Shown: piece by piece, positions 1 through 64,000 of the stretch
How positions within the stretch are numbered: position 1 is the stretch's first letter
How the letters are laid out: each line of letters begins with the position of its first letter
Assembly (NCBI GenBank): GCA_020632135.1
Contig: JACKGC010000002.1
Location: 3,325 to 67,324, forward strand
Origin: Candidatus Nomurabacteria bacterium
GTDB taxonomy: Bacteria; Patescibacteriota; Minisyncoccia; Phycocordibacterales; UBA918
Length of the DNA stretch: 64,000 nt
Reading direction: 5' to 3'
Program-made: the position numbers and the translations under genes
The notes under the pieces: generated by a model
Told to the model about the DNA's origin: nothing
Databases searched by the model: none
What the model saw: the letters and a program-made list of their open reading frames with translations, nothing else

Positions 1-598
1 CAACGATAGCTGCAATGACCTCTAGGCCACGCTCACCGCCGAAGAGAGCGAGATACGGTTCATGTGTCACAACAGACTCTTCAATACGGTCGAGGGCGGG
101 GTCGACATAGGGTGGGTTGCTCAGGATGTAGTCGTACTTGTCGACTACTGTTGAAAAGAGGTTACTGTGGAAAATGTGGTAGCGCGTTGCGTCGATCTGG
201 TTTTCCTTTAGGTTTTTCTCAATGGTGGAGAGGTGGGTTTGGTCAATTTCGGCGAAGTCGACGAGGGTGTTTTGTAGTGCCTTCGCTACGGCGATGCCGA
301 TGCAGCCGCTGCCGGCACACAGGTCGAGAACTCGCACTGGCTTGGCGGCAAACCCGAGAGGGAGAGTGGCACCGCCGCGGATGGTAGTAATGGCTTCTTC
401 GGTCCAGTACTCAGTCTCGGGGCGGGGAATGAGTGGTCTGGAATCGAGCCAGATCTTGCAGTTGAGAAATGGTGTGTGGCCAATGAGGTAGGCGAGTGGT
501 TCGCCGAGGGCGAGGCGTTTGCAGTCGGCGAAAAAAGCTACGCTTTTTTCGCCGTCGTATTTTTCCTGCAGTAACCACGCCATCTCTTGACTTTGCAT
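1..598 (-). CDS. prmC: Release-factor glutamine N5-methyltransferase (PrmC/HemK family); C-terminus cut by the window edge
   Basis: Absent from the ORF track because it runs off the left edge. Hand translation from ATG (complement of 596-598): MQSQEMAWLLQEKYDGEK...RVLDLCAGSGCIGIAVAKAL...YILSNPPYVDPALDRIEESVVTHEPYLALFGGERGLEV. The NPPY catalytic motif is encoded at 107-118. Confidence 0.8.
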   Translation of the reverse strand, partial: MQSQEMAWLLQEKYDGEKSVAFFADCKRLALGEPLAYLIGHTPFLNCKIWLDSRPLIPRPETEYWTEEAITTIRGGATLPLGFAAKPVRVLDLCAGSGCIGIAVAKALQNTLVDFAEIDQTHLSTIEKNLKENQIDATRYHIFHSNLFSTVVDKYDYILSNPPYVDPALDRIEESVVTHEPYLALFGGERGLEVIAAIV

Positions 599-663
599 AC
601 GTACTTAGTACTATGCGATACAGTAACGTGTTCGTCAATAAATTACCTGTAGGAGAAATCCGT

Positions 664-1098
664 ATGGACAGAATGGTGGTGAATAATCACGGCATCCAGT
701 ATGTGCCAATTGATGCATTGGAGGAACAAATAATCGCTGAGATCAAGAAACACGGCCGGTCACTCGGCGTCTTACATCGACTGTGTCAGGATGTTCAGTT
801 TACCCTGACGTGCCGACTCACTGCACCAGGTGGCACACTGCTGACGGCCGACGAATTTCGTACATTCTGGCGGTCTATCTTTCAAATGAACCTCATCTCG
901 GTCGAGAAGCAGGCTGAACTGTTCGGGATCCCAGAGGCAAGTATGTGGAATTGGCTTTCTCTACTGATGAGTACCAAAGCGGCACTGGTACCGATCGTGC
1001 CATCAGCCTTCAAAGAGGTACTCCAAAGTGCCTTGCGGCTCATGCGTGATACGATTGCGGAACAATCGGCGAAAGAAGGATCGGTACACCAGCTATGA
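664..1098 (+). CDS. Hypothetical protein with a possible HTH segment (ISVEKQAELFGIPEASMWNWL)
   Basis: The ORF-track ORF 496..1098 overlaps prmC. The internal ATG at 664 has an AGGAG 8 nt upstream; ATG 613 is an alternative start. A terminator follows. Confidence 0.45.
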   Translation: MDRMVVNNHGIQYVPIDALEEQIIAEIKKHGRSLGVLHRLCQDVQFTLTCRLTAPGGTLLTADEFRTFWRSIFQMNLISVEKQAELFGIPEASMWNWLSLLMSTKAALVPIVPSAFKEVLQSALRLMRDTIAEQSAKEGSVHQL

Positions 1099-1114
1099 TT
1101 TGCTTTGGTGTGAA

Positions 1115-1147
1115 GGCCGGCGCGCTTCGCGCGCCGGCCTTTTTATT
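1115..1147 (+). terminator. Rho-independent terminator
   Basis: GGCCGGCGCG-cttc-CGCGCCGGCC hairpin followed by TTTTTATTTT. Confidence 0.7.
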
Positions 1148-1164
1148 TTGTTATACTTACCCGC

Positions 1165-1920
1165 ATGTCGGAGTATATTCTCAAGATCAAAAACCTCACT
1201 AAGGTGTATCGCGACCGCAAGCAGGAAAAGTTGGCGGTCAATGACATCTCGCTATCGGTCCGCCGTGGGAGTTTCTTTGGGCTCCTTGGCCCTAATGGTG
1301 CGGGTAAGAGCACGACCATTCACTGTATCACCGGCATTGCGCAGCCTACTTCAGGAACCATAACGATTGACGGGGTCGATGTGGTGAAGGACTACAAGCT
1401 GGCTCGAACGAAAGTGGGGCTCTCACCGCAGGAGTTTAACGTCAACATTTTTAATACTACCGAGCAACTGATGGACTACATGGGTGGGTACTACGGTATT
1501 AAGAAGGCCGCCCGAAAGGCAAAGATCGACCAGCTTGTAGAGCGGTTTGACCTCACTGAGCATCGCCAGGTAGTCTTTCAGCGCCTTTCGGGCGGTCTCA
1601 AGCGCCGGGCCATTCTTGGTCGCGCGCTCATTCACACACCCGACCTACTTATCCTTGATGAGCCTACGGCCGGAGTGGATGTCGAGCAGCGGCACGACTT
1701 GTGGGGTTACTTGCGCGAGCTAAACGAAATGGGTAAGACGATCATTCTCACCTCACACTACCTCGAGGAGATTCAGGCGCTGTGTGACGATATTGCCATT
1801 ATCAACCGTGGCCAGATCGTCGCGCACGGCACCAAGGCCGAATTTATGAAAGACGGCAAGAGCGTCGAAGAGGCGTACTTAGAGATCACCCGCGCGGCTA
1901 ATAACAACTCTGCAGTATGA
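1165..1920 (+). CDS. ABC transporter ATP-binding protein (ABC-2/DrrA-like exporter type)
   Basis: Walker A GPNGAGKST, ABC signature LSGGLKRR, Walker B LLILDEPTAGVD. Its stop overlaps the permease start by 4 nt. Confidence 0.95.
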   Translation: MSEYILKIKNLTKVYRDRKQEKLAVNDISLSVRRGSFFGLLGPNGAGKSTTIHCITGIAQPTSGTITIDGVDVVKDYKLARTKVGLSPQEFNVNIFNTTEQLMDYMGGYYGIKKAARKAKIDQLVERFDLTEHRQVVFQRLSGGLKRRAILGRALIHTPDLLILDEPTAGVDVEQRHDLWGYLRELNEMGKTIILTSHYLEEIQALCDDIAIINRGQIVAHGTKAEFMKDGKSVEEAYLEITRAANNNSAV

Positions 1921-2678
1921 ATTGGATCGGACTCTATACGCTCATAAGACGGGAAGTGGAGCGTACCTTTGCGGTAGTCATTCAGACGCTCGTGGCGCCA
2001 CTTATCTCGGCGACACTCTACCTGTTCATCTTTGGGGTGGTGATTGGCAGTCGGATCGAGGATTTCGCTGGCGTGCCCTTCATCTCGTTCGTCTTTCCGG
2101 GCGTGCTGTTGCTTTCAATTATTAATGCGTCATTCGCGAGCGCTTCCTCAGGACTCTACTTCATGCGCTTCTCACGTGCGATCGAGGAGCTATTAATCGC
2201 GCCACTGTCGTACTTTGAGATGCTGATTGGTTTTGTGGGGAGTGCAGTGGCTCGGGCGCTTATAGTAGGGACGCTCATTTTGGGTGTTGGTGTACTGTTT
2301 GGTGCGGTCACGCTAGTTGATCCCTTTGGCTTCTTTTTCTATGTCACCGCCATTGCAGCGATCTTTGCGATGCTTGGTATCATTGTGGCACTCTGGGCAG
2401 AAGATTTTGAGCAGCTGCAGGTACTCAATACTTTTGTGATCACACCGTTGACTTACCTCGGCGGCATTTTCTACTCCATTACGTTCCTACCAGAGCTTGC
2501 GGCCACTATTACACGCGCCAACCCCTTCTTTTACTTTGCTGATGGAATTAGAAGTAGCATGATCGGCTACAGTGAAGCAGATACTGCTGTTGGGCTTGTG
2601 ATCATTCTTGGCCTGGTCGTTGGTTTGGGAGTACTGGTGACTGAGCTTTTCCGGCGGGGGTGGAAGATCCGCGGGTAA
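1917..2678 (+). CDS. ABC-2 type transporter permease
   Basis: 253-aa polytopic hydrophobic protein, translationally coupled to the ATPase (ATGA overlap). Confidence 0.85.
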   Translation: MNWIGLYTLIRREVERTFAVVIQTLVAPLISATLYLFIFGVVIGSRIEDFAGVPFISFVFPGVLLLSIINASFASASSGLYFMRFSRAIEELLIAPLSYFEMLIGFVGSAVARALIVGTLILGVGVLFGAVTLVDPFGFFFYVTAIAAIFAMLGIIVALWAEDFEQLQVLNTFVITPLTYLGGIFYSITFLPELAATITRANPFFYFADGIRSSMIGYSEADTAVGLVIILGLVVGLGVLVTELFRRGWKIRG

Positions 2679-2735
2679 GTTGCCCACAGAGGCGCGGACC
2701 CTTCGGGTCCCCGCCTCTGGTACACTATCCATAGT

Positions 2736-3737
2736 ATGAAAAAGAACACCAAACTATATGAGACCGCAACCGCCCTGCTCGAACCCGGCAAAGGTATCTT
2801 AGCGGCGGATGAAAGCGATGCGACTGCAGGGAAGCGCCTTGATATGGTGCATCTTCCTAACGAGCCAGAGCACCGACGTGATTTTCGTGAGATCCTCTTC
2901 ACCGCTCCTGATATCGAGAAGTATGTCTCAGGTGTCATCATGTATGACTCCTCCATTCGTAATAGCACCAAAGACGGCATGCCATTCGCTGACGTGCTTA
3001 CTGCGAAAGGGATCGTGCCTGGCATCAAGGTTGACCTCGGCGTGCGCGACCTTGAGGGTTTTAAGGGTGAGGTAGTAACTCAAGGACTCGACAATCTCGC
3101 TGAGCGCTTTGCTGAGTACTACGATCTGGGTGCGCGCTTTGCGAAGTGGCGTTCGGTCATTACGATCGATGAAGACGAAACTCCGACTGAACAATCACTG
3201 AAAATTAACGCCATCATGCTCGCGCGGTATGCACAGATCGCGCAGGCAGCTGATATCGTACCGATCGTCGAGCCGGAAGTGATCCATGCCGGTGACCACT
3301 CACTTGAGAGGGCTGAGCTGGTGACCACCAAGGCCTTGCAGATCCTGTTCCAGACGCTCCTGGAGTATCGTGTTGATCTCTCAGGACTCATTTTAAAATC
3401 ATCGATGGTGCTTGCGGGCGACAGCTACTCCGACCAGACTTCACCTGAGGAAGTAGCGCAAGCAACCCTGCGCACTTTCCACATGAGCGTGCCGCATGCG
3501 TGTGCTGGCATCGTATTCCTTTCAGGCGGTCAGTCGCCAGAGCGCTCCACCCAAAATCTCAATGCCATCGCCAAGATGGGCGAACAGCCATGGCCGATCA
3601 CGTTTTCGTTCTCACGAGCGATCGAAGAGCCAATGCTCAAGGCGTGGGGTGGTAAGCCAGAAAATGTCCAGGCTGCCCAGGAGGCATTGGTGAAGACGTG
3701 CGAGCAGAATAGTTTGGCGAGCTTAGGGAAGCTGTAA
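2736..3737 (+). CDS. Fructose-bisphosphate aldolase, class I
   Basis: N-terminal GKGILAADESDATAGKRL motif typical of class I FBA. Length 333 aa. Confidence 0.9.
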   Translation: MKKNTKLYETATALLEPGKGILAADESDATAGKRLDMVHLPNEPEHRRDFREILFTAPDIEKYVSGVIMYDSSIRNSTKDGMPFADVLTAKGIVPGIKVDLGVRDLEGFKGEVVTQGLDNLAERFAEYYDLGARFAKWRSVITIDEDETPTEQSLKINAIMLARYAQIAQAADIVPIVEPEVIHAGDHSLERAELVTTKALQILFQTLLEYRVDLSGLILKSSMVLAGDSYSDQTSPEEVAQATLRTFHMSVPHACAGIVFLSGGQSPERSTQNLNAIAKMGEQPWPITFSFSRAIEEPMLKAWGGKPENVQAAQEALVKTCEQNSLASLGKL

Positions 3738-3753
3738 ACTAGTAGCGGCCACT

Positions 3754-3890
3754 TTCACACACTACCTTGGCGAGCATTTGCAGGCGCCGAGCTTGTTTTT
3801 ATCCGTTAGGTGGTAGCAGGATAAAAGTTGGCGTCGAAACCGAAGTAAAATTCTGCTGAGAATTGTACGGTCGCCAAGGTAGTGTGTGAA
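3754..3890. other. 137-nt rod-like inverted-repeat element: candidate structured ncRNA or MITE-like element
   Basis: TTCACACACTACCTTGGCGA (3754-3773) is the perfect reverse complement of 3871-3890. Inner helices are possible: GGCGCC 3783-3788 with GGCGTC 3830-3835, and TTATCC 3800-3805 with GGATAA 3820-3825. No ORF. Confidence 0.3.
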
Positions 3891-3925
3891 GCTTGGTTTT
3901 GGTGAAGTTTGTAGGTGAATAAAAA

Positions 3926-3950
3926 TGGCCGGCCCCGAAGGGGCCGGCCA
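3926..3950. terminator. Bidirectional rho-independent terminator (fba side and rpmG side)
   Basis: TGGCCGGCCCC-gaa-GGGGCCGGCCA with an A-run on the left and a T-run on the right. Confidence 0.7.
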
Positions 3951-3955
3951 TTTAA

Positions 3956-4135
3956 TTATTTTTTCTGCTTGTATACCGTGTGCTTTTTAGCGATCGGGTT
4001 GAATTTGGTGGTCTCGTACTTCTTACTCGGGTCCTTCTTGTTCTTGTTGTTAAACCGAGTGTAGTACACATGACCTTTACCAACGCCATTTTCGTCGCCC
4101 GCAGACACTAATTTGACAAGTAAATCTTGTGACAT
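3956..4135 (-). CDS. rpmG: 50S ribosomal protein L33
   Basis: 59-aa ORF below the ORF-track cutoff. Hand translation: MSQDLLVKLVSAGDENGVGKGHVYYTRFNNKNKKDPSKKYETTKFNPIAKKHTVYKQKK, which fits the L33 pattern (basic, KK..L.L.KFNP..KKH..YKE.K). Confidence 0.8.
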   Translation of the reverse strand: MSQDLLVKLVSAGDENGVGKGHVYYTRFNNKNKKDPSKKYETTKFNPIAKKHTVYKQKK

Positions 4136-4298
4136 AGTTGCACGATGATAGCAAAAGGAACCAAAAAGGTCAATCTGTCAATTTTGGCGCTATTAATCAA
4201 CAGTTTATGCACTCTTTAGAGTCGGGTTCGGCAGGCCCCTCGTGGTACCATGAGGATAACTACAGCCGAGTGGTGCAGTAGGTGTGGTGCAAGTCGTC

Positions 4299-5522
4299 AT
4301 GAGAGTACTTACTTTTGGTTGGGAATTTCCACCTGCAAAAAATGGCGGGCTCGGAGTTGCTTGCTACGGACTCACAAGAGAGCTTCTACAAAGCGGTGTA
4401 GAGGTCATTTTTGTGCTTCCTAAAACTCAAGAAACGCGCGGCAATGCACGCTTTTTGTTTGCTGACCACGAGCGACTTCTCAAAGTCCGCCACACTGACA
4501 TCTCACTGAAGCCGTATCAGCAGGCAGACAGTCTTATCCGCACTATTATTGGGTACGACAAACAAGGTCATCCGATCATCCGTTCACGCACCATCATTGA
4601 AGAGGCACATCGCTTTGCCCACCAAGCTGCACTGATCGCTCAAGAAGAGGAATTTGATGTGATTCACGCGCACGATTGGACCTCCTACCTGGCAGGCGTT
4701 GCAGCCAAGATTGCAAGCGGGAAGCCGCTTATCCTTCATGTCCACGCCACCTCATACGATCAAGCTGCGAGTGAGAATGTCGATCCGTCCATCTTTAAGA
4801 TCGAGCAAGAATCATTCACATTTGCAGACAAAGTAGTAACAGTGAGTGGTTACACGAAGAATATCTTGGTCCAAAAGCATGGCGTACCCGCCGCGAAAGT
4901 TGAGGTGGTACACAACGGTTGTGATACGAACGAGCCTCCACGTCTCCCGCAAACTCTCACCGAGCTCAAACGCCAAGGTAAGAAGATCGTGCTGTATCAT
5001 GGACGCATCAGCATCCAAAAGGGTGTTGACCACTTCATCCGTGCTGCGCGGCGGGTGGTTGATGTCGATCCCACTGTCATCTTTGTGGTTTCAGGTTGGG
5101 GTGATATGACCAACCAGATCATCGAGCAAGTCGGCGCGATGAGGCTCTCAGAGCACGTGCGCTTCGCGGGTGCGCTTTGGGAAGAAGAACGAGACCGCAT
5201 GTATCAGAGCGCCGACCTGGTGGTCATGCCGTCCGTCTCTGAACCATTTGGTCTCGTACCGTTGGAAGCTCTCCAGCACGGCACTCCAGCGATCATCAGT
5301 AAGCAATCAGGGGTCTCTGAAGTCCTTTCACATGTACTGAAGGTAGATTTCTGGGATATCGATGAGATGGCCAATCAGATTCTCTCGGCACTCCGCTACC
5401 CGGTCATACGTGAGCAGATGGTCAAGGAAGGAAAGTGGCAAATGCAAGGCATGTCATGGCGCTTCGCAGCGGAAAAGATCAAGCGTCTTTATCAGAGTCT
5501 GGTACAATACGTTACACCATAG
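4299..5522 (+). CDS. Glycosyltransferase, GT4/GT5 glycogen-synthase-like
   Basis: MRVLTFGWEFPPAKNGGLGVA N-terminus and the C-terminal EPFGLVPLEA motif of retaining GT-B enzymes. ATG 4299 is preferred over GTG 4284. Sits in an operon with GH57 and GH15. Confidence 0.8.
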   Translation: MRVLTFGWEFPPAKNGGLGVACYGLTRELLQSGVEVIFVLPKTQETRGNARFLFADHERLLKVRHTDISLKPYQQADSLIRTIIGYDKQGHPIIRSRTIIEEAHRFAHQAALIAQEEEFDVIHAHDWTSYLAGVAAKIASGKPLILHVHATSYDQAASENVDPSIFKIEQESFTFADKVVTVSGYTKNILVQKHGVPAAKVEVVHNGCDTNEPPRLPQTLTELKRQGKKIVLYHGRISIQKGVDHFIRAARRVVDVDPTVIFVVSGWGDMTNQIIEQVGAMRLSEHVRFAGALWEEERDRMYQSADLVVMPSVSEPFGLVPLEALQHGTPAIISKQSGVSEVLSHVLKVDFWDIDEMANQILSALRYPVIREQMVKEGKWQMQGMSWRFAAEKIKRLYQSLVQYVTP

Positions 5523-5525
5523 GTT

Positions 5526-6932
5526 ATGCTTACTGTTTGCCCATATTTCCACGTTCATCAGCCCTTCCGAGTGAAGCGATATCGAGTGTTCGATATCGGA
5601 AATGACACTGAATATTTCAATGATATGAGTGGCACCGATCTCGACAATCGTTTCATTGTTGAAAAGGTAGCCAATAAATCATATCGTCCCACTAATCGCG
5701 TTTTGAAGGAACTTCTCGATCGTCATCCTGAATTCCGTTTTAATCTTTCTTTCTCAGGTACGGTACTCGATCAATTTGAGGCCTACGCACCAGATGTACT
5801 CGAATCATTCCAGGAGTTAGTCGCGACGGGCCGCGTCGAGATTCTCGCAGACACATACCATCACTCACTCGCGTTCTTCTACTCTGTGCCGGAGTTCAAA
5901 CGGCAGGTAGAACAGCATGAACGCAAGATCAAAAAACTCTTTGGGGTGAAACCGCGCGTCTTCCGCAACACTGAGCTTTCGTATCGTAACGATCTTGCGA
6001 AGTGGTGCGAAGACAATGGCTACCTCGGCATTATGGCGGAAGGTTGGGACAAGTACCTTGGATGGCGGAGCCCTAATTATCTGTACCGCCCAACGGGGTG
6101 TAGCAAGATCAAGGTACTTCTGAAGAACTACAAGCTCTCTGATGACATTGCGTTTCGGTTTGGTAATAAGCAGTGGGAAAGTTGGCCGTTGTCGGCTGAC
6201 ACCTACGCCAACTGGATCCATGCCCACCATGGTGACGGACAAACGGTTAACCTTTTCATGGACTACGAGAGTTTCGGAGAGCATCAGTGGGAAGATACTG
6301 GCATCTTCGATTTTCTTCGTGCTATGCCTGAGATGGTCATGCGTCATCCGGACACCAGCTTTAAGACTGCAACCGAAACCGTACAGTCGTACGATGTCGC
6401 TGGCGAGTATGATGTGCCGGACGTGCTCACCTGGGCCGATACCGACCGCGACCTCACTGCCTGGAACGGTAATGATATCCAGCGCGACGCGATCGCTGCC
6501 ACATACCGTCTTGAGGAAGACATCATGAAAACGCGCAAACGCGATCTCATTGAAACCTGGCGTAAGCTGCAGACCTCTGACCACTTCTACTACATGTGTA
6601 CCAAGTGGGCGAATGATGGTGATGTACACGCGTACTTCTCTCCGTACCAATCCCCATATGATGCATATATTGCTTTCATGAATGCGCTTAGTGATTTACA
6701 ATTACGAGTAAGCCATGCGGTGGCTGAACGTGAAGCAAAGGAAGTGGCGGTTGCCACTGCCGAGCCTGCTTCGGTGGAAGAGGAAGTGGTGGAGCTTGAG
6801 CCGATGCCGGAACGGTCACAGGTGCCTGCGCCTGAACCTGAACCGGCTCTGTCACCACGACGGTGGTGGGAGAAGATCCTGGATGCAATACCGTTCTTTA
6901 GTCGTCCTCGACGTGAGGGAATAAGTTCTTAA
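5526..6932 (+). CDS. Glycoside hydrolase family 57 (alpha-amylase/branching-enzyme type) with an acidic, Pro-rich C-terminal tail
   Basis: N-terminal CPYFHVHQPFR GH57 signature and an FRNTELSY region. The C-terminal ~70 aa are E/P/V-rich. Confidence 0.85.
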   Translation: MLTVCPYFHVHQPFRVKRYRVFDIGNDTEYFNDMSGTDLDNRFIVEKVANKSYRPTNRVLKELLDRHPEFRFNLSFSGTVLDQFEAYAPDVLESFQELVATGRVEILADTYHHSLAFFYSVPEFKRQVEQHERKIKKLFGVKPRVFRNTELSYRNDLAKWCEDNGYLGIMAEGWDKYLGWRSPNYLYRPTGCSKIKVLLKNYKLSDDIAFRFGNKQWESWPLSADTYANWIHAHHGDGQTVNLFMDYESFGEHQWEDTGIFDFLRAMPEMVMRHPDTSFKTATETVQSYDVAGEYDVPDVLTWADTDRDLTAWNGNDIQRDAIAATYRLEEDIMKTRKRDLIETWRKLQTSDHFYYMCTKWANDGDVHAYFSPYQSPYDAYIAFMNALSDLQLRVSHAVAEREAKEVAVATAEPASVEEEVVELEPMPERSQVPAPEPEPALSPRRWWEKILDAIPFFSRPRREGISS

Positions 6933-6938
6933 TATTTT

Positions 6939-7331
6939 ATGCCAACCAAAACAACTAAGAAGCCCGTAGCTAAGAAAGCTACCAAAACAGTGACCAAGAA
7001 AGTCTCTAAGAAAGTTGTGAAAAAAGCAGCGCCAAAAAAGCAAGGTGCAAAAGTAGCTAGTAAGAAAGAGCTGGTGTACGCTGATAATCAGAAGTCATTT
7101 TGGGTGACCAACGGCCAAATCCTCAATAGTCTTGTGGCGTTGCGAGATGCGCTTGATGAAATGGAGAAGGAGGTCTACAGCTACCACGCGGGAACGGCGC
7201 ACAACGATTTCGCTAATTGGGTGTCTGATGTCCTCTGTGACCAGGCGTGTGCGGTGGATCTCGAAAAAGCCAAGACACCAAAGTCGGCAAAGACAGTGGT
7301 GGTGCGGCACCTTAAGACATACACAGTGTAA
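6939..7331 (+). CDS. Small protein with a Lys-rich (histone H1-like) N-terminus and a conserved C-terminal domain
   Basis: MPTKTTKKPVAKKATKTVTKKVSKKVVKKAAPKK... followed by FWVTNGQILNSLVALRDALDEMEKEVYSYHAGTAHNDFANWV. Tightly packed between GH57 and GH15. Confidence 0.6.
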   Translation: MPTKTTKKPVAKKATKTVTKKVSKKVVKKAAPKKQGAKVASKKELVYADNQKSFWVTNGQILNSLVALRDALDEMEKEVYSYHAGTAHNDFANWVSDVLCDQACAVDLEKAKTPKSAKTVVVRHLKTYTV

Positions 7332-9314
7332 TTGCCTATGGCTCGTTCGGTCACGATCGGAAACGGCAACTTGCTTGTCGGCCTCGATGCGCGAGGCCAG
7401 GTTCGTGATATGTACTATCCGTACGTGGGCGAGGCAAACCACGTCAGTGGTGCGAGCGGTAATTTCGTTCATCGTATCGGCGTGTTTGTTGACGGAGAGA
7501 TATCATGGCTGGATGACCCTGGTTGGCGGGTCACCAGCGGACTGGAGGAGGATTCTTGTCTTGGCAGCGTCTTTGCGGAGCACGCAAAACTCGGTATTGC
7601 CATATCGACACGCGACGTGGTTCATAATGAGCACGACGTCTTTTTGCGACACTTCACCATTCATAATCAGCGTGAGGAAACACGCACTATCAAACTATTC
7701 CTCTCTCAGCAGTTTCGCATTTATGAGTCTCGTCGTGGTGATACGGGCTTCTATGATCCGCGCGTGAATGCGATCATTCACTACAAGGGAGACATGACAA
7801 TTCTGGTCAACGCAGTGAGTGGTAAGCAATCATTTCAGGAGTACAACATCGGCTTGTTTGGTATTGAAGGAAAGGAGGGCACGTATCTTGATGCGGTTGA
7901 TGGTGTGCTCGAACAAAACCCCATCGAGCATGGATCAGTTGATTCAGTATTGGGGTTATCGTTTACTATTTCTGGCCACGCATCTAACGATGCACATTAC
8001 TGGGTAGTATGTGGCTCGTCTATCGCCGAAGTGCACACGATGGACCAGTTGGTGCTGAGTGAAGGACCAGATCGGCTCATAGGTTCGACCGCTGGTTACT
8101 GGCATGCGTGGTTGGACAAGGAAGAGACAGATCTTTCCTTGCTGCCGGCAGAGCTCCAGACACTGTATCGACGTTCGCTCATGGTTATGCGGGTCCATAC
8201 CGACAATCGTGGCGGGATCATTGCCTCCAGCGATACGGACATGCTTCACCATGGTCGCGATACCTACAGCTACGTCTGGCCTCGTGACGCCGCCATGATC
8301 GCGCATGCGTTTGATCGCACTGGTTACCGTGACGTGTCCGTACGTTTTTTTAAACTAATGGCCGATCTGCTCGACCCGAGTGGGTATCTGATGCACAAGT
8401 ATCGCGCGGATGGGGTCTTGGGTAGTTCATGGCATCCGTGGATCATTAATGGAGAGGCACATTTGCCAATCCAGGAAGACGAGACTGCCACTGTGCTCTT
8501 TATGTTGTGGGAGCATTTTGAGCGCTATCGTGACATTGAGCTCGTGGAGTCGCTGTATAACACTTTTATTGAACCGGCCGCTGAATTCATGTGCGAGTAC
8601 ATCGAGTCACTGACCGGCTTACCGCAAGCATCATTCGACCTTTGGGAAGAGAAGTATGGCACTTCTACATATACCGCCGCCTCAGTCTATGGTGGCCTCA
8701 TGGCTGCAGCAAAGTTTGCCAATTTACTTGGAAAGGATGACGCATCGCGGATTTACCAAGCGGTGGCACAACGAATGCAGACCGCAATCGGTGAAGTGCT
8801 TTACGACAAAGAAGCAGGCGTGTTTGTGAAGCATGTACTTCATACATCTGATGGAGAGCTTGAGTACGATCGCACGGTTGATTCCAGCAGTCTCTACGGA
8901 TTGTTACTGTTCCGGGTGTTTGAGGTAGATGACCCACGTGTGACCAAGATGTTTGAGGTAGTTAAGGAGCGTCTGGAGGTAACAGGGAACAGTAAGGGTT
9001 TTGTGCGGTATGAGGGGGATCGATACTACCGCCGCCAGGAGGCTGGCTCACCGAACCCGTGGGTGATCTGTACGCTCTGGATCGCGCGCTATCATATTGA
9101 AAAAGCTCAGTCACTCAAAGATCTGAAGTATCCGCTGGAACTCCTTGAGTGGACTGCTTCGCATGCTACGACCGGTGGTGTCCTGGCAGAGCAAATGCAT
9201 CCTGATACCCGCGAGCAACTCTCCACTGCACCACTCGTGTGGAGTCATGCCGAATTTGTCTTAGCGGTCCAGGCATACATAGAAAAAGTGGCCGAGCTGA
9301 AAGATCAGAAATAA
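7332..9314 (+). CDS. Glycoside hydrolase family 15 (glucoamylase/glucodextranase-like)
   Basis: GGIIASSDTD and YSYVWPRDAA motifs typical of prokaryotic GH15. Length 660 aa. Confidence 0.9.
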   Translation: MPMARSVTIGNGNLLVGLDARGQVRDMYYPYVGEANHVSGASGNFVHRIGVFVDGEISWLDDPGWRVTSGLEEDSCLGSVFAEHAKLGIAISTRDVVHNEHDVFLRHFTIHNQREETRTIKLFLSQQFRIYESRRGDTGFYDPRVNAIIHYKGDMTILVNAVSGKQSFQEYNIGLFGIEGKEGTYLDAVDGVLEQNPIEHGSVDSVLGLSFTISGHASNDAHYWVVCGSSIAEVHTMDQLVLSEGPDRLIGSTAGYWHAWLDKEETDLSLLPAELQTLYRRSLMVMRVHTDNRGGIIASSDTDMLHHGRDTYSYVWPRDAAMIAHAFDRTGYRDVSVRFFKLMADLLDPSGYLMHKYRADGVLGSSWHPWIINGEAHLPIQEDETATVLFMLWEHFERYRDIELVESLYNTFIEPAAEFMCEYIESLTGLPQASFDLWEEKYGTSTYTAASVYGGLMAAAKFANLLGKDDASRIYQAVAQRMQTAIGEVLYDKEAGVFVKHVLHTSDGELEYDRTVDSSSLYGLLLFRVFEVDDPRVTKMFEVVKERLEVTGNSKGFVRYEGDRYYRRQEAGSPNPWVICTLWIARYHIEKAQSLKDLKYPLELLEWTASHATTGGVLAEQMHPDTREQLSTAPLVWSHAEFVLAVQAYIEKVAELKDQK

Positions 9315-9316
9315 GA

Positions 9317-9340
9317 AAACCGCGCCTGTAGGCGCGGTTT
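9317..9340. terminator. Bidirectional terminator
   Basis: AAACCGCGCC-tgta-GGCGCGGTTT between convergent genes. Confidence 0.7.
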
Positions 9341-9343
9341 GTA

Positions 9344-9574
9344 TTAGCGGCACATGCCAGTGAAATTAAGCTCCGCCCAGAGTCGAGCAGATCGGTGTGA
9401 GCGCTGTTCAGCCTGAAGCCGGTCAAGCTCAGAGTGCTCGCTTGGTAGAGTTATACCAAACGTGGTGTGTACCGGGTTGTCGTCACAAGAGACACGACCG
9501 TAGCAGGTTAGGCTTCCGTCTGGTTTGAATCGAATACAGTGTACGACCGTGATTCGAGTTGGTGTGTGTGGCAC
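9344..9574 (-). CDS. Hypothetical small Cys-containing protein (76 aa)
   Basis: In frame with ORF-track 9344..9751, which overlaps truB. An internal GTG at 9574 is preceded by GGAGGA (complement of 9581-9586). Confidence 0.35.
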   Translation of the reverse strand: MPHTPTRITVVHCIRFKPDGSLTCYGRVSCDDNPVHTTFGITLPSEHSELDRLQAEQRSHRSARLWAELNFTGMCR

Positions 9575-9669
9575 GCTGCGTCCTCCCCGTGCAAAGCAGC
9601 AACTATAAAGAACATTTGTGCAGAAAATAGCGTGTTGTATATCGTGTGTCAATGCGCCTGTCCACGGGT

Positions 9670-10584
9670 CTAAAATACTTGCTTCCAGGTGGCAGTTATT
9701 GGGTCGAACGTTCCGATCTTGGTGCGGTGAATGTGCCAGGCGAGGCCACAAGTACCAAGACGTTCACCAATGAGGTGCGCGAGTGAGCGCATGTAGGTGC
9801 CGGAAGAGGCGGTGCAGCGGAAATGGGCGATGGTGTAGGAGTCGGGGAGGTGGACTGGGCCCGAATTGTTCTGCGTAAAATTGTTTTGGGCAATTTCGGC
9901 CCAGTCCTTCCGCACATCAACCCGCCTGAAATCATTGCCAAGGGCCTTGCGTGGGTCGGTCACTGGCGGAATAGTGTCTATTTTGTCGCGCGCTTCGCGC
10001 GCCACTTCTTCGCGCGACTTTGTTTCAACACCAGTCAACTCGAGCTCATAGATGGTCGATTCGTTGGTCGGGATCTCGATCTCATCCAACCGCCCTTCGA
10101 GTGTCCAAGTATGAAGCGGCTTGCCCTTAACTGTCTTAGAAGAAAATAGTGGATAAGGAATTGCGATGTCCCCGACCAAATCAAGTACTAACCGTTTCAG
10201 CACTTCATCTGAAAGGACCGGTGAGCCAATATCTCGTGAGGTTGTTAGACTTGGCCTAGCGGCCCGGAGCGCAACCGAAGGAGATGTTGGCTCACCGGTC
10301 ATTTCTAGACATACCTCTAGTCTTCCCAACACATCATGCGTATCTGACGAAATACCAAACAGCACCGAAAACTCATATTCCTTATCAAGTCCATGGTACT
10401 GCTCTTGTTTCTTGCACTCTTCTCCGATCAGTACGAGCAGCTTCCCTGACGCCATTGGGTCGAGGCGACCGGCGTAGGCGAGGGGAACATCTGTATAGGC
10501 GGGCGGCTGCGCCGCCCGCCACGCCTCTGCACACGCAAGCGGCGTTTCACCAACTTGCTTTTCTAAGACGATGTATTTCTCCAC
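9670..10584 (-). CDS. truB: tRNA pseudouridine synthase B-like (TruB family)
   Basis: GRLDPMASGKLLVLIG catalytic-Asp motif and the SSGTYMRSLA motif. GTG start. Confidence 0.85.
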   Translation of the reverse strand: MEKYIVLEKQVGETPLACAEAWRAAQPPAYTDVPLAYAGRLDPMASGKLLVLIGEECKKQEQYHGLDKEYEFSVLFGISSDTHDVLGRLEVCLEMTGEPTSPSVALRAARPSLTTSRDIGSPVLSDEVLKRLVLDLVGDIAIPYPLFSSKTVKGKPLHTWTLEGRLDEIEIPTNESTIYELELTGVETKSREEVAREARDKIDTIPPVTDPRKALGNDFRRVDVRKDWAEIAQNNFTQNNSGPVHLPDSYTIAHFRCTASSGTYMRSLAHLIGERLGTCGLAWHIHRTKIGTFDPITATWKQVF

Positions 10585-10753
10585 CTCGTGAGTCTACTAT
10601 CCAAACGGATTCCCGCCAAGGAATTTATTGACGATGGCGAGCAGGACAAACAAACCAATGGCGATAAGGATCACTTGCATGATCTTAGTATAACAAACCT
10701 TGCATCATATATTTGACTAATTCCAGAAAATCAACAGAATCACAGCTATCCCC

Positions 10754-10781
10754 TTGACTCTACAAAACAAAGTAGTAGTAT
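10754..10781 (+). promoter_or_regulatory. Candidate sigma70-type promoter of the V-ATPase operon
   Basis: TTGACT (10754-10759), 16-nt spacer, TAGTAT (10776-10781). Confidence 0.35.
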
Positions 10782-10837
10782 GCAGTCGCAAGACCGGCCG
10801 GGAACACTGGCGGAACTCTCAATACTCTTGCGCGCTC

Positions 10838-10893
10838 GCCAACACGCATTGTAACGTTGGCATCTACTAACGATATCAACGTTTTTTTATTTT
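10838..10893 (+). promoter_or_regulatory. Candidate leader attenuator (alternative hairpins plus a U-tract) directly upstream of the first V-ATPase gene
   Basis: Terminator-like AACGTTG (10853-10859) / CAACGTT (10877-10883) followed by TTTTTTTATTTT. It competes with GCCAAC (10838-10843) / GTTGGC (10856-10861). Confidence 0.35.
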
Positions 10894-11196
10894 ATGACCG
10901 CATTCAATGATGTCATGACCGCTGAAGCTGCTGCAGTGCAGATGATCACTAGTGCTAAGGAAGAGGTGGCTGTGGCTATTGCGACTGCTCGCAGCGCAGC
11001 AAAGACCCGAATAGAAGAAGAGAACGCCGCACTCGCTGCCGCAGCTGAAGCTGCGCGTGACGCTCATCAAAGTAAGCTCAATGGCACCATCGGTCAGTTC
11101 AAGACTGATACCGAGGCTCAGGTGGCAGCGGTCAAACAGCGGTTTGCCAGTAAGCGTGCAGAGTTTGAGAAACTCATTCTCACACGCTTTCAGTAG
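10894..11196 (+). CDS. V/A-type ATPase peripheral-stalk subunit (G/H-like), coiled-coil
   Basis: 100-aa Ala/Glu-rich helical protein in the first position of the operon, as in other prokaryotic V-type operons. Confidence 0.55.
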   Translation: MTAFNDVMTAEAAAVQMITSAKEEVAVAIATARSAAKTRIEEENAALAAAAEAARDAHQSKLNGTIGQFKTDTEAQVAAVKQRFASKRAEFEKLILTRFQ

Positions 11197-11213
11197 CATT
11201 TCATAATTTAGGT

Positions 11214-13184
11214 ATGGCAGTTGTCCCGATGCATAAAGTGAAATTGGTAGTACATACATCTGATGTAGATGCTGCCTTAGATGTGGTCCAGAAAGTCGGG
11301 GCAGTTGAATTTAAACCAACCGAACGAATTGAGGTAGTCGAGCCAGAGGTACTGTTTCCGCACGCGCAACTTTTGCCGCGTGTCCTGCACGCGGTGCAGT
11401 TTCTCGCGCCGTATGCACCGGAGCGTGGCCTGTGGCAAACCCTACGTGAAGGATCGCGAGCCGAACTGACTGAGTCGGAAGTGGTCAAGAAAATGCAGGA
11501 CGTCGATGCTGTGCGCTTGATAGTTGAAGATCTCGAGCGGTTGCAGGTGGAACACGCCGAACTCACCGAGCGGGTGCGTGAGCTCACTGAGCAGCATGAA
11601 CTATTGGCTGAGTGGAAAGGTTTACCGATTGCGCTCTCGAAACTCAATACACCACGCACCAAAACGCTCCTGGTGGAGGGTCGGGCAGCTGCTGAAGGGG
11701 AGTCGGTGGCTACTCAGCTTGAACGTGAACTGGCAGCAGCTGCAGTACCAAGTGCGCTCACTGAAGTATCAGCGACCGCCGTGGCTTTGACCATTGCAAA
11801 CGACTCCTCAGCACGAAGTGCCGCTGAGGAGGTCTGTAGTACAGTGGGTGTCAACATCGTGACTCCGCCAGCTGGTGTGGAAACCCCAGAAGTAGAGTTT
11901 ATTGCGATCTCAGAACAGCTTGCTAAGGCGAAAGGTGACCTCGCACTCTGGCTAGACCAAGCAGAACATTTTGCCATTACGCATTTTCATAATTTGCAAG
12001 TAGCTGGTGAAGTGCTCTCGTGGCAGCGCGACCGATACGCTGTTGTAGATGCTGCGGGCGCCACGAAGTACACAGTAGTTTTTGATGGTTGGCTCAATGG
12101 CAATCGAAAGGTCGCGATCGAAGCCGAGTTTCAAAAGCTTGGCCTGGCAGCGGTTTTCACCGAGGTCGAGTTGGCTGAAGATGAGGAGCCGCCAGTCGAG
12201 ATCGAAAACAGCAATTTTGTCCGACCATTTGAAGCGGTGACTCGTCTGTATGGCATGCCGGGCTACAAAGACCTCGACCCCACGGTATTCCTCGCCGGAT
12301 TCTTTTTCCTCTTCTTTGGCCTCTCGCTCACCGACGTTGGGTATGGTCTCTTTCTGATGGTGGCATCAGTCATTATTCTCACGCTCTTTAAGGTCGCGAA
12401 GCCGATCCGCCAGTTTGCGAAACTGTTGCTCTTTGTTGGTTTTGCGACTGTACTCGTCGGTGCACTCTTTGGTGGGTACTTTGGTTTGGCGCCAGAGCAA
12501 TTGCCTGAAGCACTGCAGAAGCTGGCGGTATTTGATCCGATCGGTAATCCACTACCGGTGTTCTATCTTGCGCTTGGACTCGGCGTTTTCCAGGTTATGG
12601 TCGGCCTTATGGTGAAGATCTACAGTGAATACAAAAACAATCGTCTCATGGACGGCGTGCTCGATCAGGGGCCGTGGCTCTTCCTTTTTGGTATCGGTAT
12701 CTTGTATGTGCTACAGATGGTGGAGTATGTTGACTTACTATCGACCAAGCAAATTATCAATCTTGCCTATGTTGGTGTTGCGATGGTAGCGATCTTCAGT
12801 GCACGTCACGGCAGCGGTATCTTCGGTAAGATCCAGTCTGCTGCCGGTGCGCTCTATGGCAGTATTGGCTACTTCTCAGATATTCTGTCGTACTCACGTT
12901 TGTTGGCGCTGGGTCTCGCGACCACCGCACTCGCGTTTGCGGTCAACCTCATCGCCAGCATGATATTTGATAAGGAATCCATTATCACTTGGATCTTTGC
13001 TGGCCTCGTGCTCCTTATTGGTCACGTCTTCACCCTCGCAGTGAACACGCTTGGCGCTTTTATTCACAGTGCACGTCTGCAGTTCGTGGAGTTCTTCGGG
13101 AAGTTCATTGTCGGGACTGGTCGCGAATTTAAGCCGCTCATGCGCAGCGAAAGGCATGTGATCGTCGTCGACGACACAAAATAG
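11214..13184 (+). CDS. ntpI: V-type ATPase subunit I (a-subunit)
   Basis: 656 aa: soluble coiled-coil N-terminal half plus a polytopic C-terminal half, with the SYSRLLALGLAT motif containing the conserved Arg. Confidence 0.9.
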   Translation: MAVVPMHKVKLVVHTSDVDAALDVVQKVGAVEFKPTERIEVVEPEVLFPHAQLLPRVLHAVQFLAPYAPERGLWQTLREGSRAELTESEVVKKMQDVDAVRLIVEDLERLQVEHAELTERVRELTEQHELLAEWKGLPIALSKLNTPRTKTLLVEGRAAAEGESVATQLERELAAAAVPSALTEVSATAVALTIANDSSARSAAEEVCSTVGVNIVTPPAGVETPEVEFIAISEQLAKAKGDLALWLDQAEHFAITHFHNLQVAGEVLSWQRDRYAVVDAAGATKYTVVFDGWLNGNRKVAIEAEFQKLGLAAVFTEVELAEDEEPPVEIENSNFVRPFEAVTRLYGMPGYKDLDPTVFLAGFFFLFFGLSLTDVGYGLFLMVASVIILTLFKVAKPIRQFAKLLLFVGFATVLVGALFGGYFGLAPEQLPEALQKLAVFDPIGNPLPVFYLALGLGVFQVMVGLMVKIYSEYKNNRLMDGVLDQGPWLFLFGIGILYVLQMVEYVDLLSTKQIINLAYVGVAMVAIFSARHGSGIFGKIQSAAGALYGSIGYFSDILSYSRLLALGLATTALAFAVNLIASMIFDKESIITWIFAGLVLLIGHVFTLAVNTLGAFIHSARLQFVEFFGKFIVGTGREFKPLMRSERHVIVVDDTK

Positions 13185-13197
13185 TCGAGCGCGCCGC

Positions 13198-13250
13198 AAG
13201 GCATCTCACTGCGCATATCAGTTAAGTAGATCTGAGCAGTGAGATGCCTT
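13198..13250 (+). other. Intra-operon hairpin (perfect 15-bp stem) between ntpI and ntpK
   Basis: AAGGCATCTCACTGC (13198-13212) pairs with GCAGTGAGATGCCTT (13236-13250). Confidence 0.5.
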
Positions 13251-13289
13251 CCAGGCAGGGGGAATCATTAACGAAATTAATACATTTAA

Positions 13290-13778
<489 letters not shown>

Positions 13779-13790
13779 AGTCACTATTTC

Positions 13791-14366
13791 GTGCCTATGT
13801 CACACAACACCTTACTAGAAAAGATCCAAACTGACGTTGCTGCAGAAATTGATGCTATCAAGGCTGCTGGTGCGGCAGAGGTGGCCAAGATCGAAGCAGA
13901 GACCGAACAGGCGATCCAAACACTGCGGGTGACGCATACCGTTGCGCTTGAGAAGGAGCTGGCACAGCAGGAACTCGTTGTTATTTCTAAAGCCAAGCAA
14001 GCGGGCAAGATTGCCCTGCAGAGCGCGAAGCGCGCTGAGATTGACGACCTATTCGTGACCATTGAGAAGGAGCTGGCGGGACAAGCGGCTGAGGGCTACG
14101 TGCATCTCTTTAGCAAGTATGCTTCGAGCATCATTCCAGCCGGTGTCGTGGTTACCAAAGTTGTCGCGCCGGAGTCTCGTGTCAGTGAAACGGCAGAGAT
14201 ACTTAAGGCAGCCGGCGTGGTAGCAGAGGTGACTCCCGATGCACGCATTGGTGCAGGCTTCATCCTGTACACTGCTGATGGTGTCTACGATGTGACGCTG
14301 GCACGCATCATGAGTGAAGCTCGAGTGGAGATCGAGATGGAAGTGGTCCAAACCGTAATGGCGTAA
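13791..14366 (+). CDS. ntpE: V-type ATPase subunit E
   Basis: 191 aa with an N-terminal long helix (AEIDAIKAAGAAEVAKIEAETEQ). Operon position fits. Confidence 0.8.
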   Translation: MPMSHNTLLEKIQTDVAAEIDAIKAAGAAEVAKIEAETEQAIQTLRVTHTVALEKELAQQELVVISKAKQAGKIALQSAKRAEIDDLFVTIEKELAGQAAEGYVHLFSKYASSIIPAGVVVTKVVAPESRVSETAEILKAAGVVAEVTPDARIGAGFILYTADGVYDVTLARIMSEARVEIEMEVVQTVMA

Positions 14367-14375
14367 TACAGCAGT

Positions 14376-15362
14376 ATGCAAACCTCGTACATCTACAGTG
14401 CTAGCCGCGTGAATGCGCTTACCCAATTCTTGCTCAGCAAGACGGATATTGAGCGGCTACTCGTTGCTGACCCTGGCGAGGAGCTCCAGTCTGCATTGAA
14501 AGAAACGTACCTGGCGCCGTACGTGGTGCGGGTGCCTGATGAGAGCGTGCCGCTCGCGATCGAGCAGACACTCATCGATGCGAAGCGGTTGATTCACCGC
14601 ATCACCCCACAAGGGGACATGTTCCGGATCATGTGGGTACAGTATGACATTCACAATCTCCGTGTGTTCGCCAAAGCTCGTGTCGCCGGACTCACCTATG
14701 AAGCGTGTGATCCATACCTCTCAAAGCGTGGTATCTACGAACCCGACTATCTCTTTAAGCATGTTGAGAATGATTCCCTCGATTTCTTGCAACCTGAGTG
14801 GCAGGCTGGTTTCGCTCGCGCGGTTGAGTCGGCCAAAGACGGTGACCTCGGCCGAATCGATAGTGTACTCGATGACCTGTACTTCATCACCGCAAAGCGC
14901 ATTGTCGCCACTCTTGGTGACGACTTTATGAAGCGGTATCTTGCTACCCTCATTGACCTCTATAATCTCAAAAGTCGACTACGGCACCTCACCAATACTG
15001 AAGTGAGTTTCACTCCGGCGTTTGTGGAAGGAGGTTCGTTCGTGGCTGAGCATATTGAAACACTCGAAGATACGCTCGCACTCTTTCATCGCTTTGGTGG
15101 TGAAGGTTTCTGGAAGGATGCATTGCAGTATTTCACTGAAACTGGCAATTTTACTCGCATCGACGCTCGGGCAGCTGAGTATCTACTTATCACGGCGAAG
15201 GAAGGGAGTTACGATATGTTCTCCTCAGCCTCGCTGGTACTCTACTACCTCAAGTGCCGCCAGGCAGCTGCCAATGTGCGCACGATCGTAGTCGGGAAGA
15301 ACAACGGACTCAGTCTGGAAGATATTCGCACTAATTTACGCATGGCCTATGTCAACGACTAA
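14376..15362 (+). CDS. ntpC: V-type ATPase subunit C (d-subunit)
   Basis: 328 aa; operon position; YDIHNLRVFAKA-type motif. Confidence 0.85.
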   Translation: MQTSYIYSASRVNALTQFLLSKTDIERLLVADPGEELQSALKETYLAPYVVRVPDESVPLAIEQTLIDAKRLIHRITPQGDMFRIMWVQYDIHNLRVFAKARVAGLTYEACDPYLSKRGIYEPDYLFKHVENDSLDFLQPEWQAGFARAVESAKDGDLGRIDSVLDDLYFITAKRIVATLGDDFMKRYLATLIDLYNLKSRLRHLTNTEVSFTPAFVEGGSFVAEHIETLEDTLALFHRFGGEGFWKDALQYFTETGNFTRIDARAAEYLLITAKEGSYDMFSSASLVLYYLKCRQAAANVRTIVVGKNNGLSLEDIRTNLRMAYVND

Positions 15363-15702
15363 CAACGAGTATAGAATCGCAATTGTTGGACCGGCCGACA
15401 CGGTATCTGGCTTCAAGGCGCTTGGAGTGGAGCCGTTTGCGGCTGCTGATGCTGAAGAGGCGCTTGAGCAACTCCGTCACATCAAGCAGCAAACACTCGA
15501 CCCTGAATCAAAGCAGAAGTATGCGATCGTGTGCATTATTGAAGACTTGGTGGCACTTGTTGATCAGGCTGAGTATGCGAAGGTAGTGGCGGGTGCGCTG
15601 CCGGCAGTCGTACTCTTGCCCGGACCTGAGGGCAGTAGCGGCTTTGCGATCGAGCGCTTGCGACGATTGGCGGAGCAGGCGGTTGGGTCGGCCATTATTT
15701 AG
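15349..15702 (+). CDS. V-type ATPase subunit F
   Basis: 117 aa with the IAIVGPADTVSGFKALGV N-terminus typical of subunit F. Overlaps ntpC by 14 nt. Confidence 0.85.
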   Translation: MSTTNNEYRIAIVGPADTVSGFKALGVEPFAAADAEEALEQLRHIKQQTLDPESKQKYAIVCIIEDLVALVDQAEYAKVVAGALPAVVLLPGPEGSSGFAIERLRRLAEQAVGSAII

Positions 15703-15706
15703 AGGT

Positions 15707-15731
15707 TGCGGCGGGCCGAAGGCCCGCCGCA
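15707..15731 (+). other. GC-rich intra-operon hairpin without a U-tract
   Basis: TGCGGCGGGCC-gaa-GGCCCGCCGCA immediately after the subunit F stop. A 137-nt gap follows before ntpA. Confidence 0.5.
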
Positions 15732-15838
15732 GAGACACATGCAGTAAGCATGTGATGAGCGTATCTCATTGAGATTCATTCATCACATTCTTTCTGGGAA
15801 GATCGAATGATTATTAAACTTAGAAGAAATTATTATTT

Positions 15839-17620
15839 ATGACGAACGAAACGAAAGACATCAAAGCGGGAGTGATCGAACGAGTCACAGGCCCTTTGGT
15901 GCGCGCCAACGGTATGAGTGAAGCCAAGCTCTACGAGGTGGTGAAAGTATCAGACGAGAAATTGCTCGGTGAGATCATCGAACTCCATGGTGACGTGGCG
16001 GCGATTCAGGTCTACGAAGAGACGGCAGGCATTGGCCCAGGAGACGTGGTCTATCGTACCGGACGCACGATGTCAGCTGCATTGGCGCCAGGACTCTTGG
16101 AGTCTATCTATGACGGTGTGCAACGACCGCTGAAAGATATTCAGGCTGCGTCTGGTGACTGCTACATCAAGCGCGGCATTGAAGCGCAGCCGATCGATCT
16201 TGAAAAGAAGTGGAGCTTCAAGCCAACTGTGAAAGTGGGTGACAAGGTACAGGAAGGTGACGTGCTCGGTGAAGTACAAGAAACCACACTCATCATGCAC
16301 AAGGTTATGGTGCCGCCAGGCGAAGGGGGAGTAGTTGCAACCATTCAAAGTGGTGATTTCAACGTCACGGAAATGATCGCTACGCTCACTCGTGATGACG
16401 ATTCAGTAGCGTCAATTGCGATGCTGCAATACTGGCCGATTCGTGCCGCTCGTCCAAAGACCAGTAAGATCTTCCCAGCGGAACCACTCCGCACTGGTGG
16501 TCGTTCGATCGACACTTTCTTCCCGATCGCAAAGGGTGGTGCCGGGTGTATTCCTGGTCCATTTGGTGCAGGCAAGACGGTAACGCAGCAGTCGATCGCG
16601 AAATTCTGTGACGCGGAGATCATCGTGTATATCGGGTGTGGTGAGCGCGGAAACGAGATGACAGAAGTGCTCGATGAATTCCCGCACCTCATCGACCCAA
16701 ACAGTGGTGAACCGCTCATGAAGCGAACGATCCTCATTGCGAACACCTCAAATATGCCAGTAGCAGCGCGTGAGGCATCGGTTTACACTGGCATCACCAT
16801 CGCCGAGTACTACCGTGACATGGGATACAACGTGGCGCTCATGGCTGACTCAACCTCACGTTGGGCTGAGGCGATGCGAGAAATTTCAGGCCGCCTAGAA
16901 GAAATGCCGGGTGAGGAAGGCTACCCAGCGTACCTCTCATCACGTACTGCAGAATTCTACGAGCGCGCTGGTATCGTGAAGGCACTCGGTAGTGATGATC
17001 GTGTTGGATCACTCACGGTGATCGGTGCGGTATCGCCACCAGGTGGAGACCTCTCTGAGCCAGTATCGCAGGCAACACTCCGCGTCACGAAGACCTTCTG
17101 GTCACTTGATGCTGACCTCGCATACAAGAAGCACTTCCCATCGATCAACTGGCTCAACTCATACTCACTTTACGCCCAGAACTTTGAGGGGTATTGGAAA
17201 GAGCAGATCGCTGAAGATTTTGCTGAGGTTCGCACTACCGCGATGACCCTGCTTGAAAAGGAATCGAAGCTCCTTGAGATCGTTCGGCTCGTGGGTATGG
17301 AGTCTCTCAGTAACGGTGACCGTCTTATTCTCGAAGTGGCGCGTATGATCCGGGAAGACTTCCTGTTCCAAAACGCCTTTGACAAGGATGATGCGTATAC
17401 ACCACTTGAGCGGCAGTATGGCATTCTTAGATCGATCGTGAGCATATTTGAGGTAGCACAGGAAGTGATCGACCAACCTGAGTTTGAGTTTGCGACTCTG
17501 ACCGCTATCCCAAGCTTTGCAGAAATTGCTCGCCTCAAAGACAAACTCCAGTGGACAAAGGATGATTATCAGAAATTCCAAGATACGCTCCGCGCCGAGA
17601 TCAGCGCTCTAATCGCGTAA
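15839..17620 (+). CDS. ntpA: V-type ATPase catalytic subunit A
   Basis: Walker [10 protein letters not shown] and the V/A-type non-homologous insert. Length 593 aa. Confidence 0.97.
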
Positions 17621-17634
17621 GTAACGTACGAAAT

Positions 17635-19029
17635 ATGAGTAACAAAGAATACACAGACATTTCTTCGATTGCCGGACCGCTCATGGTGGTGGAAGGGGTT
17701 GAGGGAGTGAAGTATGAAGAGCTGGTTGAGGTGAATGTGGCTGGTGAGAATGTGCCACGCTTCGGCAAGGTGCTCGATATTGCTAAAGACAAAGCGGTAG
17801 TGCAGATGTTTGCCTCAACTACGGGTATGACCGCAGAGGGAACCCGCGCACGTTTCCGTGGCGAAACCCTCAAGCTTGGTGTGTCTGAGGACATGCTGGG
17901 TCGCGTGTTCAACGGTGCTGGTGAGGTAGCTGACGGTGGTCCGGAGATCGTGCCGGAGCAACGACGCGACATTGCCGGTGAGCCGATCAATCCATACTCA
18001 CGTGAGTTCCCAAACGACTTCATCCAAACGGGGGTATCATCGATCGACGTCATGAACACGCTCGTACGTGGCCAGAAGCTTCCAATTTTCTCCGGAGCTG
18101 GTCTCCCACACTCACGACTCGCGGCACAGATCGCGCGACAGGCTTCGGTAAAGGACGGAAGCGACTTCGCGATCGTCTTTGCAACCCTGGGTGTGTCCTT
18201 TGAGGAAGCTGAATACTTCCGCCGAGAATTCGAAGAGGCAGGCGCACTTGAGCGTTCAGTACTCTTCATCAACACTGCCGCCGACCCAGTGGTTGAGCGT
18301 GTGTCGACGCCGCGCATGGCGCTCACAACCGCAGAGTACCTTGCCTTTGAAAAGGGTAAGCACGTGCTCGTGATCCTTACCGACCTCACCAACTACTGTG
18401 AAGCACTTCGTGAAGTGTCTTCAGCTCGTAAGGAGGTGCCAGGTCGTCGTGGCTACCCAGGGTATCTCTACACCGACCTTTCAACTATTTACGAGCGAGC
18501 TGGTCGTGTGAAAGGCAAGCAGGGAACCATCACGCAGATCCCGATCCTCACCATGCCGGACGATGACAAGACCCACCCAGTGCCGGACCTTACCGGCTAC
18601 ATCACTGAAGGGCAGTTCGTGGTATCGCGCGAACTCTACCGCAAGGGCGTTTTTCCGCCGGTAGATGTACAGGGTTCACTCTCACGCCTCTGGTCTGCCG
18701 GAGTGGGTGAAGGGAAGACTCGCGCCGATCACTCGGCCCTCAAGGACCAGCTCTTTGCATCATACGCAACTGGTCGTGAAGTGCGTGAGCTCGCGGTGGT
18801 GCTCGGTGAAGCGTCGCTCGACGATACTGACCGTGCTCACCTTAAGTTCGCTGATGCGTTCGAACGAGAGTTTGTAGGGCAGGGAGAGTTTGAAAATCGC
18901 TCGGTGGAGGAATCTCTCGACCTTGGCTGGAAGCTCCTCACTATGCTCCCACGCACCTCACTAAAGCGTGTGAAGCCAGAGCAAATTGATAAGCATATGT
19001 CATCTGTAAGCTCGGAAGAAAAGATATAG
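17635..19029 (+). CDS. ntpB: V-type ATPase subunit B
   Basis: 464 aa with the typical B-subunit motifs SGAGLPH and YPGYLYTDL. Confidence 0.97.
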
Positions 19030-19169
19030 TATTTATTGGAGCGTTCCAGGAATTTGCGGCGGGGAAAAGCCTGAGCTTTGCATACAGAAAATACATTCGC
19101 AAGCTCATTATTTTCCAGCAAAATTCGGAACTAAATTCATAATATGCCCTTCAGGCATTTATTCATTCA

Positions 19170-19805
19170 ATGGCAATCCTCAAAGTCAACCCAACCCGAG
19201 TCTCACTCCTTCGTCTCAAGAAGGAATTAAAGACTGCGCAAAAGGGACATAAACTTCTCAAAGACAAGCGAGACGGACTCGTGAAGAAGTTCATGGCGAT
19301 CATTCACGAGACCAAGGCTTTGCGTGAGAGCGTGGAGGAGCGGCTCGGTTCAGCGTTTGATTCATATGCTCGAGCGAGTGGTATGGCTTCAGCGGCAGCA
19401 CTCAACACCGCCTTCATGGTGCCAAACGCCAAGATCGACCTGGGAGTCAAGATCAACAGTGTCATGTCAGTCAAGATCCCTGAATTTGAGATTGAAAAGA
19501 AAGGGTCTGCTTTTTCGTACGGTATGCTCGAAACGACCGGTGACCTCGATAACGCCATGGTGAAGTTCGATGCGGTGTTTGTTGATATTTTGAAACTGGC
19601 AGAGTTGGAAAAGACCGCCGAAAACTTGGCAGCGGAAATTGAAAAGACCCGTCGGCGCGTGTCTGCTCTTGAGAACGTACGTATTCCAAACCTCAATGAC
19701 ACGATCAAGTTCATCACCATGCAGCTCGATGAACGCAACCGCGACGCGGTAGTCTCTACTATGCGCGTGAAGGCGATGATCGTGGCGAAGGAGACCTCTG
19801 AGTAG
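19170..19805 (+). CDS. ntpD: V-type ATPase subunit D
   Basis: MAILKVNPTRVSLLRLKKELKTAQKGHKLLKDKRD is the canonical subunit D N-terminus. Confidence 0.95.
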   Translation: MAILKVNPTRVSLLRLKKELKTAQKGHKLLKDKRDGLVKKFMAIIHETKALRESVEERLGSAFDSYARASGMASAAALNTAFMVPNAKIDLGVKINSVMSVKIPEFEIEKKGSAFSYGMLETTGDLDNAMVKFDAVFVDILKLAELEKTAENLAAEIEKTRRRVSALENVRIPNLNDTIKFITMQLDERNRDAVVSTMRVKAMIVAKETSE

Positions 19806-19840
19806 ACAACCGAAAGTAGTAAACTGAGAGGAGTAAAAAG

Positions 19841-19868
19841 ACAGCCCGACGTATGTCGGGCTGTGTTT
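19841..19868. terminator. Bidirectional terminator
   Basis: ACAGCCCGAC-gtat-GTCGGGCTGT. A-run upstream and GTTT downstream. Confidence 0.7.
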
Positions 19869-19873
19869 GGATA

Positions 19874-20140
19874 CTACAAGTTGTCTGCATTACTGATTGT
19901 CGCACGTGTCAGTGCTCGTACTGTAAAACCGTAACAGTACTCGTTGGTCGGGTCGGGTGTGACTGACCCGGCTTCAAACAGGTACAGATCGCAGCCGTTA
20001 ATGGTGATCAAGCCAGGGAACGACCAGTCGATCTCCTGCGCTGGTCCAGGGAACTTGATCAGCTGGTTGTTGATGGTGAGCTCAGCCGTCTGAGCTATAC
20101 CGGCAATGCAGAGAGAAAGAACAAGTAGGACAGATCTCAT
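19874..20140 (-). CDS. Small secreted hypothetical protein
   Basis: Signal-peptide-like MRSVLLVLSLCIAGIAQTA. AGGAGG lies 8 nt upstream of ATG 20140. Confidence 0.5.
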   Translation of the reverse strand: MRSVLLVLSLCIAGIAQTAELTINNQLIKFPGPAQEIDWSFPGLITINGCDLYLFEAGSVTPDPTNEYCYGFTVRALTRATISNADNL

Positions 20141-20192
20141 GTGTAGCACCTCCTGTAGTGCCTCTTTGTCATCTCATATTTGTGAGTAAAAA

Positions 20193-21062
20193 TCAACTGA
20201 ATTCTTTTGTGTGCCAGAGTTGGTTGGTGGCGGGGGTGAAGCGCGCGACGCTAAAGCTTTCGGTCTTGGCGAGCTGTTGGAGTTCGGCTTCAGAGAGCAT
20301 GAGCGCGGTGGTGGCAAAAGCATCAGCGTCGCGCGCTGAGTCGGCTTTAATAAATGACGCTACTCGCGGCGCTGTGTCATTGGTCACGATGTGCGTGTAC
20401 GTTTGCTCGTGGCTCTGCCAAATGCGCTTAAACGGGCTGGAAGCAGCAAAGCCTTGATTGAGGAGGGTGGTGCGATGAATAAAATGTCGTGCTTTAGTCG
20501 GGTGCTCGAGGTAGATCTCGATCGGCTCCTCTTGCTCGCTTGTGGCGTACATATCGCCGCCGCCGTTGATAAGAAAGTACTTAAGCGCAAATTCTGTCTG
20601 CAGAATTCGCGCAAGTTCGTCGATCAAGTATCCTTTCCCAAAGCCACCAATGTCGACATTGCCATGAAGCAGTTCGATCTTTTCTTCAGAGATGAGGAGG
20701 TCAGTAATTGGGTTCCCAGGGGTTTCGTTTTCTGGTTCGCGAGATTCGAATGAGTACGTAGCGTCGTAGCCGCGCGCTTCGAGGATGTGGCCAGTGAGAA
20801 GGTTGAAGTGGGTGTTAGTGCGCAAATACAGCCCTTTGCCGTACTGCAGAAGCGCGCGGCAAGCGTCATCGGGCTGGTGTAGTGCACGCTCACGATTAAG
20901 AGTTGAGATGAGTGAGTCAGGTAAAAAACGTGAGTACTTTGCTTCGTATTCACGCGTAAAACCCTCGAGGCGGCCGAAGGCCGCCTCGAGGGTTGCTGTC
21001 GAAGCTTTATCAAAAATGGTGATCCACCATTTGGTACCAAGTGCTTCGAATTCAGTTTGCAT
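20193..21062 (-). CDS. apbE: FAD:protein FMN transferase (ApbE family)
   Basis: ApbE-like sequence (MQTEFEALGTKWWITIF..., GGFGKGYLIDE, INGGGDMY). The start is trimmed to ATG 21062 because the longer ORF overlaps the upstream gene. Confidence 0.85.
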   Translation of the reverse strand: MQTEFEALGTKWWITIFDKASTATLEAAFGRLEGFTREYEAKYSRFLPDSLISTLNRERALHQPDDACRALLQYGKGLYLRTNTHFNLLTGHILEARGYDATYSFESREPENETPGNPITDLLISEEKIELLHGNVDIGGFGKGYLIDELARILQTEFALKYFLINGGGDMYATSEQEEPIEIYLEHPTKARHFIHRTTLLNQGFAASSPFKRIWQSHEQTYTHIVTNDTAPRVASFIKADSARDADAFATTALMLSEAELQQLAKTESFSVARFTPATNQLWHTKEFS

Positions 21063-21069
21063 GTAGCTA

Positions 21070-21543
21070 CTAGGCGCTTTCCGCGAGAATGTTTTCAATG
21101 GCTCGGTTGAATGCACCGGTGGTAAGTGAAGCACCGCCAACTCGTGAGAGATCAAGCTCATCGATCTGCTTGCCAATGATCGCTTCCTTGTATGCTCCTT
21201 CAAAACGTTGCGCATTAGGATCTACTTCAGCACCTTGACTGTACACAATATTGGCATCGGTGATCACTCCATTATTTGTGGTGAGAGTGACGTTGAGTAG
21301 GTACTCATTATTCGCCGGAGTCAGGTAGGTCACCGAAGTGGTGTGTGCTCCGTCGGGAATTGTTGAAGCGCTAACCACCTCTGTGTTCACTTCGGTATCG
21401 CCCGCAACGAGAATGTCCGTTGAGGCTTCTGGAGAGTTGGTCTCTTCCTGGGCCATGGTCGGCTCTGGTGCGTCTTCCGACTTCATGAGTGCAAAGCCAA
21501 CTGCAACAAGGACCACAACAATAATGCCAATAATGTATGCCAT
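21070..21543 (-). CDS. Membrane-anchored FMN-binding-domain protein (probable ApbE substrate)
   Basis: N-terminal TM helix. C-terminal VGGASLTTGAFNRAIENI resembles the FMN_bind flavinylation region ([ST]GA[ST]-like). Confidence 0.75.
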   Translation of the reverse strand: MAYIIGIIVVVLVAVGFALMKSEDAPEPTMAQEETNSPEASTDILVAGDTEVNTEVVSASTIPDGAHTTSVTYLTPANNEYLLNVTLTTNNGVITDANIVYSQGAEVDPNAQRFEGAYKEAIIGKQIDELDLSRVGGASLTTGAFNRAIENILAESA

Positions 21544-21620
21544 ACAGCTAGATTACTTTATTTTTTAAACTTAATGTTCTCATGATAATATACCTGGCTT
21601 GTATTGCAAGCGGTGGGTGG

Positions 21621-22304
21621 TTATACCGCAGCTTGAGCTTCAATGGTGTCGAGGGCTTTGTTGAATGCTTTTGTGGTGAGTGATGCGCCGCCAATGCGCG
21701 AAGTCTGTATTCCATCCAGGGCTTCTCCCACGACGTAACTCGCGTATGCTTTATCGAAGCGTCGAGTATACGAATCCTTCGCTGTTCGTGAATCATATGT
21801 CACATTGACTGCGGTGATCATGTCGTCTGTGATGGTCACGGATACACCCATGGTGTAGTTGTGGCTTGGGACTCGGTAGTCGACAGAGGTGGTGTAGGTA
21901 CCGTTTGCAAAAGTATTCGCTGGTACTGTCGGTGCCGGAGTAGGTGTGGGAGTAGGGGATGGGGCTGGAGTTGGCTCTGGGGAAGAAGATGGTGTTTGTT
22001 CAGGGGTCGGGTTTTGTACTGATGTGCGGATCGGAGTATTGGAAACTGACAGTTCGTTTTCAATCACCATTGGTTCAGGTGTTGTCACTGGTTCTGTGTC
22101 TGTTTCAATCATCACGAGCTCCGCCTCCTGGTGTGGCGTAGTGCTTGGGTGTGCTTCGCTTAATTCAGTACTGACGACATCTTTCAGTTCCGTCAGGGTC
22201 GGGCTGGCGGAAGTAAGGCGCTGGTCTTTGGTGTTGCTAGGTTCATACAAAGTGAAACCGACGGCAACCACAACGAGAGTAAGAACGGCAATGATATACG
22301 GCAT
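21621..22304 (-). CDS. Membrane-anchored FMN-binding-domain protein with a Pro/Thr-rich linker (paralog)
   Basis: TM helix, PEPTPAPSPTPTPTPAPT linker, C-terminal IGGASLTTKAFNKALDTI. Start at ATG 22304 (22358 is an alternative). Confidence 0.7.
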   Translation of the reverse strand: MPYIIAVLTLVVVAVGFTLYEPSNTKDQRLTSASPTLTELKDVVSTELSEAHPSTTPHQEAELVMIETDTEPVTTPEPMVIENELSVSNTPIRTSVQNPTPEQTPSSSPEPTPAPSPTPTPTPAPTVPANTFANGTYTTSVDYRVPSHNYTMGVSVTITDDMITAVNVTYDSRTAKDSYTRRFDKAYASYVVGEALDGIQTSRIGGASLTTKAFNKALDTIEAQAAV

Positions 22305-22398
22305 ACAAGTGAAATTATTTAGAGCAATGTAACGTAACATATTGGATGTAATGGTCAATTCTCATAGGGTATATGGGGTGATACACTACATACGTTAC

Positions 22399-23931
22399 AT
22401 GGTGCATTTACTTTCAAAACCATTTCATTCACTACAACAATTCGTTGACCGCATCGGTATGTACCGATTAGTACTTGGGTCTCTGTTTGTACTGGCGTTC
22501 TGTTCCGTTCTGGCTGGCTTTACTGGTGACCTTGCATACAGTGGCCTTAGTCAGATCTTTGCGCTCGCGCTCGCGCTCTTGGTAGCGCTGTCGCTCAACT
22601 GGGTCATCGCGCTTATTACCAAAATACCGGCCAATCACGAGTCGGCCGCCATCACAGCGTTGATCTTATTTTTCTTAACCATTCCAGAGGAGAATATTTT
22701 TGCAAACTGGCCCTTGGTGCTGGCTGTTGTGATTGCTATCCTCTCTAAATTTCTCATCACTACCAGGAGGCAACATTTCCTCAACCCGGCTGCGTTTGGT
22801 GCAGCCGCGCTGAGCCTCACAGGGGTGTACATTTTTAATTGGTGGGTGGGAAACCCGACATTGTTCATTCCGCTGATTATCTTCGGCACACTGGTGGTCA
22901 TGAAAGTCCGTAAGTGGGTACCGGTTCTGGCATTTCTGGGAGTTAGTTTGATTGTGTATCTGGCTGAGTCGTTCAGTAATGATGTCTTCCTACATGAGGC
23001 GACCCAAACATTCTTTCTGTCTGGGCCAGCGCTCTTCCTGGCATTCTATATGCTGACTGAACCTTTCACCATGCCCGCCATGAAAGGACCGCAGTTCCTG
23101 TATGGAGGGTTGGTCGGGTTTCTTTCCAGCACCTCGATGTTTTCTGCTTGGCTCTACATCTCACCAGAACTTGCGCTGGTTATGGCGAACATGCTTATGC
23201 TCCCGTGGCGCCTGCGACAAAAACTGTTTCTTGAGTTTATGGAAAAGCGTCAGATCGCGCAGGATACCTGGGAATTCATTTTCAAGAAACCAAAGGGATT
23301 TTCGTTTCAGGCTGGTCAATACTTAGAATGGATGCTGCCGCACGAAGCGGTGGACAGCCGGGGCCCGCGGCGGTATTTCACTATCGCCTCGGCACCGACA
23401 GAAAATACGGTCCGTTTGGCATTCAAGTTGGTTGAGCAAGGGAGTTCATACAAGCGAGAGCTCATGAAACTTGATGTTGGAGAGAAGATCATTGCCAGTC
23501 AGTTAGCCGGCGACTTTGTGTTGCCGTCAGATTCCGGAGTCAAACTTGGCTTCATCGCTGGCGGCATCGGGGTGACGCCGTTCCGGAGTCATATCCAGTT
23601 CATGGCGGACAGTGGACAAGTGCATGATACGAAGCTTTTATACTGTTGCAATACGATGGCGGAGCTGGCCTATAACAATGAGTTCGCCGCTGCCGCGACT
23701 GCGTTTCCTCTCGAGGTGATTCCGGTCATTGCCAAGGAGGAAGTGGCAGCGCCGCTGGAGCGCGGGTATGTGACAGTCGATATGCTCACGCGGCGGGTAC
23801 CCGACTATCTCGAGCGTGTTTGGTATCTTTCAGGTCCACCACCAATGGTCAATGCGTACACGAAATTGCTCCATGATGCAGGGGTGCCGAGCGCCCACAT
23901 CATCTGCGATTTCTTCCCTGGTTTGGCATAA
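22399..23931 (+). CDS. Fusion protein: RnfD/NqrB-like polytopic membrane domain plus an FNR-like FAD/NAD(P)H-binding reductase domain
   Basis: The N-terminal half is hydrophobic, with the RnfD-like segments PANHESAAITALILFF and FLNPAAFGAAAL. The C-terminal half has RRYFTIAS (RxY[ST] FAD motif) and GGIGVTPF (NAD(P)H motif). Confidence 0.75.
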   Translation: MVHLLSKPFHSLQQFVDRIGMYRLVLGSLFVLAFCSVLAGFTGDLAYSGLSQIFALALALLVALSLNWVIALITKIPANHESAAITALILFFLTIPEENIFANWPLVLAVVIAILSKFLITTRRQHFLNPAAFGAAALSLTGVYIFNWWVGNPTLFIPLIIFGTLVVMKVRKWVPVLAFLGVSLIVYLAESFSNDVFLHEATQTFFLSGPALFLAFYMLTEPFTMPAMKGPQFLYGGLVGFLSSTSMFSAWLYISPELALVMANMLMLPWRLRQKLFLEFMEKRQIAQDTWEFIFKKPKGFSFQAGQYLEWMLPHEAVDSRGPRRYFTIASAPTENTVRLAFKLVEQGSSYKRELMKLDVGEKIIASQLAGDFVLPSDSGVKLGFIAGGIGVTPFRSHIQFMADSGQVHDTKLLYCCNTMAELAYNNEFAAAATAFPLEVIPVIAKEEVAAPLERGYVTVDMLTRRVPDYLERVWYLSGPPPMVNAYTKLLHDAGVPSAHIICDFFPGLA

Positions 23932-23985
23932 GAGTTGTGCGTAGCCACACGAAACCCGACCACACTTACTGATACAATAGAATTG

Positions 23986-26982
23986 ATGAAACGAACGAAC
24001 GCGTTGGTCGCGATAGCATTTTTATTTGGGAGTCTCACTTCGCCGTTGGTGGCATTAGCAGCAGATGGTCAGGGTTTTTGGTGCTCACTTTTTGGCTGGG
24101 CAGTGCGTCCGTTTGGTTGGTGTGAGATCACTGAAGTGGTTGAGGTGGTGATAGACAAGAACACGCAAGTGGCGGCAGTGATCGGCCATCAGCCATTTGT
24201 GAGTGGTGTGTCAACCAACTCAGATGATGCTCAATTGATTGCATTTGCCAGTACATCGCAGCCAATTACGTACGAGACCGTAACCAATGAATACATCACT
24301 ATCGAGCAGACTGGCGTGACCCCTGAAATGTTAGACCGGCGTACCACTGAGCTGCTCATGTACATCAATTCGCTGTCACATGGCCAGGCGACCGTGGTGG
24401 CAACTACCAGCGAAGGATTATCTACCCGTGAGTACGTACTGAAGTCGGTCGATCGGGTGTATGAAGTGACTAGTGATGCGCGCCGGGACATTCTTGTGCA
24501 GGCGGAATTCACCAGCCCAACATTGTCTGACGCAGTCTTAAGCGGCACCACGTACGCATCGGGCTGGTTCGGGGTTGGCACCAGCTCACCCTCTGATGTG
24601 TTGTCGGTCAGTGGCGCGATCTATTTAGGCTCAGCGGCACCAAGCAACATTACTAACCGCCTCTATAATGTGAGCGGGGATCTCTATTGGAATGGTTCTA
24701 TCCTCTCTGGATCCAGCACTGCTAATTGGTCAGCGGTCGCGGGTGATGTATTTCGTCTCACGGGCAATGTGGGGATCGGCACAAGTACGCCAGGAGATAC
24801 GCTCACCATTGCCGGCACGCTATCGGCTGGAACCACTACCGCGCGCATCGTCGACACGGGTGGTGAGGTGTGTAATGTTGAAGCGTATGGTGCGGTGGGT
24901 GATAATGCAACGCTCAACGACGCCGCGATCGCGGCCGCGATCGCGGCGTGTGGTGATGGCGGTACAGTTTATTTCCCTATGGGTCAGTACCGCATTGCCA
25001 ATCCAATTGTGCTGGATCGACCAATTACCTTGCGTGGTGCATACTCACCGCGCTGGTCATATTCCAGCACACCACGCAGTTCTATTCGAGCCGACTTCGG
25101 TTCATTTTCTGGCGCAGCACTCATCCATGTACGGGATCGAACTATCTCTGGTGAGGTTGATCACAATAATGGTGGTCGCATAGAGTACTTGAGCCTAGAC
25201 GGCGGTTCGGCCAGTACCGACGTCGATGGTATTTACTTTGAGGGTCTAGTGCGCGACTGGAAGCTCACCGATGTCGACATTTCGCAGGTGACGGGCAATG
25301 GCTTTGAGGCCGCGGTGGGTGCCGGTAGTGGCAACCCACGAGGTTTTACCATTCGTGGCCTCTCGATCTACAGTTCCGATGGGCACGGCTTTAGAGCCAC
25401 CGCACTGAATGATTCCTACGTGGAAGACCTCTTGTCAGTCGGCAATGCGTTGCGCGGGATCTACCTGTCCTCAATTGGTGAGACTAAGTTCAACAACTCG
25501 CGTGCGGTGTTTAACGGCCTTACCGGTCTCTATATTGATGGGTCGTCAGCCAATGGTGGGTTGATGTTCACTGATTTTTCCACCGACCGCAACGACCGGC
25601 ACGGCGTTCGCATTTCGCTCACTGGTACGACCACCGTCACTTTTAATGGACTCTTAACACGTCGTGATGGTGCCAACACAAGCGCTGGTACGGAAACTCC
25701 GTACGCGGGCCTGGCTGTCATTGGTACGTCAAGCGCACAAGTAGCTCCGGTGTTTGTGAATGGTCTGACGCAGATCGTGGGGGTTGATGATGCGGGTGCA
25801 CCGCCACTAGCACCGCTTGTGGGAGTGCGGGTGACCAACGCTTCATATGTGAAAGTGGACGGGCAGCTGTGGGGTGTGACGGCACCATATCAGGATGATG
25901 GTGGTAATGGCCACTTTATTATCGCGGAGGATTCTATTCTCAAGACGGGGATAGTTGGTATTACCGAAGCGGTGCCAACGTTGTTTCATGACAAATTCAT
26001 TGCTACCACCTCGGGACTGTATTACGACGGTCGAGTCAGTATTGGCAGTACGACCGGTAGTCGGTTGTTTAACATCACTGCACCGGCGCAGGCTGGCGCA
26101 CGGTTCCATGACACGACCAATGATGTTATTTTCGATATGCGAGCTGAAGACTACCAAGGTTTCTTTGGTACGTTCTCCAACCATCAGCTACGTTTTCAGA
26201 CCAACAACCTCTCTCGTCTGACGATTGATACTGATGGTGATATTGGAATTGGTACTACTAGTCCAGACAGTGAGCTGGATGTTATTGGTACGATCCAGTC
26301 GTCAGACCTCTTGGGTGGTGCGACGACGCTCACGACAGACGCCAATGGAAATATTATCCGGAATCCTTCAGACAGACGGCTCAAGACAAATATTACTGAC
26401 ATCGGTGGAGCGCTCGAGATGACACTCGCCCTGCGCGGTGTGCGCTATCAGTGGCTTGATGAAGAGCGATTTGGCGAGCAGATGGAGATCGGTTTTATTG
26501 CGCAGGAGGTAGATAAGGTTGTTCCGGAAGCGGTCCGTAAAGGGGGTGACTATTGGTCGCTCAATACCCAGAATCTCATTGCGGTGGTGGTCGAAGGGAT
26601 GAAGGAAATGTGGCAGACGGTGACCGGCAACCAAGCGAAGATCGCAGAGCTTGAGGAGCGGTTGGCAGAAGTAGAGGCGGAACTTGGGCTGGAGCAGCCG
26701 GTGGTGGAGCTAGAGCTACCGAGTGGCACTGAAATAGAAACGATGTCACCCTCAAGTGAGGTGGCGACTACAACCATATCGAGTACGGAAGAACTGGTTG
26801 CGCCAGCAGCAACCACGACCGAGTCGGCAGCTGGTTTGGAGCCAGTAGTTAGTGAGCCAGAATTAGAAGCAGGGTCGCTTGATGCTGCTGTAGTGCCGAC
26901 CGCGGAACCAACTCCGGCGGAACCAGTGGTAGGGGAGGACGAAGCCGAGGAAGACACGGCGGTAATTGATCCGAGTGAGTAA
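23986..26982 (+). CDS. Large surface protein: tail-fibre-like repeats, right-handed beta-helix (pectate-lyase/tailspike-like) and a C-terminal S74 intramolecular chaperone domain
   Basis: N-terminal TM/signal. GVGTSSPSDVLSVSG, GIGTSTPGDTLTIAG and IGIGTTSPDSELDVIG tail-fibre motifs. VEAYGAVGDNATLNDAAIAAAIAACGDGGTVYFPMGQYRI (from ~24871). SDRRLKTNI...GFIAQEV...NLIAVVVEGMKE (26368-26690), followed by an acidic tail. Confidence 0.8.
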   Translation: MKRTNALVAIAFLFGSLTSPLVALAADGQGFWCSLFGWAVRPFGWCEITEVVEVVIDKNTQVAAVIGHQPFVSGVSTNSDDAQLIAFASTSQPITYETVTNEYITIEQTGVTPEMLDRRTTELLMYINSLSHGQATVVATTSEGLSTREYVLKSVDRVYEVTSDARRDILVQAEFTSPTLSDAVLSGTTYASGWFGVGTSSPSDVLSVSGAIYLGSAAPSNITNRLYNVSGDLYWNGSILSGSSTANWSAVAGDVFRLTGNVGIGTSTPGDTLTIAGTLSAGTTTARIVDTGGEVCNVEAYGAVGDNATLNDAAIAAAIAACGDGGTVYFPMGQYRIANPIVLDRPITLRGAYSPRWSYSSTPRSSIRADFGSFSGAALIHVRDRTISGEVDHNNGGRIEYLSLDGGSASTDVDGIYFEGLVRDWKLTDVDISQVTGNGFEAAVGAGSGNPRGFTIRGLSIYSSDGHGFRATALNDSYVEDLLSVGNALRGIYLSSIGETKFNNSRAVFNGLTGLYIDGSSANGGLMFTDFSTDRNDRHGVRISLTGTTTVTFNGLLTRRDGANTSAGTETPYAGLAVIGTSSAQVAPVFVNGLTQIVGVDDAGAPPLAPLVGVRVTNASYVKVDGQLWGVTAPYQDDGGNGHFIIAEDSILKTGIVGITEAVPTLFHDKFIATTSGLYYDGRVSIGSTTGSRLFNITAPAQAGARFHDTTNDVIFDMRAEDYQGFFGTFSNHQLRFQTNNLSRLTIDTDGDIGIGTTSPDSELDVIGTIQSSDLLGGATTLTTDANGNIIRNPSDRRLKTNITDIGGALEMTLALRGVRYQWLDEERFGEQMEIGFIAQEVDKVVPEAVRKGGDYWSLNTQNLIAVVVEGMKEMWQTVTGNQAKIAELEERLAEVEAELGLEQPVVELELPSGTEIETMSPSSEVATTTISSTEELVAPAATTTESAAGLEPVVSEPELEAGSLDAAVVPTAEPTPAEPVVGEDEAEEDTAVIDPSE

Positions 26983-27024
26983 ATTTACAAAACACACATT
27001 TTGTGTTATGGTATGAAACAGGTA

Positions 27025-27045
27025 GGCCGGCGCTTCGCGCCGGCC
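27025..27045 (+). terminator. Rho-independent terminator
   Basis: GGCCGGCGC-ttc-GCGCCGGCC then GATTCTTTC. Confidence 0.6.
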
Positions 27046-27083
27046 GATTCTTTCATTGCTCTTTGAAAAGAGGAGGATAACAC

Positions 27084-28532
27084 ATGGTAACCGCAAGAAT
27101 GTGGTACGCCTTGCTTGTGGCTGCAATGCTGCATGTCGGGGTCGCACAATCAGCTGTAACACAAGCGTGTTTGGCGAAGGACGCGGAGTGGGATGCAGCC
27201 ATGCATACTGCTCGTATGCGGGAGCTCGGCATTACTTGTGCCACGGTCTACTACAGCCTAATGTCCAAAGATAATCGCAAACATCCCTATGAGTGGGTGC
27301 GCAAGCACTACCTCGACGCTGGGTATCGGGTTGTGTTGGTACTAAAGCTTGATGCCGGTAACAGCACTACCGAATCGCGTTCAGTAGGAAATTTACAGGC
27401 AGTGGTAGGAGGGTACTATGACACCGCACTTGATGAGCTAATTGCGAGGATCAAACGAGATGGTCGGCCGATCGTAGTGCGTCCATTTCATGAGATCGAT
27501 GGGGATTGGCATCCATGGGGTATGTATACCTCAGGTAACTCACCACAGCTTGCTGTGGCAGCAGTGGAACATATTGCAGCGCGCTTTCGTGATGCGAATG
27601 CTCCGGTGATGATCGAGATCAACTTCAACCGGCGTGATGGCAAAGGTAAGGTGCTTGGTGACGCCGAGTACTACATACCGCGCTTCAACGAGTTTGTTGA
27701 TGCCTATTCGATCTCTACCTACAACCGCTGCGGGACCGCGAAGCGGTACACGACCGAACAATCGTTCGCGACAGAATTTAAACCTGCCTACGATCGACTG
27801 CTCGGACTCACTACTAAGCCAATCAATGTCGCTGAGACATCGACTTCAGGGTTGTGTGGTGCTCGTCTACCGTGGTTCCGTGAACTGTTTCGAACTATCG
27901 ACTCATCATTTACTCAGGTGGAGTCCGTGACGTTCGTATTTGGTACGGTGCCAGTCGGTGCAGTGTCAAACGACCGCCCTATTCAATGGGGTTTTTCATC
28001 GACTGCTGAACGAGCGCAATTCAAAGCGTTCTTGCAGCAGTCATGGCCGCAGCTACCGCTCGTACCAAGTAAGGGTAGGGAAACCAGACCCTCGCTTGAC
28101 TTTCGGGCGCCCTGGAGTGCGTTCGCTCAACTCACGTATCCCTTTGAGGAAACGTCTAATCCAGCTCTAAACCCGGTCACGGGTACTGAGTTCGGCAAGC
28201 AAGAGCTCGTCTTGCGTTCGCAGTTCAAACAGCGGTTGCTGTTTGACGCTGGGAACGACTTCGAGGTCGGGCCTGGCGTATACGTGGGGTTGGTCGAGTC
28301 GACCAACGATGATCAGTGGTGGAATAACCATGGCACCTTAGGTGCCACACTCGGGCTCTACCGGGAGGTTGAACGCTCAGGTGCGGTCGATTGGGGTGGT
28401 TGGTCGGTGGAGCTGTATGTCGAACGACGACAGTTCACCACCGACGCACCATCTCGCTACCGTGGCGACGGAGAAACCCAAGCTGGCATACGTGCTGGTC
28501 TCAACATCGGCGGCGATTGGACTCGCCACTAG
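27084..28532 (+). CDS. Secreted GH26-like glycoside hydrolase domain protein with a beta-strand-rich C-terminal region
   Basis: Signal peptide MVTARMWYALLVAAMLHVGVAQSA. VVRPFHEIDGDWHPWG resembles the GH26 RPxHEMNGxWFWWG motif. AGGAGG RBS. Confidence 0.55.
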   Translation: MVTARMWYALLVAAMLHVGVAQSAVTQACLAKDAEWDAAMHTARMRELGITCATVYYSLMSKDNRKHPYEWVRKHYLDAGYRVVLVLKLDAGNSTTESRSVGNLQAVVGGYYDTALDELIARIKRDGRPIVVRPFHEIDGDWHPWGMYTSGNSPQLAVAAVEHIAARFRDANAPVMIEINFNRRDGKGKVLGDAEYYIPRFNEFVDAYSISTYNRCGTAKRYTTEQSFATEFKPAYDRLLGLTTKPINVAETSTSGLCGARLPWFRELFRTIDSSFTQVESVTFVFGTVPVGAVSNDRPIQWGFSSTAERAQFKAFLQQSWPQLPLVPSKGRETRPSLDFRAPWSAFAQLTYPFEETSNPALNPVTGTEFGKQELVLRSQFKQRLLFDAGNDFEVGPGVYVGLVESTNDDQWWNNHGTLGATLGLYREVERSGAVDWGGWSVELYVERRQFTTDAPSRYRGDGETQAGIRAGLNIGGDWTRH

Positions 28533-28540
28533 GAGGTCTT

Positions 28541-30100
28541 ATGATCGAGTTTTGGCGCCAGTATGTGTCAGTCACCGTACTGACCGGCGCGTGGTCGCAT
28601 TTTCAGATCTACGTGATGTACGCGTGGACAGTAATGTTGCCACGCGCCCTCGGGGCCGGAGTATTCTATAGCTTCCGGCCAGCCAAACCAACCAAGCTTA
28701 CCGTGCAATACGGGCTCGCACTTATCCTGGCGCTGGTGTTGTTCATTGTCCCAACGGTATTTTGGGCCAAAGAGCTGATCAGTGGCTGGTATGTACTTGC
28801 TGGGGTGGTTGTGGGCATGTTGCTGGTGGCACCACCGGTCCGACGTCGGATCATTCGGTTTACCTTCCAGTCAACCTACTACGCCAAGCATGTGCGGATC
28901 GTGCCGCAGGAAGGCCCGGTCTGTGCTCAGAGAATGGTGGCTATGATGACGATCTTTGATGAAGATCCAGATTTTTTGGATCGGAGTCTGAGAAATATTC
29001 GGCGTTCGCTTGGAGCGGCACCGGGTGACTTCGTGCTCATAGCGATCATCGATGGCTACGGCAACTTTCAGCACGCTGAAGCAGCGATTCCGGTGGCCAA
29101 GCGTCACTGTGATATCGTGATGACCACCAATGCTCAGAAAAAACGGGCTGGTCTTGAAGCTATGGGGCTTGAAGCATACAGTCGAGGGTTGATCACGACC
29201 GGGGAGGAGATCATTCATCTGATCGACTCTGACACCAAACCGGCAAGTGATCAAGTGGCCTCTGAGTTAAACCGTCCGTTCGCAGATCAGACTATTGGAG
29301 GAGTGACCACGGCACAGTATATCGATAACCCGCAATCATTTGCACAGCATGTGATGCAGATATTTGAGACGATCAGGAACTTCGGTTCACAGGCATTCAT
29401 GAGCCTGTTTGGTTCGATCGGGTGTCTGCCGGGTCGTTGGTATGCAGTACGAGCAAAGTATCTCACTAAGGAGGTGTTCCACGATCTCAACTCTCACTCG
29501 TTCAGCTGGTTTGGATTATTCCGGCACATTAGTAAAGCAGGCGATGATCGTCATATTACCGAGGCTGTTTTAAAAGCTGGAGGCAAGACGATCCTAGCGC
29601 CTGACGCGGTTGTGTTTACCGGTGCACCGTATCACTTCAACGATATGCGGAAGATGGTGACTCGGTGGGCTCGTTCGTCAAACGGCTACACGTTTCGGGC
29701 GTGGTGGCTATTTCGGCCAGCGCATTGGGCGACTGCGTTTGTCTACTGGGGGAACATTGGATTGGCATTCGGGACCGTGTACATTGTGTTTCCGTATCTG
29801 CTCTACCAGTTCTTCTTCGGTGATCGGGATATCTTGCTCATCGAAGCTGCGCTGTTCATGTTCCTGAGTATGGCGATGACCATGACATTCAGGTTTATAC
29901 CAGTGTGGAGTCGGCAGTTGTATTACCTGCTCTACATGCCTGTCATGGGCTTTGTCGGGATCTTCATGCAGGTGATCCAAGTGGTCGGTATTGTCACGCA
30001 TGTGCACAAGATCGGGAACTGGGATACGCGCGGTGCTGATGTTGGGGCGAAGGATATCAAGCCAATGTGTAAGGTGATCTACGTACGACCGACGACTTGA
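28541..30100 (+). CDS. Processive family-2 glycosyltransferase (hyaluronan/chitin/NodC-synthase-like), integral membrane
   Basis: AGGAGG RBS before ATG 28541; the ORF-track start 28391 overlaps the upstream gene. Motifs DSDT, GDDRHIT and RKMVTRWARS (QxxRW-like), with flanking TM helices. Confidence 0.8.
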   Translation: MIEFWRQYVSVTVLTGAWSHFQIYVMYAWTVMLPRALGAGVFYSFRPAKPTKLTVQYGLALILALVLFIVPTVFWAKELISGWYVLAGVVVGMLLVAPPVRRRIIRFTFQSTYYAKHVRIVPQEGPVCAQRMVAMMTIFDEDPDFLDRSLRNIRRSLGAAPGDFVLIAIIDGYGNFQHAEAAIPVAKRHCDIVMTTNAQKKRAGLEAMGLEAYSRGLITTGEEIIHLIDSDTKPASDQVASELNRPFADQTIGGVTTAQYIDNPQSFAQHVMQIFETIRNFGSQAFMSLFGSIGCLPGRWYAVRAKYLTKEVFHDLNSHSFSWFGLFRHISKAGDDRHITEAVLKAGGKTILAPDAVVFTGAPYHFNDMRKMVTRWARSSNGYTFRAWWLFRPAHWATAFVYWGNIGLAFGTVYIVFPYLLYQFFFGDRDILLIEAALFMFLSMAMTMTFRFIPVWSRQLYYLLYMPVMGFVGIFMQVIQVVGIVTHVHKIGNWDTRGADVGAKDIKPMCKVIYVRPTT

Positions 30101-30187
30101 CAGGAAATCGCGACGTGACAGAATGAAGGACAGGAAGCGTAGTAGTTCGTGTGTAACACAGTTCTTAAGAAATTAGGAGGTGTCAAA

Positions 30188-30460
30188 ATGACACAAAATG
30201 TTTTGGGCTCAGCCCAAAAAGTACCCTGGTGGTACGGTCTCACTCGTGAGGCACGGCTGATCCGTCGCTTCCATGCACTGAAGGCAGCGGGGCAGACCCC
30301 GGCTATTCGCCTCAAAGGCGAGCAGCTTGCTGCGGAAGCATTGGAAGCTCCGGCTCGTCCGGGTGGTTCCTGGAAAGTGTTCCAGGAACATCGAGAAGTT
30401 CCGGTTACGACCGCCACGATCGACAAGCTCGATTGGTCTCGGAGCCTCTACAACGACTGA
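30188..30460 (+). CDS. Hypothetical protein
   Basis: AGGAGG 7 nt upstream of ATG 30188. A terminator follows. Confidence 0.5.
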   Translation: MTQNVLGSAQKVPWWYGLTREARLIRRFHALKAAGQTPAIRLKGEQLAAEALEAPARPGGSWKVFQEHREVPVTTATIDKLDWSRSLYND

Positions 30461-30490
30461 TCCTCTCTCGCTCCTTGCGGAGCAATAACC

Positions 30491-30518
30491 AAAGCGGTGT
30501 CTACGGACACCGCTTTTT
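30491..30518 (+). terminator. Rho-independent terminator
   Basis: AAAGCGGTGTC-tacg-GACACCGCTTTTT. Confidence 0.75.
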
Positions 30519-30627
30519 CTATGGGATATATTATGTGCACCATTGACTATTGACAAAAAATGTGGTGGGAGTATGATTATTGTGTAGGGTGAATTTCCGC
30601 ATGACCCTAAATGAGGAGGGGAGTCCT

Positions 30628-30894
30628 ATGAACATTTGTACAGCAAACACGGCACAATGTGTGACTTGGTTGTTGGCAGCTAGTGCTTTCATTCATGGAT
30701 GGATGCTCAGGTGGCAGTACCGCTCTAACGGTGGTGGGAATCACTGTATGGCAAAAGTTGGCCTTCATCACTACCCGGTGATTGATAAGGTTGACGAAGA
30801 TCACTACAAGCTGCATGAGATCTCTTATGGTACACAGGTAGTGCCTGCAAACAAGATCAGTCGGATCGACGGTATTGACTCGACGGTTATCTGA
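30628..30894 (+). CDS. Hypothetical small protein
   Basis: GAGGAGGGG RBS upstream of ATG 30628. A terminator follows. Confidence 0.45.
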   Translation: MNICTANTAQCVTWLLAASAFIHGWMLRWQYRSNGGGNHCMAKVGLHHYPVIDKVDEDHYKLHEISYGTQVVPANKISRIDGIDSTVI

Positions 30895-30900
30895 ATACCC

Positions 30901-30926
30901 ATGACGGCGAGCTTCGCTCGCCGTCA
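30901..30926. terminator. Bidirectional terminator
   Basis: ATGACGGCGAG-cttc-GCTCGCCGTCAT followed by ATTCTTTTT. Confidence 0.7.
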
Positions 30927-30934
30927 TATTCTTT

Positions 30935-31597
30935 TTACCACTCAATTGGCGACAATTGGTGGTTTTTTAAATATGTATTGGTCTTCGAAAAATGTTTGCA
31001 GCCCAAGAAACCCCGATGTGCTGATAGTGGGGAAGGGTGCGGTGCTTCAAGGATGAGGTGCCTACTAGTGTCGATCAGTGCGGCCTTTGAGCGAGCGTAG
31101 CTCCCCCAGAGCAAAAAGACTACGCATTCTTTCTGGTCGGAGATGGTTTTAATCACGGCATCAGTAAACAACTCCCAGCCAAGACCTTGGTGGCTGCCGG
31201 CATTGCCAGCTTCGACGGTGAGTGTGGCATTGAGAAGTAGTACGCCCTGTTTGGCCCACCGTTCGAGGTTGCCGCTAGCTGGAACTTCGATTCCTAGATC
31301 TGCTTTGATCTCCTTGTAGATGTTTTGGAGAGATGGTGGCGTGCGTACACCGTCTGGCACTGAGAAGGAAAGTCCATGAGCCTGGCTCGGGCCGTGGTAC
31401 GGATCTTGCCCGAGGATCACTACTTTCACTTGATCAAATGGACAGAGCGTAAACGCACTGAAAACATTTTTAGGAGCGGGGTAGACAACTTTCGAGAGAT
31501 ACGCTGCTTTCACTTTGGCAGAGAGATCAGCGAAATAGTCTTTCTCAAATTCTGCAGCTAACGCAGCTTTCCACGACGGCTCAATTTTTACTTCCAT
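30935..31597 (-). CDS. ung: Uracil-DNA glycosylase, family 1
   Basis: GQDPYHGPSQAHGLSFSV and HPSPLSA motifs. Confidence 0.95.
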   Translation of the reverse strand: MEVKIEPSWKAALAAEFEKDYFADLSAKVKAAYLSKVVYPAPKNVFSAFTLCPFDQVKVVILGQDPYHGPSQAHGLSFSVPDGVRTPPSLQNIYKEIKADLGIEVPASGNLERWAKQGVLLLNATLTVEAGNAGSHQGLGWELFTDAVIKTISDQKECVVFLLWGSYARSKAALIDTSRHLILEAPHPSPLSAHRGFLGCKHFSKTNTYLKNHQLSPIEW

Positions 31598-31617
31598 GAG
31601 GGGATTATACTAAAGCT

Positions 31618-31842
31618 ATGAAAGATTCACGAATTCGAAGTTTTGTAAAAGGGATCACCTGGCGCTTCATAGCGACTGCTACTGGTGCCGGTATTACGTA
31701 CTTCCTTACCGGCAGCCACGAGTTAGCCGCGTCATTTATTTTGTTTGACATTGTCCTCAAGCTACTTTTCTACTACGGCCACGAGCGCGCCTGGGGAAGA
31801 GTGACGTGGGGAAGAGCAGTGGTGCCAGTAAAGACCAAGTGA
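31618..31842 (+). CDS. DUF2061-like small membrane protein
   Basis: RSFVKGITWRFIAT...YYGHERAWGRV pattern, recalled for DUF2061. Confidence 0.65.
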   Translation: MKDSRIRSFVKGITWRFIATATGAGITYFLTGSHELAASFILFDIVLKLLFYYGHERAWGRVTWGRAVVPVKTK

Positions 31843-31861
31843 CAAGTCTGCGAAGGAAAGT

Positions 31862-31907
31862 GCGAAGGAAAGGCCTCCGCAAAAATTTGCGGAGGCCTTT
31901 CCTTCGC
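31862..31907. repeat. 46-nt perfect palindrome built from a REP-like unit GCGAAGGAAAGGCCTCCGCAAA; probably also a bidirectional terminator
   Basis: 31862-31883 is the reverse complement of 31886-31907. The same unit recurs at 62585-62608 and 62623-62645. Confidence 0.7.
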
Positions 31908-31910
31908 TAG

Positions 31911-32774
31911 CTATTTTTGACAGCCTGGACAGTAGTGGGTCCCGCGTCCGGCGCAGCGGATCTTTTTAATGGTTCCACCACAGCGCGGGCACTTGGTGCC
32001 GTGTTGACCAAAGACTTTCAGGTAGTCGGTGAAGTTACCGTTTTCACCACCAGTGTCTTTGAAATGCTGGAACGTTGTGCCGCCAACGGCGATGGATTCT
32101 TTCATGACGTCTCCGGCGGCGGCGCACAGCGCCGCCGCCTCTTTCTTGGTGACCCGATCAGCCCGCCTGGTCGGACGCACGCCCGCACGCCAAAGTGCTT
32201 CATCCACATAAATATTTCCGAGCCCTGCAATGAATGACTGGTCCAAGAGGGCTGCTTTCACTGGAGTTTTTCTCTTCCGGAGCCGATCAGCGAACCACTC
32301 ACAATCAAAATTGTCGCTGATCGGCTCCGGCCCAAACCCAGCTTTTGCTTGTTCCATCTCAGAGCGATTCACTACCTTAGTGTATCCAAACAGCCGCATG
32401 TCATTGAAGTACAGCGTGGTGTGGTCGGTAAAGTGAAACGCAACGCGGGTGTGCTTCATTGGTAGGTCCATATCGGCGGCGGTCATAGAATGACCGCCGC
32501 CCGTCACCTCCGTATCAGCCCCAACATAGAAAAACTGCCCAGTCATCTTGAGGTGTGCTAAGAGAAACAGATCATCTTCACTCTCAAAACAAAAGATCAT
32601 CAGCTTCCCGACACGGTCTATATCAGCGATCGTCTTATCTCGTAATTTCTCTTCAATCACTTCGTCATGAGCGACTGTTTTATTATGAAAAACCTCGACG
32701 GAGTCAATAGTTTTACCAATTACTTTACGCAAGAGTTGCAGTCGTACAGTCTCTACTTCTGGGAGTTCTGGCAT
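31911..32774 (-). CDS. mutM: Formamidopyrimidine-DNA glycosylase
   Basis: MPELPEVETV N-terminus and the C-terminal zinc finger CPRCGGTIKKIRCAGRGTHYCPGCQ. Confidence 0.93.
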   Translation of the reverse strand: MPELPEVETVRLQLLRKVIGKTIDSVEVFHNKTVAHDEVIEEKLRDKTIADIDRVGKLMIFCFESEDDLFLLAHLKMTGQFFYVGADTEVTGGGHSMTAADMDLPMKHTRVAFHFTDHTTLYFNDMRLFGYTKVVNRSEMEQAKAGFGPEPISDNFDCEWFADRLRKRKTPVKAALLDQSFIAGLGNIYVDEALWRAGVRPTRRADRVTKKEAAALCAAAGDVMKESIAVGGTTFQHFKDTGGENGNFTDYLKVFGQHGTKCPRCGGTIKKIRCAGRGTHYCPGCQK

Positions 32775-32833
32775 GGCGGCATTGTACCCAAGTTAGGCTA
32801 TTTTTGCGACCGGGCAGGACATATAATTTGTAC

Positions 32834-33082
32834 ATGTCTCGCAAAGTCAACAAAAAGAAACGCTATGAGGTAATGTTCGAATTTCTCCTGTTTGGTATTG
32901 TAATTGGCGTGACCGAGGATCTGCTGGCAGTTCATCTGACGACAGGAGAGACTGTTACCTGGTCGATGATCGGTATCGTGATCTTGCTGGCCATTCCGTT
33001 TGCCATTATTGGTGAACTGATCGCTGACCACGTGGACTTTGTGAAGGTCTATGAGCGAATTACAGGCCGCCGCAAGCGATGA
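32834..33082 (+). CDS. Small membrane protein, hypothetical
   Basis: Two predicted TM helices (FEFLLFGIVIGV..., MIGIVILLAIPFAIIG). Start at ATG 32834. Confidence 0.45.
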   Translation: MSRKVNKKKRYEVMFEFLLFGIVIGVTEDLLAVHLTTGETVTWSMIGIVILLAIPFAIIGELIADHVDFVKVYERITGRRKR

Positions 33083-33165
33083 ACAGTTCTTAGTTGAAAT
33101 GTGGCTAAAAATCTGTAGAATAGCGGGTACTTAGCTTTTTGCTGAGTACTAGAGCTATATATTAT

Positions 33166-33237
33166 TCCGCGGTAGCTCAGCGGTAGAGCAGTCGGCTGTT
33201 AACCGATTGGTCGCAGGTTCGAATCCTGCCCGCGGAG
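33166..33237 (+). tRNA. tRNA-Asn (anticodon GTT)
   Basis: Hand-folded cloverleaf: acceptor TCCGCGG/CCGCGGA, D-arm GCTC..GAGC, anticodon stem GTCGG/CCGAT with loop CTGTTAA, T-arm GCAGG-TTCGAAT-CCTGC, discriminator G. Confidence 0.9.
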
Positions 33238-34812
33238 CAATACAGAACTCTGAGAGTACAAATCGCTATAAAACTGTTGCCTGTCAACGGTTTTTTGCGG
33301 TTCGAACCTATCGTGAATTTGCTTTACTTCAACAGAAGCCTTTTCAATGGCTTGAAGCATATCTGGCATGATAATAAAGAGTTTTTTGTCTACAAGCTTG
33401 AGGTTCGAACCTAGCATGAACAACATCTCTTTTCTGGTTCGTAATGATCCGTTTTTAAACCTCTTGTAGGCATCCTCGGCAAAAGTGAGATATTTTTCTG
33501 CATTGTTAAACCACTCTGTCGTACGTTCATTAGTGTTTCTAACTAGAGACTCTTGTCTAGACTTCTCCTGAAGTAGTTTTGCCTTTCTAGTTTTGAACTC
33601 TTCTGCACTAATTTCTTGGCTTGCCCTAAGATCAATGAGGTTGTCTATCTTTTGCAGGAGGTCTCCTAACTTTTGCTGTTGATTAAGGATAATCTTTTTT
33701 CTTGCTTTGACCTCTCGATTGTTATCCTCTTTAAGCCGGGTCATTGCCCAATTAAAAAACTCTTCAGGTATATCAATGCTTAACATTGATTTAGCTATCT
33801 GTTTTTCAAGCTTCTTCTCCTCAATTACCTTCTGTGAACAGTTGGGGTCTTTCCGCTTCGTACAGTGATAATAAACATAATGCCTCTCTATGCCGTTTTT
33901 CTGACGCTTTACTTTGTTTTCTGCTGTAATCATGGCACCACATTCGCCACAGATGATGGGACCTTTGTATGGGAAGTTGTAAGTTTTAGGACGAGTATTG
34001 TGTTTACCACCTAAAATATCCTGTACACTCTCGAACTCCTCTCTAGTGACCATTGGGTCGTGTTTGCCTTGGTACCAATTACCACTGCCTTTTGGGTATT
34101 CAAATACGCCATAATAGAAAGGATCAGATAGTATCCTGTAAATGTTACTCTTTGAGACAGCCTTTTCTTTGCGGTTTAACAAACCCCATTCTTCAGTGGC
34201 AATTTTGAGCACTTGAGGGGGTGTATAAGCACCTGTGAGCATTAAGTCCCATATCTTTCTGACTAAGTCGTATCTTTCAGGGTCTTTGACTATCTCTTTG
34301 TCTCCTTTGTTTTTGTAAGGATTGTGCATGTATCCAATAGTAGCCCATGCCGGGTACCACCCTCTTTCTGCTTTTGCTTTCAACCCTCGCTTTGTGTCGG
34401 TGCGTAAGTCTCGGATAAATTGGTTTGCTACACCAAACTCAACCTGCATCATCAGTACGTTATCGTCTGACTTGTAGTCTCTACCGTAGGTTTGTATGTG
34501 TTCGATGACATTCTCCTGTAACATCCAGCTGATATTTCCACCATCTATGGGATTGCGGGCAAGTCGGTTAAGTTTCCAGCAGAGTATACCAGTAGCTTCA
34601 CCCGAAGAAATGCGCATTAGCATGTCATTAAAAACAGGTCGTCCGGGAGCTTTGGCTGATCGTGACTCCTCAAACACTTCTACAACGTTTAACTTTTTAT
34701 CCTTGGCTAGCTCACGTAATTCACTAACCTGAGCATCAATAGACGCCATTTGCCGGTCTTCGTTTTCTGAAGACTTTCGAGCATAGATGAAGTATTTATC
34801 TGCGGCGTTCAT
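33199..34812 (-). CDS. Large serine recombinase (resolvase/invertase N-domain, recombinase domain, zinc ribbon, coiled coil)
   Basis: YARKSSENEDRQMASIDAQ (catalytic Ser region), CGECGAMITAE...YYHC zinc ribbon and a long helical C-terminus. The last 16 codons (SSVLLRGQDSNLRPIG*) are encoded on the complement of the tRNA-Asn. Confidence 0.9.
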   Translation of the reverse strand: MNAADKYFIYARKSSENEDRQMASIDAQVSELRELAKDKKLNVVEVFEESRSAKAPGRPVFNDMLMRISSGEATGILCWKLNRLARNPIDGGNISWMLQENVIEHIQTYGRDYKSDDNVLMMQVEFGVANQFIRDLRTDTKRGLKAKAERGWYPAWATIGYMHNPYKNKGDKEIVKDPERYDLVRKIWDLMLTGAYTPPQVLKIATEEWGLLNRKEKAVSKSNIYRILSDPFYYGVFEYPKGSGNWYQGKHDPMVTREEFESVQDILGGKHNTRPKTYNFPYKGPIICGECGAMITAENKVKRQKNGIERHYVYYHCTKRKDPNCSQKVIEEKKLEKQIAKSMLSIDIPEEFFNWAMTRLKEDNNREVKARKKIILNQQQKLGDLLQKIDNLIDLRASQEISAEEFKTRKAKLLQEKSRQESLVRNTNERTTEWFNNAEKYLTFAEDAYKRFKNGSLRTRKEMLFMLGSNLKLVDKKLFIIMPDMLQAIEKASVEVKQIHDRFEPQKTVDRQQFYSDLYSQSSVLLRGQDSNLRPIG

Positions 34813-35660
34813 AAAACTATTATATCCTCTTTAAAGGGAATGATTGTTGTTGCCCTCTTTCCTAATCTTTTTTGGACTAAGCTGTTGAAAAATGCCGGAG
34901 GGTTATTTTTATGTCTTCCGTCTAATTTCTCAAACTCATCAAAAGCGTCTTCTAGTACTCCTGTTCCGTGTTTCCGGTAAACATTCAGATAAAAACCAAT
35001 CTGCGTGTCACCTACCTGCATCGCTATCTTGAGACACTTTTCTTCTTCATAAGTCTCCGGCACAAAGTGATTTGTATGAAGCTTTACTTTTTGGGGTGAA
35101 GAGGGGAGCGATCGGTTATCTTTTTCTTTTTCAGTATTAGTATCGTTATTAGGACCTCTGATTATTTCTCCGACTTGTTTGAACTTTGAACCTTTGTTTA
35201 CAATGATATTTTTGGGATGAAACCTCTGACTATGGGCATGAAACTCTACTTTGACCTCTGGCTCGATCTCTTCCTTGTTAGGTGTTAAACCTCTGCCTAT
35301 TTCATCTGTGAAGAAGTGGTTCAAGGTTTTAATCTTCCCACCAGACAATAGCCAATCTCCCATATGGACCTCAAACGAACCTCTGCGTCCGGTTCGGCTT
35401 TGATACCATATGTACCTCTTACTCTTTAGTGATAGGAGTAGTTTATTGATGTAGCTCTTGTCGACGTGTGTGTTGAAGGTGTCGTCTGCTAAGCCGTCTA
35501 GAGTCACAACAGCTACGCCATATGGGTTGCCCGATGACCTAAGGACCAACAAGAGGTTCCTTTCGGGTTTTGTGATCTTGCCATTTCTATAATCACTCAT
35601 TATGTAGCGAGGGACCGTTACGTAGTCTAGTCTCTGTTTCTCCATACTCGTCATTATCAT
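34809..35660 (-). CDS. Hypothetical protein, possible winged-helix DNA-binding (replication or regulatory) protein
   Basis: 283 aa. 4-nt overlap with the recombinase start (coupled). N-terminal region KPERNLLLVLRSSGNPYGVAVVTLDGLADD. Confidence 0.55.
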   Translation of the reverse strand: MIMTSMEKQRLDYVTVPRYIMSDYRNGKITKPERNLLLVLRSSGNPYGVAVVTLDGLADDTFNTHVDKSYINKLLLSLKSKRYIWYQSRTGRRGSFEVHMGDWLLSGGKIKTLNHFFTDEIGRGLTPNKEEIEPEVKVEFHAHSQRFHPKNIIVNKGSKFKQVGEIIRGPNNDTNTEKEKDNRSLPSSPQKVKLHTNHFVPETYEEEKCLKIAMQVGDTQIGFYLNVYRKHGTGVLEDAFDEFEKLDGRHKNNPPAFFNSLVQKRLGKRATTIIPFKEDIIVL

Positions 35661-35796
35661 TTTCTAGTAAAACAATCTCCAATAATCGACATAACCTAAG
35701 ACCCTTTTTAAGAGCTTCATCACGACCTAACACAACCCCGTATCTTTTACGGTACATCTCTATGAACTCGTCGATGTGTTGGCCTGTAAGCTTCAT
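35593..35796 (-). CDS. Hypothetical small protein
   Basis: 67-aa ORF. Overlaps the downstream ORF start by ~68 nt in another frame. Confidence 0.35.
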   Translation of the reverse strand: MKLTGQHIDEFIEMYRKRYGVVLGRDEALKKGLRLCRLLEIVLLENDNDEYGETETRLRNGPSLHNE

Positions 35797-35835
35797 GTGT
35801 GGGTGGCGTGTGAGCGAGGTTTGGTGATTTAAAAA

Positions 35836-35893
35836 ACCGTATCTCGCTTAACAGGTCCTGAACGCCTTCGGTTCCTGCTAAGCGAGATACGGT
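35836..35893 (-). terminator. Rho-independent terminator (20-bp stem, 1 mismatch)
   Basis: ACCGTATCTCGCTTAACAGG / CCTGCTAAGCGAGATACGGT. T-run on the minus strand (complement of A 35831-35836). Confidence 0.7.
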
Positions 35894-35982
35894 CTCTTTA
35901 GATAAGGTGGCGTTCGTGGGACCAAAAAGTCACACTGTCGCCAGCTTACAAAAACGCCCTGTTTAAAAATGTTCCAAACAGT

Positions 35983-36711
35983 TTATAAGGTTCGGTATAT
36001 GTCCCCTTTATTCCATTTAAAGACATCGTCGGGGAGAAATTTTTTTATATCGCCCACTCTTCTGTTTATGTGATAAATGACTTGTCTCACAGCCTCCTTA
36101 TCTTTTTTGCTGAGCTCGTCTTCGTCAATGCCCGTCAGTTCAGTAGCAATATCTTCCCATCTTACAATTTCACCAACATCCGCTTCTAACATCATAGAGA
36201 GGGCGAGATACTCTCGTTTTGATCTTTCTATTGTAAAGACTGTTATCGACCCGGAGCTCAGGACGCCAGTTTCTTTATCAAACTCCAATGGTTCGGTCAG
36301 TGGTGGAGGAAGTAAATTTGCTAACTCAATTAGTTCGTCTCTTTGTCTAGTTAGTTCTTCTAATATTTCCGCACATCGCCGCTCGCCAACTTCTGTAGGG
36401 AAGCCTAACGCACAAGCTGCGAAAGAGAAGTCTGTAGATTTAGGGTCTAGAAACTTGTTCTTTGAATATGGCCCAAAATACTCTTTGTAATAACTGACAA
36501 ACTGATATACATGTACTTTCCATACAAGGTATTTATCATGCAAGTCACAGTAAAACCTTTCTGAGGGCTTTCTGTGGCGATATCGTATTTGATCAATGAT
36601 TGCGTTACTTTGCGCAATGAGCTCATTTACTTGATCATGTGGCTTTTCGTCTGAGTCTTGTTGATCTGAAACAGATGTTGTGTCTTTGGATGGTTCACTA
36701 TTATTACTCAT
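35983..36711 (-). CDS. Hypothetical protein with a C-terminal winged-helix-like region
   Basis: 242 aa. The C-terminal FTIERSKREYLALSMMLEADVGEIVRWEDIA...VRQVIYHINRRV resembles an OmpR-type wHTH. Confidence 0.5.
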   Translation of the reverse strand: MSNNSEPSKDTTSVSDQQDSDEKPHDQVNELIAQSNAIIDQIRYRHRKPSERFYCDLHDKYLVWKVHVYQFVSYYKEYFGPYSKNKFLDPKSTDFSFAACALGFPTEVGERRCAEILEELTRQRDELIELANLLPPPLTEPLEFDKETGVLSSGSITVFTIERSKREYLALSMMLEADVGEIVRWEDIATELTGIDEDELSKKDKEAVRQVIYHINRRVGDIKKFLPDDVFKWNKGDIYRTL

Positions 36712-37042
36712 ATTGGCGTTCAGGATGAGATTGTTACAGATTACACCTAATTATCTTGTTTTGCATGGTTTTGAGGAGTCTTCGGGTAAGGAGAAAGTTT
36801 GTGTGATAGTGTTGCTTCATTATGGGGAAAGTTAGTGCTAGACTACTTAGACAACTAAATATTTCAGTGGCCTAACCCGCAGTCGTGAGATAGCGGCATG
36901 GTTTAAAACCGATCAAAGATAGAGAACCCATCATATGGGAGCACTTTGATCGGTCCTGTCGGGAAACTGGCAGTGGGTAGCTGAGCTACCGCCCATGTGG
37001 TGGGCTTTGTGTATCTCAGCTTCATAAAAACCGATCAAAATT

Positions 37043-37978
37043 ATGGATACTAAAAAAAGTCCTCGTGATGAGGCGATAAAACATGAAGCTGAACATTATG
37101 ATGAGGTTCCGCTTTGGAAGTCATTCCGTGGTTACGCTGTACTAGGGATTGGTCTGTTGGGTGGGATAATGAGTGTACATCAGATATACCTGCAAGAGTA
37201 TGTATATGTTGTAATTTTTATCTCAGTACTCGCTATGCTTTTGTATTTTGTAGCTAAAGGACACTTGTGGTCTGTGTTTGTGCTGATGCTGCTCATTGTT
37301 TTCCACTCGATTAGTAACTGGATATACTTCGGAGTTATTGAACAAAAGTCAGGTGCGTGGATGGCGCTATTTTTTGGTTTTGTGATCCTGTCTTACTTTA
37401 TGATGCCGGTATTACGAGTCGAGCAGAAGAGAAGGTTTTTACAGAAGCAAGCAAAGGAAGGTCGGGTGATTGACACTTCTGTACTGAATAATAATCATGA
37501 AGATAAGGAGTCTGTGAAGACAGGAAGTGTTGACTCTGGTCATTTAAACTTGAGCAACGTTGTTATTGCTGTTCTCCTAGGGGCTCTCTTGATAGTTTTT
37601 GTCCTTATTTGGCAGAACGATGGAGGTGAAAGGGTGGGGTCTGGGCAAAGTGGTGGCACGACTCTAGTTACCGCACAAGAGTTGGTCGATATAGAGCTTA
37701 GTCATTACAGACTTCCTTACAAAATTGACAATGGTTTTTATGTTTTTGATGTACATGCGGTAAGTCGTTCAGAAATAGCGTATTCGATCCAAGCCACGAA
37801 TTATGCTGTGAGTGATATTGACTGGACCGAGTTCGGACCCGTTCTAAAAGGGGTGATGACGTCAGATTATTGCAAAACAGATGCTAAAGACAGCGACATT
37901 ATCTTTACTTACAAGTACTTCGATAAGGTAAAGGAGCATATTGGTAGTTACTCCATCACCCCGAGGGATTGTTTTTAA
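37043..37978 (+). CDS. Hypothetical membrane protein (4-5 TM plus a C-terminal soluble domain)
   Basis: 311-aa ORF, first gene of a tightly packed four-gene plus-strand block. Confidence 0.6.
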   Translation: MDTKKSPRDEAIKHEAEHYDEVPLWKSFRGYAVLGIGLLGGIMSVHQIYLQEYVYVVIFISVLAMLLYFVAKGHLWSVFVLMLLIVFHSISNWIYFGVIEQKSGAWMALFFGFVILSYFMMPVLRVEQKRRFLQKQAKEGRVIDTSVLNNNHEDKESVKTGSVDSGHLNLSNVVIAVLLGALLIVFVLIWQNDGGERVGSGQSGGTTLVTAQELVDIELSHYRLPYKIDNGFYVFDVHAVSRSEIAYSIQATNYAVSDIDWTEFGPVLKGVMTSDYCKTDAKDSDIIFTYKYFDKVKEHIGSYSITPRDCF

Positions 37979-37987
37979 TGGTTATTT

Positions 37988-38551
37988 ATGAGCAAAGAAC
38001 ATACTTTTGCATCTTTAGGTAACCAAAAAACACCCTTGTTTTACAAGGAAGTTGTTTTCCCAGAAGGGGAAAGGCATTTCGGTATAGATGTTTCTAAAAA
38101 ATACTTTTTAGACCCATGGAGTGATAGTAAACACTCTCCTGCACAATATTATTATCAACGTGTATTTGACCTAGTGTATGAAGATGAGCCTTGGTGTTAT
38201 GAAGGAACTGTCTACAAAATACGCATAGCTACTGACTCTGGTGTTCCAGAGGTCAGCGAGTGGGGGACTGTAGAAAGCTATATCAAAACCCATCATGGAC
38301 TATGGAAGGAAGAGGCTGAGAGGCGAAAGCAGATTGTTTGGGCAATGGGAGTACCTTTAGTTGTTTCCGTAATTGGATTAAATGAGACATGGTACATACC
38401 TATTATGTTATTAGCAGGGGCTATTGGTTTTTTTGCGGTGGGGGAATGGCGGCAAGGTCGTAGTAAAAGGAAGATCAAAAAACTTTTCAGGCTAACTGAA
38501 AAAACAAGAAATGGAGGAGATAAGGCAAGTTTTGCTGATAAAACTATATAA
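37988..38551 (+). CDS. Hypothetical protein with C-terminal TM helices
   Basis: 187-aa ORF, 9-nt spacing to the previous gene. Confidence 0.55.
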   Translation: MSKEHTFASLGNQKTPLFYKEVVFPEGERHFGIDVSKKYFLDPWSDSKHSPAQYYYQRVFDLVYEDEPWCYEGTVYKIRIATDSGVPEVSEWGTVESYIKTHHGLWKEEAERRKQIVWAMGVPLVVSVIGLNETWYIPIMLLAGAIGFFAVGEWRQGRSKRKIKKLFRLTEKTRNGGDKASFADKTI

Positions 38552-38563
38552 CCAGATGGATAT

Positions 38564-39052
38564 ATGAATGATATGTTTTGTCTTAGTCAGAATGAAAGAA
38601 AGTGTTCGGAAGGTGCTGAAGCTAGGCCGGTATTGCTATCGGACTGGTTTAACAAATTGGATGCATTTCAGGCAGAGGGTTATGAGTGGGCACAGAACGT
38701 GTTGGGCATCTGTGGACCGCTTACAGGCCACAGGAGCGACTTGGTGCCGTGTGCACTTACGTGGATGGTAGATGATTACCTTAGTCATGTTCTGGGCTAT
38801 GGAGGGCAAGATTGGGAGAGTCTGCTGGATGAGTATTATGTAAACCAGGATGAGATATGGGACCGGGTGTGGAAGATTAGAGGTGAGATTGCAAAAAGGC
38901 TTCTGAGCAAGGTCGATGGTGAGGAAGTTTGTCGTTCATTAGAGAAACTTACAGAACATGAAGTTGAAGACGAGCCGGGTGTATTTCGTAACCAACTAAG
39001 CTTCACTCAACAGTTGGAGTTACGAAGCTTTGTGTCGAATGGGTTGATGTAA
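38564..39052 (+). CDS. Hypothetical protein
   Basis: 162-aa ORF in the same block. Confidence 0.5.
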   Translation: MNDMFCLSQNERKCSEGAEARPVLLSDWFNKLDAFQAEGYEWAQNVLGICGPLTGHRSDLVPCALTWMVDDYLSHVLGYGGQDWESLLDEYYVNQDEIWDRVWKIRGEIAKRLLSKVDGEEVCRSLEKLTEHEVEDEPGVFRNQLSFTQQLELRSFVSNGLM

Positions 39053-39063
39053 TAGATTAGGGT

Positions 39064-40134
39064 ATGAGTCAGATGCTTTGTTGTAATGAGTGTGGCAGGG
39101 AAGTAAGGGATGTTTTTCCGTTTCCTGGCTTTATTACTGAGGATGGTGAGGTCGAAGTGTATGACGACTGGCGAACGGCGGGTTTCTTTGACGACGAAGA
39201 CAATGTAAGTGCTGTGTCCAGAAGTGTTAGGTGGTGCATGAACTGCAAAAAAGAGGTTTATTCCTATGTTAGTCATGTTAATTGGGACTTTTGGTGGCAG
39301 GTGGTCCAAAGCTTAAGGAAGCTAGAGTATTTGACTGAAAGGCAGTATGCAAAGCTTGTAAAAAAAGAGCTTAAAGCAAATGGATATGAAGATGGTGTGC
39401 CGCTGGTTGAGGGTGCTGACTGTAAACACGAAAACATTTCTGAACAAGACATATTTAAATACCTACAGGAAAAGAAGCTCATAGGTCCAAAAGAAAAACA
39501 TCTGTTTTTCTTTGAAAGACATAAGGTCCTCATACCAACTGATCTGAAGCAAAAAGATCTTGTGCCGTACGCAAAAGTATCTCTAAATGGTTCTTGTGAA
39601 GAGTGTGGTAAACATAATCTCGCAGAAGTGGGTGGTTCGTGTCCAATCTGCGAAAAAGGTATTTTGGAGCATGTTGGGTCTTGTGAGCCTACTGAGTCAA
39701 GAGGGAAAAAAGAGTTTGTGCTCGCTGGAGAGAGTTTAGATAAAGAGCTGTATAGCGACTTATTTTCTCATTACATTCAAGGTCAGTTGTCGCTTGAGAG
39801 AGACGTGAGAAAGACGGCAAGAGACCTCTTTGATGGTGACATACGAAAAGCGGTAGCCGAGCATGAGGACTTCTTTGCAGACGCTTTTAGGCGTTTTAGA
39901 GAAGGTTTTACCATTAAAGGAGAAGTTTATAGTAAGGATACATACCCCTGCCTTTTCATTGCTTACTGTGACTTCAAGATTGAAACGGTGGCACTGGTGG
40001 TTGATATTGCAGAGAAACAGTTCGGAGGAGATATTAAGCTAGCTGTGGAGGCAGAAGATAGAAGACTGCGTGATCAAGGCTTGTGTTCTAGTCGGATTAG
40101 TAGAGTAACCAGCAAAAGGTGTGGTATTTGTTGA
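39064..40134 (+). CDS. Hypothetical protein with multiple CxxC zinc-ribbon motifs
   Basis: CCNECGREV...CMNCKKEV and CEECGKHNLAEVGGSCPICEKG. Confidence 0.55.
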   Translation: MSQMLCCNECGREVRDVFPFPGFITEDGEVEVYDDWRTAGFFDDEDNVSAVSRSVRWCMNCKKEVYSYVSHVNWDFWWQVVQSLRKLEYLTERQYAKLVKKELKANGYEDGVPLVEGADCKHENISEQDIFKYLQEKKLIGPKEKHLFFFERHKVLIPTDLKQKDLVPYAKVSLNGSCEECGKHNLAEVGGSCPICEKGILEHVGSCEPTESRGKKEFVLAGESLDKELYSDLFSHYIQGQLSLERDVRKTARDLFDGDIRKAVAEHEDFFADAFRRFREGFTIKGEVYSKDTYPCLFIAYCDFKIETVALVVDIAEKQFGGDIKLAVEAEDRRLRDQGLCSSRISRVTSKRCGIC

Positions 40135-40680
40135 GGTTTTGTCGAGTTTGTCCGCTAGATCGTAAATCTCCTTGATCAAGGCTCTGTTTTTAGTCTTATT
40201 ATCTTGTTTTTCGGCCCCGTATCCGTGGTTTGCTTTTAGTAAGAAGACCGCAAAGGTTGTATTACAACGTCCACTGAGGCTCATATTTATCAAGTACTCG
40301 TGTTGCATACTTTTAATCAGCTCTATGCCGTGTTCAAATTGAGGGTGACGCTTTGTCCAATTTCTGAATGTGTTCTTGTGAATGACCACTCCGTATTTTT
40401 TCCAGAGGAAGTTTAGATAACCGGCGATGCTTGGCATCAAAGGTTGTTTAGAAGGAGTTTGTCTTTTAATAGGCTGTCTTTCTGCTGTATTAAGTTCGCA
40501 TTGTATTAAGTACTCCCAAATATCATTGTCAGCGTAGCGTTTTTTGTATAGAGAACTCCGACCACCTCTTTTGCCTGGCGTAAGGGTTCTGTTTTTACAC
40601 TCATACGAACAAAAGTGCTTTTGCCGAGGTTTGAGTACTTTGTCGCATCGTGAGTGTTCACACGTGCGGTTTTTGATCAT
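40039..40680 (-). CDS. Terminase small subunit-like HTH protein with an N-terminal Cys cluster
   Basis: PSIAGYLNFL...NTFRNWTKRHPQFEHGIELIKSMQHEYLINMSL...TFAVFLLKANHGYG matches the recalled terS pattern (PS..GLA.YLG...T...W....F...I......E..L.......IF.LKN..GW.D). Confidence 0.45.
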   Translation of the reverse strand: MIKNRTCEHSRCDKVLKPRQKHFCSYECKNRTLTPGKRGGRSSLYKKRYADNDIWEYLIQCELNTAERQPIKRQTPSKQPLMPSIAGYLNFLWKKYGVVIHKNTFRNWTKRHPQFEHGIELIKSMQHEYLINMSLSGRCNTTFAVFLLKANHGYGAEKQDNKTKNRALIKEIYDLADKLDKTSTNTTPFAGYSTNPTRTQALITQSSIFCLHS

Positions 40681-40928
40681 GTTTACACTAAACTTATCAC
40701 AGAAAGCCCCTTACGTGCACAAAAACTCAAAAGCACTCTAGAAATGCAGTGATTTTCATGCGGTATGCAGATTTTTGGTCGGTAACATGTTCTTAACTCG
40801 TAAGTATCTTAAACAGCACAGGTTCGAACGTCCTCTATCCAGCGGAGCCAATAAAATCTTAAGTCGCACCCACTGGTGCGGCTTTTGATTTTACGGCTCC
40901 GCGGGAGTGACAGTCTGGGAGACTGTCA

Positions 40929-41032
40929 CATCAGGATTCGAAGACCTTGCCAGCTATTTTGGAGTCTGGAAGACGAACAAAATAGCGACAAGGTGTACTG
41001 AAGCTGTAAGCTTCGAATCCTGCCCGCGGAGC
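40929..41032. repeat. 104-bp repeat, copy 1, ending in att core copy 2
   Basis: Identical to 45461-45564 except for one position (GTCTGGAAG versus GTCTGAAAG). Confidence 0.9.
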
Positions 41033-41139
41033 TTTCATAAGAATACCCTTGTTTATAAGGGTATTTTTGTGCATGGTCGATCACAGAGAAACCGATTATA
41101 GCTTGTTGTATTATCTATTAAAAACACCACCCAGGTATA

Positions 41140-41733
41140 CTAGGTGGCGTTTAGCTGCATAATAATCTCGTCGTAGAAGCAGCCCTTTCTTCTATGGACT
41201 TTTGGGTACCTGTACACTTCATTGAAACCGCAATGTCTGTAGCATGCTATAGCGGCGGTGTTGTGCTCGAGAACCCGCAATACAATCCCTCTCAACTCAA
41301 GATGGGTAAAACCAAATGTACAGAGACTTGAAACAATCTTTCTTCCATACTTATTACCACGAGAATGATTGTCACCCAGGAAAATTTCAAGCTCACAATA
41401 CCCTTGCACTGCATGAACTTTGTTTAAAGCGCAGAAGCCGATTGGTACGCCTTGTTTTTTTACAACAAAGGTCCAATCCGTATCCACTTTTTCCCGTAGA
41501 TCATGTAAACGTCTAGCAGTTTTTTCAATCGTCTCGTGTGAACCACTAAGAAACTCTATAATCTCAGGACTGTTTACCCAGCGATTATATAGAGGTACGT
41601 ACTTGTTGATCTGACTGATCTGCAAGGAGTTAAGTCTGCATAGGTCGATTTCTCCCACATGCAGTACAGTGCCTACCTTTGCCATTTTCATTGTAACCTC
41701 CTCGGAACTTAGTCTTCGTATTATCTGTGACAT
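41140..41733 (-). CDS. GNAT family N-acetyltransferase (RimJ/RimL-like)
   Basis: GFCALNKV...LEIFLGDNHSRGNKYGRKIVSSLCTFGF...RVLEHNTAAIACYRHCGFNEV (acetyl-CoA-binding motif A region). Confidence 0.85.
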   Translation of the reverse strand: MSQIIRRLSSEEVTMKMAKVGTVLHVGEIDLCRLNSLQISQINKYVPLYNRWVNSPEIIEFLSGSHETIEKTARRLHDLREKVDTDWTFVVKKQGVPIGFCALNKVHAVQGYCELEIFLGDNHSRGNKYGRKIVSSLCTFGFTHLELRGIVLRVLEHNTAAIACYRHCGFNEVYRYPKVHRRKGCFYDEIIMQLNAT

Positions 41734-41861
41734 TTATACTACAAAAATTTATAATGACAATACGGGACAAATTCAATCGTTAGAACTATTGAAATAAAAT
41801 TTTTTGTGGTATCGTCGTGTTATCAGTCAATCCTGGCTGTGTTCTTTAAAAGGAGACAGAT

Positions 41862-41993
41862 ATGTCAATTCTCCGCCGTATCTTCGGAAGGTCGAAGAAA
41901 CACGTCGAAAAGTTCAGTACCCGGGCCGGTGGTCCGAGTATGAACTTGGTGGCCACATCCAGCCAATGCGCAGGCATGTGCAAGTGTAACTAA
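41862..41993 (+). CDS. Candidate RiPP precursor peptide (43 aa, Cys-rich C-terminus)
   Basis: Not in the ORF track (<60 aa). AAAGGAG RBS at 41849-41855. Hand translation: MSILRRIFGRSKKHVEKFSTRAGGPSMNLVATSSQCAGMCKCN*. Lies 78 nt upstream of the radical SAM gene. Confidence 0.5.
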   Translation: MSILRRIFGRSKKHVEKFSTRAGGPSMNLVATSSQCAGMCKCN

Positions 41994-42017
41994 GGGCATC
42001 GATTGGTGCCTAAACAT

Positions 42018-42047
42018 AAATTGCCTGGGTAGTCACTCAGGCAATTT
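42018..42047 (+). promoter_or_regulatory. Hairpin between the precursor ORF and the maturase gene (possible partial terminator)
   Basis: AAATTGCCTG (42018-42027) / CAGGCAATTT (42038-42047), followed by CTCT. Confidence 0.4.
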
Positions 42048-42071
42048 CTCTACGTAATTGAGGAGGGGTAA

Positions 42072-43451
42072 ATGCAAGTTAATCAACTTACTAGTGTTAG
42101 CGCACCAATATCGGTTAATCTAGAAGTAACAGATAAGTGCAACTTGAGCTGTAGTTTTTGTTTCAATGCTGCACCTAGCTATGAAGCCATGATGCAGTCT
42201 CAGGAGAAACAGGATCGTGCTGAAAAAGCGCAAAACGAACTATTAATTTCAGTTCGAAAAAAGCGCATTCTGAAAACACTCGACAGACTTCACGAGACAG
42301 GGGTTTTGGAGATACGTCTTTTTGGAGGCGAGTTTACTATCTTTAAGAGCTGGAGAGAAATACTCGAATATGCATCAACAAAAGGATTCTTAATTTCTTT
42401 TGTTTCCAATGGATATCTTATCGATGGAGATGCGGCTGACGCGTTAGCCAGAAATGGGGTCGCTGAATGCACGATATCTATTCACGGTCCAAGAGATGTT
42501 CATGATGCAGTCGTCAAGCGTATTGGCAGCTTTGATAGAGCGATGGCTGCGATTAAGTACTTGAGGGAATCAGGTGTGGTGCCAACTGTGGCATATACAC
42601 CAAACCGTGAAAATATCGACACGCTGGAGGCTTTTATTCGAGAGATGTGTGAAGAATATGATGTTATGTCATTTTCGATTAGCAGACTATTCTCTGATGA
42701 TCGCTACAGCAATCTGACGCTCGATGATTATTATCGAATTCTTGAAGTAATCGATCGTTGTCATCGTGATCTGGGTGTGGAGATAATGCTTGCGGATTCG
42801 TTTCCAAGGTGTCAGGTGCCAATCAAATATTGGCGCTATCTTGGATACTGTTCACAAGGTGTAACCTTTGCACAAGTCGACTTCAACGGTAATATCAAAA
42901 ACTGTTCAGCCACTTCAAAAATTCTTGGTAACGTGCTCGAGGAAGATGTTACAAAGTTGTGGCCTGAAAAGCTTTCTGGAATGTGGAGACTCGATCATCT
43001 GCCAAAATCCTGCAAAATTTGCCCGATTTTTTGTGGAGGTGGGTGTACTGTCTCTCGCGGAGTTGAGAATCAATTTGCTCCTGATGAGTTCATTCCATGG
43101 CCAAGTGACGAAAGCTGGCTGCAGGCAATAGCAAAGACTGTCTACAATCGGGTGAGGAAAATCGGTCATCGAATTTTCTATGCTCAACACTACGCTAAAC
43201 CAGAATCCGTAAAAGAACTGAGCAACACTCCTGTGGTGGTCGAGTATAACTCGCGACCTGAAGGAGAAGGTCATGTCGTCATGTTTAAAAATTTTGGCGT
43301 CAGACAGCTCACTGATCAAGCGTACGAGGTGCTCAGATACATCGATGGCAAAAGAAGTATCAGTGAAATAACTGCAATAGTTCAAAAAAAGTACAATGGT
43401 ACTTCTGAAGCTGAAGTTGTTGAAATACTTAAAAGCCTGCCATTAAGGTAA
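42072..43451 (+). CDS. Radical SAM enzyme with a SPASM auxiliary-cluster domain and a C-terminal PqqD-like (RRE-type) domain
   Basis: GAGGAGGGG RBS. CNLSCSFC (CX3CX2C, aa 23-30). GGEFTIF. SPASM-like CSQGVTFAQVDFNGNIKNC...CKICPIFCGGGC. C-terminal LTDQAYEVLRYIDGKRSISEITAIVQKKYNGTSEAEVVEILKSL. Confidence 0.88.
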   Translation: MQVNQLTSVSAPISVNLEVTDKCNLSCSFCFNAAPSYEAMMQSQEKQDRAEKAQNELLISVRKKRILKTLDRLHETGVLEIRLFGGEFTIFKSWREILEYASTKGFLISFVSNGYLIDGDAADALARNGVAECTISIHGPRDVHDAVVKRIGSFDRAMAAIKYLRESGVVPTVAYTPNRENIDTLEAFIREMCEEYDVMSFSISRLFSDDRYSNLTLDDYYRILEVIDRCHRDLGVEIMLADSFPRCQVPIKYWRYLGYCSQGVTFAQVDFNGNIKNCSATSKILGNVLEEDVTKLWPEKLSGMWRLDHLPKSCKICPIFCGGGCTVSRGVENQFAPDEFIPWPSDESWLQAIAKTVYNRVRKIGHRIFYAQHYAKPESVKELSNTPVVVEYNSRPEGEGHVVMFKNFGVRQLTDQAYEVLRYIDGKRSISEITAIVQKKYNGTSEAEVVEILKSLPLR

Positions 43452-43454
43452 GGT

Positions 43455-43483
43455 AAAGAGAGGGGTGTACCCTCTCTTTTTTT
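43455..43483 (+). terminator. Rho-independent terminator
   Basis: AGAGAGGG-gtgta-CCCTCTCT followed by TTTTTT. Confidence 0.75.
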
Positions 43484-43499
43484 ATACTATACTTTGTTT

Positions 43500-44024
43500 A
43501 TGAAACATAAGCCCGATATTACATTCATCAACGACGTCAAAGACGTCTTAAGAAGTAAAGAAATTGTTGAAGAATTTGTACCTTTTCTTGAACGTAACGG
43601 TTATGAATTTTATTACCCATTTACAGAAAGCACTGATGCAGAGGAAGTGGCCAGGCAAATTGAGCTCGACGTAGACAAATTCGAGCTTAATGTGGCTAGT
43701 GAAAAGCTGCAGACCTTATGGAATTCCTTAAATAACGACTCAGTAGAGGGAGATTCTCTTTATGCTAAAGATTATATCTGTGTTGTTACCATGTATGGAC
43801 CGCGTGGTTTTTTTTACACCCCAAACACTATTTACGTGAATGTCACTTTTGATTCAGAACGGGACTGGGTTCAGACGATGTTGCATGAAATGCTTCACCT
43901 GGCACATTTTGAAGAGACTAAAGAGCTGGCTCATGCTGAAAGGGAAGGTTTCATAGATAAAAAATTTATAGAGCTCTGGGGTGATACTTTTCCTGAGTAT
44001 TCCAAGCAAAAAATATCAAAGTAG
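43500..44024 (+). CDS. Hypothetical HExxH-motif protein (putative zinc metallopeptidase)
   Basis: WVQTMLHEMLHLAHFEE contains HEMLH. Start at ATG 43500. Confidence 0.55.
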   Translation: MKHKPDITFINDVKDVLRSKEIVEEFVPFLERNGYEFYYPFTESTDAEEVARQIELDVDKFELNVASEKLQTLWNSLNNDSVEGDSLYAKDYICVVTMYGPRGFFYTPNTIYVNVTFDSERDWVQTMLHEMLHLAHFEETKELAHAEREGFIDKKFIELWGDTFPEYSKQKISK

Positions 44025-44228
44025 TCACAATATCAAAGTTCCGCCCCTTAGGGTGTTATGAAGGGAGTGACAGGGAATTGGGAATAAAAAACTTTACATC
44101 TTCAAACACTTTATTCCAATCAACTGTTCGAAACGCATCCAACTGGCGGAGCAAAGAAAAGTATCCCTAGAAACAGGGATATTTTTTGTTCAGAGTTGAT
44201 ACCCTGAGAAGACAGTTCGAAAAAGGTA

Positions 44229-44277
44229 CCTGACACCATTTACCATTTACTCACCATTTACCCTGACACCATTTACC
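44229..44277. repeat. Iteron-like cluster: four CCATTTAC units, including a 16-nt direct repeat CCTGACACCATTTACC (two copies)
   Basis: CCTGACACCATTTACC at 44229-44244 and 44262-44277. CCATTTAC also at 44243-44250 and 44254-44261. Confidence 0.8.
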
Positions 44278-44410
44278 ATGAGCTAGTCTATGTGCCATCT
44301 GAAGACCTGGTTACGTGAGTTCGAACGTTATCCCATAGGTGAGCAAACGAGTCTAATTATATTTATCAACGAAAGTTGGTTCGGATCCTGTAAACAGGTA
44401 TACTTTGTGT

Positions 44411-44740
44411 ATGCATTTTTCAAGATTATTTAAAGTAAAAGAGGGAAAATTGGATGACATAAAAAGTTGGTTTAAAGTTTTGAGTGGTGACCGAAAAGAA
44501 GAAGCAATTGCGACTTTCGAATACGAAAATGTATCAAGAGAGGTTTTTGTTTTATTTAGTGGTCATAATGGAAATAGTTACGTGGTTGGGTTAAACGAAA
44601 CGACTGGTGAGCATAGAGGTGGTGATCCGGATGTCAAAATAAATCAAGAACATACTAAAATCCTAAAAGAATGTTTAGAGCCAGTTTCAGACAATGGTAG
44701 TGTTTTGCTAGATTTACAGATTCACAAGGATGAAGCCTAA
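44411..44740 (+). CDS. Hypothetical small protein (DUF6176-like by recalled pattern)
   Basis: FSRLFKVKEGKLDDIKSWFKVL...INQEHTKILKECLEP. Confidence 0.45.
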   Translation: MHFSRLFKVKEGKLDDIKSWFKVLSGDRKEEAIATFEYENVSREVFVLFSGHNGNSYVVGLNETTGEHRGGDPDVKINQEHTKILKECLEPVSDNGSVLLDLQIHKDEA

Positions 44741-44848
44741 CTGTGGTGTGTACGTTTTGTTTGGATTGAGTTTAATATTAACTTGTGATACTTTTCAGAA
44801 AGCTAGATGACGATCTAGCTTTTGTTCTGTATCAACTGGAGAACTCCT

Positions 44849-45382
44849 ATGAAAAGTTTGTGTCTTACTGCAATTCACGCAGGCATTATGCCCGTGCATC
44901 AAGAACGACTTGCCTATATCGATTCGTGCGACTTCAGTCGCTACTTCGACAAGGCAGTTGAACTCGATCTGATAAGTGGTAACGTCGATCGTGAAGCAAT
45001 AATCTTCGCTCTCAAGCAGTACTATGCCATCGCCATGCTCGACCCGGCAAACGGGCATGCGGTGTCTGATGTCGTTGATCCTCTCTGGCATGCACACATG
45101 CTGTTTAGTGAGGAGTATGCTCAGTTTTGCAGCATAGTGGTTGGCGAGTATATGCATCACACGCCTCTGCTTAAGAACGATGATGCGATGCGCATGAAGG
45201 TGCGAGCGCTGTACGACTACACCCTGCTTCGCTTGCGCGAGTGTTTCAGTCACGTCGACGAACGTATGTGGCCGGCGCTTCTAGACGAGCGCCTGATCTG
45301 TATGCATAAGGGTAATCAGTCGATCTACATTGACATGCAGGCAGCTCGTCTTTTTCCTGCGAATCTGGCTTTAGCCACCTAA
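44849..45382 (+). CDS. DUF1399/glycine-rich-domain-protein-like hypothetical
   Basis: VDPLWHAHMLFSEEYAQFCSIVVGEYMHHTP motif. GGAGA RBS before ATG 44849. Confidence 0.55.
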   Translation: MKSLCLTAIHAGIMPVHQERLAYIDSCDFSRYFDKAVELDLISGNVDREAIIFALKQYYAIAMLDPANGHAVSDVVDPLWHAHMLFSEEYAQFCSIVVGEYMHHTPLLKNDDAMRMKVRALYDYTLLRLRECFSHVDERMWPALLDERLICMHKGNQSIYIDMQAARLFPANLALAT

Positions 45383-45460
45383 TTAGGTAGTTTGTTGTAA
45401 CTCTGTCCCTGTACTATGTACTGGGACTTTTATTTTTTATAAAAAGTTCGAACACCATCC

Positions 45461-45564
45461 CATCAGGATTCGAAGACCTTGCCAGCTATTTTGGAGTCTG
45501 AAAGACGAACAAAATAGCGACAAGGTGTACTGAAGCTGTAAGCTTCGAATCCTGCCCGCGGAGC
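45461..45564. repeat. 104-bp repeat, copy 2, ending in att core copy 3
   Basis: See copy 1. Confidence 0.9.
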
Positions 45565-45614
45565 AGATCAAGTACGCTGAGAAATGGGGTGTGCTTTTTG
45601 GTATACTCAAACTA

Positions 45615-45878
45615 ATGAAACAATACAAACAGTGTCAGAGCTGTGGCTTCCCACTCAAGCAGGATAAAAAAGGTGGTGGCACCAATGCAGATGGTACTGT
45701 GAGCGAGAAGTACTGCTCTATGTGTTATGAGAATGGCCAATTCCTCAGTCCGCCAGAAGTTGATACGGCTGAAAAATTTCAGCAGTACTGTATGAAAGAG
45801 ATGAAAAAAGATGGCTGGAATGGAATTCTGGCCTGGTTCTTAACGCGGGGCATTCCGCGACTTGAGCGTTGGAAATGA
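45615..45878 (+). CDS. Zinc-ribbon domain protein
   Basis: CQSCGFPL...GTNADGTVSEKYCSMCYENGQF pattern. Confidence 0.6.
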   Translation: MKQYKQCQSCGFPLKQDKKGGGTNADGTVSEKYCSMCYENGQFLSPPEVDTAEKFQQYCMKEMKKDGWNGILAWFLTRGIPRLERWK

Positions 45879-45957
45879 GCAACAACCCCACCTATAAACT
45901 ATATGACGTTGTCTCGAAAGCGACACAAGATGCCTGAATGAATGCCTCACAGAAATT

Positions 45958-46299
45958 ATGAATGAATGGAATGAGTACTTACAAAAACTAGAGACAGAAC
46001 CAAGGTTGGCTGTGGAGTTTGTGTTATCTACCGCCATCAGATTGGCTCCCAATGCAATCAAGGCAATGCCATACGGGGTTCCGGGGCTAAAACGTAACGG
46101 CAAACCACTCATCGCTGTGGCGGCTCATAAAAATCACTATGGTGTGTATCCATTTAGTCCTAATGTTATTGAGGGTCTCAAACCTCTTTTGGGAGATTTG
46201 GAAACCGCAAAAGGAACAATTCGCTTTCCATATGACAAGAAACCATCAAAACGCCTCATTAGTGAATTGTTGAAGTTGCGAACCAGCGAAATTTTGTAG
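45958..46299 (+). CDS. DUF1801 (YdhG-like) domain protein
   Basis: PYGVPGLKRNGKPLIAVAAHKNHYGVYPFS...AKGTIRFPYDKKPS pattern. Confidence 0.6.
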   Translation: MNEWNEYLQKLETEPRLAVEFVLSTAIRLAPNAIKAMPYGVPGLKRNGKPLIAVAAHKNHYGVYPFSPNVIEGLKPLLGDLETAKGTIRFPYDKKPSKRLISELLKLRTSEIL

Positions 46300-46517
46300 T
46301 TCATCTTCCACATCCTTTCAATCAATCGTTATGGACGTGCTTAGGCCGCGGTGAAAGGTACCCCTTTCTTTGCACACCGTTTCCTAGCGTTTATCAGTAA
46401 GGAACTAACTGTGGCAAAGTAAGGACGTAGAATTGCGAAAAATAACGGACGAGCATCAGTACGCTACAGAAAGAATGTCTGTAGAATGACGTGCAGTTTC
46501 AGGTCAGTTTGGATGTG

Positions 46518-49500
46518 TCAAAAGATAGGAATAACGAAGTAAGTAATGCCGAGCTCATATTCACCTGACTCTTGTAGAGAGGTGACTTCAATTTTATAGA
46601 CGATATCAACTGAGTCATTCGCGATAGGTATGGAGCTGTGAATTATTTCTGCGGGGACAGTATCAAATCCAGCATAGGAATCGTCGGGAGCGAAACGAGT
46701 CGAACCGTTAGCAAGAATATCGTCGCCAGTATGGTAACCAATACACCCCGAACTATCGACTTGGCAAGCAGTATTCCACCCGGAGGGACTGGCGTTTGTG
46801 CTGACGATATTTGGGATGGGGTTATTGTAGGAATTGACCATGTCACCATCAGTTGCCAGCAATACTTGATATCCTTGTGTTGCGTTTGTGTTCACGTTTA
46901 GTCTCTGTGCCGCTTCAATCACTGTATCGGGTAGAAGCGAACCAAAATTGATTTCTGTAGGGGTCGTCAATACGTCAGTGGTTATGCCCTCAGTGGTTAT
47001 TGCTGCACCAACTCCCTGGACTCCAAAGACGAGCGTGGCTCCTTCGGTAACAAGGCTCGGATATGTGCTACTAGCAGCTACGGCAGCACCAGCATTTAGA
47101 TCAAATAGTCTGAAATAGTAGACTCCGTTTGCTCGTGCTCCGGCATGTTGGATAACAAACTCATACTCACGAGTAGCGTTTGCGCTGTGTGTATCACCAG
47201 CCACAAAAATTCCGTCTTCGTTGTGAGTGCCACAGCCAACTCCAACACTGCTGATACAGGAGTCAGAAGTGGTGAGAGTTGTGGTGCTGATAAGTGCGTT
47301 ATTTACACCGCCTCCTTCGGCATAACACCAGGTAGAAGACGCTGTGCAGCTTGAACTGGCTTGCACATCGTGCACATCGCTGAAATCAGGGAACTGGGAA
47401 TACTGTAATTTGAACTTAGTATTATTGCCTTCGACCCCCTTTATTTCTGACACGTTAACACGCAAGCTAGTAGATGAGGCAAACGCAATCTCGATTGGAG
47501 CTACGTTTTCACCTGCCAATGCGGCAGAGGGTGTCTCGTTTTCTGGGTCTCCAAACCAGCGCCAGTGGTTAAGTACTGGTGTAAAACCAGCGGTGCGAAG
47601 TTGCGGGTAATTATTGTAGCCGTCCAGAGTTTCTCCGTTGCTGTTTACAACTCTAAAACAATAAAAGGTAGAACCATTTGCTCCATTGTGTTCTATCACA
47701 AAGTCGTACTCGAAATCTTGATCTTCCTGTACATCGTATGGGTTGGCGAGACTCGGGTTTTGCTCCACGAAACGTCCTCCCACTTCAGATACTGAGTCTA
47801 TGTTGAGCTCGCCGGCTAGTGCTGGATACTCTGATACCGCAATGCCGTCTGCGACACTCGTGTCATATCCACGCCAAATTTCACCACTACCAATAGCTCC
47901 GACATCCGTCCAATCTTCTATTGCCGTACACGTCGATGTGCGGGCGCCATACTGTAGTTTATGTGTACGTAAGCCAGCAGGAAGATCTGCATTCCTCACT
48001 TCTAGTGTTACTCGTAAGCGGATTATCTCTCCTTCAGCGATAGGTTCATCAAGCGCGGTAATAACCGTATTTTCTCCAACGTCGGCAGCACCAAGTGGCC
48101 AGGGGTCGGTGGGATCAAGTGCGTCATTGTTCGCATACCAACGATAGTAATTTTGTCGAATTGATAGGCCGGTAGTGGGCCATTCAACAATCTCGGTGCG
48201 GTAGAAAAAAGGAATTGATGTAACGATATCGCTGTTGTATATCTCAAACGCGGTAGTAGAAGCAAGTGTCACTCCACCGAGTACTCGTGGGTAGTTGGTG
48301 GTATTTTGTTCAAATGCAGACATCGCAAACACTGATGTATTGTTCATGGCATCTACCTCGGTGATGGATATCGAGGCAGTTCGCGGCTCAGTACCTCCGG
48401 TTACAGAACCAGCCTTTTGTTGCACCTTCATTTTACCTTCTGAGGTCTGGGTGTTCTCGATCACCCATGCCACAGACACTTGACCGCTAGAAGTAGCGGC
48501 GTTTGGTGACAGTTTAAAAGAGATCGCGCCAATGCTTGATATCCATACTTCATGTCCAAAGTTTGCCTGCTGGGTTAACGCCCCCATGCGCTTTTGTGTA
48601 TGGAGAAATGTTTGACTGATGCTCGTTACGACATCAATAAGTTCAATTTCAGCTGAGTTAGCCTCTTGATACTCATGTTCAATGCGTTGGACTTGCCAAT
48701 TGACACCGGTGAATTCAACCACGGCATAACTTACCTGAGCATTTGAGCCAGCACCGATGCGTTCAAAAACCGGTTCATTGGTATCACTATTCCACCGCGA
48801 TGTAACTTGGCTGTTGTAATAGCCGTTGGCTGAAGTATTGGCATTTCCCAAACCAGTGATAAATACAACAACATCGCTATCATCACTGATGCCTGAGACC
48901 GCAGTACCAGTCGCTGTGGTATTTGCGCCAGTGAGCGTCACCGTGCCCACATCTCGAACACGCATCTCATTGTCGGTACTCAGCTCACCAATGAATTCAA
49001 TGATCTCCCAAGATACCACTGCTTCTTGTGTCGAATTATTGCGAGCGAGGGTGAATCCACTGGTGAGATCAGACGAATCTGAAATGTATACGGTGGCACG
49101 ATGTGGTTCGACTGTATTGTCAGCGATTGTTCTACCGCCACCTGTATGGTGCATGTTGGTTATGCGCACAAATGCGAGTGAGGTTGAAGCGGGTGCTGTA
49201 TAGGTGGTTGGACCAGGAAGTATCGTGAGTGTACCGACTGCATTCAATATGCTCGTTCCACGCTGGATCCGAAAGTCACGCTTGGCGGCAGTAGAAAGTT
49301 CAGCATATTGACTGTAGGTGGGGAGCGGTGTACCAGCATCAGTAACTCTAAAACAGTAGTTAGTGGCATAGGAAGTAGTGGCTGTTGACGTGATGCTGTA
49401 TTCTAGTTCGACAAACTCGGTGTTAGTGAGTGTGATGTCGTCGCTTTCTGAGTCAGTAGTGAGGACACCTCCATTAGAACTAAGAAAAGTTTTGCCACCG

Positions 49501-52500
49501 GGATTTGAGACTTCACCAAAACCGGCTCCGGTCACGTCTGTGGTGTTCATGCCATGAGTTAGATTGGGTGAATCATACATATCCCATGCGTCTGGAGTAG
49601 CCCCGACATCGGTCCAGACTGAGATGTTCTCACAGGTCGAAAGTTTTACCCCGTATTCAAGGCGAAAAGCACTAGGCACACTGGTTGTTGGCCCAGTATT
49701 TTCTAGACCAAAACGTAATCTAATTTGACTCTCGGCTGGAAACTCAGTTTCAGGCGTGTCTTCTGTGCCGACTGAAGACGAAGCTGTCACTTCTGTGCCG
49801 TTGTCACTGCGCCAGTGGTAATGATTTTGTGTCATAACTGCGCCAGCAAGTGTGGTTGAGCCAGTTATATCAAGTGTCGTAGCTGGCGCCACCGATCCAC
49901 CGCCGCTCACCACCACATCACTCGAACCACTTTGAATGATAATGTCAATTGTCTCACTGTGTTGAGCTGATGCTGTAATGTCTAGAACCGGGTAGACACA
50001 GAGCGCTGACGTGGTTGCGATACCTATTACGTCAGTGAAAGTCGACGTACCGTTAGCGCTACTAAACCCGCTGGTACTGGTGGCGCCGAATTGGAGTTCG
50101 TTACCATCGTAGCTTTCTCCGGTACAGTCGTAGGGTGCTGACGTATCATGGTCGTAGTAGAGACGTACATTGCTGACTCCTGTCGATCCATCGACGGTTC
50201 CATTCTCGGTAAGAGTGATACTAGTGACATTGCGTGAATTTGAGTTTTCGATGATTGCAAAACCACCACCAATATAGAAGTCTGTAGTTGGAATATCAGT
50301 CGTCGCAATTTGCGTACTTGTCGCGCGAACTCTCACGTCAGCAGAAATTGTCACCTCTGGATACTGGTCGTATGACTCGATCGGGACACCGTTATCTGAG
50401 AGTCGGAAACAGTAATTTTGACCTTCAGTAGCGCTGACCGTGGGGATGATTGAAAACTCAGCTTCAGTCCAGTTGGTAGGTAAAAAGGTTAGAGAATCGA
50501 TAGATGAAGTTGTGTCACGTAAACCACCGTTTGGACTGAGAAAGACAGAGTTTTCATTATCAACACCTCCAATACCGACACTTATGTCGGTGCTATTAGT
50601 TCCGTCGTTAATGAAAGTGGAATCATTCATGTCCCAGTCGTCGCTGGTAGCGTCAACGTCAATCCAGTTTAAATCGACAGAACAACTTCCGGAGCTTGTG
50701 GCATAGTCAAGACGAAGTGTGGTCGGAAAGGTTGAGGTCGAGCCTTCGTTTGAGATCCCAAAGCGAATACGCACTGGAGTCTCTTGTTGTAAGGCAGTGA
50801 GGCTGGTGTCTTGAATACCACTCGTGCGTGAAGTTGACGTACCCTCTCCGCCGATGTCGTTGCGGAAGTGAAAGTGGGTTTGTGTTAAAACATCGTCTAC
50901 AATGTTTGTGGTGCCTGAGAGCTCTATAGCTGTGCTTGGTACAGCTGCTTGACCACTTGAGAGCACAACGTCTGAGGCAGGATCCGCAATTGCAACTTCA
51001 AGCGTAGTAGCGTCAGGAGCCGCTTTGACAACTTCAACCACCGGGTAGACACAGAGAGCTTGGGTTGGAGTAATGGTGACAGCATCGGTGAAATTAGACA
51101 CACCATCGGCGCCAGAAAAGCCGTTGGTGTCAGTAGTGCCGTATTGCTCTTCGTTACCATTGAATGAATGTTCGCTACAGTCATATGGGGTGGTGGTGGA
51201 TAGATCATAGTAGAGTGCAATATCACCAACCCCGGTTGCACCATCAATGGTGCCAGTTTCGGTGATTTCGATACTGTTCACAAATCGACTGGCTTGAAAC
51301 TCTTGAATCACAAACGCGCCGCCAATGTGTTGTGCTGATGAACTAGCACGGACAGTACTCACTTGCGAACCCGTAGCGCTCACTTTTGTCTGTGGACTGA
51401 TGTCGGCTAGGGTGTCTCCAAACATATCGTCCGACGTGATCCCGTACCAGCTAACATAAATACGTTCATCGTTACGGTGGTTTAAATCGACACCATACAA
51501 ATCGTCCGCTGCGGAGTTCACTGGTCCTTGTTGGCTACTCCACGTACTCATGGCGCTCGTTGAGGTCGCCCAATACACATTCGCTGTGTTAGCTGTGTTA
51601 ATAGTGGTGCGACCGGTAAAGGCCACATACACATCACCAGTATTTTCATCTAACGAAATGGCGACTCCGGTTATACCCTTAGCGTCGTCGGTGGTCACAT
51701 TGGTGGTATTTGCCCAACTACCGGTGTATTTTGCGGTACGGATATCGTGATTAGCGGTGGTGTAGTTGGCGGCATCAGCATAGACCAGATAAATATTAAA
51801 ATCATCATCGACAACAGCTGACATGGCGGCATCTGATGTAGTGTTTTCGACCGCGTTACTGTCGATAGTTGACCAACTGGTCGGACCGGGCCAGCTACTA
51901 TTATTCCAAATCTGATACTGAATATCGTTTAAGCTGAGGTCACGACGAATGAGCATGATGTTGCCACCGCTTTGTGGCTGCATCAGGATGTAGTCATTTT
52001 GGTTATCAAGTGGCGTAGTGCCCGTTTCGGTCCAATTTCCGGCAGTTTGGCACGTGTTGGTACACTCGATGATCAGAGAGTCTGTAGCATCTGATACTCC
52101 TGCGTACAAAGTGCCATCGGTACCTTTCGTGATAGCAGCGGTATTACCACCCGCGCTCAGTGACCCGAGATACCCTAAGCCGGTTGTGACATTTACCGGT
52201 GTAGTGCCCAGAAGCAGTGTATCGGTGGACGTATCGAGGCGGTTGTACCACAGATCGTCCTCGTTTGTATCCATGGTTAAAATGTGGATATACGAACCAG
52301 TATCTCCAGGTGTCCACTGATCGTACCAGACAATCGGTGAGAAACAATCAGTTTGCGTATCAACTATGCTCGCGCCACCCCAACTTACACCTCCGTTTGT
52401 GGTTTTGGCGTACACACATCTTCCCGTGCTGTCAACATAAAATTTATACCCGGTCTGATCAGAGATAAATACGGTAGCTGCACCTGCGATCATATGCTCC

Positions 52501-52655
52501 GTTTGAGTTGTGCTGACTGAAGCATCAATTTGTACTTGTGCTGCAAAAGCGCGCGGTATCCCTTTAAACAGGAAGACAGCATCGCTCATAATTAGCGAGA
52601 ATAGCAACAAGAAAACACAGCATTTGTAAAAAATGTTTAACTGCTCGCGATACAT
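46518..52655 (-). CDS. Giant (2045 aa) secreted/cell-surface protein with a possible N-terminal beta-propeller, tandem ~350-aa modules and a C-terminal beta-rich domain
   Basis: N-terminal hydrophobic signal/anchor. One BNR-like TTNGGVSW motif. aa 419-772 and 773-1123 are clear paralogous modules. Four copies of a domain starting [HY]x[HYW][FW]R and ending Y[CY]FR[LV]..YP. Confidence 0.85.
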   Translation of the reverse strand: MYREQLNIFYKCCVFLLLFSLIMSDAVFLFKGIPRAFAAQVQIDASVSTTQTEHMIAGAATVFISDQTGYKFYVDSTGRCVYAKTTNGGVSWGGASIVDTQTDCFSPIVWYDQWTPGDTGSYIHILTMDTNEDDLWYNRLDTSTDTLLLGTTPVNVTTGLGYLGSLSAGGNTAAITKGTDGTLYAGVSDATDSLIIECTNTCQTAGNWTETGTTPLDNQNDYILMQPQSGGNIMLIRRDLSLNDIQYQIWNNSSWPGPTSWSTIDSNAVENTTSDAAMSAVVDDDFNIYLVYADAANYTTANHDIRTAKYTGSWANTTNVTTDDAKGITGVAISLDENTGDVYVAFTGRTTINTANTANVYWATSTSAMSTWSSQQGPVNSAADDLYGVDLNHRNDERIYVSWYGITSDDMFGDTLADISPQTKVSATGSQVSTVRASSSAQHIGGAFVIQEFQASRFVNSIEITETGTIDGATGVGDIALYYDLSTTTPYDCSEHSFNGNEEQYGTTDTNGFSGADGVSNFTDAVTITPTQALCVYPVVEVVKAAPDATTLEVAIADPASDVVLSSGQAAVPSTAIELSGTTNIVDDVLTQTHFHFRNDIGGEGTSTSRTSGIQDTSLTALQQETPVRIRFGISNEGSTSTFPTTLRLDYATSSGSCSVDLNWIDVDATSDDWDMNDSTFINDGTNSTDISVGIGGVDNENSVFLSPNGGLRDTTSSIDSLTFLPTNWTEAEFSIIPTVSATEGQNYCFRLSDNGVPIESYDQYPEVTISADVRVRATSTQIATTDIPTTDFYIGGGFAIIENSNSRNVTSITLTENGTVDGSTGVSNVRLYYDHDTSAPYDCTGESYDGNELQFGATSTSGFSSANGTSTFTDVIGIATTSALCVYPVLDITASAQHSETIDIIIQSGSSDVVVSGGGSVAPATTLDITGSTTLAGAVMTQNHYHWRSDNGTEVTASSSVGTEDTPETEFPAESQIRLRFGLENTGPTTSVPSAFRLEYGVKLSTCENISVWTDVGATPDAWDMYDSPNLTHGMNTTDVTGAGFGEVSNPGGKTFLSSNGGVLTTDSESDDITLTNTEFVELEYSITSTATTSYATNYCFRVTDAGTPLPTYSQYAELSTAAKRDFRIQRGTSILNAVGTLTILPGPTTYTAPASTSLAFVRITNMHHTGGGRTIADNTVEPHRATVYISDSSDLTSGFTLARNNSTQEAVVSWEIIEFIGELSTDNEMRVRDVGTVTLTGANTTATGTAVSGISDDSDVVVFITGLGNANTSANGYYNSQVTSRWNSDTNEPVFERIGAGSNAQVSYAVVEFTGVNWQVQRIEHEYQEANSAEIELIDVVTSISQTFLHTQKRMGALTQQANFGHEVWISSIGAISFKLSPNAATSSGQVSVAWVIENTQTSEGKMKVQQKAGSVTGGTEPRTASISITEVDAMNNTSVFAMSAFEQNTTNYPRVLGGVTLASTTAFEIYNSDIVTSIPFFYRTEIVEWPTTGLSIRQNYYRWYANNDALDPTDPWPLGAADVGENTVITALDEPIAEGEIIRLRVTLEVRNADLPAGLRTHKLQYGARTSTCTAIEDWTDVGAIGSGEIWRGYDTSVADGIAVSEYPALAGELNIDSVSEVGGRFVEQNPSLANPYDVQEDQDFEYDFVIEHNGANGSTFYCFRVVNSNGETLDGYNNYPQLRTAGFTPVLNHWRWFGDPENETPSAALAGENVAPIEIAFASSTSLRVNVSEIKGVEGNNTKFKLQYSQFPDFSDVHDVQASSSCTASSTWCYAEGGGVNNALISTTTLTTSDSCISSVGVGCGTHNEDGIFVAGDTHSANATREYEFVIQHAGARANGVYYFRLFDLNAGAAVAASSTYPSLVTEGATLVFGVQGVGAAITTEGITTDVLTTPTEINFGSLLPDTVIEAAQRLNVNTNATQGYQVLLATDGDMVNSYNNPIPNIVSTNASPSGWNTACQVDSSGCIGYHTGDDILANGSTRFAPDDSYAGFDTVPAEIIHSSIPIANDSVDIVYKIEVTSLQESGEYELGITYFVIPIF
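49287..50339 (-). repeat. Protein-level tandem module A2 of the giant protein (aa 773-1123)
   Basis: See A1. Confidence 0.8.
50340..51401 (-). repeat. Protein-level tandem module A1 of the giant protein (aa 419-772)
   Basis: Aligns by eye with A2: IGGAFVIQE/IGGGFAIIE, ALCVYPV in both, HFHFRND/HYHWRSD, IRFGISNEG/LRFGLENTG, NYCFRLSDNG/NYCFRVTDAG. Confidence 0.8.
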
Positions 52656-52930
52656 ACCCCACCTTTGGGGTAGGTGTGAAGTAGCGATATGTGAGCCACA
52701 AATGAATGCATCTCGTACTTTATATTACCCTGTCGGTACTTCTATTATGACACATGAAAATGAGGTGAAAATACAATAGTAAATAACAATTGTGAGCTGT
52801 CGCTGCGGTGAGCTGCCAAGCAGCCAAGTGGCGGGTGGTGTAGTGGTGCTTGACTGGCGGTCCCAGCATATATTGACATACTGAGCTCGCTGGGTACCAT
52901 GTCCGTAGGATCTATGACAGGAGGTGTGCA

Positions 52931-53323
52931 GTGAAAGAAAAAGCGATGTCCTTTGTGAAGGCGGCCTTGATCTTCTATGCGATAGGAGTGGGGCTGCTGT
53001 TCTACTACAAGGATTCGGTGACGCAGCATATGCAGCAGTTTTTCACCGAAAAGTACTACGAGATGGCCTACCAATCGGTCGCGGATGGCAAGTTTGACGA
53101 ACGATACAAGCACCAGTACGCGAAAGGAGTCGCCAATTGCTTCGTGAAGCGTCTGTTCAATGGGGTGAGCGATACAGAGGTGGTCGTGATGATCGCCACG
53201 CTTGGTAAGATGAAGCCTAAGGAGATGCCCGGTCAGGAGGACTACGAAGAGTGCGAGCTATGGGCCATGGCAGGAGTTGGTCTGCAGGGGTTGGCTGATT
53301 GGTTAAGTAGACCCACGCGCTAG
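52931..53323 (+). CDS. Hypothetical membrane-anchored protein
   Basis: AGGAGG 6 nt upstream of GTG 52931. N-terminal TM helix. A terminator follows. Confidence 0.5.
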   Translation: MKEKAMSFVKAALIFYAIGVGLLFYYKDSVTQHMQQFFTEKYYEMAYQSVADGKFDERYKHQYAKGVANCFVKRLFNGVSDTEVVVMIATLGKMKPKEMPGQEDYEECELWAMAGVGLQGLADWLSRPTR

Positions 53324-53330
53324 CTCTACC

Positions 53331-53365
53331 AAGAGCATACTATTTTCAGTATGCTCTTTCTTTTC
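53331..53365 (+). terminator. Rho-independent terminator
   Basis: AAGAGCATACT-attttc-AGTATGCTCTT followed by TCTTTTC. Confidence 0.7.
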
Positions 53366-53433
53366 TCGTTGTCGGCTCGGTGTGGCTATGGTAGGGTGGC
53401 GAAGGAATCATTTGGTACTACAGGAGGACTGAG

Positions 53434-54084
53434 ATGTGGGATGATGATGAGTTCTTTAAGCATCAGGTGTCACGCGCAACCGGCACAGACATAGGTGGGG
53501 CGTGGGGAGCGATCGGTGCGCAGGAGCACCAAAACGAAAAAACACGCCAGGAAGCTTTTAATCAGCCCCGTGACTTGCGTACCCCGAAACGGTCTAGGCC
53601 GCTAGAGACCGAGCGGCCGCAACTAACAAAACAGCAGCGTGCCGAGTTGCGGGCTCGTGCGGCAGCCGCCGAGCAGAGACGCAAGCGGTTTTGGCACGTT
53701 ATACGTTCGGTCATATACTTTGGTGTGGTTAGCCTGTGTGCGTTGATCGCAATCGGTATCATCGGCGAGCAGGCACCAACTACGCCTGATTGGATCACTA
53801 CGTTAGACTGTATGGCGATCGGGGGTGCTGTGGCGGCGATGGTCTTGTTGTATGCCGCGTTCAATGCAAAGTCGTATGTACAACGATTTGGAGTGTTAGT
53901 GCGGAGCATGTTGTTCCACCTGATACCGTTTGGGATCGCTGTGGCATACTCTGCAGTACGTTCGGGGGCCACTGATCGTGCGTCCGAGATAGCTCACGTC
54001 CTGCTTTGGTGGACCTACGGGTATTTGGTGGTATTGCTGCCGGCTGTACTGCTCGTGTGGTTGTTCACGACGCGTGCGAAATGA
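53434..54084 (+). CDS. Hypothetical membrane protein (basic N-terminal region plus 4 TM)
   Basis: AGGAGG RBS. 216-aa ORF. Confidence 0.55.
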   Translation: MWDDDEFFKHQVSRATGTDIGGAWGAIGAQEHQNEKTRQEAFNQPRDLRTPKRSRPLETERPQLTKQQRAELRARAAAAEQRRKRFWHVIRSVIYFGVVSLCALIAIGIIGEQAPTTPDWITTLDCMAIGGAVAAMVLLYAAFNAKSYVQRFGVLVRSMLFHLIPFGIAVAYSAVRSGATDRASEIAHVLLWWTYGYLVVLLPAVLLVWLFTTRAK

Positions 54085-54100
54085 AGCGTGGTAATACAAG

Positions 54101-54130
54101 GCCAGCTCCCGAAGGGAGCTGGCCATTTTA
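54101..54130. terminator. Bidirectional terminator
   Basis: GGCCAGCTCCC-gaa-GGGAGCTGGCC followed by ATTTT. Confidence 0.7.
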
Positions 54131-54151
54131 TTATTCGCAATTTCAGGCTTT

Positions 54152-54955
54152 CTATTCTCGTGGGCGAGTGAAGTTGGCGGTGGCGTACACAGTGTCGCCC
54201 GTACGGGCGACGCCGATACCTTCATGGGTGAAATTATCGCTGAGAATATTGTGTCGGTGGCCTGAACTGTCCATCCAGTTCTCCATAAACTCAGCCGCGA
54301 GGGTCTCCGCATCAGGTAGGGTAGAAGCACTTATCCAGGCAATATTTTCACCCCACGCCAAGGCCACGTAGTTGGCTTGCCGCAATCGACAGCCAACGTC
54401 ACATCCCCCTGGTGATGTGTGTGAGAAGTAGTTGCGTTGAGCCATGTCTTCGCTGTGGGCAGTGGCGACGGCAGCCAGGTTCTCGTCAAATGTGAGCGGT
54501 GCGACACCCGCTGCTGTTCGTTCGAGGTTAGTGAGCCGATGCAGCTCCGTCTGTACCCGTATCACGTACGTATCAAAAGGTATTGGTGATTCTGGTACTG
54601 GTTCTGGAGTGGGTTCAGTCGGAATTATGTGTGGCTCTGGTGCATCGGTCTGTGGCTGGGTCGGTGTCACCGGCGCTGGCGCCGGTTCAACTGCCGTCGT
54701 CACAACCGGTGGGGTAGTGTCCGCTACCTCCACTACTGTGCTGTTGATCGTCGTGGGTTTGTTGGTAGTTGGTACTACTGCGGCCGGTTGTTGTTCTGCT
54801 GTGCGCGTGGCAGAGCGTTCGCTTCGTTGCTCTTCACGATGTTGATACCGGTCTGTGTCTGGGGTGCGGTAACGCGCTTCAGCAGCGTGTAGTACTGGCA
54901 AAGTCACCGCCACCACCATGAGAGCGAATAAGAGTGTAATGGTTGATCCTTTCAT
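54152..54955 (-). CDS. Secreted CAP/SCP (YkwD-like) domain protein with a Pro/Thr-rich linker
   Basis: Signal peptide MKGSTITLLFALMVVAVTLPVLHA. CAP motifs HSEDMAQRNYFSHTSP and SSGHRHNILS. Confidence 0.8.
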   Translation of the reverse strand: MKGSTITLLFALMVVAVTLPVLHAAEARYRTPDTDRYQHREEQRSERSATRTAEQQPAAVVPTTNKPTTINSTVVEVADTTPPVVTTAVEPAPAPVTPTQPQTDAPEPHIIPTEPTPEPVPESPIPFDTYVIRVQTELHRLTNLERTAAGVAPLTFDENLAAVATAHSEDMAQRNYFSHTSPGGCDVGCRLRQANYVALAWGENIAWISASTLPDAETLAAEFMENWMDSSGHRHNILSDNFTHEGIGVARTGDTVYATANFTRPRE

Positions 54956-55162
54956 TTTTTATGTTTAGTTCTTTACTTTCCCCGCTAAAGCTCTAAAGAA
55001 CAAGAAAGAACGATCGACTCCATTGTCGCGTGTTCTAATACCTCTGGAAATGGTACTTGTCCCGGTTTTGCACACAGCCCTCCTGGCTTGTGAAGTAAGA
55101 CCCATTTCTCTTGTTGACATTCACCTCACAATACAAAGCATTGTTTGTAAATGGTGTCCGGC

Positions 55163-57241
55163 CTATGAATTGGATCCTGTGTTTCGTTGGACAAAGAAAG
55201 CATGTGCAGCACCAGTACGAAGCTGGGCGGCCCAGTAGGCGCGAGTGCCTTCGATGGCGTACAGAAGACTCTTGAGGGTAATAAACGAGAGAGCCAAGCG
55301 ATAGAACAAGCGTTGGACTGGTATCAAAGGCAGGTAGGCAAGTTTGCGTGGTTCCCGCATGAGTCCAAATGCGTGGTAGGCTAGATCTACGAGTAAGAAG
55401 ATAGCTGCGACTTGCATCGGCAGCTCCCAGGTGTCAGTCAAGATGGCGTAGAGGAGTGTGCCGTCAATGATCGGTATCAAGAGGGGAGTGAGGAAGGAAA
55501 AAATGAGGCCGTACGGGAGAATAATGAAGCTAAGCTGGGGGTGCCGAGGGTTGCCTAGTTTATGTTTGTACTTCCACAGACACTGAAGGGTGCCGAACAT
55601 CCAGCGGAAGCGCTGTTTCATGAACGCGCTCACTGTAGAGGGGACTTCGGTATAGGCAACCGCACAACGGTCGTAGGTCACACGAAAGTTGTGAGCGTGC
55701 ATGGCCAGGGTGAGATCTTGATCTTCGACTTGCGTGTCGTCACTGTAGCCTCCAGCGGCAAGGACAGCTTGCTTACGCCACGCTCCGATTGCACCTGGGA
55801 TGACACTGATACTGCCGTAGAGAGTGTTGAAGGCGGTTTTTTCAATGTTCTGACTAACTGTATATTCAATATCTTGAAACCAACCCAACCATGATCGGTT
55901 GGTGATAGCTGAGACCCGCCCTGCCACCGCGCCAACTCGCGGGTCATTGAAGTGTGAGGCAAGGTGGCTGATCGCATCAGGGTGAATGATCGTATCGCCA
56001 TCAATTGCCACCACGACTTCGTGGCGGGCTTTGTCAAGGCCAACAGTAAGTGCGCTCGCTTTACCCCCGTTACTTTTGTAGAGGTAATGTACAGGGGTGG
56101 TTGTGTGTGCGGCGGCGGCCAACACAGCAGCCTTCGTGGCATCGGTCGAGCCATCGTCTATCACTACGATTTCCACTCGCTCGTGTGTACTGGCCGCCGC
56201 CGACGCTATGGTGGCGGCTATATTACTTGCTTCATTGTAGGCGGGGATGAGTACGGACACTCCACCATGGTACGCGGCTGGTTTGCGTGGGCAGGGAGCT
56301 AGTCGTACCACTCCGATCACCACGAGGCGTGCAATACTGACGATCAACACAAAGGCCGTTGCTCCCACGAATAATTGTAAGAGTCGTGCGTAGAGGGTGC
56401 CCAAGACCGAAACACTTAAATTTGAGGCATTGCTGTTGATATTAGACACAGTGGCGTACGCATCAATTCCTGAGAGTGTGCTTAGCGAGACGAACTCATA
56501 CCCTTGTGCATGCAATTCATCGATAATGAACGGAAGTGCCTCAAGCGTGACCTGTCGCTGTACCCCGCCGTCATGAAGCAAGATAACGCTGCCGTGCTCG
56601 GTACGGCTAATGACCCGATTAAAGAGAGTGCCGGTATTCTGGAGGTCCCAATCTTGTGGATCAATGTAGGCACTCACACCAACATAGCCGAGTTCAGTGA
56701 TCCAGTTGAGCGGATGTTCTGGTGGTAAGTTAGTGTTGGTAATGAACTCAGTCTGTGCCCCTGCAAAATCAAGCAAGTAGGGTGATCGGTAGAAGCGTGG
56801 TCGCTTACCGGTTAGTTGCTCAATGATATGGTTCGTGGTTTCGAGCTCAAAGCGCATACGCTCTTTACTCTGGTGTACGTTTTGGGAGTGAGAGAAGGTG
56901 TGGTTGCCTATCTCGTGTCCGGCTGCGTATACTTTTTTTACAATGTCAGGATGTTCTAACATTTCTTTACCAATGAAGAAAAACGCTGCCGGTACGCCTT
57001 TTTCTTCGAGTACTGCAAGGATCGGCAGGGTGTAGTCTGGGTGTGGGCCATCGTCGAAGGTGAGTACGATCTGCTTGTCGTGGGCTGTCTCTTCGGGTAC
57101 TGAGTGGGCACTTACCGGGATTGGTTCATCGTGGATACTCCTGATCAGGATACCAAACAAGCCAAGTAGCACCACCACCAATAGCCCCGCGCCAGTGCGA
57201 ATGAAGTACTTCCTGTGTTGTGTGCGGTCGTAAAAGATCAT
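55163..57241 (-). CDS. Bifunctional polysaccharide deacetylase (CE4/NodB) and processive GT2 synthase (PgaC/IcaA-like) fusion
   Basis: N-terminal TFDDGPHPDYT and NodB His motifs. The GT2 part has LIPAYNE, DGDT, EDQDLT and QRFRW. TM helices at the N-terminus, between the domains and at the C-terminus. Confidence 0.88.
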   Translation of the reverse strand: MIFYDRTQHRKYFIRTGAGLLVVVLLGLFGILIRSIHDEPIPVSAHSVPEETAHDKQIVLTFDDGPHPDYTLPILAVLEEKGVPAAFFFIGKEMLEHPDIVKKVYAAGHEIGNHTFSHSQNVHQSKERMRFELETTNHIIEQLTGKRPRFYRSPYLLDFAGAQTEFITNTNLPPEHPLNWITELGYVGVSAYIDPQDWDLQNTGTLFNRVISRTEHGSVILLHDGGVQRQVTLEALPFIIDELHAQGYEFVSLSTLSGIDAYATVSNINSNASNLSVSVLGTLYARLLQLFVGATAFVLIVSIARLVVIGVVRLAPCPRKPAAYHGGVSVLIPAYNEASNIAATIASAAASTHERVEIVVIDDGSTDATKAAVLAAAAHTTTPVHYLYKSNGGKASALTVGLDKARHEVVVAIDGDTIIHPDAISHLASHFNDPRVGAVAGRVSAITNRSWLGWFQDIEYTVSQNIEKTAFNTLYGSISVIPGAIGAWRKQAVLAAGGYSDDTQVEDQDLTLAMHAHNFRVTYDRCAVAYTEVPSTVSAFMKQRFRWMFGTLQCLWKYKHKLGNPRHPQLSFIILPYGLIFSFLTPLLIPIIDGTLLYAILTDTWELPMQVAAIFLLVDLAYHAFGLMREPRKLAYLPLIPVQRLFYRLALSFITLKSLLYAIEGTRAYWAAQLRTGAAHAFFVQRNTGSNS

Positions 57242-57473
57242 ACAAAGATGAAAACGAAACGACCCACGATCCTCCCCAAGACGTGAGCTACTTTGGGTGT
57301 TGGTAAATAGAGTGTCAGACAGACGGGATTCTGATCAGAGGAGTGTAGTACTGCTGCGCGTAGTGTACCGTTCTTCTTACGCCTTGGCTAGTAGCGGTCC
57401 ACTGCACAGTACTAACGTTGGCGTCCAGTGTAGAGTATGGTAAAAATTGTAATAACTTCCTAACAACTACTCG

Positions 57474-57854
57474 ATGGAAAACAATCCCAAACGGATCATG
57501 ATTATTGAAGATGAGGTGATGCTCCTTGAAGCGTTGGTTGAAGACCTGTCTGATATGGGGTACATCGTTGATGCGTGCACAGATGTTGATTGTGCGTTTG
57601 AACAGATCCAAGAAGCGCGCCCTGATCTCATCCTCACTGATCTCGTAATGGCGAAGGTGGATGGATTTGATTTTATTCGTATCCTCAAAGAAAATATCCA
57701 TCTTAAGAGCATTCCGGTGGTGGTTCTCTCAAACCTGGCCGAAGAGGGTAATGTCACGCGTGCCAAAAATCTAGGCGCAGTTGACTACTGGGTCAAAGCC
57801 GAGATGTCGCTGGCTGATATCGTAAAAGGTGTACAGAAACTCCTGGGTGGGTAG
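57474..57854 (+). CDS. Single-domain response regulator (CheY-like receiver)
   Basis: IMIIEDE...PDLILTDLVMAKVDGFDFIRILK...PVVVLSN...K. Confidence 0.85.
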   Translation: MENNPKRIMIIEDEVMLLEALVEDLSDMGYIVDACTDVDCAFEQIQEARPDLILTDLVMAKVDGFDFIRILKENIHLKSIPVVVLSNLAEEGNVTRAKNLGAVDYWVKAEMSLADIVKGVQKLLGG

Positions 57855-57951
57855 TGACGTGCTGTGTATGAGTGTTGACTGAAGGCAATATGGCTTGTAT
57901 CATATTGTTATCTTGGATTGATACTTCACCACCAAGATAAGGAGGTTCAAG

Positions 57952-58128
57952 ATGGACATGAAGTTTGCCATCGCTGTTATTTATTTTGCTTTCGCATTTC
58001 TGGTCTGGAAAAGCCTCTACTCAAGGCAATTCTGGCACAGCGTTTTCTGTTTCGTTGCTCACTGCGAGCAACGACTGCTGCGATTTGTGCACCAGCACTG
58101 GCAATCACGAAGCAAGATCATCCCTTGA
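57952..58128 (+). CDS. Possible small membrane protein (58 aa)
   Basis: Below the ORF-track cutoff. AAGGAGG 6 nt upstream. MDMKFAIAVIYFAFAFLVWKSLYSRQFWHSVFCFVAHCEQRLLRFVHQHWQSRSKIIP. Confidence 0.3.
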   Translation: MDMKFAIAVIYFAFAFLVWKSLYSRQFWHSVFCFVAHCEQRLLRFVHQHWQSRSKIIP

Positions 58129-58317
58129 GCCCATCGTAGAGCCCATAGACGGTCCCACAACCCGCCGCCGGCGTGCGCTCAAAGAGCGTTACGCCACGGC
58201 GGGATTTGTTTTGTCTTGGTGGAGTTGGTTGACACTGTTCTAAATTGTTTCACATTAGCTTGCAGCGCATGGTTCTTGCTTCATGTGCGTAGTATACTAA
58301 AGAGAGGTTACTAAGTA

Positions 58318-58644
58318 ATGAAGAATGAGATCATGCTAACACTTTACATGCGTTCAACGTGCCCGTTTTGTCAGCGAGTGATACAAATGGCCGAAAATCT
58401 CAACGTGGCGCTTGAACTGAAAGATGTCGATGAGGATACTGCGGCATTGGCAGAATTGGAGGTAAAGACCAGCGGGTCACAAGTGCCGTATTTGGTAGAT
58501 AGTGAGAAAGAGGTAGCGATGTTCGAATCGAGCGATATCATTGAGTATCTCCGGGAAAACTACGCGAATACCGGTGCGACCATGGCAGTGGCTAAGTCAC
58601 GTGTCCATGTGGGCGGTTCGGTATGTGAATCGTGTGAGGGTTAA
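58318..58644 (+). CDS. Glutaredoxin-like protein
   Basis: CPFC active-site motif in a thioredoxin-fold context (LTLYMRSTCPFCQRV...VPYLVD). Confidence 0.7.
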   Translation: MKNEIMLTLYMRSTCPFCQRVIQMAENLNVALELKDVDEDTAALAELEVKTSGSQVPYLVDSEKEVAMFESSDIIEYLRENYANTGATMAVAKSRVHVGGSVCESCEG

Positions 58645-58666
58645 TAGTCTAAGCGAATACATTTCC

Positions 58667-59035
58667 ATGACAATTCCAACCATCAATTACAAATTCAATG
58701 ATCTGCCTGAAGCGCAGGCGCTGACCGAGCTGGTAGAGCATAAGTGTGAGGCATTTGCGAAGTATTTACACGACGGAGAGTCAGTGACGTGCGAGGTTGA
58801 ATTTCAGAAAGTCGCACCACAACAGAATGGAGAAGTGCACCAGGTGGAGGTCAATCTTACCGTAGAGGGTACGCTGTACCGAGCGGTAGCGACCGAAGAG
58901 AGTTTTGAAAAAGCGATCGATAAAGTGCGCGCTGAGCTTGATCATGAGCTGCGTAAGGCGAAAGAGAAGCAAGAGACCAAAGACAAACAGGCTGGCCGAG
59001 CGGCCAAGGAGCAGATGCTGGAGGCTGGGGTGTAG
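58667..59035 (+). CDS. hpf: Ribosome hibernation-promoting factor / RaiA family (short form)
   Basis: The internal ATG 58667 of ORF 58541..59035 removes the overlap with the previous gene. Beta-alpha-beta-beta-beta-alpha-like sequence with a basic C-terminal tail (CEVEFQKV...VEVNLTVEGTLYRAVATEESFEKAIDKVRAELDHELRK). Confidence 0.75.
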   Translation: MTIPTINYKFNDLPEAQALTELVEHKCEAFAKYLHDGESVTCEVEFQKVAPQQNGEVHQVEVNLTVEGTLYRAVATEESFEKAIDKVRAELDHELRKAKEKQETKDKQAGRAAKEQMLEAGV

Positions 59036-59044
59036 GGAGGATTA

Positions 59045-59077
59045 AAAACGGGCGGGGCCAAAGGCCCCGCCCGTTTT
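59045..59077. terminator. Bidirectional terminator
   Basis: AAAACGGGCGGGGCC-aaa-GGCCCCGCCCGTTTT. Confidence 0.8.
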
Positions 59078-59078
59078 C

Positions 59079-59957
59079 CTATGAAATACTCTGCAAGTAG
59101 TCAGTAAAGTCCATTTCCTGCTTGCCTTCAGGAACGACACGCAGCAGGCGAAGCTGGCCCTCGGCCAGCTGCGCCTGCTTGATCTTTACCCGCTTGCCTT
59201 CGTGCATGAAGAAAGTGTCACCGATGCCGGCAAAAGCGTTGATGGTGAGCCAGGCGTGCCGGGCGGCTTCTCCGCCCGGCAAATTGCGAGGATCGATCAG
59301 GAGTTCATTTTCGCCTTTTTTAAAGCGGCCACAGTAGGTGGCAGCGCCGTGTTCTTGTTCTTGGGGCGCCAGTTCTCCTGCTACCCAAGCCGGTATAACA
59401 TCAGCCAGCAGGGCGCCACCCATGTGCGCTAGGGCGGTATCAAGCTCAGGGCCAGGCACGGGCCAGTGCTCGTCGGCTATCGGCATGGCCATTTGGTCAA
59501 GAATTGGCCCTTGGTCCATCTCCTTATCCATCAGCATTATGGTTACGCCAATATCTTCTCGTAAGTCGTCGCGAATGGCACTGCGGATCGGGCTCGCACC
59601 CCGCAGCTTGGGTAACAGGGAAGGGTGGACATTTATGACCTGATGCTTCGGCAGCTTAATAAGCCACTCTGGGAGAATGAAATTATAGGCAACGACCACA
59701 AATAGGTCCCAGTCCTCTGCAGCAAGCCGCTCTTGAGCACTGCCGTCTTTGTAGTTCTCTGGTTGGTAGACCTCGATACCATTTTCCGCTGCCCACACTT
59801 TTACCGGCGGAGGAGTGAGCTTCTGGCCGCGACCAGCCGGACGGTCGGGGTTGCAGATGATGAGCGCCGGCCGGAGGCCGGCGCTCTTGAGTTCCTCCAA
59901 AACTGGCACACCCAAAGGCTCGCCACCAAAGTATGCAAATCTGATTTCGTTATTCAT
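59079..59957 (-). CDS. fmt: Methionyl-tRNA formyltransferase
   Basis: Formyltransferase motifs (VINVHPSLLPKLRGASPI). Overlaps the def stop by 8 nt. Confidence 0.92.
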   Translation of the reverse strand: MNNEIRFAYFGGEPLGVPVLEELKSAGLRPALIICNPDRPAGRGQKLTPPPVKVWAAENGIEVYQPENYKDGSAQERLAAEDWDLFVVVAYNFILPEWLIKLPKHQVINVHPSLLPKLRGASPIRSAIRDDLREDIGVTIMLMDKEMDQGPILDQMAMPIADEHWPVPGPELDTALAHMGGALLADVIPAWVAGELAPQEQEHGAATYCGRFKKGENELLIDPRNLPGGEAARHAWLTINAFAGIGDTFFMHEGKRVKIKQAQLAEGQLRLLRVVPEGKQEMDFTDYLQSIS

Positions 59958-60483
59958 TATGTGCTTCAGTTAACTCCTTTGGTCGATCATCTTTGTCCCA
60001 CACCTGCTCGGCACGGTCGATGAAGAGGGTGCCGTCGAGGTGGTCGCACTCATGCTGAATGATCTGCGCCAAGAGGCCGCCAGCGCCGCGGCAGTAGGGT
60101 TCGCCGTGTTCATCTAGGGCTTCAAAGGTGACATTTTTGTGGCGTACCACCATACCGTATTTGTTTGGTACTGACAGACAACCCTCACCGACTTCATGAC
60201 ACTTTTTTGAGGTCCTGATGATGTGTGGATTGATCGCTACCAGAGTGGGTAGCGCATCCTCACGTTCTTGGTTTTGATCTTCTACCAGGAACATCCGCTT
60301 CGCAACTCCTACCTGTGGTGCAGCAATAGCCACTGCTGCATAGCCATCGACATTGTACGTTTTAATTGCTTTTCGCATACCCTTAAGGATCTTTGCTACT
60401 GTACCGTCAGCAAATTCCTCAGGAGTGATCTCCTCAGCGATACTGTGCAGGGCTGGGTGGTTTTGGGGCACAAGTTTGTTCAT
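59950..60483 (-). CDS. def: Peptide deformylase
   Basis: EGCLSVP and HECDHLDG motifs. Confidence 0.95.
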   Translation of the reverse strand: MNKLVPQNHPALHSIAEEITPEEFADGTVAKILKGMRKAIKTYNVDGYAAVAIAAPQVGVAKRMFLVEDQNQEREDALPTLVAINPHIIRTSKKCHEVGEGCLSVPNKYGMVVRHKNVTFEALDEHGEPYCRGAGGLLAQIIQHECDHLDGTLFIDRAEQVWDKDDRPKELTEAHNE

Positions 60484-60628
60484 AGGGCTACTATATAAAG
60501 AAGAATTGTAAAAGTAAATTCCTTACAGCTCGGTACCGTCAGATTCAGGATTAGGACTAAAGTCCTGAATCATGGCGAAGCGCCTGTATTAGCAAAATAT
60601 AGTCGTCGCTACACTCCTCTTGATTTTG

Positions 60629-62521
60629 CTACACAATCCGCTCCGGATCGATCTCAACCTTTACGTACGGCGGCAAGTTGCGGAGTTTCTGCAAGGCTGC
60701 CTCATAGAGAGTGGTGTCGGCACTTGGAATACGGATCAGTCCATGTCGCTGTGCCTTACCAGTACTTGAATTGGGGCTGTTATAGAACTGCACGGGAAGG
60801 TCAGTTAGTGCGACTTTGATCGGTTGTTCAAGCTCCACGACCGATGTGCTGGTGCCGACCCAGGTGAGGAGTATGAACGTGCTAAATGGTGGATATTGTA
60901 GCATTTGTCGCAAGGCGATCTCATCATCATAGAAGCGCTCCACGGCACCGCGGGTGGCGTGAATGAGCAAATTGTCACTCTCAGAGCGGGTCTGCACGAT
61001 CACTTCTTTGGCAGTACATTCCCGTAGGCGCAAGAGTAGTCGAAAGAGAGACTCATCAGCTCGCCAAGTTGGAATCGAGCGTGCGGCATCGAGTGAGATA
61101 ATACTGCTCACCGCCACACCGGCACTCAAAAACGGCAAGGCCAACTGTGTGCCAATAAGCACACCAGAGCGTTGTGTAAAAAATTCCTTCGCCAACGTGG
61201 CAGCTTGCTTGGGAGTGGTGGCGGTTTCGCTATCAAGGAGTGTAACGGGTGTATCGGGTCGCAGCTTCGTCCATTCGTCATACACCTGCTGGATACCAAT
61301 CCCGCGCTCTCGCAGTCGCCAGGAGCCACAATCAACGCAGACATCAGCCGCTTTCACCCGCCGGCCAGACGTACTGGAAACAAACCAACGCTCTTCCTCA
61401 CCACTTTTCTTCGTACGTATGAGAGAATACGGTGTATTGGAATCTGGACAACGAAAAATGTGCCCGCAGTCAATACAGGCCACGACCGGCGCGAGGCCTC
61501 GCCTGGCAGCATAAAAAAAGACGTGGCCTCGCGCCTCTAACGCCCGATCAACACTAGTGAGCAACTCTCGTGAAAACAACTGAAACGGCACGTCCGGTTT
61601 CGGCTTGTCTTTCTGAGTGATGATACTCAGCGGCGCGGTGAAGGCGATCCGCTTGGCTTCTTCGCCGTAGGTAAGGTAGCGCTCGTCACGGCGCTTCACC
61701 TCATCTTCAGTGCGTGGCACCACATCGCCGAGCAAGACCGCTCGGCCGCTATGTTTCGCGTAGGCAATGAGTGCGGTGCGGTGGTCGAGATATGGACGCT
61801 GGCGTGTGACATAGTGTCCGCTCGCTGATTGTTCAATGATAATGGCGAGTAGGTCGATGCGCTCCAAGTACGCGTGTGATGGGGTGGTGATAATGAGCTT
61901 GGCAGTGGTGGTATCAGCCAGCTGATTATAAGCTTTTTCGCGCTGTTTTTTGGTCTGGTTGGGGGAAAAGATGATCACGCGGTCTTCGATGCCTTGCTGG
62001 AGTTCGGCGACTGCAGGCTCGATCTCAGCGGCGGTTGGAACCACGATCATGATCGACCCACGATGAGCAAAGGTGCTCCGAATGAAGCTCTGATACGCGG
62101 TGAAACGGTCGTCGATACGCGCGGTAAGTAGTTGTGGATTGGTTTCTTCGGTTTGTACTACGCTTTCTGTACGTGGGTACGGGTGAGTGCCGTTACGAAT
62201 ATCCGGTGGCAAGAGCGCAAAGAGGAGTGCGCCGAGCGAGGTGGGGTAGTGGGTGCTCAGTGTGGCAGCAGTGGCTTGAATGCTTGGTGGGATGACCACC
62301 GGGTCTGGTTGTTGTGGCAGCTTGCGTAGTGAAAAGGTGGCGGCTTTGAGAGCCGTCTTGGTACTGCTGACCGGGCGTGCGTCGGTCACGATGGCGCGTT
62401 GCTTCTTGCCACGGATGGGAACTTCGAGAAATGCTCCCACAGGATATTCAATACTGGAGAAGTAGGAAAGTGATTCAAGTTGGGTGCCACGGACGAGGGG
62501 GATGACTTGGATCACAAACAT
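60629..62521 (-). CDS. priA: Primosomal protein N' (PriA)-like, with degenerate helicase motifs
   Basis: PriA-like N-terminus (VIPLVRG...LSYFSS...GAFLEVPIRGKKQRAIV), Cys-rich insert (CIDCGH...CVDCGS) and C-terminal LQYPPFS. No GxGKT/S Walker A; IIIEQS sits where DEEH is expected. Conserved priA-def-fmt order. Start at ATG 62521. Confidence 0.75.
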   Translation of the reverse strand: MFVIQVIPLVRGTQLESLSYFSSIEYPVGAFLEVPIRGKKQRAIVTDARPVSSTKTALKAATFSLRKLPQQPDPVVIPPSIQATAATLSTHYPTSLGALLFALLPPDIRNGTHPYPRTESVVQTEETNPQLLTARIDDRFTAYQSFIRSTFAHRGSIMIVVPTAAEIEPAVAELQQGIEDRVIIFSPNQTKKQREKAYNQLADTTTAKLIITTPSHAYLERIDLLAIIIEQSASGHYVTRQRPYLDHRTALIAYAKHSGRAVLLGDVVPRTEDEVKRRDERYLTYGEEAKRIAFTAPLSIITQKDKPKPDVPFQLFSRELLTSVDRALEARGHVFFYAARRGLAPVVACIDCGHIFRCPDSNTPYSLIRTKKSGEEERWFVSSTSGRRVKAADVCVDCGSWRLRERGIGIQQVYDEWTKLRPDTPVTLLDSETATTPKQAATLAKEFFTQRSGVLIGTQLALPFLSAGVAVSSIISLDAARSIPTWRADESLFRLLLRLRECTAKEVIVQTRSESDNLLIHATRGAVERFYDDEIALRQMLQYPPFSTFILLTWVGTSTSVVELEQPIKVALTDLPVQFYNSPNSSTGKAQRHGLIRIPSADTTLYEAALQKLRNLPPYVKVEIDPERIV

Positions 62522-62584
62522 AGGTAGATGACAGTATAGCAAAACCTGGCTAATTACTAGCAACACGGCTGCTCAGCCAACAAC

Positions 62585-62645
62585 CTGCGAAGGAAAGGCC
62601 TCCGCAAACACAAATACGACAGTTGCGGAGGAAAGGCCTCCGCAA
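62585..62645. repeat. Two direct copies of the REP-like unit GCGRAGGAAAGGCCTCCGCAA
   Basis: CTGCGAAGGAAAGGCCTCCGCAAA at 62585-62608 and TTGCGGAGGAAAGGCCTCCGCAA at 62623-62645. Same unit as at 31862-31907. Confidence 0.8.
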
Positions 62646-62717
62646 CCAGATCTGAGGTACTGATATTGCGGGATAACTATTAAAATCGTCTGCTGAGCGC
62701 GTGCTATCATTAACTTC

Positions 62718-64000
62718 ATGATAGGTACTCGGTACCGAACGTTTGTGGTGGTAGGAGCCGTCCTCCTCGCGCTTTTCGCTATGTACTGGAGCGGCTTCTT
62801 CACTACCACCCATTCCATCACCACCGACCTCGCCCAGTTCGACCTCGTCGGAGAGCGAGTTGAGGACGACTTCACCCAGTACCCACTGGTATCATTAAAC
62901 GACGAGTACACCCTCACCGATACCCTCAAGGACGGCGTCGAGATCACCTATGGCAGCCAAGCCAGTACTACCTTCGCTTCACCTGACCAGAGTGGATCCC
63001 TCACCCTCCAGTTCCCAAAGTCTCTCTCAGAACCCCTCACCATCACGCTCCCGGGTAATCGCACCTTCACTGTCACCCACAACGTGGAAGGTCACTACCA
63101 GAGTGAGCTCCTCACCAACGGCGCGGCAGATCTGCCTCAGACAGAGACCGCTCTGGGCCACTTGGCCGATCCTAAGTCTCTGCTAGAGGCAGAGACTGCC
63201 GCGCCTAACGACACCCCCACCTACCTCAAGTACACCTCCCCCAACTCCCGCACCCACACGTACTACGCCTACCAGAAGGACCAAGCCGCCGGCTACCGCA
63301 ACTTAAAGCACTGGACCATCTACCAAAGCGGCACCGGCCAAGAGACCGCCTCATACACCTTCGCTAACGCCCACCTCAAGACCAACGACCGGGGGGAAGT
63401 GGAAGTCCGCTATCTAGGGACTTACGAGGTCCCTAGATCGGGGGAAGAGGGAGGAGGAGTGGTCGAAGCAGACCTCTGGGCAAGAGCCCAGCGGGTCATT
63501 GCCGAAGACCAACTGGCTAACATCGAGAACCAACCCCCTGATCTCACCATCCCCGCGCCATACACCATTGATGCTAATGGTACCCACACTACCCACGAGT
63601 GGGTGGTCACTCCGCAAAGTGCTATCGACCCGAGTGACACCTCTGGTGATTACGTGCTCTCCGTGACCTTCACTGTGCCACTCCTTGGGTACCCAATTGC
63701 CCTTGACCCGACGTTGCAGTTTACGGCGCCGGGTACCTCTAACTCGGGGGATGTGATCACGGGGGAGGCACAGGTGAGCGACTTTGGCATCAGTATGACC
63801 ACCGGTGATTGGAATGGGGATGGCAAGACTGACTTGGCGGTGGGGGCGAGTGGCTACGATGTCACCACGAACTCTGGCGAAGGTAGGGTGTATATCTTCT
63901 GGTCATCGGAGCGACCGTCTGATTCTGCTGAAGCTGATGTGATCATTACTGGGGAGACCACATTGAGTACCTTCGGCGGCTCCCTCGCGACTGGTGACTT
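62718..64000 (+). CDS. Membrane-anchored FG-GAP (integrin-alpha-like) repeat protein; 3' end beyond the window
   Basis: Not in the ORF track (no stop within the window). Hand translation is open from ATG 62718 to 64000: MIGTRYRTFVVVGAVLLALFAMYW... then ...FGISMTTGDWNGDGKTDLAVGASGYD...GRVYIF...FGGSLATGD (FG-GAP repeats). Confidence 0.75.
   Translation, partial: MIGTRYRTFVVVGAVLLALFAMYWSGFFTTTHSITTDLAQFDLVGERVEDDFTQYPLVSLNDEYTLTDTLKDGVEITYGSQASTTFASPDQSGSLTLQFPKSLSEPLTITLPGNRTFTVTHNVEGHYQSELLTNGAADLPQTETALGHLADPKSLLEAETAAPNDTPTYLKYTSPNSRTHTYYAYQKDQAAGYRNLKHWTIYQSGTGQETASYTFANAHLKTNDRGEVEVRYLGTYEVPRSGEEGGGVVEADLWARAQRVIAEDQLANIENQPPDLTIPAPYTIDANGTHTTHEWVVTPQSAIDPSDTSGDYVLSVTFTVPLLGYPIALDPTLQFTAPGTSNSGDVITGEAQVSDFGISMTTGDWNGDGKTDLAVGASGYDVTTNSGEGRVYIFWSSERPSDSAEADVIITGETTLSTFGGSLATGD

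What the first reader, a model, noticed from the sequence alone, without database searches (positions are those of the whole stretch)
19874..23931. ApbE, two extracytoplasmic FMN-binding proteins and an RnfD-like/FNR-fusion reductase: candidate flavin-based transmembrane electron-transfer module next to the V-ATPase
- **Components.** The minus-strand genes encode an ApbE flavin transferase and two TM-anchored FMN_bind-type proteins with GGASLTT sites (flavinylation-like). Across from them is a 510-530-aa fusion of an RnfD/NqrB-like polytopic domain with a cytoplasmic FAD/NAD(P)H reductase domain (RRYFTIAS, GGIGVTPF).
- **Proposed function.** Together these could carry electrons from NAD(P)H across the membrane to covalently flavinylated exoproteins.
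- **Context.** ApbE-associated extracytosolic redox systems have been surveyed in the literature. I cannot tell whether this particular minimal set (RnfD-FNR fusion plus paired FMN_bind proteins, with no other Rnf or Nqr subunits in view) is a described class.
Basis: partly seen in the sequence, partly recalled or inferred. Interest (0 to 1): 0.55.

Follow-up and report, generated by a model that had tools for sequence, protein, structure and literature searches.

The report
Minimal NQR/RNF-like flavin electron conduit
This gene cluster of a tiny uncultured (Parcubacteria) bacterium is a genuine but already described "NQR/RNF-like" module, predicted to pass electrons from NAD(P)H across the membrane to flavin-carrying surface proteins; it has one unexplained feature: its flavin-attaching enzyme has no export signal.

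Summary
Window 19874-23931 holds five genes:
- a leaderless ApbE flavin transferase;
- two paralogous membrane-anchored FMN_bind proteins with an aligned acceptor Ser (…SR[VI]GGASLTT);
- an orphan 88-aa secreted protein;
- divergently, a 510-aa fusion of an RnfD/NqrB-fold membrane domain with an FNR/NqrF-type FAD/NAD(P)H domain.

Its open question has an answer: this is the "NQR/RNF-like system" of Méheust et al. 2021 (eLife), modelled by Huang et al. 2024. Those authors defined it by this PF03116+PF00175 fusion in a flavinylation gene cluster and found it mainly in Actinobacteria and CPR. GenBank already annotates four of the five genes by function.

In 68 of 80 homologous loci from several phyla, FMN_bind, ApbE and the fusion lie together. 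No other Rnf/Nqr subunit is nearby. V-ATPase adjacency is only clade-level synteny.

New details:
- None of the 76 fusions with a recognisable HxxNPAA motif has the RnfD flavinylation loop.
- There are two operon subtypes in which ApbE type and acceptor motif co-vary perfectly.
- All 69 operon ApbEs lack any signal peptide, although their substrates are exported. Neither paper mentions this in the text I searched.

No experimental characterisation of the function was found. It is a new member of a known kind, of modest interest.

The parts
22399..23931 (+). 510-aa fusion protein: RnfD/NqrB-like polytopic membrane domain plus cytoplasmic FNR/NqrF-type FAD/NAD(P)H domain. GenBank names it 'RnfABCDGE type electron transport complex subunit D'.
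   Evidence: Pfam PF03116 and PF00175 are both above their cut-offs. A 100%-identical NCBI protein exists, P0001. AF2 models and Foldseek support both domains.
22399..23229 (+). RnfD/NqrB-fold membrane domain (aa 1-277). It ends in the basic stretch RLRQKLF, which leads into the cytoplasmic domain.
   Evidence: AF2 model: pLDDT 85.4, pTM 0.84. The top 15 PDB matches are RnfD chains (9eri_D, 8rbq_D, 7zc6_D, 8ahx_D) and NqrB chains. Urea and Amt transporters follow only at E > 0.1.
22774..22857 (+). HFLNPAAFGAAALSLTGVYIFNWWVGNP: the conserved RnfD/NqrB 'NPA' segment followed by a short loop. From my own knowledge, RnfD/NqrB carry their flavinylated SGAT threonine in a longer loop at this position. 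No [ST]GA[ST] motif is present here.
   Evidence: Alignment A1. None of the 76 fusion homologues with the NPA motif has an [STG]G[AS][ST] motif in the 70 residues from it. Huang et al. 2024 report the same for the class.
23230..23931 (+). FNR-type FAD-binding and NAD(P)H-binding domain. It contains RRYFTIAS (23368-23391) and GGIGVTPF (23560-23583).
   Evidence: The profile search of PDB gives NqrF FAD domains and other FNR-family reductases at E 2e-14 to 1e-6. Foldseek hits have probability 1.0. NCBIfam gives FNR-family hits.
21621..22304 (-). FMN_bind paralogue 2 (227 aa). It has an N-terminal hydrophobic anchor MPYIIAVLTLVVVAVGFTL, a Pro/Thr-rich linker and a C-terminal FMN_bind domain. The predicted acceptor is Ser208 in SRIGGASLTT (21672-21701).
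   Evidence: It is 40% identical to paralogue 1. It is placed in alignment A2. The NCBI protein MCB9812703.1 uses the same start.
21070..21543 (-). FMN_bind paralogue 1 (157 aa). It has the N-terminal hydrophobic anchor MAYIIGIIVVVLVAVGFAL. The predicted acceptor is Ser139 in SRVGGASLTT (21118-21147).
   Evidence: PF04205 at E 0.0035, below the cut-off. The family profile matches 8p2a at E 9.5e-9, with the Ser aligned to the T of its SGAT motif. NCBI names it 'FMN-binding protein', MCB9812702.1.
20193..21062 (-). ApbE-family FAD:protein FMN transferase (289 aa), leaderless. It starts MQTEFEALGTKWW, 7 nt after the stop codon of paralogue 1. Conserved motifs: GGFGKGYLID (20619-20648), the His in YTHIV (20385-20399) and DADAFATTA (20304-20330).
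   Evidence: PF02424 at 96.9 bits. It aligns to E. coli and Salmonella ApbE 4xgw and 3pnd. No hydrophobic segment lies upstream of the domain in any reading of the ORF. NCBI protein MCB9812701.1.
19874..20140 (-). 88-aa orphan ORF with a classical signal peptide (MRSVLLVLSLCIAGIAQTA). It is the last gene of the minus-strand transcription unit. Its membership in the module is unproven.
   Evidence: ORF. The only homologue in 5.8 billion proteins is itself. No Pfam hit. It is absent from relatives L081, L085 and L086.
19841..19864 (-). Terminator-like hairpin (10-bp stem, 7 G-C pairs, T-rich tail). It would close the FMN_bind2-FMN_bind1-ApbE-small ORF unit and lies just beyond the convergent V-ATPase D gene.
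   Evidence: This is a consensus scan only; the total count of such sites in the region is not above the shuffled expectation.
22305..22398 (.). 94-bp divergent intergenic region between FMN_bind paralogue 2 and the fusion gene. It is presumably a shared promoter region.
   Evidence: Gene starts come, and the sequence. No promoter-like match was found inside it, so this is an inference only.

Best explanation
The locus is a member of the bioinformatically defined NQR/RNF-like system, a two-component transmembrane electron conduit with its own flavin transferase.

**Proposed mechanism.**
1. NAD(P)H reduces FAD in the cytoplasmic FNR/NqrF-type domain of the 510-aa fusion.
2. Electrons cross the membrane through the RnfD/NqrB-fold domain. 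This domain has lost its own covalent-FMN threonine and presumably holds a non-covalent flavin.
3. Electrons arrive on FMN that ApbE has attached covalently to Ser139 and Ser208 of the two membrane-anchored FMN_bind proteins on the outer face.
4. These proteins then reduce an unidentified extracytoplasmic acceptor, such as Fe(III), O2 or soluble flavins or quinones.

In a fermentative Parcubacterium, a group generally described as lacking a respiratory chain (my own knowledge, not tested here), this would be a quinone-independent outlet for reducing equivalents.

**Shown here.**
- The domain identities and folds.
- A conserved acceptor Ser.
- Loss of the RnfD flavinylation site.
- Tight co-conservation of the three genes.
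- Absence of other Rnf/Nqr subunits nearby.

**Inferred.**
- The direction of electron flow.
- The flavin content.
- The topology.
- The acceptor.
- That ApbE really modifies the FMN_bind proteins.
For: **Domains.** (Pfam; NCBIfam; FNR/NqrF domain; RnfD/NqrB fold of the whole N-domain).

**FMN_bind identity and acceptor Ser.**

**ApbE active-site motifs.** They align with solved ApbEs.

**Co-conservation.**
- 68 of 80 loci from Patescibacteria, Chloroflexota, Alphaproteobacteria, Actinomycetota and Spirochaetota carry FMN_bind, ApbE and the fusion together; in nearly all of them as one co-directional, often overlapping operon.
- Close relatives keep the window's divergent layout.

**Enzyme and substrate co-variation.**
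- Long 'FEAIGT' ApbE pairs with an xG[SA]SLT-type acceptor motif lacking the conserved Asp, in 21 of 21 cases.
- Short 'MGMP' ApbE pairs with the DxxSGAT-type motif (alanine before the acceptor residue) in 47 of 47 cases, 38 of them with the Asp.

**FMN_bind partners are exported.**
- Most carry MKK plus a hydrophobic anchor.
- All 9 actinobacterial members carry a lipobox.

**No other Rnf/Nqr genes.** None lies among the neighbouring genes scanned: 496-19805 upstream and 23935-37978 downstream.

**Literature.** It proposes the same model for the class (PMC8238504; PMC10979944).
Against: - No member of the class was found to be characterised experimentally in the library searched.
- The ApbE has no signal peptide or lipobox, here and in all 69 operon-encoded homologues. 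ApbE specificity has been reported to be localisation-controlled (title of Bertsova 2014, and the account of the two K. pneumoniae ApbEs in PMC12052999). How an exported domain gets flavinylated is therefore unexplained.
- The window's acceptor motif is non-canonical: G-G-A-S with Ser/Arg in place of the usual Asp at -6.
- The anchors of the window's FMN_bind proteins carry no flanking positive charges, so their orientation rests on homologues.
- The ApbE-motif co-variation could reflect shared operon phylogeny rather than enzyme-substrate fit.
- No acceptor is encoded in the conserved core.
Confidence: 0.65

Rival explanations
1. Same hardware, narrower role: an assimilatory ferric reductase. 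It would reduce extracellular Fe(III) or Fe-chelates for uptake rather than serve as a bulk redox outlet.
For: [quoted passage not shown] 23 of 80 loci carry a histidine kinase, and 20 of 80 an OmpR-type regulator, next to the operon. That fits a regulated, conditional function.
Against: No iron transporter or iron-related gene lies near the window locus or its close relatives. No recurrent iron-uptake family appeared among the conserved neighbours.
Confidence: 0.15
2. Flavinylation, and perhaps the flavin domain's working position, is on the cytoplasmic side. There are two versions. In the first, the leaderless ApbE modifies FMN_bind before or during export. In the second, in lineages such as this one whose anchors lack charge bias, the FMN_bind domain stays inside and shuttles electrons between the FNR domain and the membrane domain.
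For: - 0 of 69 operon ApbEs has an N-terminal hydrophobic segment, and most start at position 1-5 of the search profile built from these ApbEs.
- The window ApbE ORF has no hydrophobic stretch in any upstream extension.
- The organism otherwise uses ordinary signal peptides: the 88-aa ORF and the 1015-aa protein.
- Known cytosolic ApbEs serve cytosolic substrates (PMC12052999).
- The window-clade anchors (MPYII…, MAYII…) have no flanking Lys/Arg bias.
- 3 of 9 actinobacterial partners carry an RR motif compatible with Tat export of a folded, pre-flavinylated domain.
Against: - Actinobacterial partners all carry lipoboxes, and most others carry an MKK-type N-in anchor, so the domain is exported in most lineages.
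- Only a minority have RR motifs.
- The published AlphaFold-multimer model docks the FMN_bind subunit on the extracytosolic face, at the vacated NqrB flavin site.
- The RnfD/NqrB flavin site is reported as periplasmic.
Confidence: 0.15
3. A remnant or cryptic ion-translocating Rnf/Nqr-type pump that works together with the adjacent V-type ATPase.
For: The V-ATPase operon ends 69 bp from the module. The same adjacency is seen in L001, L009, L081, L086 and L087.
Against: - No RnfA/E/B/C/G or NqrA/D/E genes are present.
- V-ATPase genes are adjacent in only 2 of 80 representative loci and are absent in close relatives L083-L085, where TruB abuts the module instead.
- From my own knowledge of the solved complexes, current models place the membrane [2Fe-2S] centre in RnfA/E and NqrD/E, which are absent here.
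Confidence: 0.04

Closest known systems
NQR/RNF-like flavinylation-associated system (Méheust et al. 2021 eLife, PMC8238504; Huang et al. 2024, PMC10979944)
   Same: - It has the same defining fusion: a PF03116 membrane domain plus PF00175.
- It sits in the same kind of cluster, with ApbE and an NqrC/RnfG-like FMN_bind protein.
- It comes from the same taxa (CPR and Actinobacteria).
- The NqrB/RnfD flavinylation threonine is lost in the same way.
- No other Rnf/Nqr subunits are present.
   Different: - Two FMN_bind paralogues instead of one. This is shared with L085 and L033 only.
- A divergent instead of co-directional gene order.
- A non-canonical acceptor motif, SRxGGAS, with a Ser acceptor and no Asp.
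- An extra orphan secreted ORF.
- The leaderless state of the cognate ApbE is not mentioned in either paper, as far as text search shows.
Rnf complex (RnfD, RnfG and RnfC; PDB 9eri, 8rbq, 7zc6)
   Same: The membrane domain has the RnfD fold (TM-score 0.66-0.69). The partner is an RnfG-type FMN_bind protein. A cytoplasmic NAD(P)H-oxidising module is attached to RnfD, by fusion here and as RnfC in Rnf.
   Different: - It lacks RnfA, RnfE, RnfB and RnfC.
- RnfD's covalent FMN site is absent.
- The dehydrogenase is an FNR-type FAD domain, not RnfC.
- There is no return path, so electron flow is predicted to be one-way.
- There is no evidence of ion pumping.
Na+-NQR (NqrB, NqrC and NqrF; PDB 7xk3, 8a1t)
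   Same: It has an NqrB-fold domain. Its FAD/NAD domain is closest in sequence profile to the NqrF FAD domain (E 2e-14). It has an NqrC-like flavinylated partner.
   Different: - No NqrA, NqrD or NqrE.
- No NqrF 2Fe-2S ferredoxin domain.
- No covalent FMN in the NqrB-like part.
- No known quinone site.
- Electrons would run through the NqrB-like domain in the opposite direction to NQR.
Listeria-type flavin-based extracellular electron transfer (FmnB, PplA, Ndh2, EetA/B, DmkA)
   Same: An ApbE-family transferase acts with a surface-anchored FMN_bind protein carrying covalent FMN, which serves as the outer end of an NADH-fed electron outlet. PplA has two FMN_bind domains, and here there are two FMN_bind proteins. 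The comparison with Listeria rests on my own knowledge and on the account in PMC8238504.
   Different: The Listeria route uses Ndh2 and a demethylmenaquinone pool, and its FmnB is a secreted lipoprotein. Here no quinone step is implied, the membrane step is an RnfD-like domain, and the ApbE is leaderless.
NOX / ferric-reductase type enzymes (e.g. Streptococcus pneumoniae NOX, PDB 8qt6)
   Same: The overall logic is the same: one polypeptide with a polytopic membrane domain and a C-terminal FNR-type FAD/NAD(P)H domain moving electrons outward. The FNR domains match structurally.
   Different: The NOX membrane domain is a six-helix di-haem ferric-reductase domain. Here it is an RnfD/NqrB (urea/Amt-like) fold that presumably uses flavins and hands over to a separate flavinylated protein.

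Membership tests
NQR/RNF-like system (Méheust 2021, Supplementary file 2) | One protein with an N-terminal NqrB/RnfD domain (PF03116) and a C-terminal NqrF-type NAD-binding domain (PF00175) | tested here: met
   PF03116 scores 40.5 bits (cut-off 27.7) and PF00175 scores 43.9 bits (cut-off 22) in the 529/510-aa ORF. The definition is quoted.
NQR/RNF-like system (Méheust 2021, Supplementary file 2) | The fusion lies in a flavinylation-associated gene cluster, i.e. with ApbE and/or an FMN_bind gene within five genes | tested here: met
   ApbE and two FMN_bind genes lie directly across the divergent promoter region. The trio recurs in 68 of 80 loci.
NQR/RNF-like system (Méheust 2021, Supplementary file 2) | [quoted passage not shown] | tested here: inconclusive
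   SignalP was not available. Both FMN_bind proteins have an N-terminal 19-residue hydrophobic segment (Kyte-Doolittle mean 2.4-2.9). This looks like an uncleaved anchor without charge bias. The ApbE has none.
NQR/RNF-like system (Huang 2024) | The NqrB/RnfD-like subunit lacks the conserved flavinylated Thr | tested here: met
   There is a short loop after HFLNPAA with no [ST]GA[ST]. None of the 76 homologues tested has one.
NQR/RNF-like system (Huang 2024) | Only two apparent subunits; no other Nqr/Rnf subunits in the cluster | tested here: met
   The Pfam scan of the neighbouring ORFs (496-19805 upstream, 23935-37978 downstream) shows V-ATPase, glycan enzymes, UDG, Fpg and a recombinase, and no Rnf/Nqr families.
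RnfD / NqrB proper (PF03116, TIGR01946) | RnfD/NqrB membrane fold | tested here: met
   The top 15 Foldseek PDB hits of the N-domain model are RnfD and NqrB chains.
RnfD / NqrB proper (PF03116, TIGR01946) | Covalent FMN on a Thr in an SGAT motif in the loop after the NPA segment | tested here: not met
   The TIGR01946 score of 29.2 is far below its cut-off of 207. It should therefore not be filed as RnfD, contrary to the GenBank product name.
RnfD / NqrB proper (PF03116, TIGR01946) | Encoded with the RnfABCGE or NqrACDEF partners | tested here: not met
   and the conserved neighbourhood analysis.
FMN_bind domain (PF04205; NqrC/RnfG/PplA type) | Sequence membership of the domain family | tested here: met
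   The single window sequences are at or below Pfam's cut-off (18.4 vs 22 bits for one; none for the other). However, 18 of 21 aligned relatives hit PF04205 (best E 1.1e-10), and the family profile hits the solved FMN-binding domain 8p2a at E 9.5e-9.
FMN_bind domain (PF04205; NqrC/RnfG/PplA type) | [S/T]GA[S/T]-like flavinylation motif with a Ser/Thr acceptor | tested here: met
   GGAS has Ser139/Ser208 in the acceptor column, which is at least 90% conserved. This is a variant form: Gly replaces the first S/T, and the upstream Asp of DxxSGAT is absent.
FMN_bind domain (PF04205; NqrC/RnfG/PplA type) | Covalently bound FMN | not testable with these tools
   It needs in-gel UV fluorescence or mass spectrometry of protein co-expressed with the cognate ApbE.
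ApbE / Ftp FAD:protein FMN transferase (PF02424) | Sequence membership and conserved catalytic or metal-binding motifs | tested here: met
   PF02424 scores 96.9 bits. The alignment to 4xgw and 3pnd keeps GKGY, the His of (S/T)H(V/I)(I/V) and the DAxxT motif. The functional roles of these residues are from my own knowledge.
ApbE / Ftp FAD:protein FMN transferase (PF02424) | N-terminal signal peptide or lipobox, as in ApbEs that serve extracytoplasmic substrates | tested here: not met
   There is no hydrophobic segment upstream of the domain in the window ORF or in any of the 69 operon homologues.
FNR-like reductase module (FAD_binding_6 + NAD_binding_1) | Two-domain FAD/NAD(P)H fold with RxY[ST] and GGxGxxP motifs | tested here: met
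   NAD_binding_1 is above its cut-off. FAD_binding_6 scores 17.3, below its cut-off of 21.1. The profile and structure matches to NqrF-FAD, flavohaemoglobin and BenC-type reductases are strong. The motifs RRYFTIAS and GGIGVTPF are invariant in A1.

The most novel reading that the evidence does not exclude
In this whole class of conduits the dedicated flavin transferase works in the cytoplasm. The FMN_bind subunit would then be flavinylated before or during export, or in some lineages it would function on the inner face. Either reading would overturn the assumption that ApbE substrates are modified in the compartment where they work, and it would revise the published 'extracytosolic' model of NQR/RNF-like systems. 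The two co-varying ApbE and acceptor-motif subtypes would then be two specificity classes of such a cytosolic enzyme.
Probability: 0.2. Interest if true: 0.55.

Novelty: new member of a known kind. Interest (0 to 1): 0.3.

Why it matters
Parcubacteria and other CPR bacteria are generally regarded as obligate fermenters without respiratory chains or quinones (my own knowledge, not tested here). A self-contained, quinone-independent NAD(P)H-to-outside electron conduit is one of the few candidates for how they dispose of reducing equivalents or reduce external substrates such as iron.

The module is small: two or three proteins plus a maturation enzyme. It is widespread. The membrane domain alone has 981 representatives of 50%-identity clusters at E ≤ 1e-3, and 118 of the best 150 are of fusion length. 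It also occurs in culturable Mesorhizobium, Ktedonobacteria and Microbacteriaceae, so its biochemistry can be tested.

For this particular locus the value is confirmatory. It is a clean CPR example of a published class. It adds two testable details about that class: the leaderless ApbE and the two ApbE/motif subtypes.

Tried and rejected
- **Full-length model.** Foldseek with the full-length model returned only FNR-domain matches. I therefore modelled and searched the N-domain alone.
- **N-domain sequence search.** phmmer of the N-domain against PDB sequences found nothing. The RnfD/NqrB relation is visible only by Pfam profile and by fold.
- **88-aa ORF.** The homologue search found only the ORF itself, so no role can be assigned.
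- **Published gene table.** The 'NQR RNF-like' sheet of Méheust's Supplementary file 1 is truncated in the held copy. I could not read their SignalP calls for the ApbEs.
- **V-ATPase coupling: rejected.** Adjacency is found in 2 of 80 representative loci and in some close relatives, but not in L083-L085.
- **Tat export of a pre-flavinylated domain: not general.** Only 3 of 9 actinobacterial partners have an RR motif, and the CPR partners have none.
- **Read-through FMN_bind-ApbE fusion as a way to export ApbE: rejected.** The two genes are in different frames in the window, and their frame relation is inconsistent across loci (coordinates).
- **Conserved downstream acceptor gene.** None was found in the core. 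Only a histidine kinase/response regulator pair recurs, in about a quarter of loci.
- **Complex modelling.** An AlphaFold-multimer model of the fusion with FMN_bind could not be run with the tools given.

Full report
**1. What is in the sequence.**

Window 19874-23931 contains five ORFs. Exact-sequence look-ups show that GenBank already carries all of them from a 78.6-kb contig of a Candidatus Nomurabacteria MAG, with the starts I derived:

| Coordinates | Strand | Product | GenBank name |
|---|---|---|---|
| 19874-20140 | - | 88-aa protein with a classical signal peptide | hypothetical protein |
| 20193-21062 | - | 289-aa ApbE | FAD:protein FMN transferase |
| 21070-21543 | - | 157-aa FMN_bind paralogue 1 | FMN-binding protein |
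| 21621-22304 | - | 227-aa FMN_bind paralogue 2 | hypothetical protein |
| 22399-23931 | + | 510-aa fusion | RnfABCDGE type electron transport complex subunit D |

- A 10-bp-stem hairpin with a T-rich tail at 19864-19841 (-) would close the minus-strand unit. This is a consensus match only.
- The two transcription units diverge from a 94-bp spacer.

**2. Domain identities.**

- **ApbE.** It matches PF02424 at 96.9 bits. It aligns with E. coli and Salmonella ApbE structures, keeping the GKGY, His and DAxxT motifs.
- **Fusion, by sequence.**
  - It matches PF03116 (40.5 bits, cut-off 27.7), but only over profile positions 179-261.
  - It matches PF00175 (43.9 bits) and, weakly, FAD_binding_6.
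- **Fusion, N-terminal half by structure.**
  - Because the Pfam match covers only part of the membrane half, I modelled residues 1-277 alone (pLDDT 85.4, pTM 0.84).
  - The 15 best PDB matches are exclusively RnfD chains (A. woodii 9eri_D, A. vinelandii 8rbq_D and 8ahx_D, C. tetanomorphum 7zc6_D; TM-score 0.66-0.69) and V. cholerae NqrB chains.
  - Urea and ammonium transporters follow only at E > 0.1.
- **Fusion, C-terminal half.** It is an FNR-family module, closest by profile to the NqrF FAD domain (E 2e-14, and by structure). The RRYFTIAS and GGIGVTPF motifs are invariant in the alignment.
- **FMN_bind proteins.**
  - They are weak for Pfam individually: 18.4 bits against a cut-off of 22 for one, and no hit for the other.
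  - They are 40% identical to each other (E 2e-23).
  - 18 of 21 aligned relatives hit PF04205.
  - The family profile hits the solved FMN-binding domain 8p2a at E 9.5e-9. Its VSGATYTS aligns with the window's V/I-GGASLTT, which places Ser139 and Ser208 at the acceptor position.

**3. Co-conservation.**

- A pattern scan of one genome per GTDB species returned 80 loci encoding fusion homologues at 30-47% identity. They come from Patescibacteria, Chloroflexota/Ktedonobacteria, Mesorhizobium, Kaistia and Phyllobacterium, Microbacteriaceae and other Actinomycetota, and Spirochaetota.
- Iterated profiles built from the window's proteins found ApbE in 69 loci and FMN_bind in 70.
- In 68 of the 80 loci the three genes lie together. 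In nearly all of these they form a co-directional operon, FMN_bind then ApbE then fusion, often with overlapping stop and start codons.
- Several of the remaining loci are cut by contig ends.
- Closer relatives (55-73% identity; L081, L083-L087) keep the window's divergent layout. One of them, L085, also has two FMN_bind paralogues with the same LSR[VI]GGASLTT motif.
- Beyond the trio, only a histidine kinase (23 loci) and an OmpR-type regulator (20 loci) recur. No terminal reductase is part of the conserved core.
- The membrane domain has 981 representatives of 50%-identity clusters at E ≤ 1e-3. Of the best 150, 118 are 470-545 aa long, so this domain type occurs essentially as the fusion.

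**4. Context.**

- No other Rnf or Nqr subunit lies among the neighbouring genes scanned (496-19805 upstream and 23935-37978 downstream).
- Upstream are an ABC transporter, an aldolase, glycan enzymes, TruB and a complete V-type ATPase operon.
- Downstream are a tailspike-like protein, a GH26-like protein, a GT2, then UDG, Fpg and a serine recombinase.
- The V-ATPase adjacency recurs in L001, L009, L081, L086 and L087.
- It is absent from L083-L085, where TruB abuts the module, and from 78 of the 80 representative loci.
- The adjacency is therefore clade-level synteny, not evidence of coupling.

**5. Comparison with what is known.**

- Méheust et al. [quoted passage not shown] - They found 127 clusters, mainly in Actinobacteria and the candidate phyla radiation.
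- Huang et al. 2024 (PMC10979944, section 8) modelled the Ktedonobacter complex with AlphaFold-multimer.
  - They noted that the NqrB/RnfD-like subunit has lost its flavinylation threonine.
  - They suggested that the partner's covalent flavin samples the vacated site.
- The window locus meets the defining features (see the membership table).
- I confirmed the loss of the RnfD site here and in all 76 homologues with a recognisable NPA motif.
- Text searches found no experimental characterisation of the system.
- The GenBank name 'RnfD' is not accurate in the strict sense, because the covalent-FMN site and the Rnf partners are missing. TIGR01946 scores 29 against a cut-off of 207.

**6. What this analysis adds.**

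- **(a) Two operon subtypes with perfect co-variation.**
  - 'Long' ApbEs (about 280-300 aa, N-terminus …FEAIGT…) always accompany FMN_bind proteins whose acceptor motif is of the (S/T)(R/K)x(S/G/A)G(S/A)SLT kind, without the conserved Asp. This holds in 21 of 21 cases, and the window belongs to this subtype.
  - 'Short' ApbEs (about 245 aa, N-terminus MKxTRxLMGMP) always accompany the DxxSGAT-type motif, with alanine before the acceptor residue. This holds in 47 of 47 cases, and 38 of them carry the Asp.
  - This is compatible with enzyme-substrate co-evolution, but it could also simply reflect inheritance of the operon as a unit.
- **(b) No operon ApbE has an export signal.**
  - None of the 69 operon-encoded ApbEs has any hydrophobic segment ahead of the catalytic domain. 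Most begin at position 1-5 of the search profile built from these ApbEs, a few nucleotides after the FMN_bind stop codon.
  - The window ApbE has none in any upstream extension of its ORF.
  - Their partners, in contrast, are exported. Most carry an MKK-plus-hydrophobic anchor. All nine actinobacterial ones have a lipobox, and three of those have an RR motif.
  - Characterised ApbEs that serve periplasmic substrates are secreted lipoproteins. A leaderless paralogue in Klebsiella serves a cytosolic substrate, and the cited study's title describes the specificity as localisation-controlled (review PMC12052999, citing Bertsova 2014).
  - Neither class paper mentions this discrepancy, as far as text search shows.
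  - I could not resolve it. Tat export of a pre-flavinylated domain fits only a minority. A read-through fusion is excluded by the reading frames.
- **(c) Ambiguous anchor orientation in the window's clade.** The FMN_bind anchors here (MPYII…, MAYII…) have no flanking positive charges, so their orientation rests on homology with the other lineages.

**7. Mechanism, with status of each step.**

| Step | Status |
|---|---|
| NAD(P)H reduces FAD in the FNR domain | Inferred from family membership and conserved motifs |
| FAD passes electrons to a non-covalent flavin in the RnfD-like domain | Inferred from the fold and from Huang et al.'s model |
| That flavin passes electrons to covalent FMN on Ser139/Ser208 of the FMN_bind proteins at the outer face | Acceptor Ser shown by alignment; flavinylation and topology inferred |
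| Reduction of an external acceptor | Unknown |

- Outward electron flow would be electrogenic and would dissipate membrane potential.
- That could make the neighbouring ATP-driven V-ATPase physiologically relevant, but nothing in the data requires it.

**8. Verdict.**

- The finding is real and correctly interpreted.
- It is an instance of a published, still uncharacterised class, and four of its five genes already carry functional names in GenBank.
- Novelty: a new member of a known kind.
- Interest is modest (0.3). It is raised slightly by the leaderless-ApbE paradox and by the two ApbE/motif subtypes, both of which can be tested in culturable hosts.

Noticed in passing
window 23935-30100: Three genes lie here:
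- a 1015-aa secreted protein with a pectate-lyase-like beta-helix and a Peptidase_S74 (endosialidase chaperone) domain, so it resembles a phage tailspike;
- a 482-aa protein with a weak GH26 match;
- a 569-aa GT2 (chitin/cellulose-synthase-like) membrane glycosyltransferase.

Together they form a block of about 6-7 kb between the fusion gene and UDG/Fpg. In relatives L081, L085 and L086, UDG/Fpg follow the fusion within about 1 kb. The block therefore looks like a lineage-specific insertion.
   Followed up: partly
window 32000-46000, including 33199-34812 (-): A large serine recombinase (Resolvase, Recombinase and Zn_ribbon_recom domains) lies just beyond Fpg. It sits at the edge of a stretch with 41-42% G+C, against about 52% elsewhere, so this is probably an integrated mobile element. 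Relative L085 also has a serine recombinase directly after Fpg, which suggests a recurrent integration site.
   Followed up: partly
L001-L080 (all operon ApbE genes), window 20193-21062: All 69 ApbE genes encoded next to RnfD-FNR fusions lack any N-terminal signal or anchor, while their FMN_bind partners are exported (lipoboxes in Actinobacteria). The two papers on the class do not mention this.
   Followed up: partly
L055:4618-5486, L042:7002-7490, also L010, L014, L043, L047, L057: Seven fusion homologues have no ApbE or FMN_bind gene within about 5-8 kb of flanking sequence. In L055 the fusion is preceded by two small membrane-anchored ORFs. One of them ends …YAYHCSPHPYMKGTIEVTE, a type-1-copper-like Cys/His/Met motif, so it may be a cupredoxin partner instead of a flavoprotein. 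This is a motif-level observation only.
   Followed up: no
L001-L080, flanks of the operon: A sensor histidine kinase (23 loci) and an OmpR-type response regulator (20 loci) recur next to the FMN_bind-ApbE-fusion operon. This hints at conditional regulation. No such pair was seen next to the window locus.
   Followed up: no
window 9670-19805 versus L083-L085: The whole V-type ATPase operon (subunits I, c, AC39, F, A, B and D, plus a 191-aa ORF without a Pfam match at 13791-14366) sits between TruB and the ApbE gene in the window, and V-ATPase genes likewise precede ApbE in L081, L086 and L087. It is missing in L083-L085, where TruB directly abuts the module. The operon is thus a presence/absence polymorphism at a fixed site in this clade.
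   Followed up: partly
window 46518-52655 (-): A 2045-aa ORF, the largest in the window. I did not examine it.
   Followed up: no

What the first reader, a model, noticed from the sequence alone, without database searches (positions are those of the whole stretch)
23986..26982. Phage tailspike/tail-fibre-like cellular protein with an S74 self-cleaving chaperone domain
The protein combines several phage-type parts:
- an N-terminal membrane anchor;
- three (I)G(I)GT(T)SP...L.V.G tail-fibre motifs;
- a pectate-lyase-type beta-helix entry motif (YGAVGDNATLNDAAIAAAIAACGDGGTVYFPMGQY);
- a C-terminal intramolecular chaperone region (SDRRLKTNI...GFIAQEV..., 26368-26690) as in endosialidase and tail-spike proteins;
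- an extra acidic, Pro-rich ~95-aa tail.

No other phage genes are nearby. Instead it sits next to a polysaccharide synthase locus. It may be a domesticated depolymerase that trims the cell's own, or a host's, glycan.
Basis: partly seen in the sequence, partly recalled or inferred. Interest (0 to 1): 0.55.

Follow-up and report, generated by a model that had tools for sequence, protein, structure and literature searches.

The report
Tailspike-like secreted enzyme fibre, Paceibacteria
A tiny "candidate phyla radiation" bacterium carries, in its core genome and not in a prophage, a gene built like a phage tailspike (sugar-cutting beta-helix plus a self-removing folding domain); it always sits next to a polysaccharide synthase and a glycan hydrolase, so it is probably a surface fibre that works on an extracellular sugar polymer.

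Summary
ORF 23986-26982 (+) encodes a 998-aa protein with these parts:
- a signal peptide;
- three fibre "capping-loop" motifs;
- a confident right-handed beta-helix (residues 290-655);
- a Peptidase_S74 chaperone with an invariant Ser795/Lys800 dyad;
- a 98-aa acidic tail.

The identical protein is already in NCBI as "tail fiber domain-containing protein" from Candidatus Nomurabacteria.

It is cellular, not prophage. About 50 full-length orthologues lie on Patescibacteria contigs up to 745 kb. In every informative locus the gene is followed by a secreted GH26 hydrolase (closest to lichenase CtLic26A). In all 14 loci long enough to tell, a hyaluronan-synthase-like membrane GT2 comes next. The cassette stays intact while its flanks change.

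The beta-helix is the most conserved part. It shares an Asp/Arg cluster with actinophage tailspikes but lacks the AlgE epimerase catalytic residues. The "membrane anchor" is more likely a cleaved signal peptide. The true anchor is probably the N-terminal Cys loop, which two orthologues replace with a peptidoglycan-binding domain.

Best reading: a wall-tethered, S74-matured trimeric glycanase fibre that works with the adjacent exopolysaccharide genes. A host-directed role, as in Bdellovibrio MAT fibres, is not excluded. This is a new variant of a known kind, of moderate interest.

The parts
23986..26982 (+). Whole gene: 998-aa precursor of the tailspike-like fibre (the stop codon is 26980-26982)
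   Evidence: ORF list. An identical 998-aa protein, P0001, is in NCBI as 'tail fiber domain-containing protein [Candidatus Nomurabacteria bacterium]'. The same gene call appears on three Logan contigs.
23986..24060 (+). Residues 1-25: Sec-type signal peptide (MKRTN-ALVAIAFLFGSLTSPLVALA|AD)
   Evidence: It is the only hydrophobic segment, with mean Kyte-Doolittle 2.1 over residues 6-24. An AxA site is followed by polar residues, and equivalent N-termini occur in most of the 32 orthologues. Cleavage is inferred, not predicted by a tool.
24082..24123 (+). Residues 33-46: conserved Cys loop C-x2-FGW-x-V-R/K-P-x-G-x-C; candidate cell-proximal anchor
   Evidence: It is conserved in the family consensus even though the rest of the N-terminus varies. 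In P0033 and P0034 a PG_binding_1 domain occupies this position instead.
24124..24852 (+). Residues 47-289: variable stalk with two fibre capping-loop motifs (196-210 and 263-277)
   Evidence: Column identity is 0.2-0.58. Monomer pLDDT is low, with predicted helices at 113-128 and 148-172. Motifs were located. The motif equals the MAT capping-loop consensus V-G-G/N-pi-x-x-P-x-x-x-L (PMC10769870).
24853..25950 (+). Residues 290-655: right-handed parallel beta-helix, the putative glycan-active domain. Conserved cluster: R398, D476, D481, R506, T533-D534-R535-N536, R559-R560-D561, D602
   Evidence: PF12708 hit. pLDDT is about 88-94. Foldseek matches beta-helix carbohydrate enzymes and tailspikes with probability 1.0. 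It is 27-37% identical to actinophage tailspike and minor tail proteins. The cluster is invariant in 32 CPR orthologues and in 5 of 5 phage homologues. It is the most conserved part of the protein.
25951..26367 (+). Residues 656-794: distal fibre segment, presumably an intertwined trimeric beta-structure, with the third capping-loop motif (754-768)
   Evidence: Residues 728-804 align with the crystallised tip of a Bdellovibrio MAT fibre, 8ojn, E 3.4e-7. pLDDT is low in a monomer model, as expected for an obligate trimer. This segment expands to about 1,800 aa in long orthologues.
26368..26685 (+). Residues 795-900: Peptidase_S74 intramolecular chaperone plus C-terminal helices. Ser795 is at nt 26368-26370 and Lys800 at nt 26383-26385; the predicted self-cleavage is before Ser795
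   Evidence: PF13884 at 64.6 bits. It matches the MYRF ICA domain 7dc3. Ser795 and Lys800 are invariant in 32 of 32 orthologues. pLDDT is about 70-84.
26686..26979 (+). Residues 901-998: acidic Glu/Pro/Thr/Ser/Ala-rich disordered tail, released together with the chaperone
   Evidence: It has 20 Glu and 4 Asp, no Lys or Arg, and net charge -24. A tail of 48-150 aa with similar composition but no sequence conservation is present in the 25 orthologues measured. pLDDT is below 35.
27025..27045 (+). All-GC 9-bp hairpin after the fibre stop codon: a possible terminator or attenuator ahead of the GH26-like gene
   Evidence: Terminator-like hit. The intergenic RNA fold has z = -4.4. A GGAGG ribosome-binding site precedes the next ATG. 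Function is inferred only.
27084..28532 (+). Neighbour 1: secreted GH26-like hydrolase (TIM barrel at residues 27-320 plus a C-terminal beta domain at 340-482)
   Evidence: In the window it is below the Pfam threshold (18.1 bits). Syntenic orthologues score above it at 34.6 and 43.8 bits. The family profile matches C. thermocellum Lic26A at E 1e-35, against about 1e-5 for mannanases. Catalytic Glu137 and Glu251 are invariant. The model has pLDDT 89 and TM 0.82 to CtLic26A; next among different proteins is PslG.
28541..30100 (+). Neighbour 2: membrane-embedded processive GT2 synthase of the hyaluronan-synthase / chitin-synthase / NodC type
   Evidence: Pfam GT2 and Chitin_synth_2 hits. The family profile matches Chlorella-virus hyaluronan synthase 7sp7 at E 5e-25 and HAS1 at 7e-18, against chitin synthase at 7e-4. 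The GDDR, xRW and W(G/D)TR motifs are present. It starts 8 bp after the GH26-like gene.

Best explanation
The gene encodes a secreted surface fibre of tailspike design. It belongs to the core genome of Paceibacteria (Parcubacteria, CPR).

Proposed mechanism:
1. The 998-aa precursor is exported by the Sec pathway through its N-terminal signal peptide.
2. Outside the membrane, three C-terminal S74 domains associate. They template the intertwined distal fibre segment (about residues 656-794), which brings the three beta-helix bodies (290-655) into a trimer.
3. The Ser795/Lys800 dyad cuts the chain before Ser795. This releases a 204-aa fragment made of the chaperone and the acidic tail.
4. The mature trimer, about 3 x 81 kDa, stays on the cell through its N-terminal module. 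That module is a conserved Cys loop here and a peptidoglycan-binding domain in two orthologues.
5. The beta-helix carries a conserved Asp/Arg groove that binds, and probably cleaves, a polysaccharide.
6. The most likely substrate is the extracellular polymer made by the adjacent hyaluronan-synthase-like GT2 and also processed by the adjacent secreted Lic26A-like GH26. The three genes would then form one exopolysaccharide make-and-remodel module.

Shown here: the domain architecture, the invariant dyad, the fold, the conserved residue cluster, the cellular (non-prophage) location and the conserved three-gene order.

Inferred: export and signal-peptide cleavage, trimerisation, autoproteolysis, anchoring, catalysis and substrate identity.
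For: Architecture:
- Pfam S74 and PF12708 both score above threshold.
- 22 PHROG families match, 19 of them labelled tail proteins.
- The beta-helix has pLDDT about 90 and Foldseek probability 1.0 to beta-helix glycan enzymes and tailspikes.
- Residues 728-804 align to the Bdellovibrio MAT fibre tip 8ojn, running straight into the cleavage site.

S74 competence:
- Ser795 and Lys800 are invariant in 32 of 32 orthologues, including the divergent SSxRFK subgroup.
- The same S-x4-K motif was shown to self-cleave in the MAT protein Bd3182 (PMC10769870).

Cellular, core-genome gene:
- About 50 full-length orthologues, 41-75% identical over their aligned parts, lie on Patescibacteria contigs up to 745 kb.
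- Flanking genes are housekeeping: V/A-ATPase, ApbE, UDG, Fpg, RecG and type IV pilus genes.

Functional linkage:
- In 16 distinct loci the GH26-like gene directly follows the fibre gene. In one of them a 336-aa gene intervenes.
- In all 14 loci long enough to tell, the GT2 follows the GH26-like gene.
- Three look-ups that started from the GH26-like protein all found the fibre gene upstream.
- Upstream context differs between loci. In L027 the cassette has moved as a unit relative to ApbE and RnfD-FNR.

Likely enzyme:
- The beta-helix is the most conserved region, with 70-89% column identity. It is 63-83% identical across the 14 closest 50%-identity cluster representatives.
- R398, D476, D481, R506, TDRN533-536, RRD559-561 and D602 are invariant in the CPR orthologues and in 5 of 5 actinophage tailspike homologues that are only about 30% identical overall.

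Neighbours fit a synthase-dependent exopolysaccharide system:
- The GT2 is closest to hyaluronan synthase.
- The hydrolase is closest to Lic26A, has both catalytic Glu residues, and has a two-domain layout that also aligns with the Psl-operon hydrolase PslG.

N-terminus as anchor:
- PG_binding_1 replaces the Cys loop in P0033 and P0034.
Against: - No activity, processing or localisation data exist for any family member.
- No characterised enzyme is close enough to map an active site.
- The AlgE4 catalytic residues Y149, D152, H154 and D178 align to N438, E441, A443 and T472, so they are not retained. Lyase versus hydrolase therefore cannot be decided.
- A cognate hydrolase (GH26) is already in the cassette, so a second depolymerase for the same polymer is not obviously needed.
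- A strong hairpin separates the fibre gene from GH26-GT2, so the three genes may not be one transcript.
- The closest non-CPR relatives of the beta-helix are tailspikes of phages that attack Actinobacteria. The distal segment also varies greatly in length, giving proteins of 787 to 2,647 aa. Both features suit a host-directed fibre.
- The beta-helix is more conserved than the GT2 (22-64% identity) or the GH26 (28-53%).
- Trimerisation could not be modelled because only monomer prediction was available.
Confidence: 0.55

Rival explanations
1. Host-directed fibre. Like Bdellovibrio MAT fibres or a phage tailspike, the trimer projects from the episymbiont. Its variable distal tip binds a host surface glycan, and the beta-helix digests host capsule or cell-wall polysaccharide to allow attachment or feeding. 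Under this reading the neighbouring GH26 and GT2 are co-located surface-glycan genes and do not supply its substrate.
For: - The best solved-structure sequence match is a Bdellovibrio MAT fibre tip, and the protein carries the MAT capping-loop motif three times.
- The beta-helix is homologous to actinophage tailspike and minor tail proteins (PHROG 11699).
- The segment between the beta-helix and S74 expands from about 140 aa to about 1,800 aa in orthologues, as expected for a diversifying distal end.
- A hairpin separates the gene from GH26-GT2.
- CPR bacteria are generally thought to live attached to hosts (abstracts listed).
Against: - The putative enzymatic domain is unusually uniform, 63-83% identical across the 14 closest cluster representatives. 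Host-specific depolymerases usually diversify.
- The fibre/GH26/GT2 order is kept in all informative loci, even when the cassette relocates. That is hard to explain without a shared function.
- The conserved 130-aa N-terminal domain of MAT proteins was not detected here.
- Hosts of these lineages are unknown.
Confidence: 0.25
2. Non-catalytic matrix or adhesin fibre. The beta-helix only binds glycan, in the manner of the Pseudomonas Psl-binding adhesin CdrA or the pneumococcal beta-helix adhesin PfbA. It would tether the GT2 product to the cell wall or act as a general adhesin.
For: - The profile also matches the beta-helix adhesins PfbA (4mr0) and a pneumococcal surface-anchor protein (3zpp), though only at the N-terminal cap.
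- No known catalytic motif could be mapped, and the AlgE4 residues are absent.
- The GH26 already supplies hydrolysis.
- A wall-binding N-terminus combined with a glycan-binding body would make a tether.
Against: - A cluster of four Asp and five Arg residues, stacked at about 25-28-residue spacing on successive coils, is invariant between CPR proteins and phage tailspikes that are about 30% identical. That is more typical of a catalytic groove than of a lectin surface.
- The top structural neighbours are enzymes.
Confidence: 0.12
3. A phage gene after all: a tail gene of an unrecognised prophage or a decaying prophage remnant.
For: - Every domain has its best-annotated relatives in phage tail proteins.
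- A low-GC island with a large serine recombinase next to tRNA-Asn begins about 6 kb downstream.
Against: - GC content of the gene (0.54) matches the surrounding genome, not the island at 0.42.
- UDG and Fpg lie between the gene and the island.
- The island has no PHROG structural hits. It is absent from relatives that still have the cassette.
- The gene has a Sec signal peptide, which phage tail proteins do not need.
- The same gene sits in the same housekeeping neighbourhood in genomes whose orthologues are only 40-65% identical.
- No phage protein covers more than 38% of it.
Confidence: 0.03

Closest known systems
Phage tailspike or tail-fibre depolymerases with a C-terminal S74 intramolecular chaperone (endosialidase of phage K1F, phage T5 L-shaped tail fibre pb1; Pfam PF13884)
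   Same: - C-terminal S74 domain with the S-D-x-x-x-K dyad placed directly after a trimeric beta-structure.
- A pectate-lyase-type beta-helix body.
- Foldseek finds uncultured-phage proteins with the same beta-helix plus chaperone layout.
   Different: - Encoded in a cellular core genome.
- Carries a Sec signal peptide and an N-terminal wall-anchor candidate instead of a virion-attachment domain.
- Has an extra acidic tail of about 100 aa after the chaperone.
- Sits in a conserved cassette with a GT2 synthase and a GH26 hydrolase.
- No phage protein covers more than 38% of it.
Bdellovibrio bacteriovorus MAT (mosaic adhesive trimer) fibres, S74 subgroup, for example Bd3182 (PMC10769870)
   Same: - Cell-encoded, signal-peptide-bearing, surface-located trimeric fibres ending in a self-cleaving S74 domain.
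- They share the capping-loop motif.
- Direct sequence match to the 8ojn fibre tip at E 3.4e-7.
   Different: - The conserved 130-aa N-terminal MAT domain was not detected; a Cys loop and a variable stalk take its place.
- Here a large single-chain right-handed beta-helix, probably an enzyme, is inserted in mid-fibre and is the conserved part. In MAT fibres the variable adhesive tip is the functional part.
- Here there is one conserved gene in an exopolysaccharide cassette, rather than a family of 21 paralogues.
Actinophage tailspike / minor tail proteins (Curtobacterium phage Eevee gp10; Streptomyces phages Ibantik, Kradal, GiJojo, Stella; PHROG 11699)
   Same: - Homologous beta-helix, 27-37% identical over residues 293-670.
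- The same invariant Asp/Arg cluster.
   Different: - These phage proteins did not match the query's S74 region in the tblastn search; their remaining domains were not examined.
- None has a characterised activity, so they give no substrate.
Glycan-active enzymes encoded within exopolysaccharide loci: RbmB, the Vibrio VPS lyase with a beta-helix (PMC11637428, PMC12993940); PslG; BcsZ; AlgG / AlgE
   Same: - A beta-helix protein, and separately a TIM-barrel hydrolase, encoded beside a polysaccharide synthase.
- RbmB and the AlgE modules are among the top structural matches of the beta-helix.
- PslG matches the GH26-like neighbour over both of its domains.
   Different: - Those enzymes are monomeric and have no S74 chaperone or fibre segments.
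- The AlgE4 catalytic residues are not retained here.
- Those synthase systems belong to Proteobacteria with an outer membrane.
Myelin regulatory factor (MYRF) ICA domain
   Same: A cellular (eukaryotic) use of the same self-cleaving trimerising domain; weak direct match at E 0.007 to 7dc3.
   Different: MYRF is a membrane-bound transcription factor, not an extracellular glycan-active fibre.

Membership tests
Peptidase_S74 / intramolecular chaperone auto-processing domain (PF13884) | Profile match above the curated threshold at the C-terminal end of a fibre protein | tested here: met
   64.6 bits against a cutoff of 22, covering residues 795-851 and profile positions 1-58 of 58. Nearly all listed full-length orthologues carry the domain.
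Peptidase_S74 / intramolecular chaperone auto-processing domain (PF13884) | Catalytic Ser-Lys dyad in an S-(D/S)-x-x-x-K motif | tested here: met
   S795-D-R-R-L-K800. Both residues are invariant in 32 of 32 aligned orthologues.
Peptidase_S74 / intramolecular chaperone auto-processing domain (PF13884) | Autoproteolytic release of the domain after trimer assembly | not testable with these tools
   This needs expression of the wild type and a Ser795Ala mutant followed by SDS-PAGE or mass spectrometry. Only a monomer model was available.
Right-handed parallel beta-helix glycan enzymes / tailspike depolymerases (PF12708, pectate-lyase-like) | Profile match and beta-helix fold | tested here: met
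   PF12708 at 47.8 bits against a cutoff of 27. In the window protein only the N-terminal cap matches; orthologues match profile positions 2-200. pLDDT is about 90 for residues 290-655. Foldseek probability is 1.0 to AlgE4, RbmB, phi29 gp12, the Sf6 and CBA120 tailspikes, GH55, GH87 and GH28.
Right-handed parallel beta-helix glycan enzymes / tailspike depolymerases (PF12708, pectate-lyase-like) | Identifiable catalytic residues | tested here: inconclusive
   A conserved Asp/Arg cluster is shared with phage homologues. No characterised homologue is close enough to assign roles to these residues.
Mannuronan C5-epimerase / alginate lyase A-module (AlgE type) | Catalytic Y149, D152 and H154 (the YGFDPHE motif) and D178 of AlgE4. 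The residue list is from my own knowledge of the AlgE4 structure paper. The numbering agrees with the 2pyg chain as printed. | tested here: not met
   In the profile alignment to 2pyg these four residues align to N438, E441, A443 and T472 of the window protein. E441 varies among orthologues.
Bdellovibrio MAT superfamily | Signal peptide, capping-loop motif V-G-G/N-pi-x-x-P-x-x-x-L, and trimeric beta-helical fibre ending in S74 | tested here: met
   Signal-peptide-like N-terminus. Three motif copies. Match to 8ojn at E 3.4e-7. The family definition is taken from PMC10769870.
Bdellovibrio MAT superfamily | Conserved beta-rich N-terminal domain of about 130 aa immediately after the signal peptide | not tested
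   No MAT N-terminal sequence or structure was available to compare. Here the region after the signal peptide is a Cys loop followed by a poorly conserved stalk, partly predicted as helical. Membership is therefore not claimed.
Prophage tail gene | Contiguous phage structural, packaging or lysis genes, or island-like composition | tested here: not met
   Neighbours are housekeeping genes. The same is true in 14 other distinct loci on contigs up to 745 kb. GC content equals that of the host genome. The nearby island has no PHROG structural hits.
Synthase-dependent exopolysaccharide gene cluster (processive GT2 plus cognate secreted glycoside hydrolase) | A membrane GT2 with processive-synthase motifs adjacent to a secreted hydrolase with intact catalytic residues, with the gene order conserved | tested here: met
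   The GT2 is closest to hyaluronan synthase at E 5e-25, and its GDDR, xRW and WGTR motifs are invariant or nearly so. The GH26-like protein has invariant Glu137 and Glu251 and matches Lic26A at E 1e-35. Gene order is conserved. The polymer itself is unknown.

The most novel reading that the evidence does not exclude
Paceibacteria have fixed a tailspike-derived, S74-matured trimeric enzyme fibre in their core genome as part of a three-gene host-contact organelle. In this reading the wall-anchored fibre reaches out with a diversifying distal tip. It digests a host envelope polysaccharide with the same beta-helix that actinophages use. The adjacent hyaluronan-synthase-like GT2 and lichenase-like GH26 lay down and remodel an adhesive glycan at the contact site. 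That would make it a CPR counterpart of Bdellovibrio MAT fibres and a first molecular handle on how Parcubacteria engage their unknown hosts.
Probability: 0.2. Interest if true: 0.75.

Novelty: new variant of a known kind. Interest (0 to 1): 0.45.

Why it matters
Cell-encoded S74 fibres are known so far mainly from the predator Bdellovibrio, with MYRF as the eukaryotic case.

Here the same phage-type folding device is attached to a highly conserved, probably catalytic beta-helix. The gene sits in the core genome of a major CPR lineage. It is locked into a three-gene cassette with a hyaluronan-synthase-like synthase and a lichenase-like hydrolase.

If the module builds and trims an extracellular glycan, it is one of the few predictable surface-matrix systems in these uncultivated, host-dependent bacteria. 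If it instead acts on hosts, it offers a bait for finding those hosts.

The family also gives a natural example of Sec-exported, extracellularly assembled tailspike trimers. The conserved Asp/Arg groove gives a set of residues to test, both here and in the uncharacterised actinophage tailspikes.

Tried and rejected
It was repeated with database homologues.

Ideas tested and rejected:
- Prophage. The low-GC island at 32.9-46.4 kb was scanned with PHROGs and Pfam. It holds a serine recombinase, a GNAT, a radical-SAM protein and unknown genes, with no structural phage genes. It is an insertion next to tRNA-Asn that relatives lack.
- AlgE-type epimerase or lyase. This was suggested by the top Foldseek hits. 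It was rejected because the catalytic residues do not align.
- Lipoprotein anchor. The first Cys, at residue 33, is preceded by bulky residues (GFW-C here; F, W, I, L, M or V at position -1 in most orthologues). That does not fit a lipobox (the lipobox rule is from my own knowledge).
- Mannan as the polymer. This was suggested by the GH26 label and by GH130, PMM and MPI genes upstream in L006. It was down-weighted because the GH26 profile matches lichenase Lic26A 30 orders of magnitude better than mannanases.

Searches that found nothing:
- A second S74 protein in the window: none.
- Literature on this family in CPR. Searches with CPR/Patescibacteria terms plus tail fiber / S74 / endosialidase, and CPR plus pectate lyase / beta-helix, found no description of it.
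- Homologues of the GT2: only 9 close relatives, none with an informative name.

Full report
**1. The observation**

The open frame 23935-26982 on the + strand has an ATG at 23986. That start gives a 998-aa protein, the same product public annotation gives.

- One hydrophobic N-terminal segment, residues 6-24.
- Three G(I/V)GT..P...L.(V/I).G motifs at residues 196-210, 263-277 and 754-768.
- The beta-helix entry YGAVGDN... at 301-335, inside a PF12708 match (47.8 bits, cutoff 27).
- A full-length Peptidase_S74 match at 795-851 (64.6 bits, cutoff 22), beginning with S795-DRRL-K800.
- A 98-aa tail with 24 acidic and no basic residues.

PHROGs returns 22 families, 19 of them labelled tail proteins.

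**2. What organism, and is it a phage gene?**

The identical protein is in NCBI as [quoted passage not shown]. The neighbouring GT2 is labelled Candidatus Kaiserbacteria. The window is therefore from a Parcubacteria/Paceibacteria (CPR) genome.

Genes around the fibre gene are housekeeping:
- Upstream: a V/A-type ATPase operon, ApbE, and an RnfD/NqrB-like-FNR fusion.
- Downstream: UDG and Fpg.

About 50 orthologues with the same PF12708 + PF13884 architecture lie on Patescibacteria contigs up to 745 kb. None of the inspected loci contains phage structural genes.

A low-GC island (GC 0.42 against 0.52) begins about 6 kb downstream. It sits at tRNA-Asn 33166-33238 and starts with a large serine recombinase. 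It has no PHROG structural hits. In relatives Fpg is followed directly by a gene for a protein of about 2,000 aa. The homologue here (46518-52655) lies beyond the island. The island is thus an unrelated insertion. No phage protein covers more than 38% of the query. The prophage reading is rejected.

**3. Anatomy**

Alignment of 32 orthologues (A1) and a monomer AlphaFold2 model give the layout below.

| Residues | Part | Main evidence |
|---|---|---|
| 1-25 | Sec-type signal peptide with VALA\|AD | Same form in most orthologues |
| 33-46 | Conserved Cys loop C-x2-FGW-x-V-R/K-P-x-G-x-C | |
| 47-289 | Poorly conserved stalk with two capping-loop motifs | Column identity 0.2-0.58 |
| 290-655 | Right-handed beta-helix | pLDDT about 90; most conserved region, 70-89% column identity |
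| 656-794 | Distal segment | Low confidence in a monomer model; residues 728-804 align to the crystallised tip of a Bdellovibrio MAT fibre, 8ojn, E 3.4e-7 |
| 795-900 | S74 domain plus helices | pLDDT 70-84; Ser795 and Lys800 invariant in 32 of 32 |
| 901-998 | Acidic, disordered tail | Conserved in composition only, 48-150 aa in the 25 orthologues measured |

Further points on anatomy:
- In P0033 and P0034 the Cys loop is replaced by a PG_binding_1 domain. This marks the N-terminus as the cell-wall-proximal end.
- Orthologues vary mostly by expansion of the distal segment, up to a 2,647-aa protein.

**4. The beta-helix**

Foldseek against the PDB gives probability 1.0 matches to these groups:
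- mannuronan C5-epimerase modules AlgE4 and AlgE6;
- the Vibrio VPS lyase RbmB;
- an alginate epimerase/lyase and DFA-IIIase;
- phage proteins phi29 gp12, the Sf6 and CBA120 tailspikes, and Geobacillus virus E2 ORF18;
- glycoside hydrolases of families GH55, GH87 and GH28.

BFVD returns phage tailspikes, some with the same beta-helix plus chaperone layout.

By sequence, residues 293-670 are 27-37% identical to minor tail and tailspike proteins of Curtobacterium and Streptomyces phages. A scan of 1.8 billion representative proteins finds 141 relatives at E <= 1e-30. There is a sharp gap between 14 CPR-type representatives (63-83% identical) and everything else (<= 46%, apart from two short fragments).

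Residues invariant both in the CPR family and in five phage homologues are R398, D476, D481, R506, T533-D534-R535-N536, R559-R560-D561-G562 and D602. Their spacing of about 25-28 residues suggests a stack along successive coils, which is what an active-site groove looks like.

The AlgE4 catalytic residues Y149, D152, H154 and D178 align to N438, E441, A443 and T472. It is therefore not an AlgE-type epimerase or lyase. Hydrolase versus lyase remains open.

**5. The neighbourhood is a conserved cassette**

Neighbour 1 (27084-28532) is a secreted TIM-barrel enzyme.
- In the window it is just below the Pfam GH26 threshold. Its syntenic orthologues score above it.
- Its family profile hits the C. 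thermocellum lichenase Lic26A at E 1e-35, against about 1e-5 for mannanases.
- Catalytic Glu137 and Glu251 are invariant.
- The model (pLDDT 89) superposes on CtLic26A at TM 0.82. Next among different proteins is the Psl-operon hydrolase PslG, aligned over both domains.

Neighbour 2 (28541-30100) starts 8 bp later.
- It is a multi-pass GT2 whose family profile is closest to hyaluronan synthases (E 5e-25 and 7e-18) rather than chitin synthase (7e-4).
- It has the GDDR, xRW and WGTR motifs.

Evidence that the three genes belong together:
- tblastn of the window proteins on all fetched loci shows the GH26-like gene directly after the fibre gene in every informative locus. There are 16 distinct loci including the window; in one a 336-aa gene intervenes.
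- The GT2 follows in all 14 loci that extend far enough.
- Three look-ups that started from the GH26-like protein also found the fibre gene upstream.
- Upstream genes differ between loci: V-ATPase, F-ATPase + XFP, GH130 + PMM, or RecG.
- In L027 the cassette has moved to the other side of ApbE and RnfD-FNR, next to IS elements.

A 9-bp all-GC hairpin follows the fibre stop codon. The fibre gene may therefore be transcribed more strongly than, or separately from, GH26-GT2.

**6. Mechanism proposed**

1. Sec export.
2. Extracellular trimer assembly nucleated by the S74 domains.
3. Self-cleavage before Ser795, releasing the 22-kDa chaperone plus acidic tail.
4. Retention on the wall through the N-terminal module.
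5. Binding, and probably cleavage, of a polysaccharide in the conserved groove.

I rate the general statement (a secreted, S74-matured, trimeric, glycan-active fibre) at about 0.85. I rate [quoted passage not shown] at about 0.5-0.55.

The hyaluronan-synthase-like GT2 (hyaluronan synthases make alternating beta-1,3/beta-1,4 linkages) and the lichenase-like hydrolase (lichenases cut mixed beta-1,3/1,4 glucans) hint at a mixed-linkage beta-glycan. This is speculation.

Rivals:
- A host-directed MAT-like adhesin or depolymerase (0.25). It is favoured by the phage and MAT affinities and by the expandable distal end. It is disfavoured by the uniform beta-helix and the fixed cassette.
- A non-catalytic matrix tether (0.12).
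- A prophage gene (0.03).

**7. Comparison and novelty**

The parts are all known:
- S74 chaperones in phage fibres and in Bdellovibrio MAT fibres (PMC10769870).
- Beta-helix tailspikes.
- Exopolysaccharide-locus glycanases such as RbmB (PMC11637428).

The protein is already deposited under a generic name. What I could not find described is this combination:
- a signal-peptide-bearing, wall-anchored tailspike with an S74 chaperone and an extra acidic tail;
- fixed in the core genome of a CPR lineage;
- locked to a hyaluronan-synthase-like synthase and a lichenase-like hydrolase.

I class it as a new variant of a known kind, interest 0.45.

Noticed in passing
window 32900-46400 (tRNA-Asn 33166-33238 +; serine recombinase 33199-34812 -): A low-GC island (0.41-0.45 against 0.50-0.54) sits next to tRNA-Asn. 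It starts with a large serine recombinase and holds several ORFs with no Pfam or PHROG hit. In relatives L005, L025 and L026, Fpg is followed directly by the giant-protein gene, so the island is an insertion here. The giant gene is also in the opposite orientation. A Logan contig of the same strain ends at the island edge.
   Followed up: partly
window 41140-41733 (-) and 42072-43451 (+): Inside the island are a GNAT acetyltransferase and a radical-SAM protein with a weak PqqD-like C-terminus. This may be a peptide-modification (RiPP-type) pair carried by the mobile element.
   Followed up: no
window 46518-52655 (-): A 2,045-aa ORF with a signal-peptide-like N-terminus, internal repeats and no Pfam match. 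Homologues of about 2,000-2,100 aa (38-44% identical) occupy the position next to Fpg in related genomes, so it is a conserved giant surface protein of unknown function.
   Followed up: partly
window 24082-24123 (residues 33-46 of the fibre): A conserved Cys-x12-Cys loop (C-x2-FGW-x-V-R/K-P-x-G-x-C) lies a few residues after the predicted signal-peptide cleavage site. It is found in most family members and is replaced by PG_binding_1 in two. It is not a lipobox, and no known anchor motif matches it.
   Followed up: partly
window 28101-28529 (residues 340-482 of the GH26-like protein): A confidently modelled all-beta C-terminal domain ending in ...GGDW. It is present in the long orthologues (about 470-530 aa) and absent from the short ones (330-396 aa). 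The whole protein aligns with the two-domain hydrolase PslG, but the role of this domain is unknown.
   Followed up: partly
window 55163-57241 (-) and 54152-54955 (-): A second polysaccharide module: one 692-aa protein that fuses a polysaccharide deacetylase to a processive GT2 (PNAG-synthase-like). It lies next to a secreted CAP-domain protein.
   Followed up: no
window 11214-19805 (+), 20193-21215 (-), 22342-23931 (+): A complete V/A-type ATPase operon is followed by ApbE and an unusual fusion of an RnfD/NqrB-like membrane domain to an FNR-type NAD-binding reductase. The same trio accompanies the fibre cassette in several relatives (L005, L008, L009, L026).
   Followed up: no
L011 6881-14821; proteins P0123 and P0124 (about 2,540-2,650 aa): These are giant orthologues of the fibre. 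The segment between the beta-helix and S74 is expanded to about 1,800 aa with no Pfam match. The GH26-like gene still follows directly in L011.
   Followed up: partly
L013 6917-8836: The fibre orthologue's reading frame breaks after about 640 aa, although similarity continues in another frame. This is either a pseudogene or an assembly frameshift.
   Followed up: no
L006 5409-9517: In one relative the cassette is preceded by phosphomannomutase, a mannose-6-phosphate-isomerase-type cupin and two GH130 (beta-mannoside phosphorylase-type) genes. That locus also has two GH26-like paralogues. This is a possible hint about sugar supply, or a coincidence.
   Followed up: no

What the first reader, a model, noticed from the sequence alone, without database searches (positions are those of the whole stretch)
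33166..34812. Large serine recombinase ORF ends inside tRNA-Asn: its stop codon is the complement of the anticodon loop
- **What the sequence shows.** The last 16 codons of the recombinase (…SSVLLRGQDSNLRPIG*) are read from the complement of the tRNA acceptor, T-arm and anticodon stem. The TAA stop is the complement of 33199-33201 and overlaps the last two bases of the GTT anticodon (33198-33200). The ORF therefore crosses the attL junction.
- **Predicted consequence.** If excision recombines the 21-bp core with the copy at 41012-41032, the C-terminus would change to …LLRGQDSKLTASVHLVAILFVFQTPK* (hand translation).
- **Why it is unusual.** Serine integrases normally need only about 2 bp of central identity. 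tRNA 3'-end targeting with a long identical core is typical of tyrosine integrases.
Basis: partly seen in the sequence, partly recalled or inferred. Interest (0 to 1): 0.6.

Follow-up and report, generated by a model that had tools for sequence, protein, structure and literature searches.

The report
Serine integrase that targets tRNA genes
A 7.6-kb mobile element in a Candidatus Kaiserbacteria genome is inserted in the 3' end of tRNA-Asn, apparently by its own large serine integrase. Its attachment site lies inside the last codons of the integrase gene, so the gene now ends in the antisense tRNA, and hundreds of related integrases in candidate-phyla bacteria sit on tRNA genes in the same way.

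Summary
**Observation: confirmed.**
- tRNA-Asn(GTT) is at 33166-33238 (+).
- The 537-aa large serine recombinase (LSR) ORF is at 33199-34812 (-).
- Its last 11 codons are antisense tRNA. Its TAA is the complement of 33199-33201.

**Interpretation: only partly right.**
- The ORF does cross attL. The recombination partner, however, is not the 21-bp repeat at 41012-41032.
- The real attR is at 40821-40848 (GGTTCGAAC-N13-CGGAGC).
- The common core is 7 bp: GCGGAGC, at 33232-38 and 40842-48.
- A metagenome contig 99.99% identical to the host flank (L083) joins the tRNA directly to 40849 onwards. This is the empty site, so the element is 33239-40848 (7,610 bp).
- Rejoining attL and attR gives the tail ...LLRWIEDVRTCAV*. 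Homologues that are not joined to a tRNA carry this same kind of tail.

**Family-wide pattern.**
- Of the 80 best of 549 relatives in GTDB species genomes (mostly Patescibacteria), 46 overlap an antisense tRNA in the same register (Asn, Lys, Gln, His and others).
- In 5 more, the tRNA carries a group I intron.
- On the tRNA side the T-loop lies 8 bp from the core. On the element side a T-loop mimic lies 13 bp from it. This is the 5-bp attB/attP offset known for serine integrases.

**Verdict.** This is an ordinary LSR mechanism with a short core, used on a rarely reported class of target. The 21-bp and 107-nt repeats belong to a separate 4.5-kb indel.

The parts
33166..33238 (+). tRNA-Asn(GTT), intact. 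Its last ~6 nt (33233-33238) are supplied by the element.
   Evidence: ARAGORN; sequence
33199..34812 (-). Large serine recombinase gene, integrated form, 537 aa. Codons 527-537 (33199-33231) are antisense tRNA.
   Evidence: AF2 model: residues 527-537 have pLDDT below 50. Foldseek top matches are the SPbeta, Bxb1, phiC31 and LI integrases.
33232..33238 (.). attL copy of the 7-bp common core GCGGAGC (tRNA positions ~68-74). The crossover must lie here.
   Evidence: Identical to 40842-40848. The empty site L083 and the variant junction L001 both diverge at 33232/33233.
33213..33231 (.). B half-site: T-arm plus the acceptor 3' strand. The T-loop box lies 8 bp from CGGAGC.
   Evidence: Consensus of 53 tRNA-joined loci: GCtCcg.ggg..GGAtTCGAACC
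33239..33263 (.). P' (X) half-site. It also encodes ...YSQSSVL of the recombinase. It is conserved at the DNA level (TAC.C..AAA.TCC.....TG).
   Evidence: Consensus of 73 loci and third-codon-position conservation at codons 522 and 525
33299..33308 (.). T-loop-like palindrome GGTTCGAACC inside the gene (codons 502-505, RFEP), ~69 nt from the core.
   Evidence: Present at 68-69 nt in 63 of 72 loci. Synonymous sites are frozen: GAA 65, GAG 0.
33402..33411 (.). Second intragenic palindrome GGTTCGAACC (codons 468-471, GSNL), 172 nt from the core.
   Evidence: Present at 172 nt in 47 of 72 loci. Codons: TCG 66 of 80, AAC 77 of 80.
33239..40848 (.). The integrative element, 7,610 bp, about 42% GC against about 51% for the host. 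It carries the LSR, six ORFs without family matches, and a small-terminase-like gene.
   Evidence: The empty-site contig L083 joins 33238 to 40849. GC profile. Pfam and PHROGs.
40039..40680 (-). GP3_package / small-terminase-like protein at the far end of the element
   Evidence: Pfam PF16677, 1.4e-10; phrog_3064 terminase, 9.8e-12
40821..40841 (.). P (Y) half-site at attR: GGTTCGAAC followed by 13 nt (40830-40842, whose last base is the first base of the 7-bp core) before CGGAGC. The T-loop mimic lies 5 bp further out than on the tRNA side.
   Evidence: Same layout in 24 Y arms. Control: 17 hits at spacing 13, against 0-1 at every other spacing and strand.
40842..40848 (.). attR copy of the core GCGGAGC
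   Evidence: Contig L084 from SRR14234115 carries this junction at 100% identity.
40849..40893 (+). B' arm: the native 3' trailer of tRNA-Asn, with a hairpin (GCACC-cact-GGTGC) and T runs
   Evidence: Follows the tRNA directly in the empty-site contig L083; sequence
40926..41032 (.). 107-nt repeat, copy 1. It ends in the 21-nt tRNA-Asn 3' fragment. It is not the LSR partner site.
44126..44152 (.). Relic attR of another family member: GTTCGAAA-N13-CGGAGC, followed by a terminator hairpin. The reverse complement reads LR-QLDAFRTVDW.
   Evidence: The tail matches P0035 and P0089.
45458..45564 (.). 107-nt repeat, copy 2. It marks the right edge of the low-GC region.

Best explanation
**What it is.** Window 33239-40848 is a 7.6-kb integrative element. 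It is inserted in the 3' end of tRNA-Asn, and I infer that its own large serine recombinase put it there.

**Where the attachment site lies.**
- The element's attP sits inside the last ~12 codons of the recombinase gene.
- The P' arm is the coding sequence ...YSQSSVLL.
- The core is GCGGAGC.
- The P arm carries a T-loop mimic (GTTCGAAC) 13 bp beyond CGGAGC.
- The host attB is the acceptor 3' strand plus the T-arm of the tRNA, where the true T-loop lies 8 bp from CGGAGC, followed by the tRNA trailer.

**What integration does.**
- Strand exchange within the 7-bp core rebuilds the tRNA. The host supplies positions 1 to ~68 and the element supplies the last ~6 nt.
- It also fuses the recombinase ORF to the antisense tRNA.
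- The native tail WIEDVRTCAV* is replaced by GQDSNLRPIG*.
- The new stop codon comes from the complement of U35-U36-A37.

**What I infer about the tails.**
- Both tails are mainly by-products of the att site overlapping the ORF. VRT and DSN are the same T-loop box read in two frames, because of the 5-bp offset.
- The zinc-ribbon domain reads the T-loop box. This would explain how the family has moved among Asn, Lys, Gln, His, Arg and other tRNAs.

**Shown.** attL, attR, attB, the fold, and the family-wide pattern.

**Inferred.** attP of this particular copy, the exact crossover dinucleotide, which domain reads the box, and catalytic activity.
For: 1. **The protein is a full-length LSR.**
   - Pfam finds three LSR domains.
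   - The catalytic-motif residues R12, S14, R83 and R86 are invariant in 38 homologues.
   - The AF2 model best matches the SPbeta, Bxb1, phiC31 and LI integrases, with E down to 7e-21.
2. **Three of the four junctions are observed.**
   - attL and attR are in the window.
   - attB is in contig L083, which is 99.99% identical to window 21911-33238 and then continues as 40849-40871.
   - Contig L084, from the same sample, carries attR. Occupied and empty alleles therefore coexist.
3. **The reconstructed tail fits the family.** Joining the attL and attR arms gives ...LLRWIEDVRTCAV*. This matches the L.D.[IV]RT tails of homologues with no adjacent tRNA.
4. **The 5-bp offset is present.**
   - The tRNA side reads core-N8-ATTCGAAC (53 loci).
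   - The P side reads core-N13-GTT[CA]GAAC (24 arms).
   - This is the offset of the zinc-ribbon motif between attB and attP in Rutherford et al. 2013 (PMC3783163).
5. **The pattern replicates.**
   - 46 of 80 related loci carry an antisense tRNA in register.
   - 5 more carry tRNAs with group I introns.
   - In 13 loci an attR with a 6-10-bp core lies 5.3-11.4 kb upstream and restores the tail.
   - Control: 17 hits at spacing 13 on the expected strand, against 0-1 elsewhere.
6. **Long repeats are not a family feature.** 43 of the 46 tRNA-joined loci show no repeat of at least 11 bp of the tRNA 3' end within the up to 10 kb of upstream sequence held.
7. **The swapped tail looks unstructured.** Residues 527-537 have pLDDT below 50.
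Against: - No attP (circular) junction of this exact element was found. My only metagenome scan used a pattern that also matches attR, and it retrieved only another attR.
- Contig L001 carries an identical LSR gene joined to a different P-type arm, followed by 63%-GC DNA. This is unexplained.
- The P' (X) arm shows no clear mirror image of the GTTCGAAC box, and the B' arms have no consensus. Only one half of each site fits the textbook symmetry.
- The crossover dinucleotide cannot be fixed. Several candidate dinucleotides in the core are palindromic in some family members.
- Activity, directionality and any recombination directionality factor (RDF) are untested.
Confidence: 0.85

Rival explanations
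1. The recombinase uses the 21-bp tRNA-identical core, and excision pairs 33218-38 with 41012-32. The element would be 33239-41032 and the excised tail ...GQDSKLTASVHLVAILFVFQTPK*.
For: - The 21-bp repeat is exact.
- The translation is correct.
- The low-GC region continues past 41 kb.
Against: - The empty-site contig ends the insertion at 40848, not 41032.
- The predicted tail resembles no homologue, whereas the 40843 junction restores the family tail.
- 43 of the 46 tRNA-joined loci have no repeat of at least 11 bp of the tRNA 3' end.
- The 41012 copy has attB-type (N8) spacing, not attP-type spacing.
- Contigs L093 and L094 show that 41033-45457 is an independent indel.
Confidence: 0.03
2. 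A tyrosine integrase, since lost, placed the island at the tRNA. The serine recombinase would be a passenger, and its overlap with the tRNA accidental.
For: - 21-nt displaced-tRNA-fragment repeats are the classical tyrosine-integrase signature (PMC4383910).
- They occur twice here, each beside a conserved 86-nt arm and with no integrase nearby.
- This may well be the origin of the 107-nt repeat system itself.
Against: - For the 7.6-kb element the boundaries are LSR-type, with a 7-bp core and P- and B-type spacing.
- The overlap recurs in register in 46 of 80 loci on many different tRNAs.
- No PF00589 (tyrosine integrase) match was found among the ORFs of at least 90 aa from 33-46 kb that were scanned. 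Three antisense ORFs nested in longer ones were not scanned.
Confidence: 0.03
3. The tail swap is a regulatory device, not a by-product. Losing the native L.D.VRT tail on integration would change recombinase stability or directionality, as reported for Mx8 IntP/IntX or for integration-dependent immunity. I cite both systems from memory.
For: - The native tail motif is conserved.
- The Arg codon is kept through CGA/AGA changes.
- The architecture is fixed across a very large family.
Against: - Integrated tails are arbitrary. Some end 1 residue after LLR, some run 10 residues, and some run more than 40 residues through an intron.
- The conserved tail letters coincide with the DNA box at N13.
- The tail is predicted to be disordered.
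Confidence: 0.2
4. The element is a fixed, dead relic, and the ORF extension is a meaningless read-through.
For: - No circular junction was detected.
- The neighbouring region is full of relics.
Against: - The ORF is intact and its catalytic-motif residues are conserved.
- Empty and occupied alleles with 99.99-100% identical flanks coexist in one sample.
- An identical gene occurs in a second junction context.
Confidence: 0.08

Closest known systems
Phage large serine integrases (LI/A118, Bxb1, phiC31, SPbeta)
   Same: - Domain order: resolvase, recombinase, and zinc ribbon with a coiled coil.
- The best structural matches.
- Short common core.
- The outer DNA motif lies 5 bp closer to the centre in attB than in attP (PMC3783163).
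- The integrase gene sits at the end of the element, next to attP.
   Different: - No sequence-level match to their C-terminal domains.
- The target is a tRNA gene, not a protein-coding gene or intergenic site.
- attP lies inside the integrase ORF.
- About 80 extra C-terminal residues.
- Two further DNA-level conserved T-loop-like boxes lie within the gene.
Serine recombinases already reported at tRNA genes: the phiRSM resolvase-like Int (tRNA-Ser) and Mycobacterium AICE serine recombinases (tRNA-Leu)
   Same: A serine recombinase integrating at a tRNA gene. This has been called rare (PMC3218068; PMC4471427).
   Different: - phiRSM Int is a small resolvase/invertase type, with its attP between genes.
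- The AICE group is a handful of actinobacterial elements at a single tRNA.
- Here the clade is very large, mostly Patescibacteria, and uses at least nine different tRNA anticodons in one fixed register.
- I made no sequence comparison with either group.
Tyrosine-integrase tDNA islands (Islander type)
   Same: - The target is the 3' part of a tRNA gene.
- The element restores the tRNA.
- The integrase gene lies next to the tRNA.
   Different: - The enzyme family is different.
- The core is 6-10 bp rather than a long displaced tRNA fragment.
- No PF00589 gene was found.
Integrases with attP inside their own gene: archaeal SSV-type 'suicidal' integrases (PMC8371274) and Myxococcus phage Mx8 IntP/IntX (from memory)
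   Same: - attP lies within the integrase coding sequence.
- Integration at a tRNA gene changes the gene product.
- The module is compact.
   Different: - Those are tyrosine recombinases.
- SSV-type genes are split into inactive halves.
- Here only the last ~10 codons, predicted to be disordered, are exchanged.

Membership tests
Large serine recombinase / serine integrase | N-terminal resolvase-type catalytic domain with the nucleophile serine | tested here: met
   PF00239, E = 1e-20, residues 8-151. R12, S14, R83 and R86 are invariant in 38 homologues.
Large serine recombinase / serine integrase | Recombinase domain plus a zinc-ribbon domain carrying a coiled-coil insertion | tested here: met
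   PF07508 and PF13408. Long helices at 352-454 in the AF2 model. Foldseek matches full-length SPbeta, Bxb1, phiC31 and LI integrases, E from 7e-21 to 8e-12.
Large serine recombinase / serine integrase | Short att sites; attL and attR share only a few bp around the crossover | tested here: met
   7-bp core in the window. 6-10 bp in 13 other attL/attR pairs, with the caveat that the search itself required a 6-bp match. The empty site confirms the boundaries.
Large serine recombinase / serine integrase | Outer (zinc-ribbon) motif 5 bp closer to the centre in attB than in attP, on both half-sites | tested here: inconclusive
   Clear for the B and P arms (N8 against N13). No recognisable motif in the P' or B' arms.
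Large serine recombinase / serine integrase | Catalyses attP x attB recombination, with RDF-dependent excision | not testable with these tools
   Only the coexistence of empty and occupied alleles is seen.
Tyrosine-integrase tDNA island | Tyrosine recombinase gene on the island | tested here: not met
   No PF00589 match in any of the 18 ORFs scanned. These were ORFs of at least 90 aa between 30.9 and 46.3 kb; three antisense ORFs nested in longer ones were not scanned.
Tyrosine-integrase tDNA island | The island is bounded by the tRNA and a displaced tRNA fragment | tested here: not met
   21-nt fragments exist at 41012 and 45544. The element's boundary as shown by the empty site is 40848.
SSV-type 'suicidal' integrase | attP inside the integrase gene, so that integration splits the gene into inactive parts | tested here: not met
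   attP is inside the ORF, but 526 of 537 residues stay contiguous. The enzyme is also not a tyrosine recombinase.

The most novel reading that the evidence does not exclude
**Proposed reading.**
- The two extra GGTTCGAACC boxes lie 69 and 172 nt inside the gene, and their synonymous sites are frozen across the family. They could be accessory binding sites for the integrase's zinc-ribbon domain.
- That would make this a serine integrase with an extended, multi-site attP, comparable to a resolvase res site.
- In that case the tRNA-dependent tail swap could also feed back on directionality.

**Practical corollary.** The family would then be a set of integrases that read the universal T-loop. They might be retargeted to tRNA genes in any genome, including human.
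Probability: 0.2. Interest if true: 0.8.

Novelty: new variant of a known kind. Interest (0 to 1): 0.6.

Why it matters
[quoted passage not shown] Here a very large clade appears to do so systematically. It has more than 4,500 database proteins at E <= 1e-10 and 549 loci in GTDB species genomes, mostly from candidate-phyla bacteria.
- **Mechanism.** The att sites are a natural illustration of the 5-bp attB/attP offset model. The universally conserved T-loop acts as the outer motif, which suggests how target switching between tRNAs can occur.
- **Annotation.** Tools that search for tRNA-linked islands using tyrosine integrases and long repeats will miss these elements. Gene callers will report recombinases with spurious tRNA-derived or intron-derived tails.
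- **Engineering.** Integrases that read a T-arm could find ready-made landing sites in many genomes.

Tried and rejected
- **Long repeats in other loci.** I looked for repeats of the tRNA 3' end in 46 other tRNA-joined loci. 43 had none of at least 11 bp; the three matches (11, 12 and 20 bp) did not look like attR sites. This ruled out a long core as a family feature.
- **The L001 arm.** I searched the window for the reverse complement of the P arm seen in contig L001. It is absent, so L001 is not the excised form of this copy.
- **Rfam on attP-type contigs.** No RNA gene explains the L.D.VRT tails.
- **Circular contigs.** None of 12 complete contigs has terminal repeats.
- **IMG/VR.** Only one weak relative was found, so these elements are not recognised phages.
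- **Metagenome scan for the attP junction.** I chose the pattern badly (core plus Y arm only).
- **Terminator scan at 33100-33500.** Nothing reached the tool's criteria, so I do not claim that the element supplies a terminator to the tRNA.
- **PDB sequence search.** It matched only N-terminal domains. The fold search was needed to confirm the full architecture.
- **History of 40849-45564.** I tried to order the events and could not. I leave this region as relics.
Full report
**1.
- ARAGORN finds a single tRNA in the window: tRNA-Asn(GTT) at 33166-33238 on the + strand, with its anticodon at 33198-33200.
- On the - strand an ORF runs from 34812 to 33199. It is 537 aa and ends ...SSVLLRGQDSNLRPIG*.
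- Its TAA stop is the complement of 33199-33201, which are U35, U36 and A37 of the tRNA.
- Pfam finds Resolvase, Recombinase and Zn_ribbon_recom domains.
- An AlphaFold model built on 38 homologues has mean pLDDT 78 and long coiled-coil helices at 352-454.
- Its best structural matches are full-length large serine integrases: SPbeta, Bxb1, phiC31 and the Listeria LI integrase, with E from 7e-21 to 8e-12.
- By sequence alone, only the N-terminal domain matches any solved structure.
- GC content falls from about 0.51 to about 0.42 between 33.2 and 45.5 kb.
- The host is a Candidatus Kaiserbacteria bacterium, according to the names attached to identical flanking proteins.

**2.
- TTCGAATCCTGCCCGCGGAGC occurs three times: 33218-38, 41012-32 and 45544-64.
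- The second and third copies are the ends of a 107-nt direct repeat that is 98% identical.
- I scanned the low-GC region for CGGAGC and found, at 40821-40848, the sequence aGGTTCGAAC-gtcctctatccag-CGGAGC|caataaaatc.
- Joining the recombinase 3' end to the reverse complement of that arm gives ...QSSVLLRWIEDVRTCAV*.

**3. The empty site settles the boundaries.**
- I looked up the flanking Fpg protein and retrieved contig L083 (Logan assembly of SRR14234115).
- L083 is 99.99% identical to window 21911-33238. It then reads ...cctgcccgCGGAGC|caataaaatcttaagtcgcaccc, which is window 40849-40871.
- The insertion is therefore 33239-40848 (7,610 bp).
- attL and attR share only GCGGAGC, at 33232-38 and 40842-48.
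- Contig L084 from the same sample carries the attR junction at 100% identity. Occupied and empty alleles therefore coexist.
- The sequence after attR begins with a hairpin and T runs, as expected for the native tRNA trailer.

**4. This is a family property, not an accident.**
- The recombinase has more than 4,500 database relatives at E <= 1e-10, and the named ones are mostly Patescibacteria.
- Their C-termini fall into four classes:
  - tRNA-complement tails ending in the same register as this one;
  - proteins that stop just after 'LLRG';
  - long read-through tails (...IDYTYPKISLRGGLYHHP);
  - tails of the form L.D.[IV]RT....
- GTDB species genomes hold 549 related loci.
- In the best 80 loci, ARAGORN places an antisense tRNA over the gene's end in 46. 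In 40 of these the tRNA 3' end is at exactly the same codon position.
- The tRNAs are Asn 22, Lys 7, Gln 7, His 5, plus Trp, Ile, Ser, Ala and Arg.
- Thirteen more loci have a T-arm at the same spacing but no called tRNA. Five of these lie at contig ends.
- In five loci the 'missing' tRNA is interrupted by a group I intron (Rfam RF00028). This explains the read-through tails.
- The 'LLRG*' class simply meets a stop codon in the T-stem.
- Five of the 80 loci carry the L.D.VRT tail, and none of them has a tRNA. All read GCTCCG-N13-GTTCGAAC or close variants. So does the metagenome contig L001.

**5. The att-site anatomy follows the serine-integrase rule.** Sequences here are written in the recombinase-sense orientation.
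- tRNA-joined sites read core-N8-ATTCGAAC (53 loci).
- Free-type and attR arms read core-N13-GTT[CA]GAAC (24 arms).
- Rutherford et al. 2013 showed that the zinc-ribbon motif lies 5 bp closer to the crossover in attB than in attP (PMC3783163).
- In 13 other loci, a site made of the same 6-mer core, N13 and this box lies 5.3-11.4 kb upstream of the gene. It is often preceded by a terminator-like hairpin.
- Joining to that site restores an L.D.VRT tail, and the cores are 6-10 bp.
- As a control I scanned spacings 6-20 on both strands, upstream and downstream. This gave 17 hits at spacing 13 on the expected strand, against 0-1 elsewhere.
- 43 of the 46 tRNA-joined loci have no repeat of at least 11 bp of the tRNA 3' end.
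- The 5-bp offset also explains the two tails. VRT (GTT CGA ACN) and DSN (GAT TCG AAC) are the same box read in different frames.
- The tRNA-derived residues 527-537 have pLDDT below 50.
- Limits: the P' arm, although conserved at the DNA level, shows no mirror image of the box. The B' arms have no consensus. The crossover dinucleotide cannot be placed within the core.

**6. What the 21-bp and 107-nt repeats are.**
- Contigs L093 and L094, from other samples, carry the attR and trailer region followed by a single copy of the 107-nt repeat and then the host zinc-ribbon gene. They lack 41033-45457.
- That 4.5-kb segment carries genes for a GNAT acetyltransferase, a radical-SAM/SPASM protein and a DUF6176 protein, and no integrase. 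It is therefore an independent indel.
- It contains a relic attR of another family member at 44126-44152: GTTCGAAA-N13-CGGAGC.
  - The reverse complement reads LR-QLDAFRTVDW, like the tails of P0035 and P0089.
  - It is followed by a terminator hairpin.
- The 21-nt tRNA fragments look like the displaced fragments left by tyrosine-type elements.
- I could not order the events and treat this region as relics.

**7. Loose ends.**
- Contig L001 (same sample) is 100% identical to window 36927-33233. It then continues with a different P-type arm (tail LYDEIRTYFMSLSD*) and 63%-GC DNA. It may be a mosaic relative or an assembly chimera.
- No attP junction of this exact copy was found, and my single metagenome scan was poorly designed.
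- Two further GGTTCGAACC boxes lie inside the gene at fixed distances from the core: 69 nt in 55 of 72 loci (68 nt in 8 more), and 172 nt in 47 of 72.
  - Their synonymous sites are frozen. Third-position identity is 0.94-0.99 against a gene mean of 0.49, Ser is TCG in 66 of 80, and Glu is GAA 65 times against GAG 0.
  - Some homologues read the first box in another frame (VRTS instead of RFEP).
  - This points to selection at the DNA level. The function is unknown.

**8. Comparison with what is known.**
- The mechanism is that of a large serine integrase.
- The exceptions they cite are the small phiRSM recombinase at tRNA-Ser and a few mycobacterial AICE recombinases at tRNA-Leu (PMC3218068; PMC4471427).
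- Mycobacterial prophage surveys still assign tRNA sites to tyrosine integrases (PMC10654092).
- Integrases with attP inside their own gene are known among tyrosine recombinases: the archaeal 'suicidal' integrases (PMC8371274) and Mx8 (from memory). Those genes are split or altered far more drastically.
- Full-text searches combining candidate-phyla terms, serine recombinase and tRNA found nothing relevant. The library does not cover subscription journals.

**9. Verdict.**
- The element is best described as a new variant of a known kind. It belongs to a large, mostly Patescibacterial clade of serine integrases that target the acceptor/T-arm end of tRNA genes and carry attP within their own last codons.

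Noticed in passing
window 33299-33308 and 33402-33411 (also L002-L081): Two GGTTCGAACC palindromes lie inside the recombinase gene, at fixed distances from the core: 69 nt (68 nt in a few loci) and 172 nt. They are conserved at synonymous sites across the family, and some homologues read the first one in a different frame. The function is unknown.
   Followed up: partly
window 44126-44152: Relic attR of a second family member: GTTCGAAA-N13-CGGAGC followed by a terminator hairpin. The reverse complement encodes LR-QLDAFRTVDW. No recombinase gene is left nearby.
   Followed up: partly
window 40926-41032 and 45458-45564; L093, L094: 107-nt direct repeats, each ending in a 21-nt tRNA-Asn 3' fragment, flank a 4.5-kb segment without an integrase. 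Contigs from other samples lack this segment.
   Followed up: partly
L001 3696-3868: A recombinase gene identical to the window's is joined to a different attP-type arm (tail LYDEIRTYFMSLSD*), followed by 63%-GC DNA unlike the 41%-GC element. It may be a mosaic element or a contig chimera.
   Followed up: partly
L002 4679-4975, L013 6757-7020, L030 11603-11877, L053 11607-11871, L061 11608-11813: Group I introns interrupt the tRNA genes targeted by related recombinases. ARAGORN misses these tRNAs, and the recombinase ORFs run on into the antisense intron.
   Followed up: partly
window 40039-40680: A small-terminase-like (GP3_package) protein sits in a 7.6-kb element with no other phage genes. 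This is reminiscent of phage satellites that redirect packaging.
   Followed up: no
window 42072-43451 and 41140-41733: A radical-SAM/SPASM protein with a weak PqqD-like C-terminus sits next to a GNAT acetyltransferase, inside the 4.5-kb indel. This may be a peptide-modification cassette.
   Followed up: no
window 46518-52655: A 2,045-aa ORF with repetitive content and no Pfam family on record lies just outside the island. A 2,023-aa variant is present in related contigs (L087-L089).
   Followed up: no
window 41043-41070 and 44162-44190: Including the trailer at 40849, three different 'tRNA trailer plus terminator hairpin' modules each follow a CGGAGC core. This suggests successive insertions that each pushed the previous trailer downstream.
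   Followed up: no
L005 7568-7682: A LOOT RNA (RF03000) match lies about 4 kb upstream of the recombinase gene in a related element.
   Followed up: no
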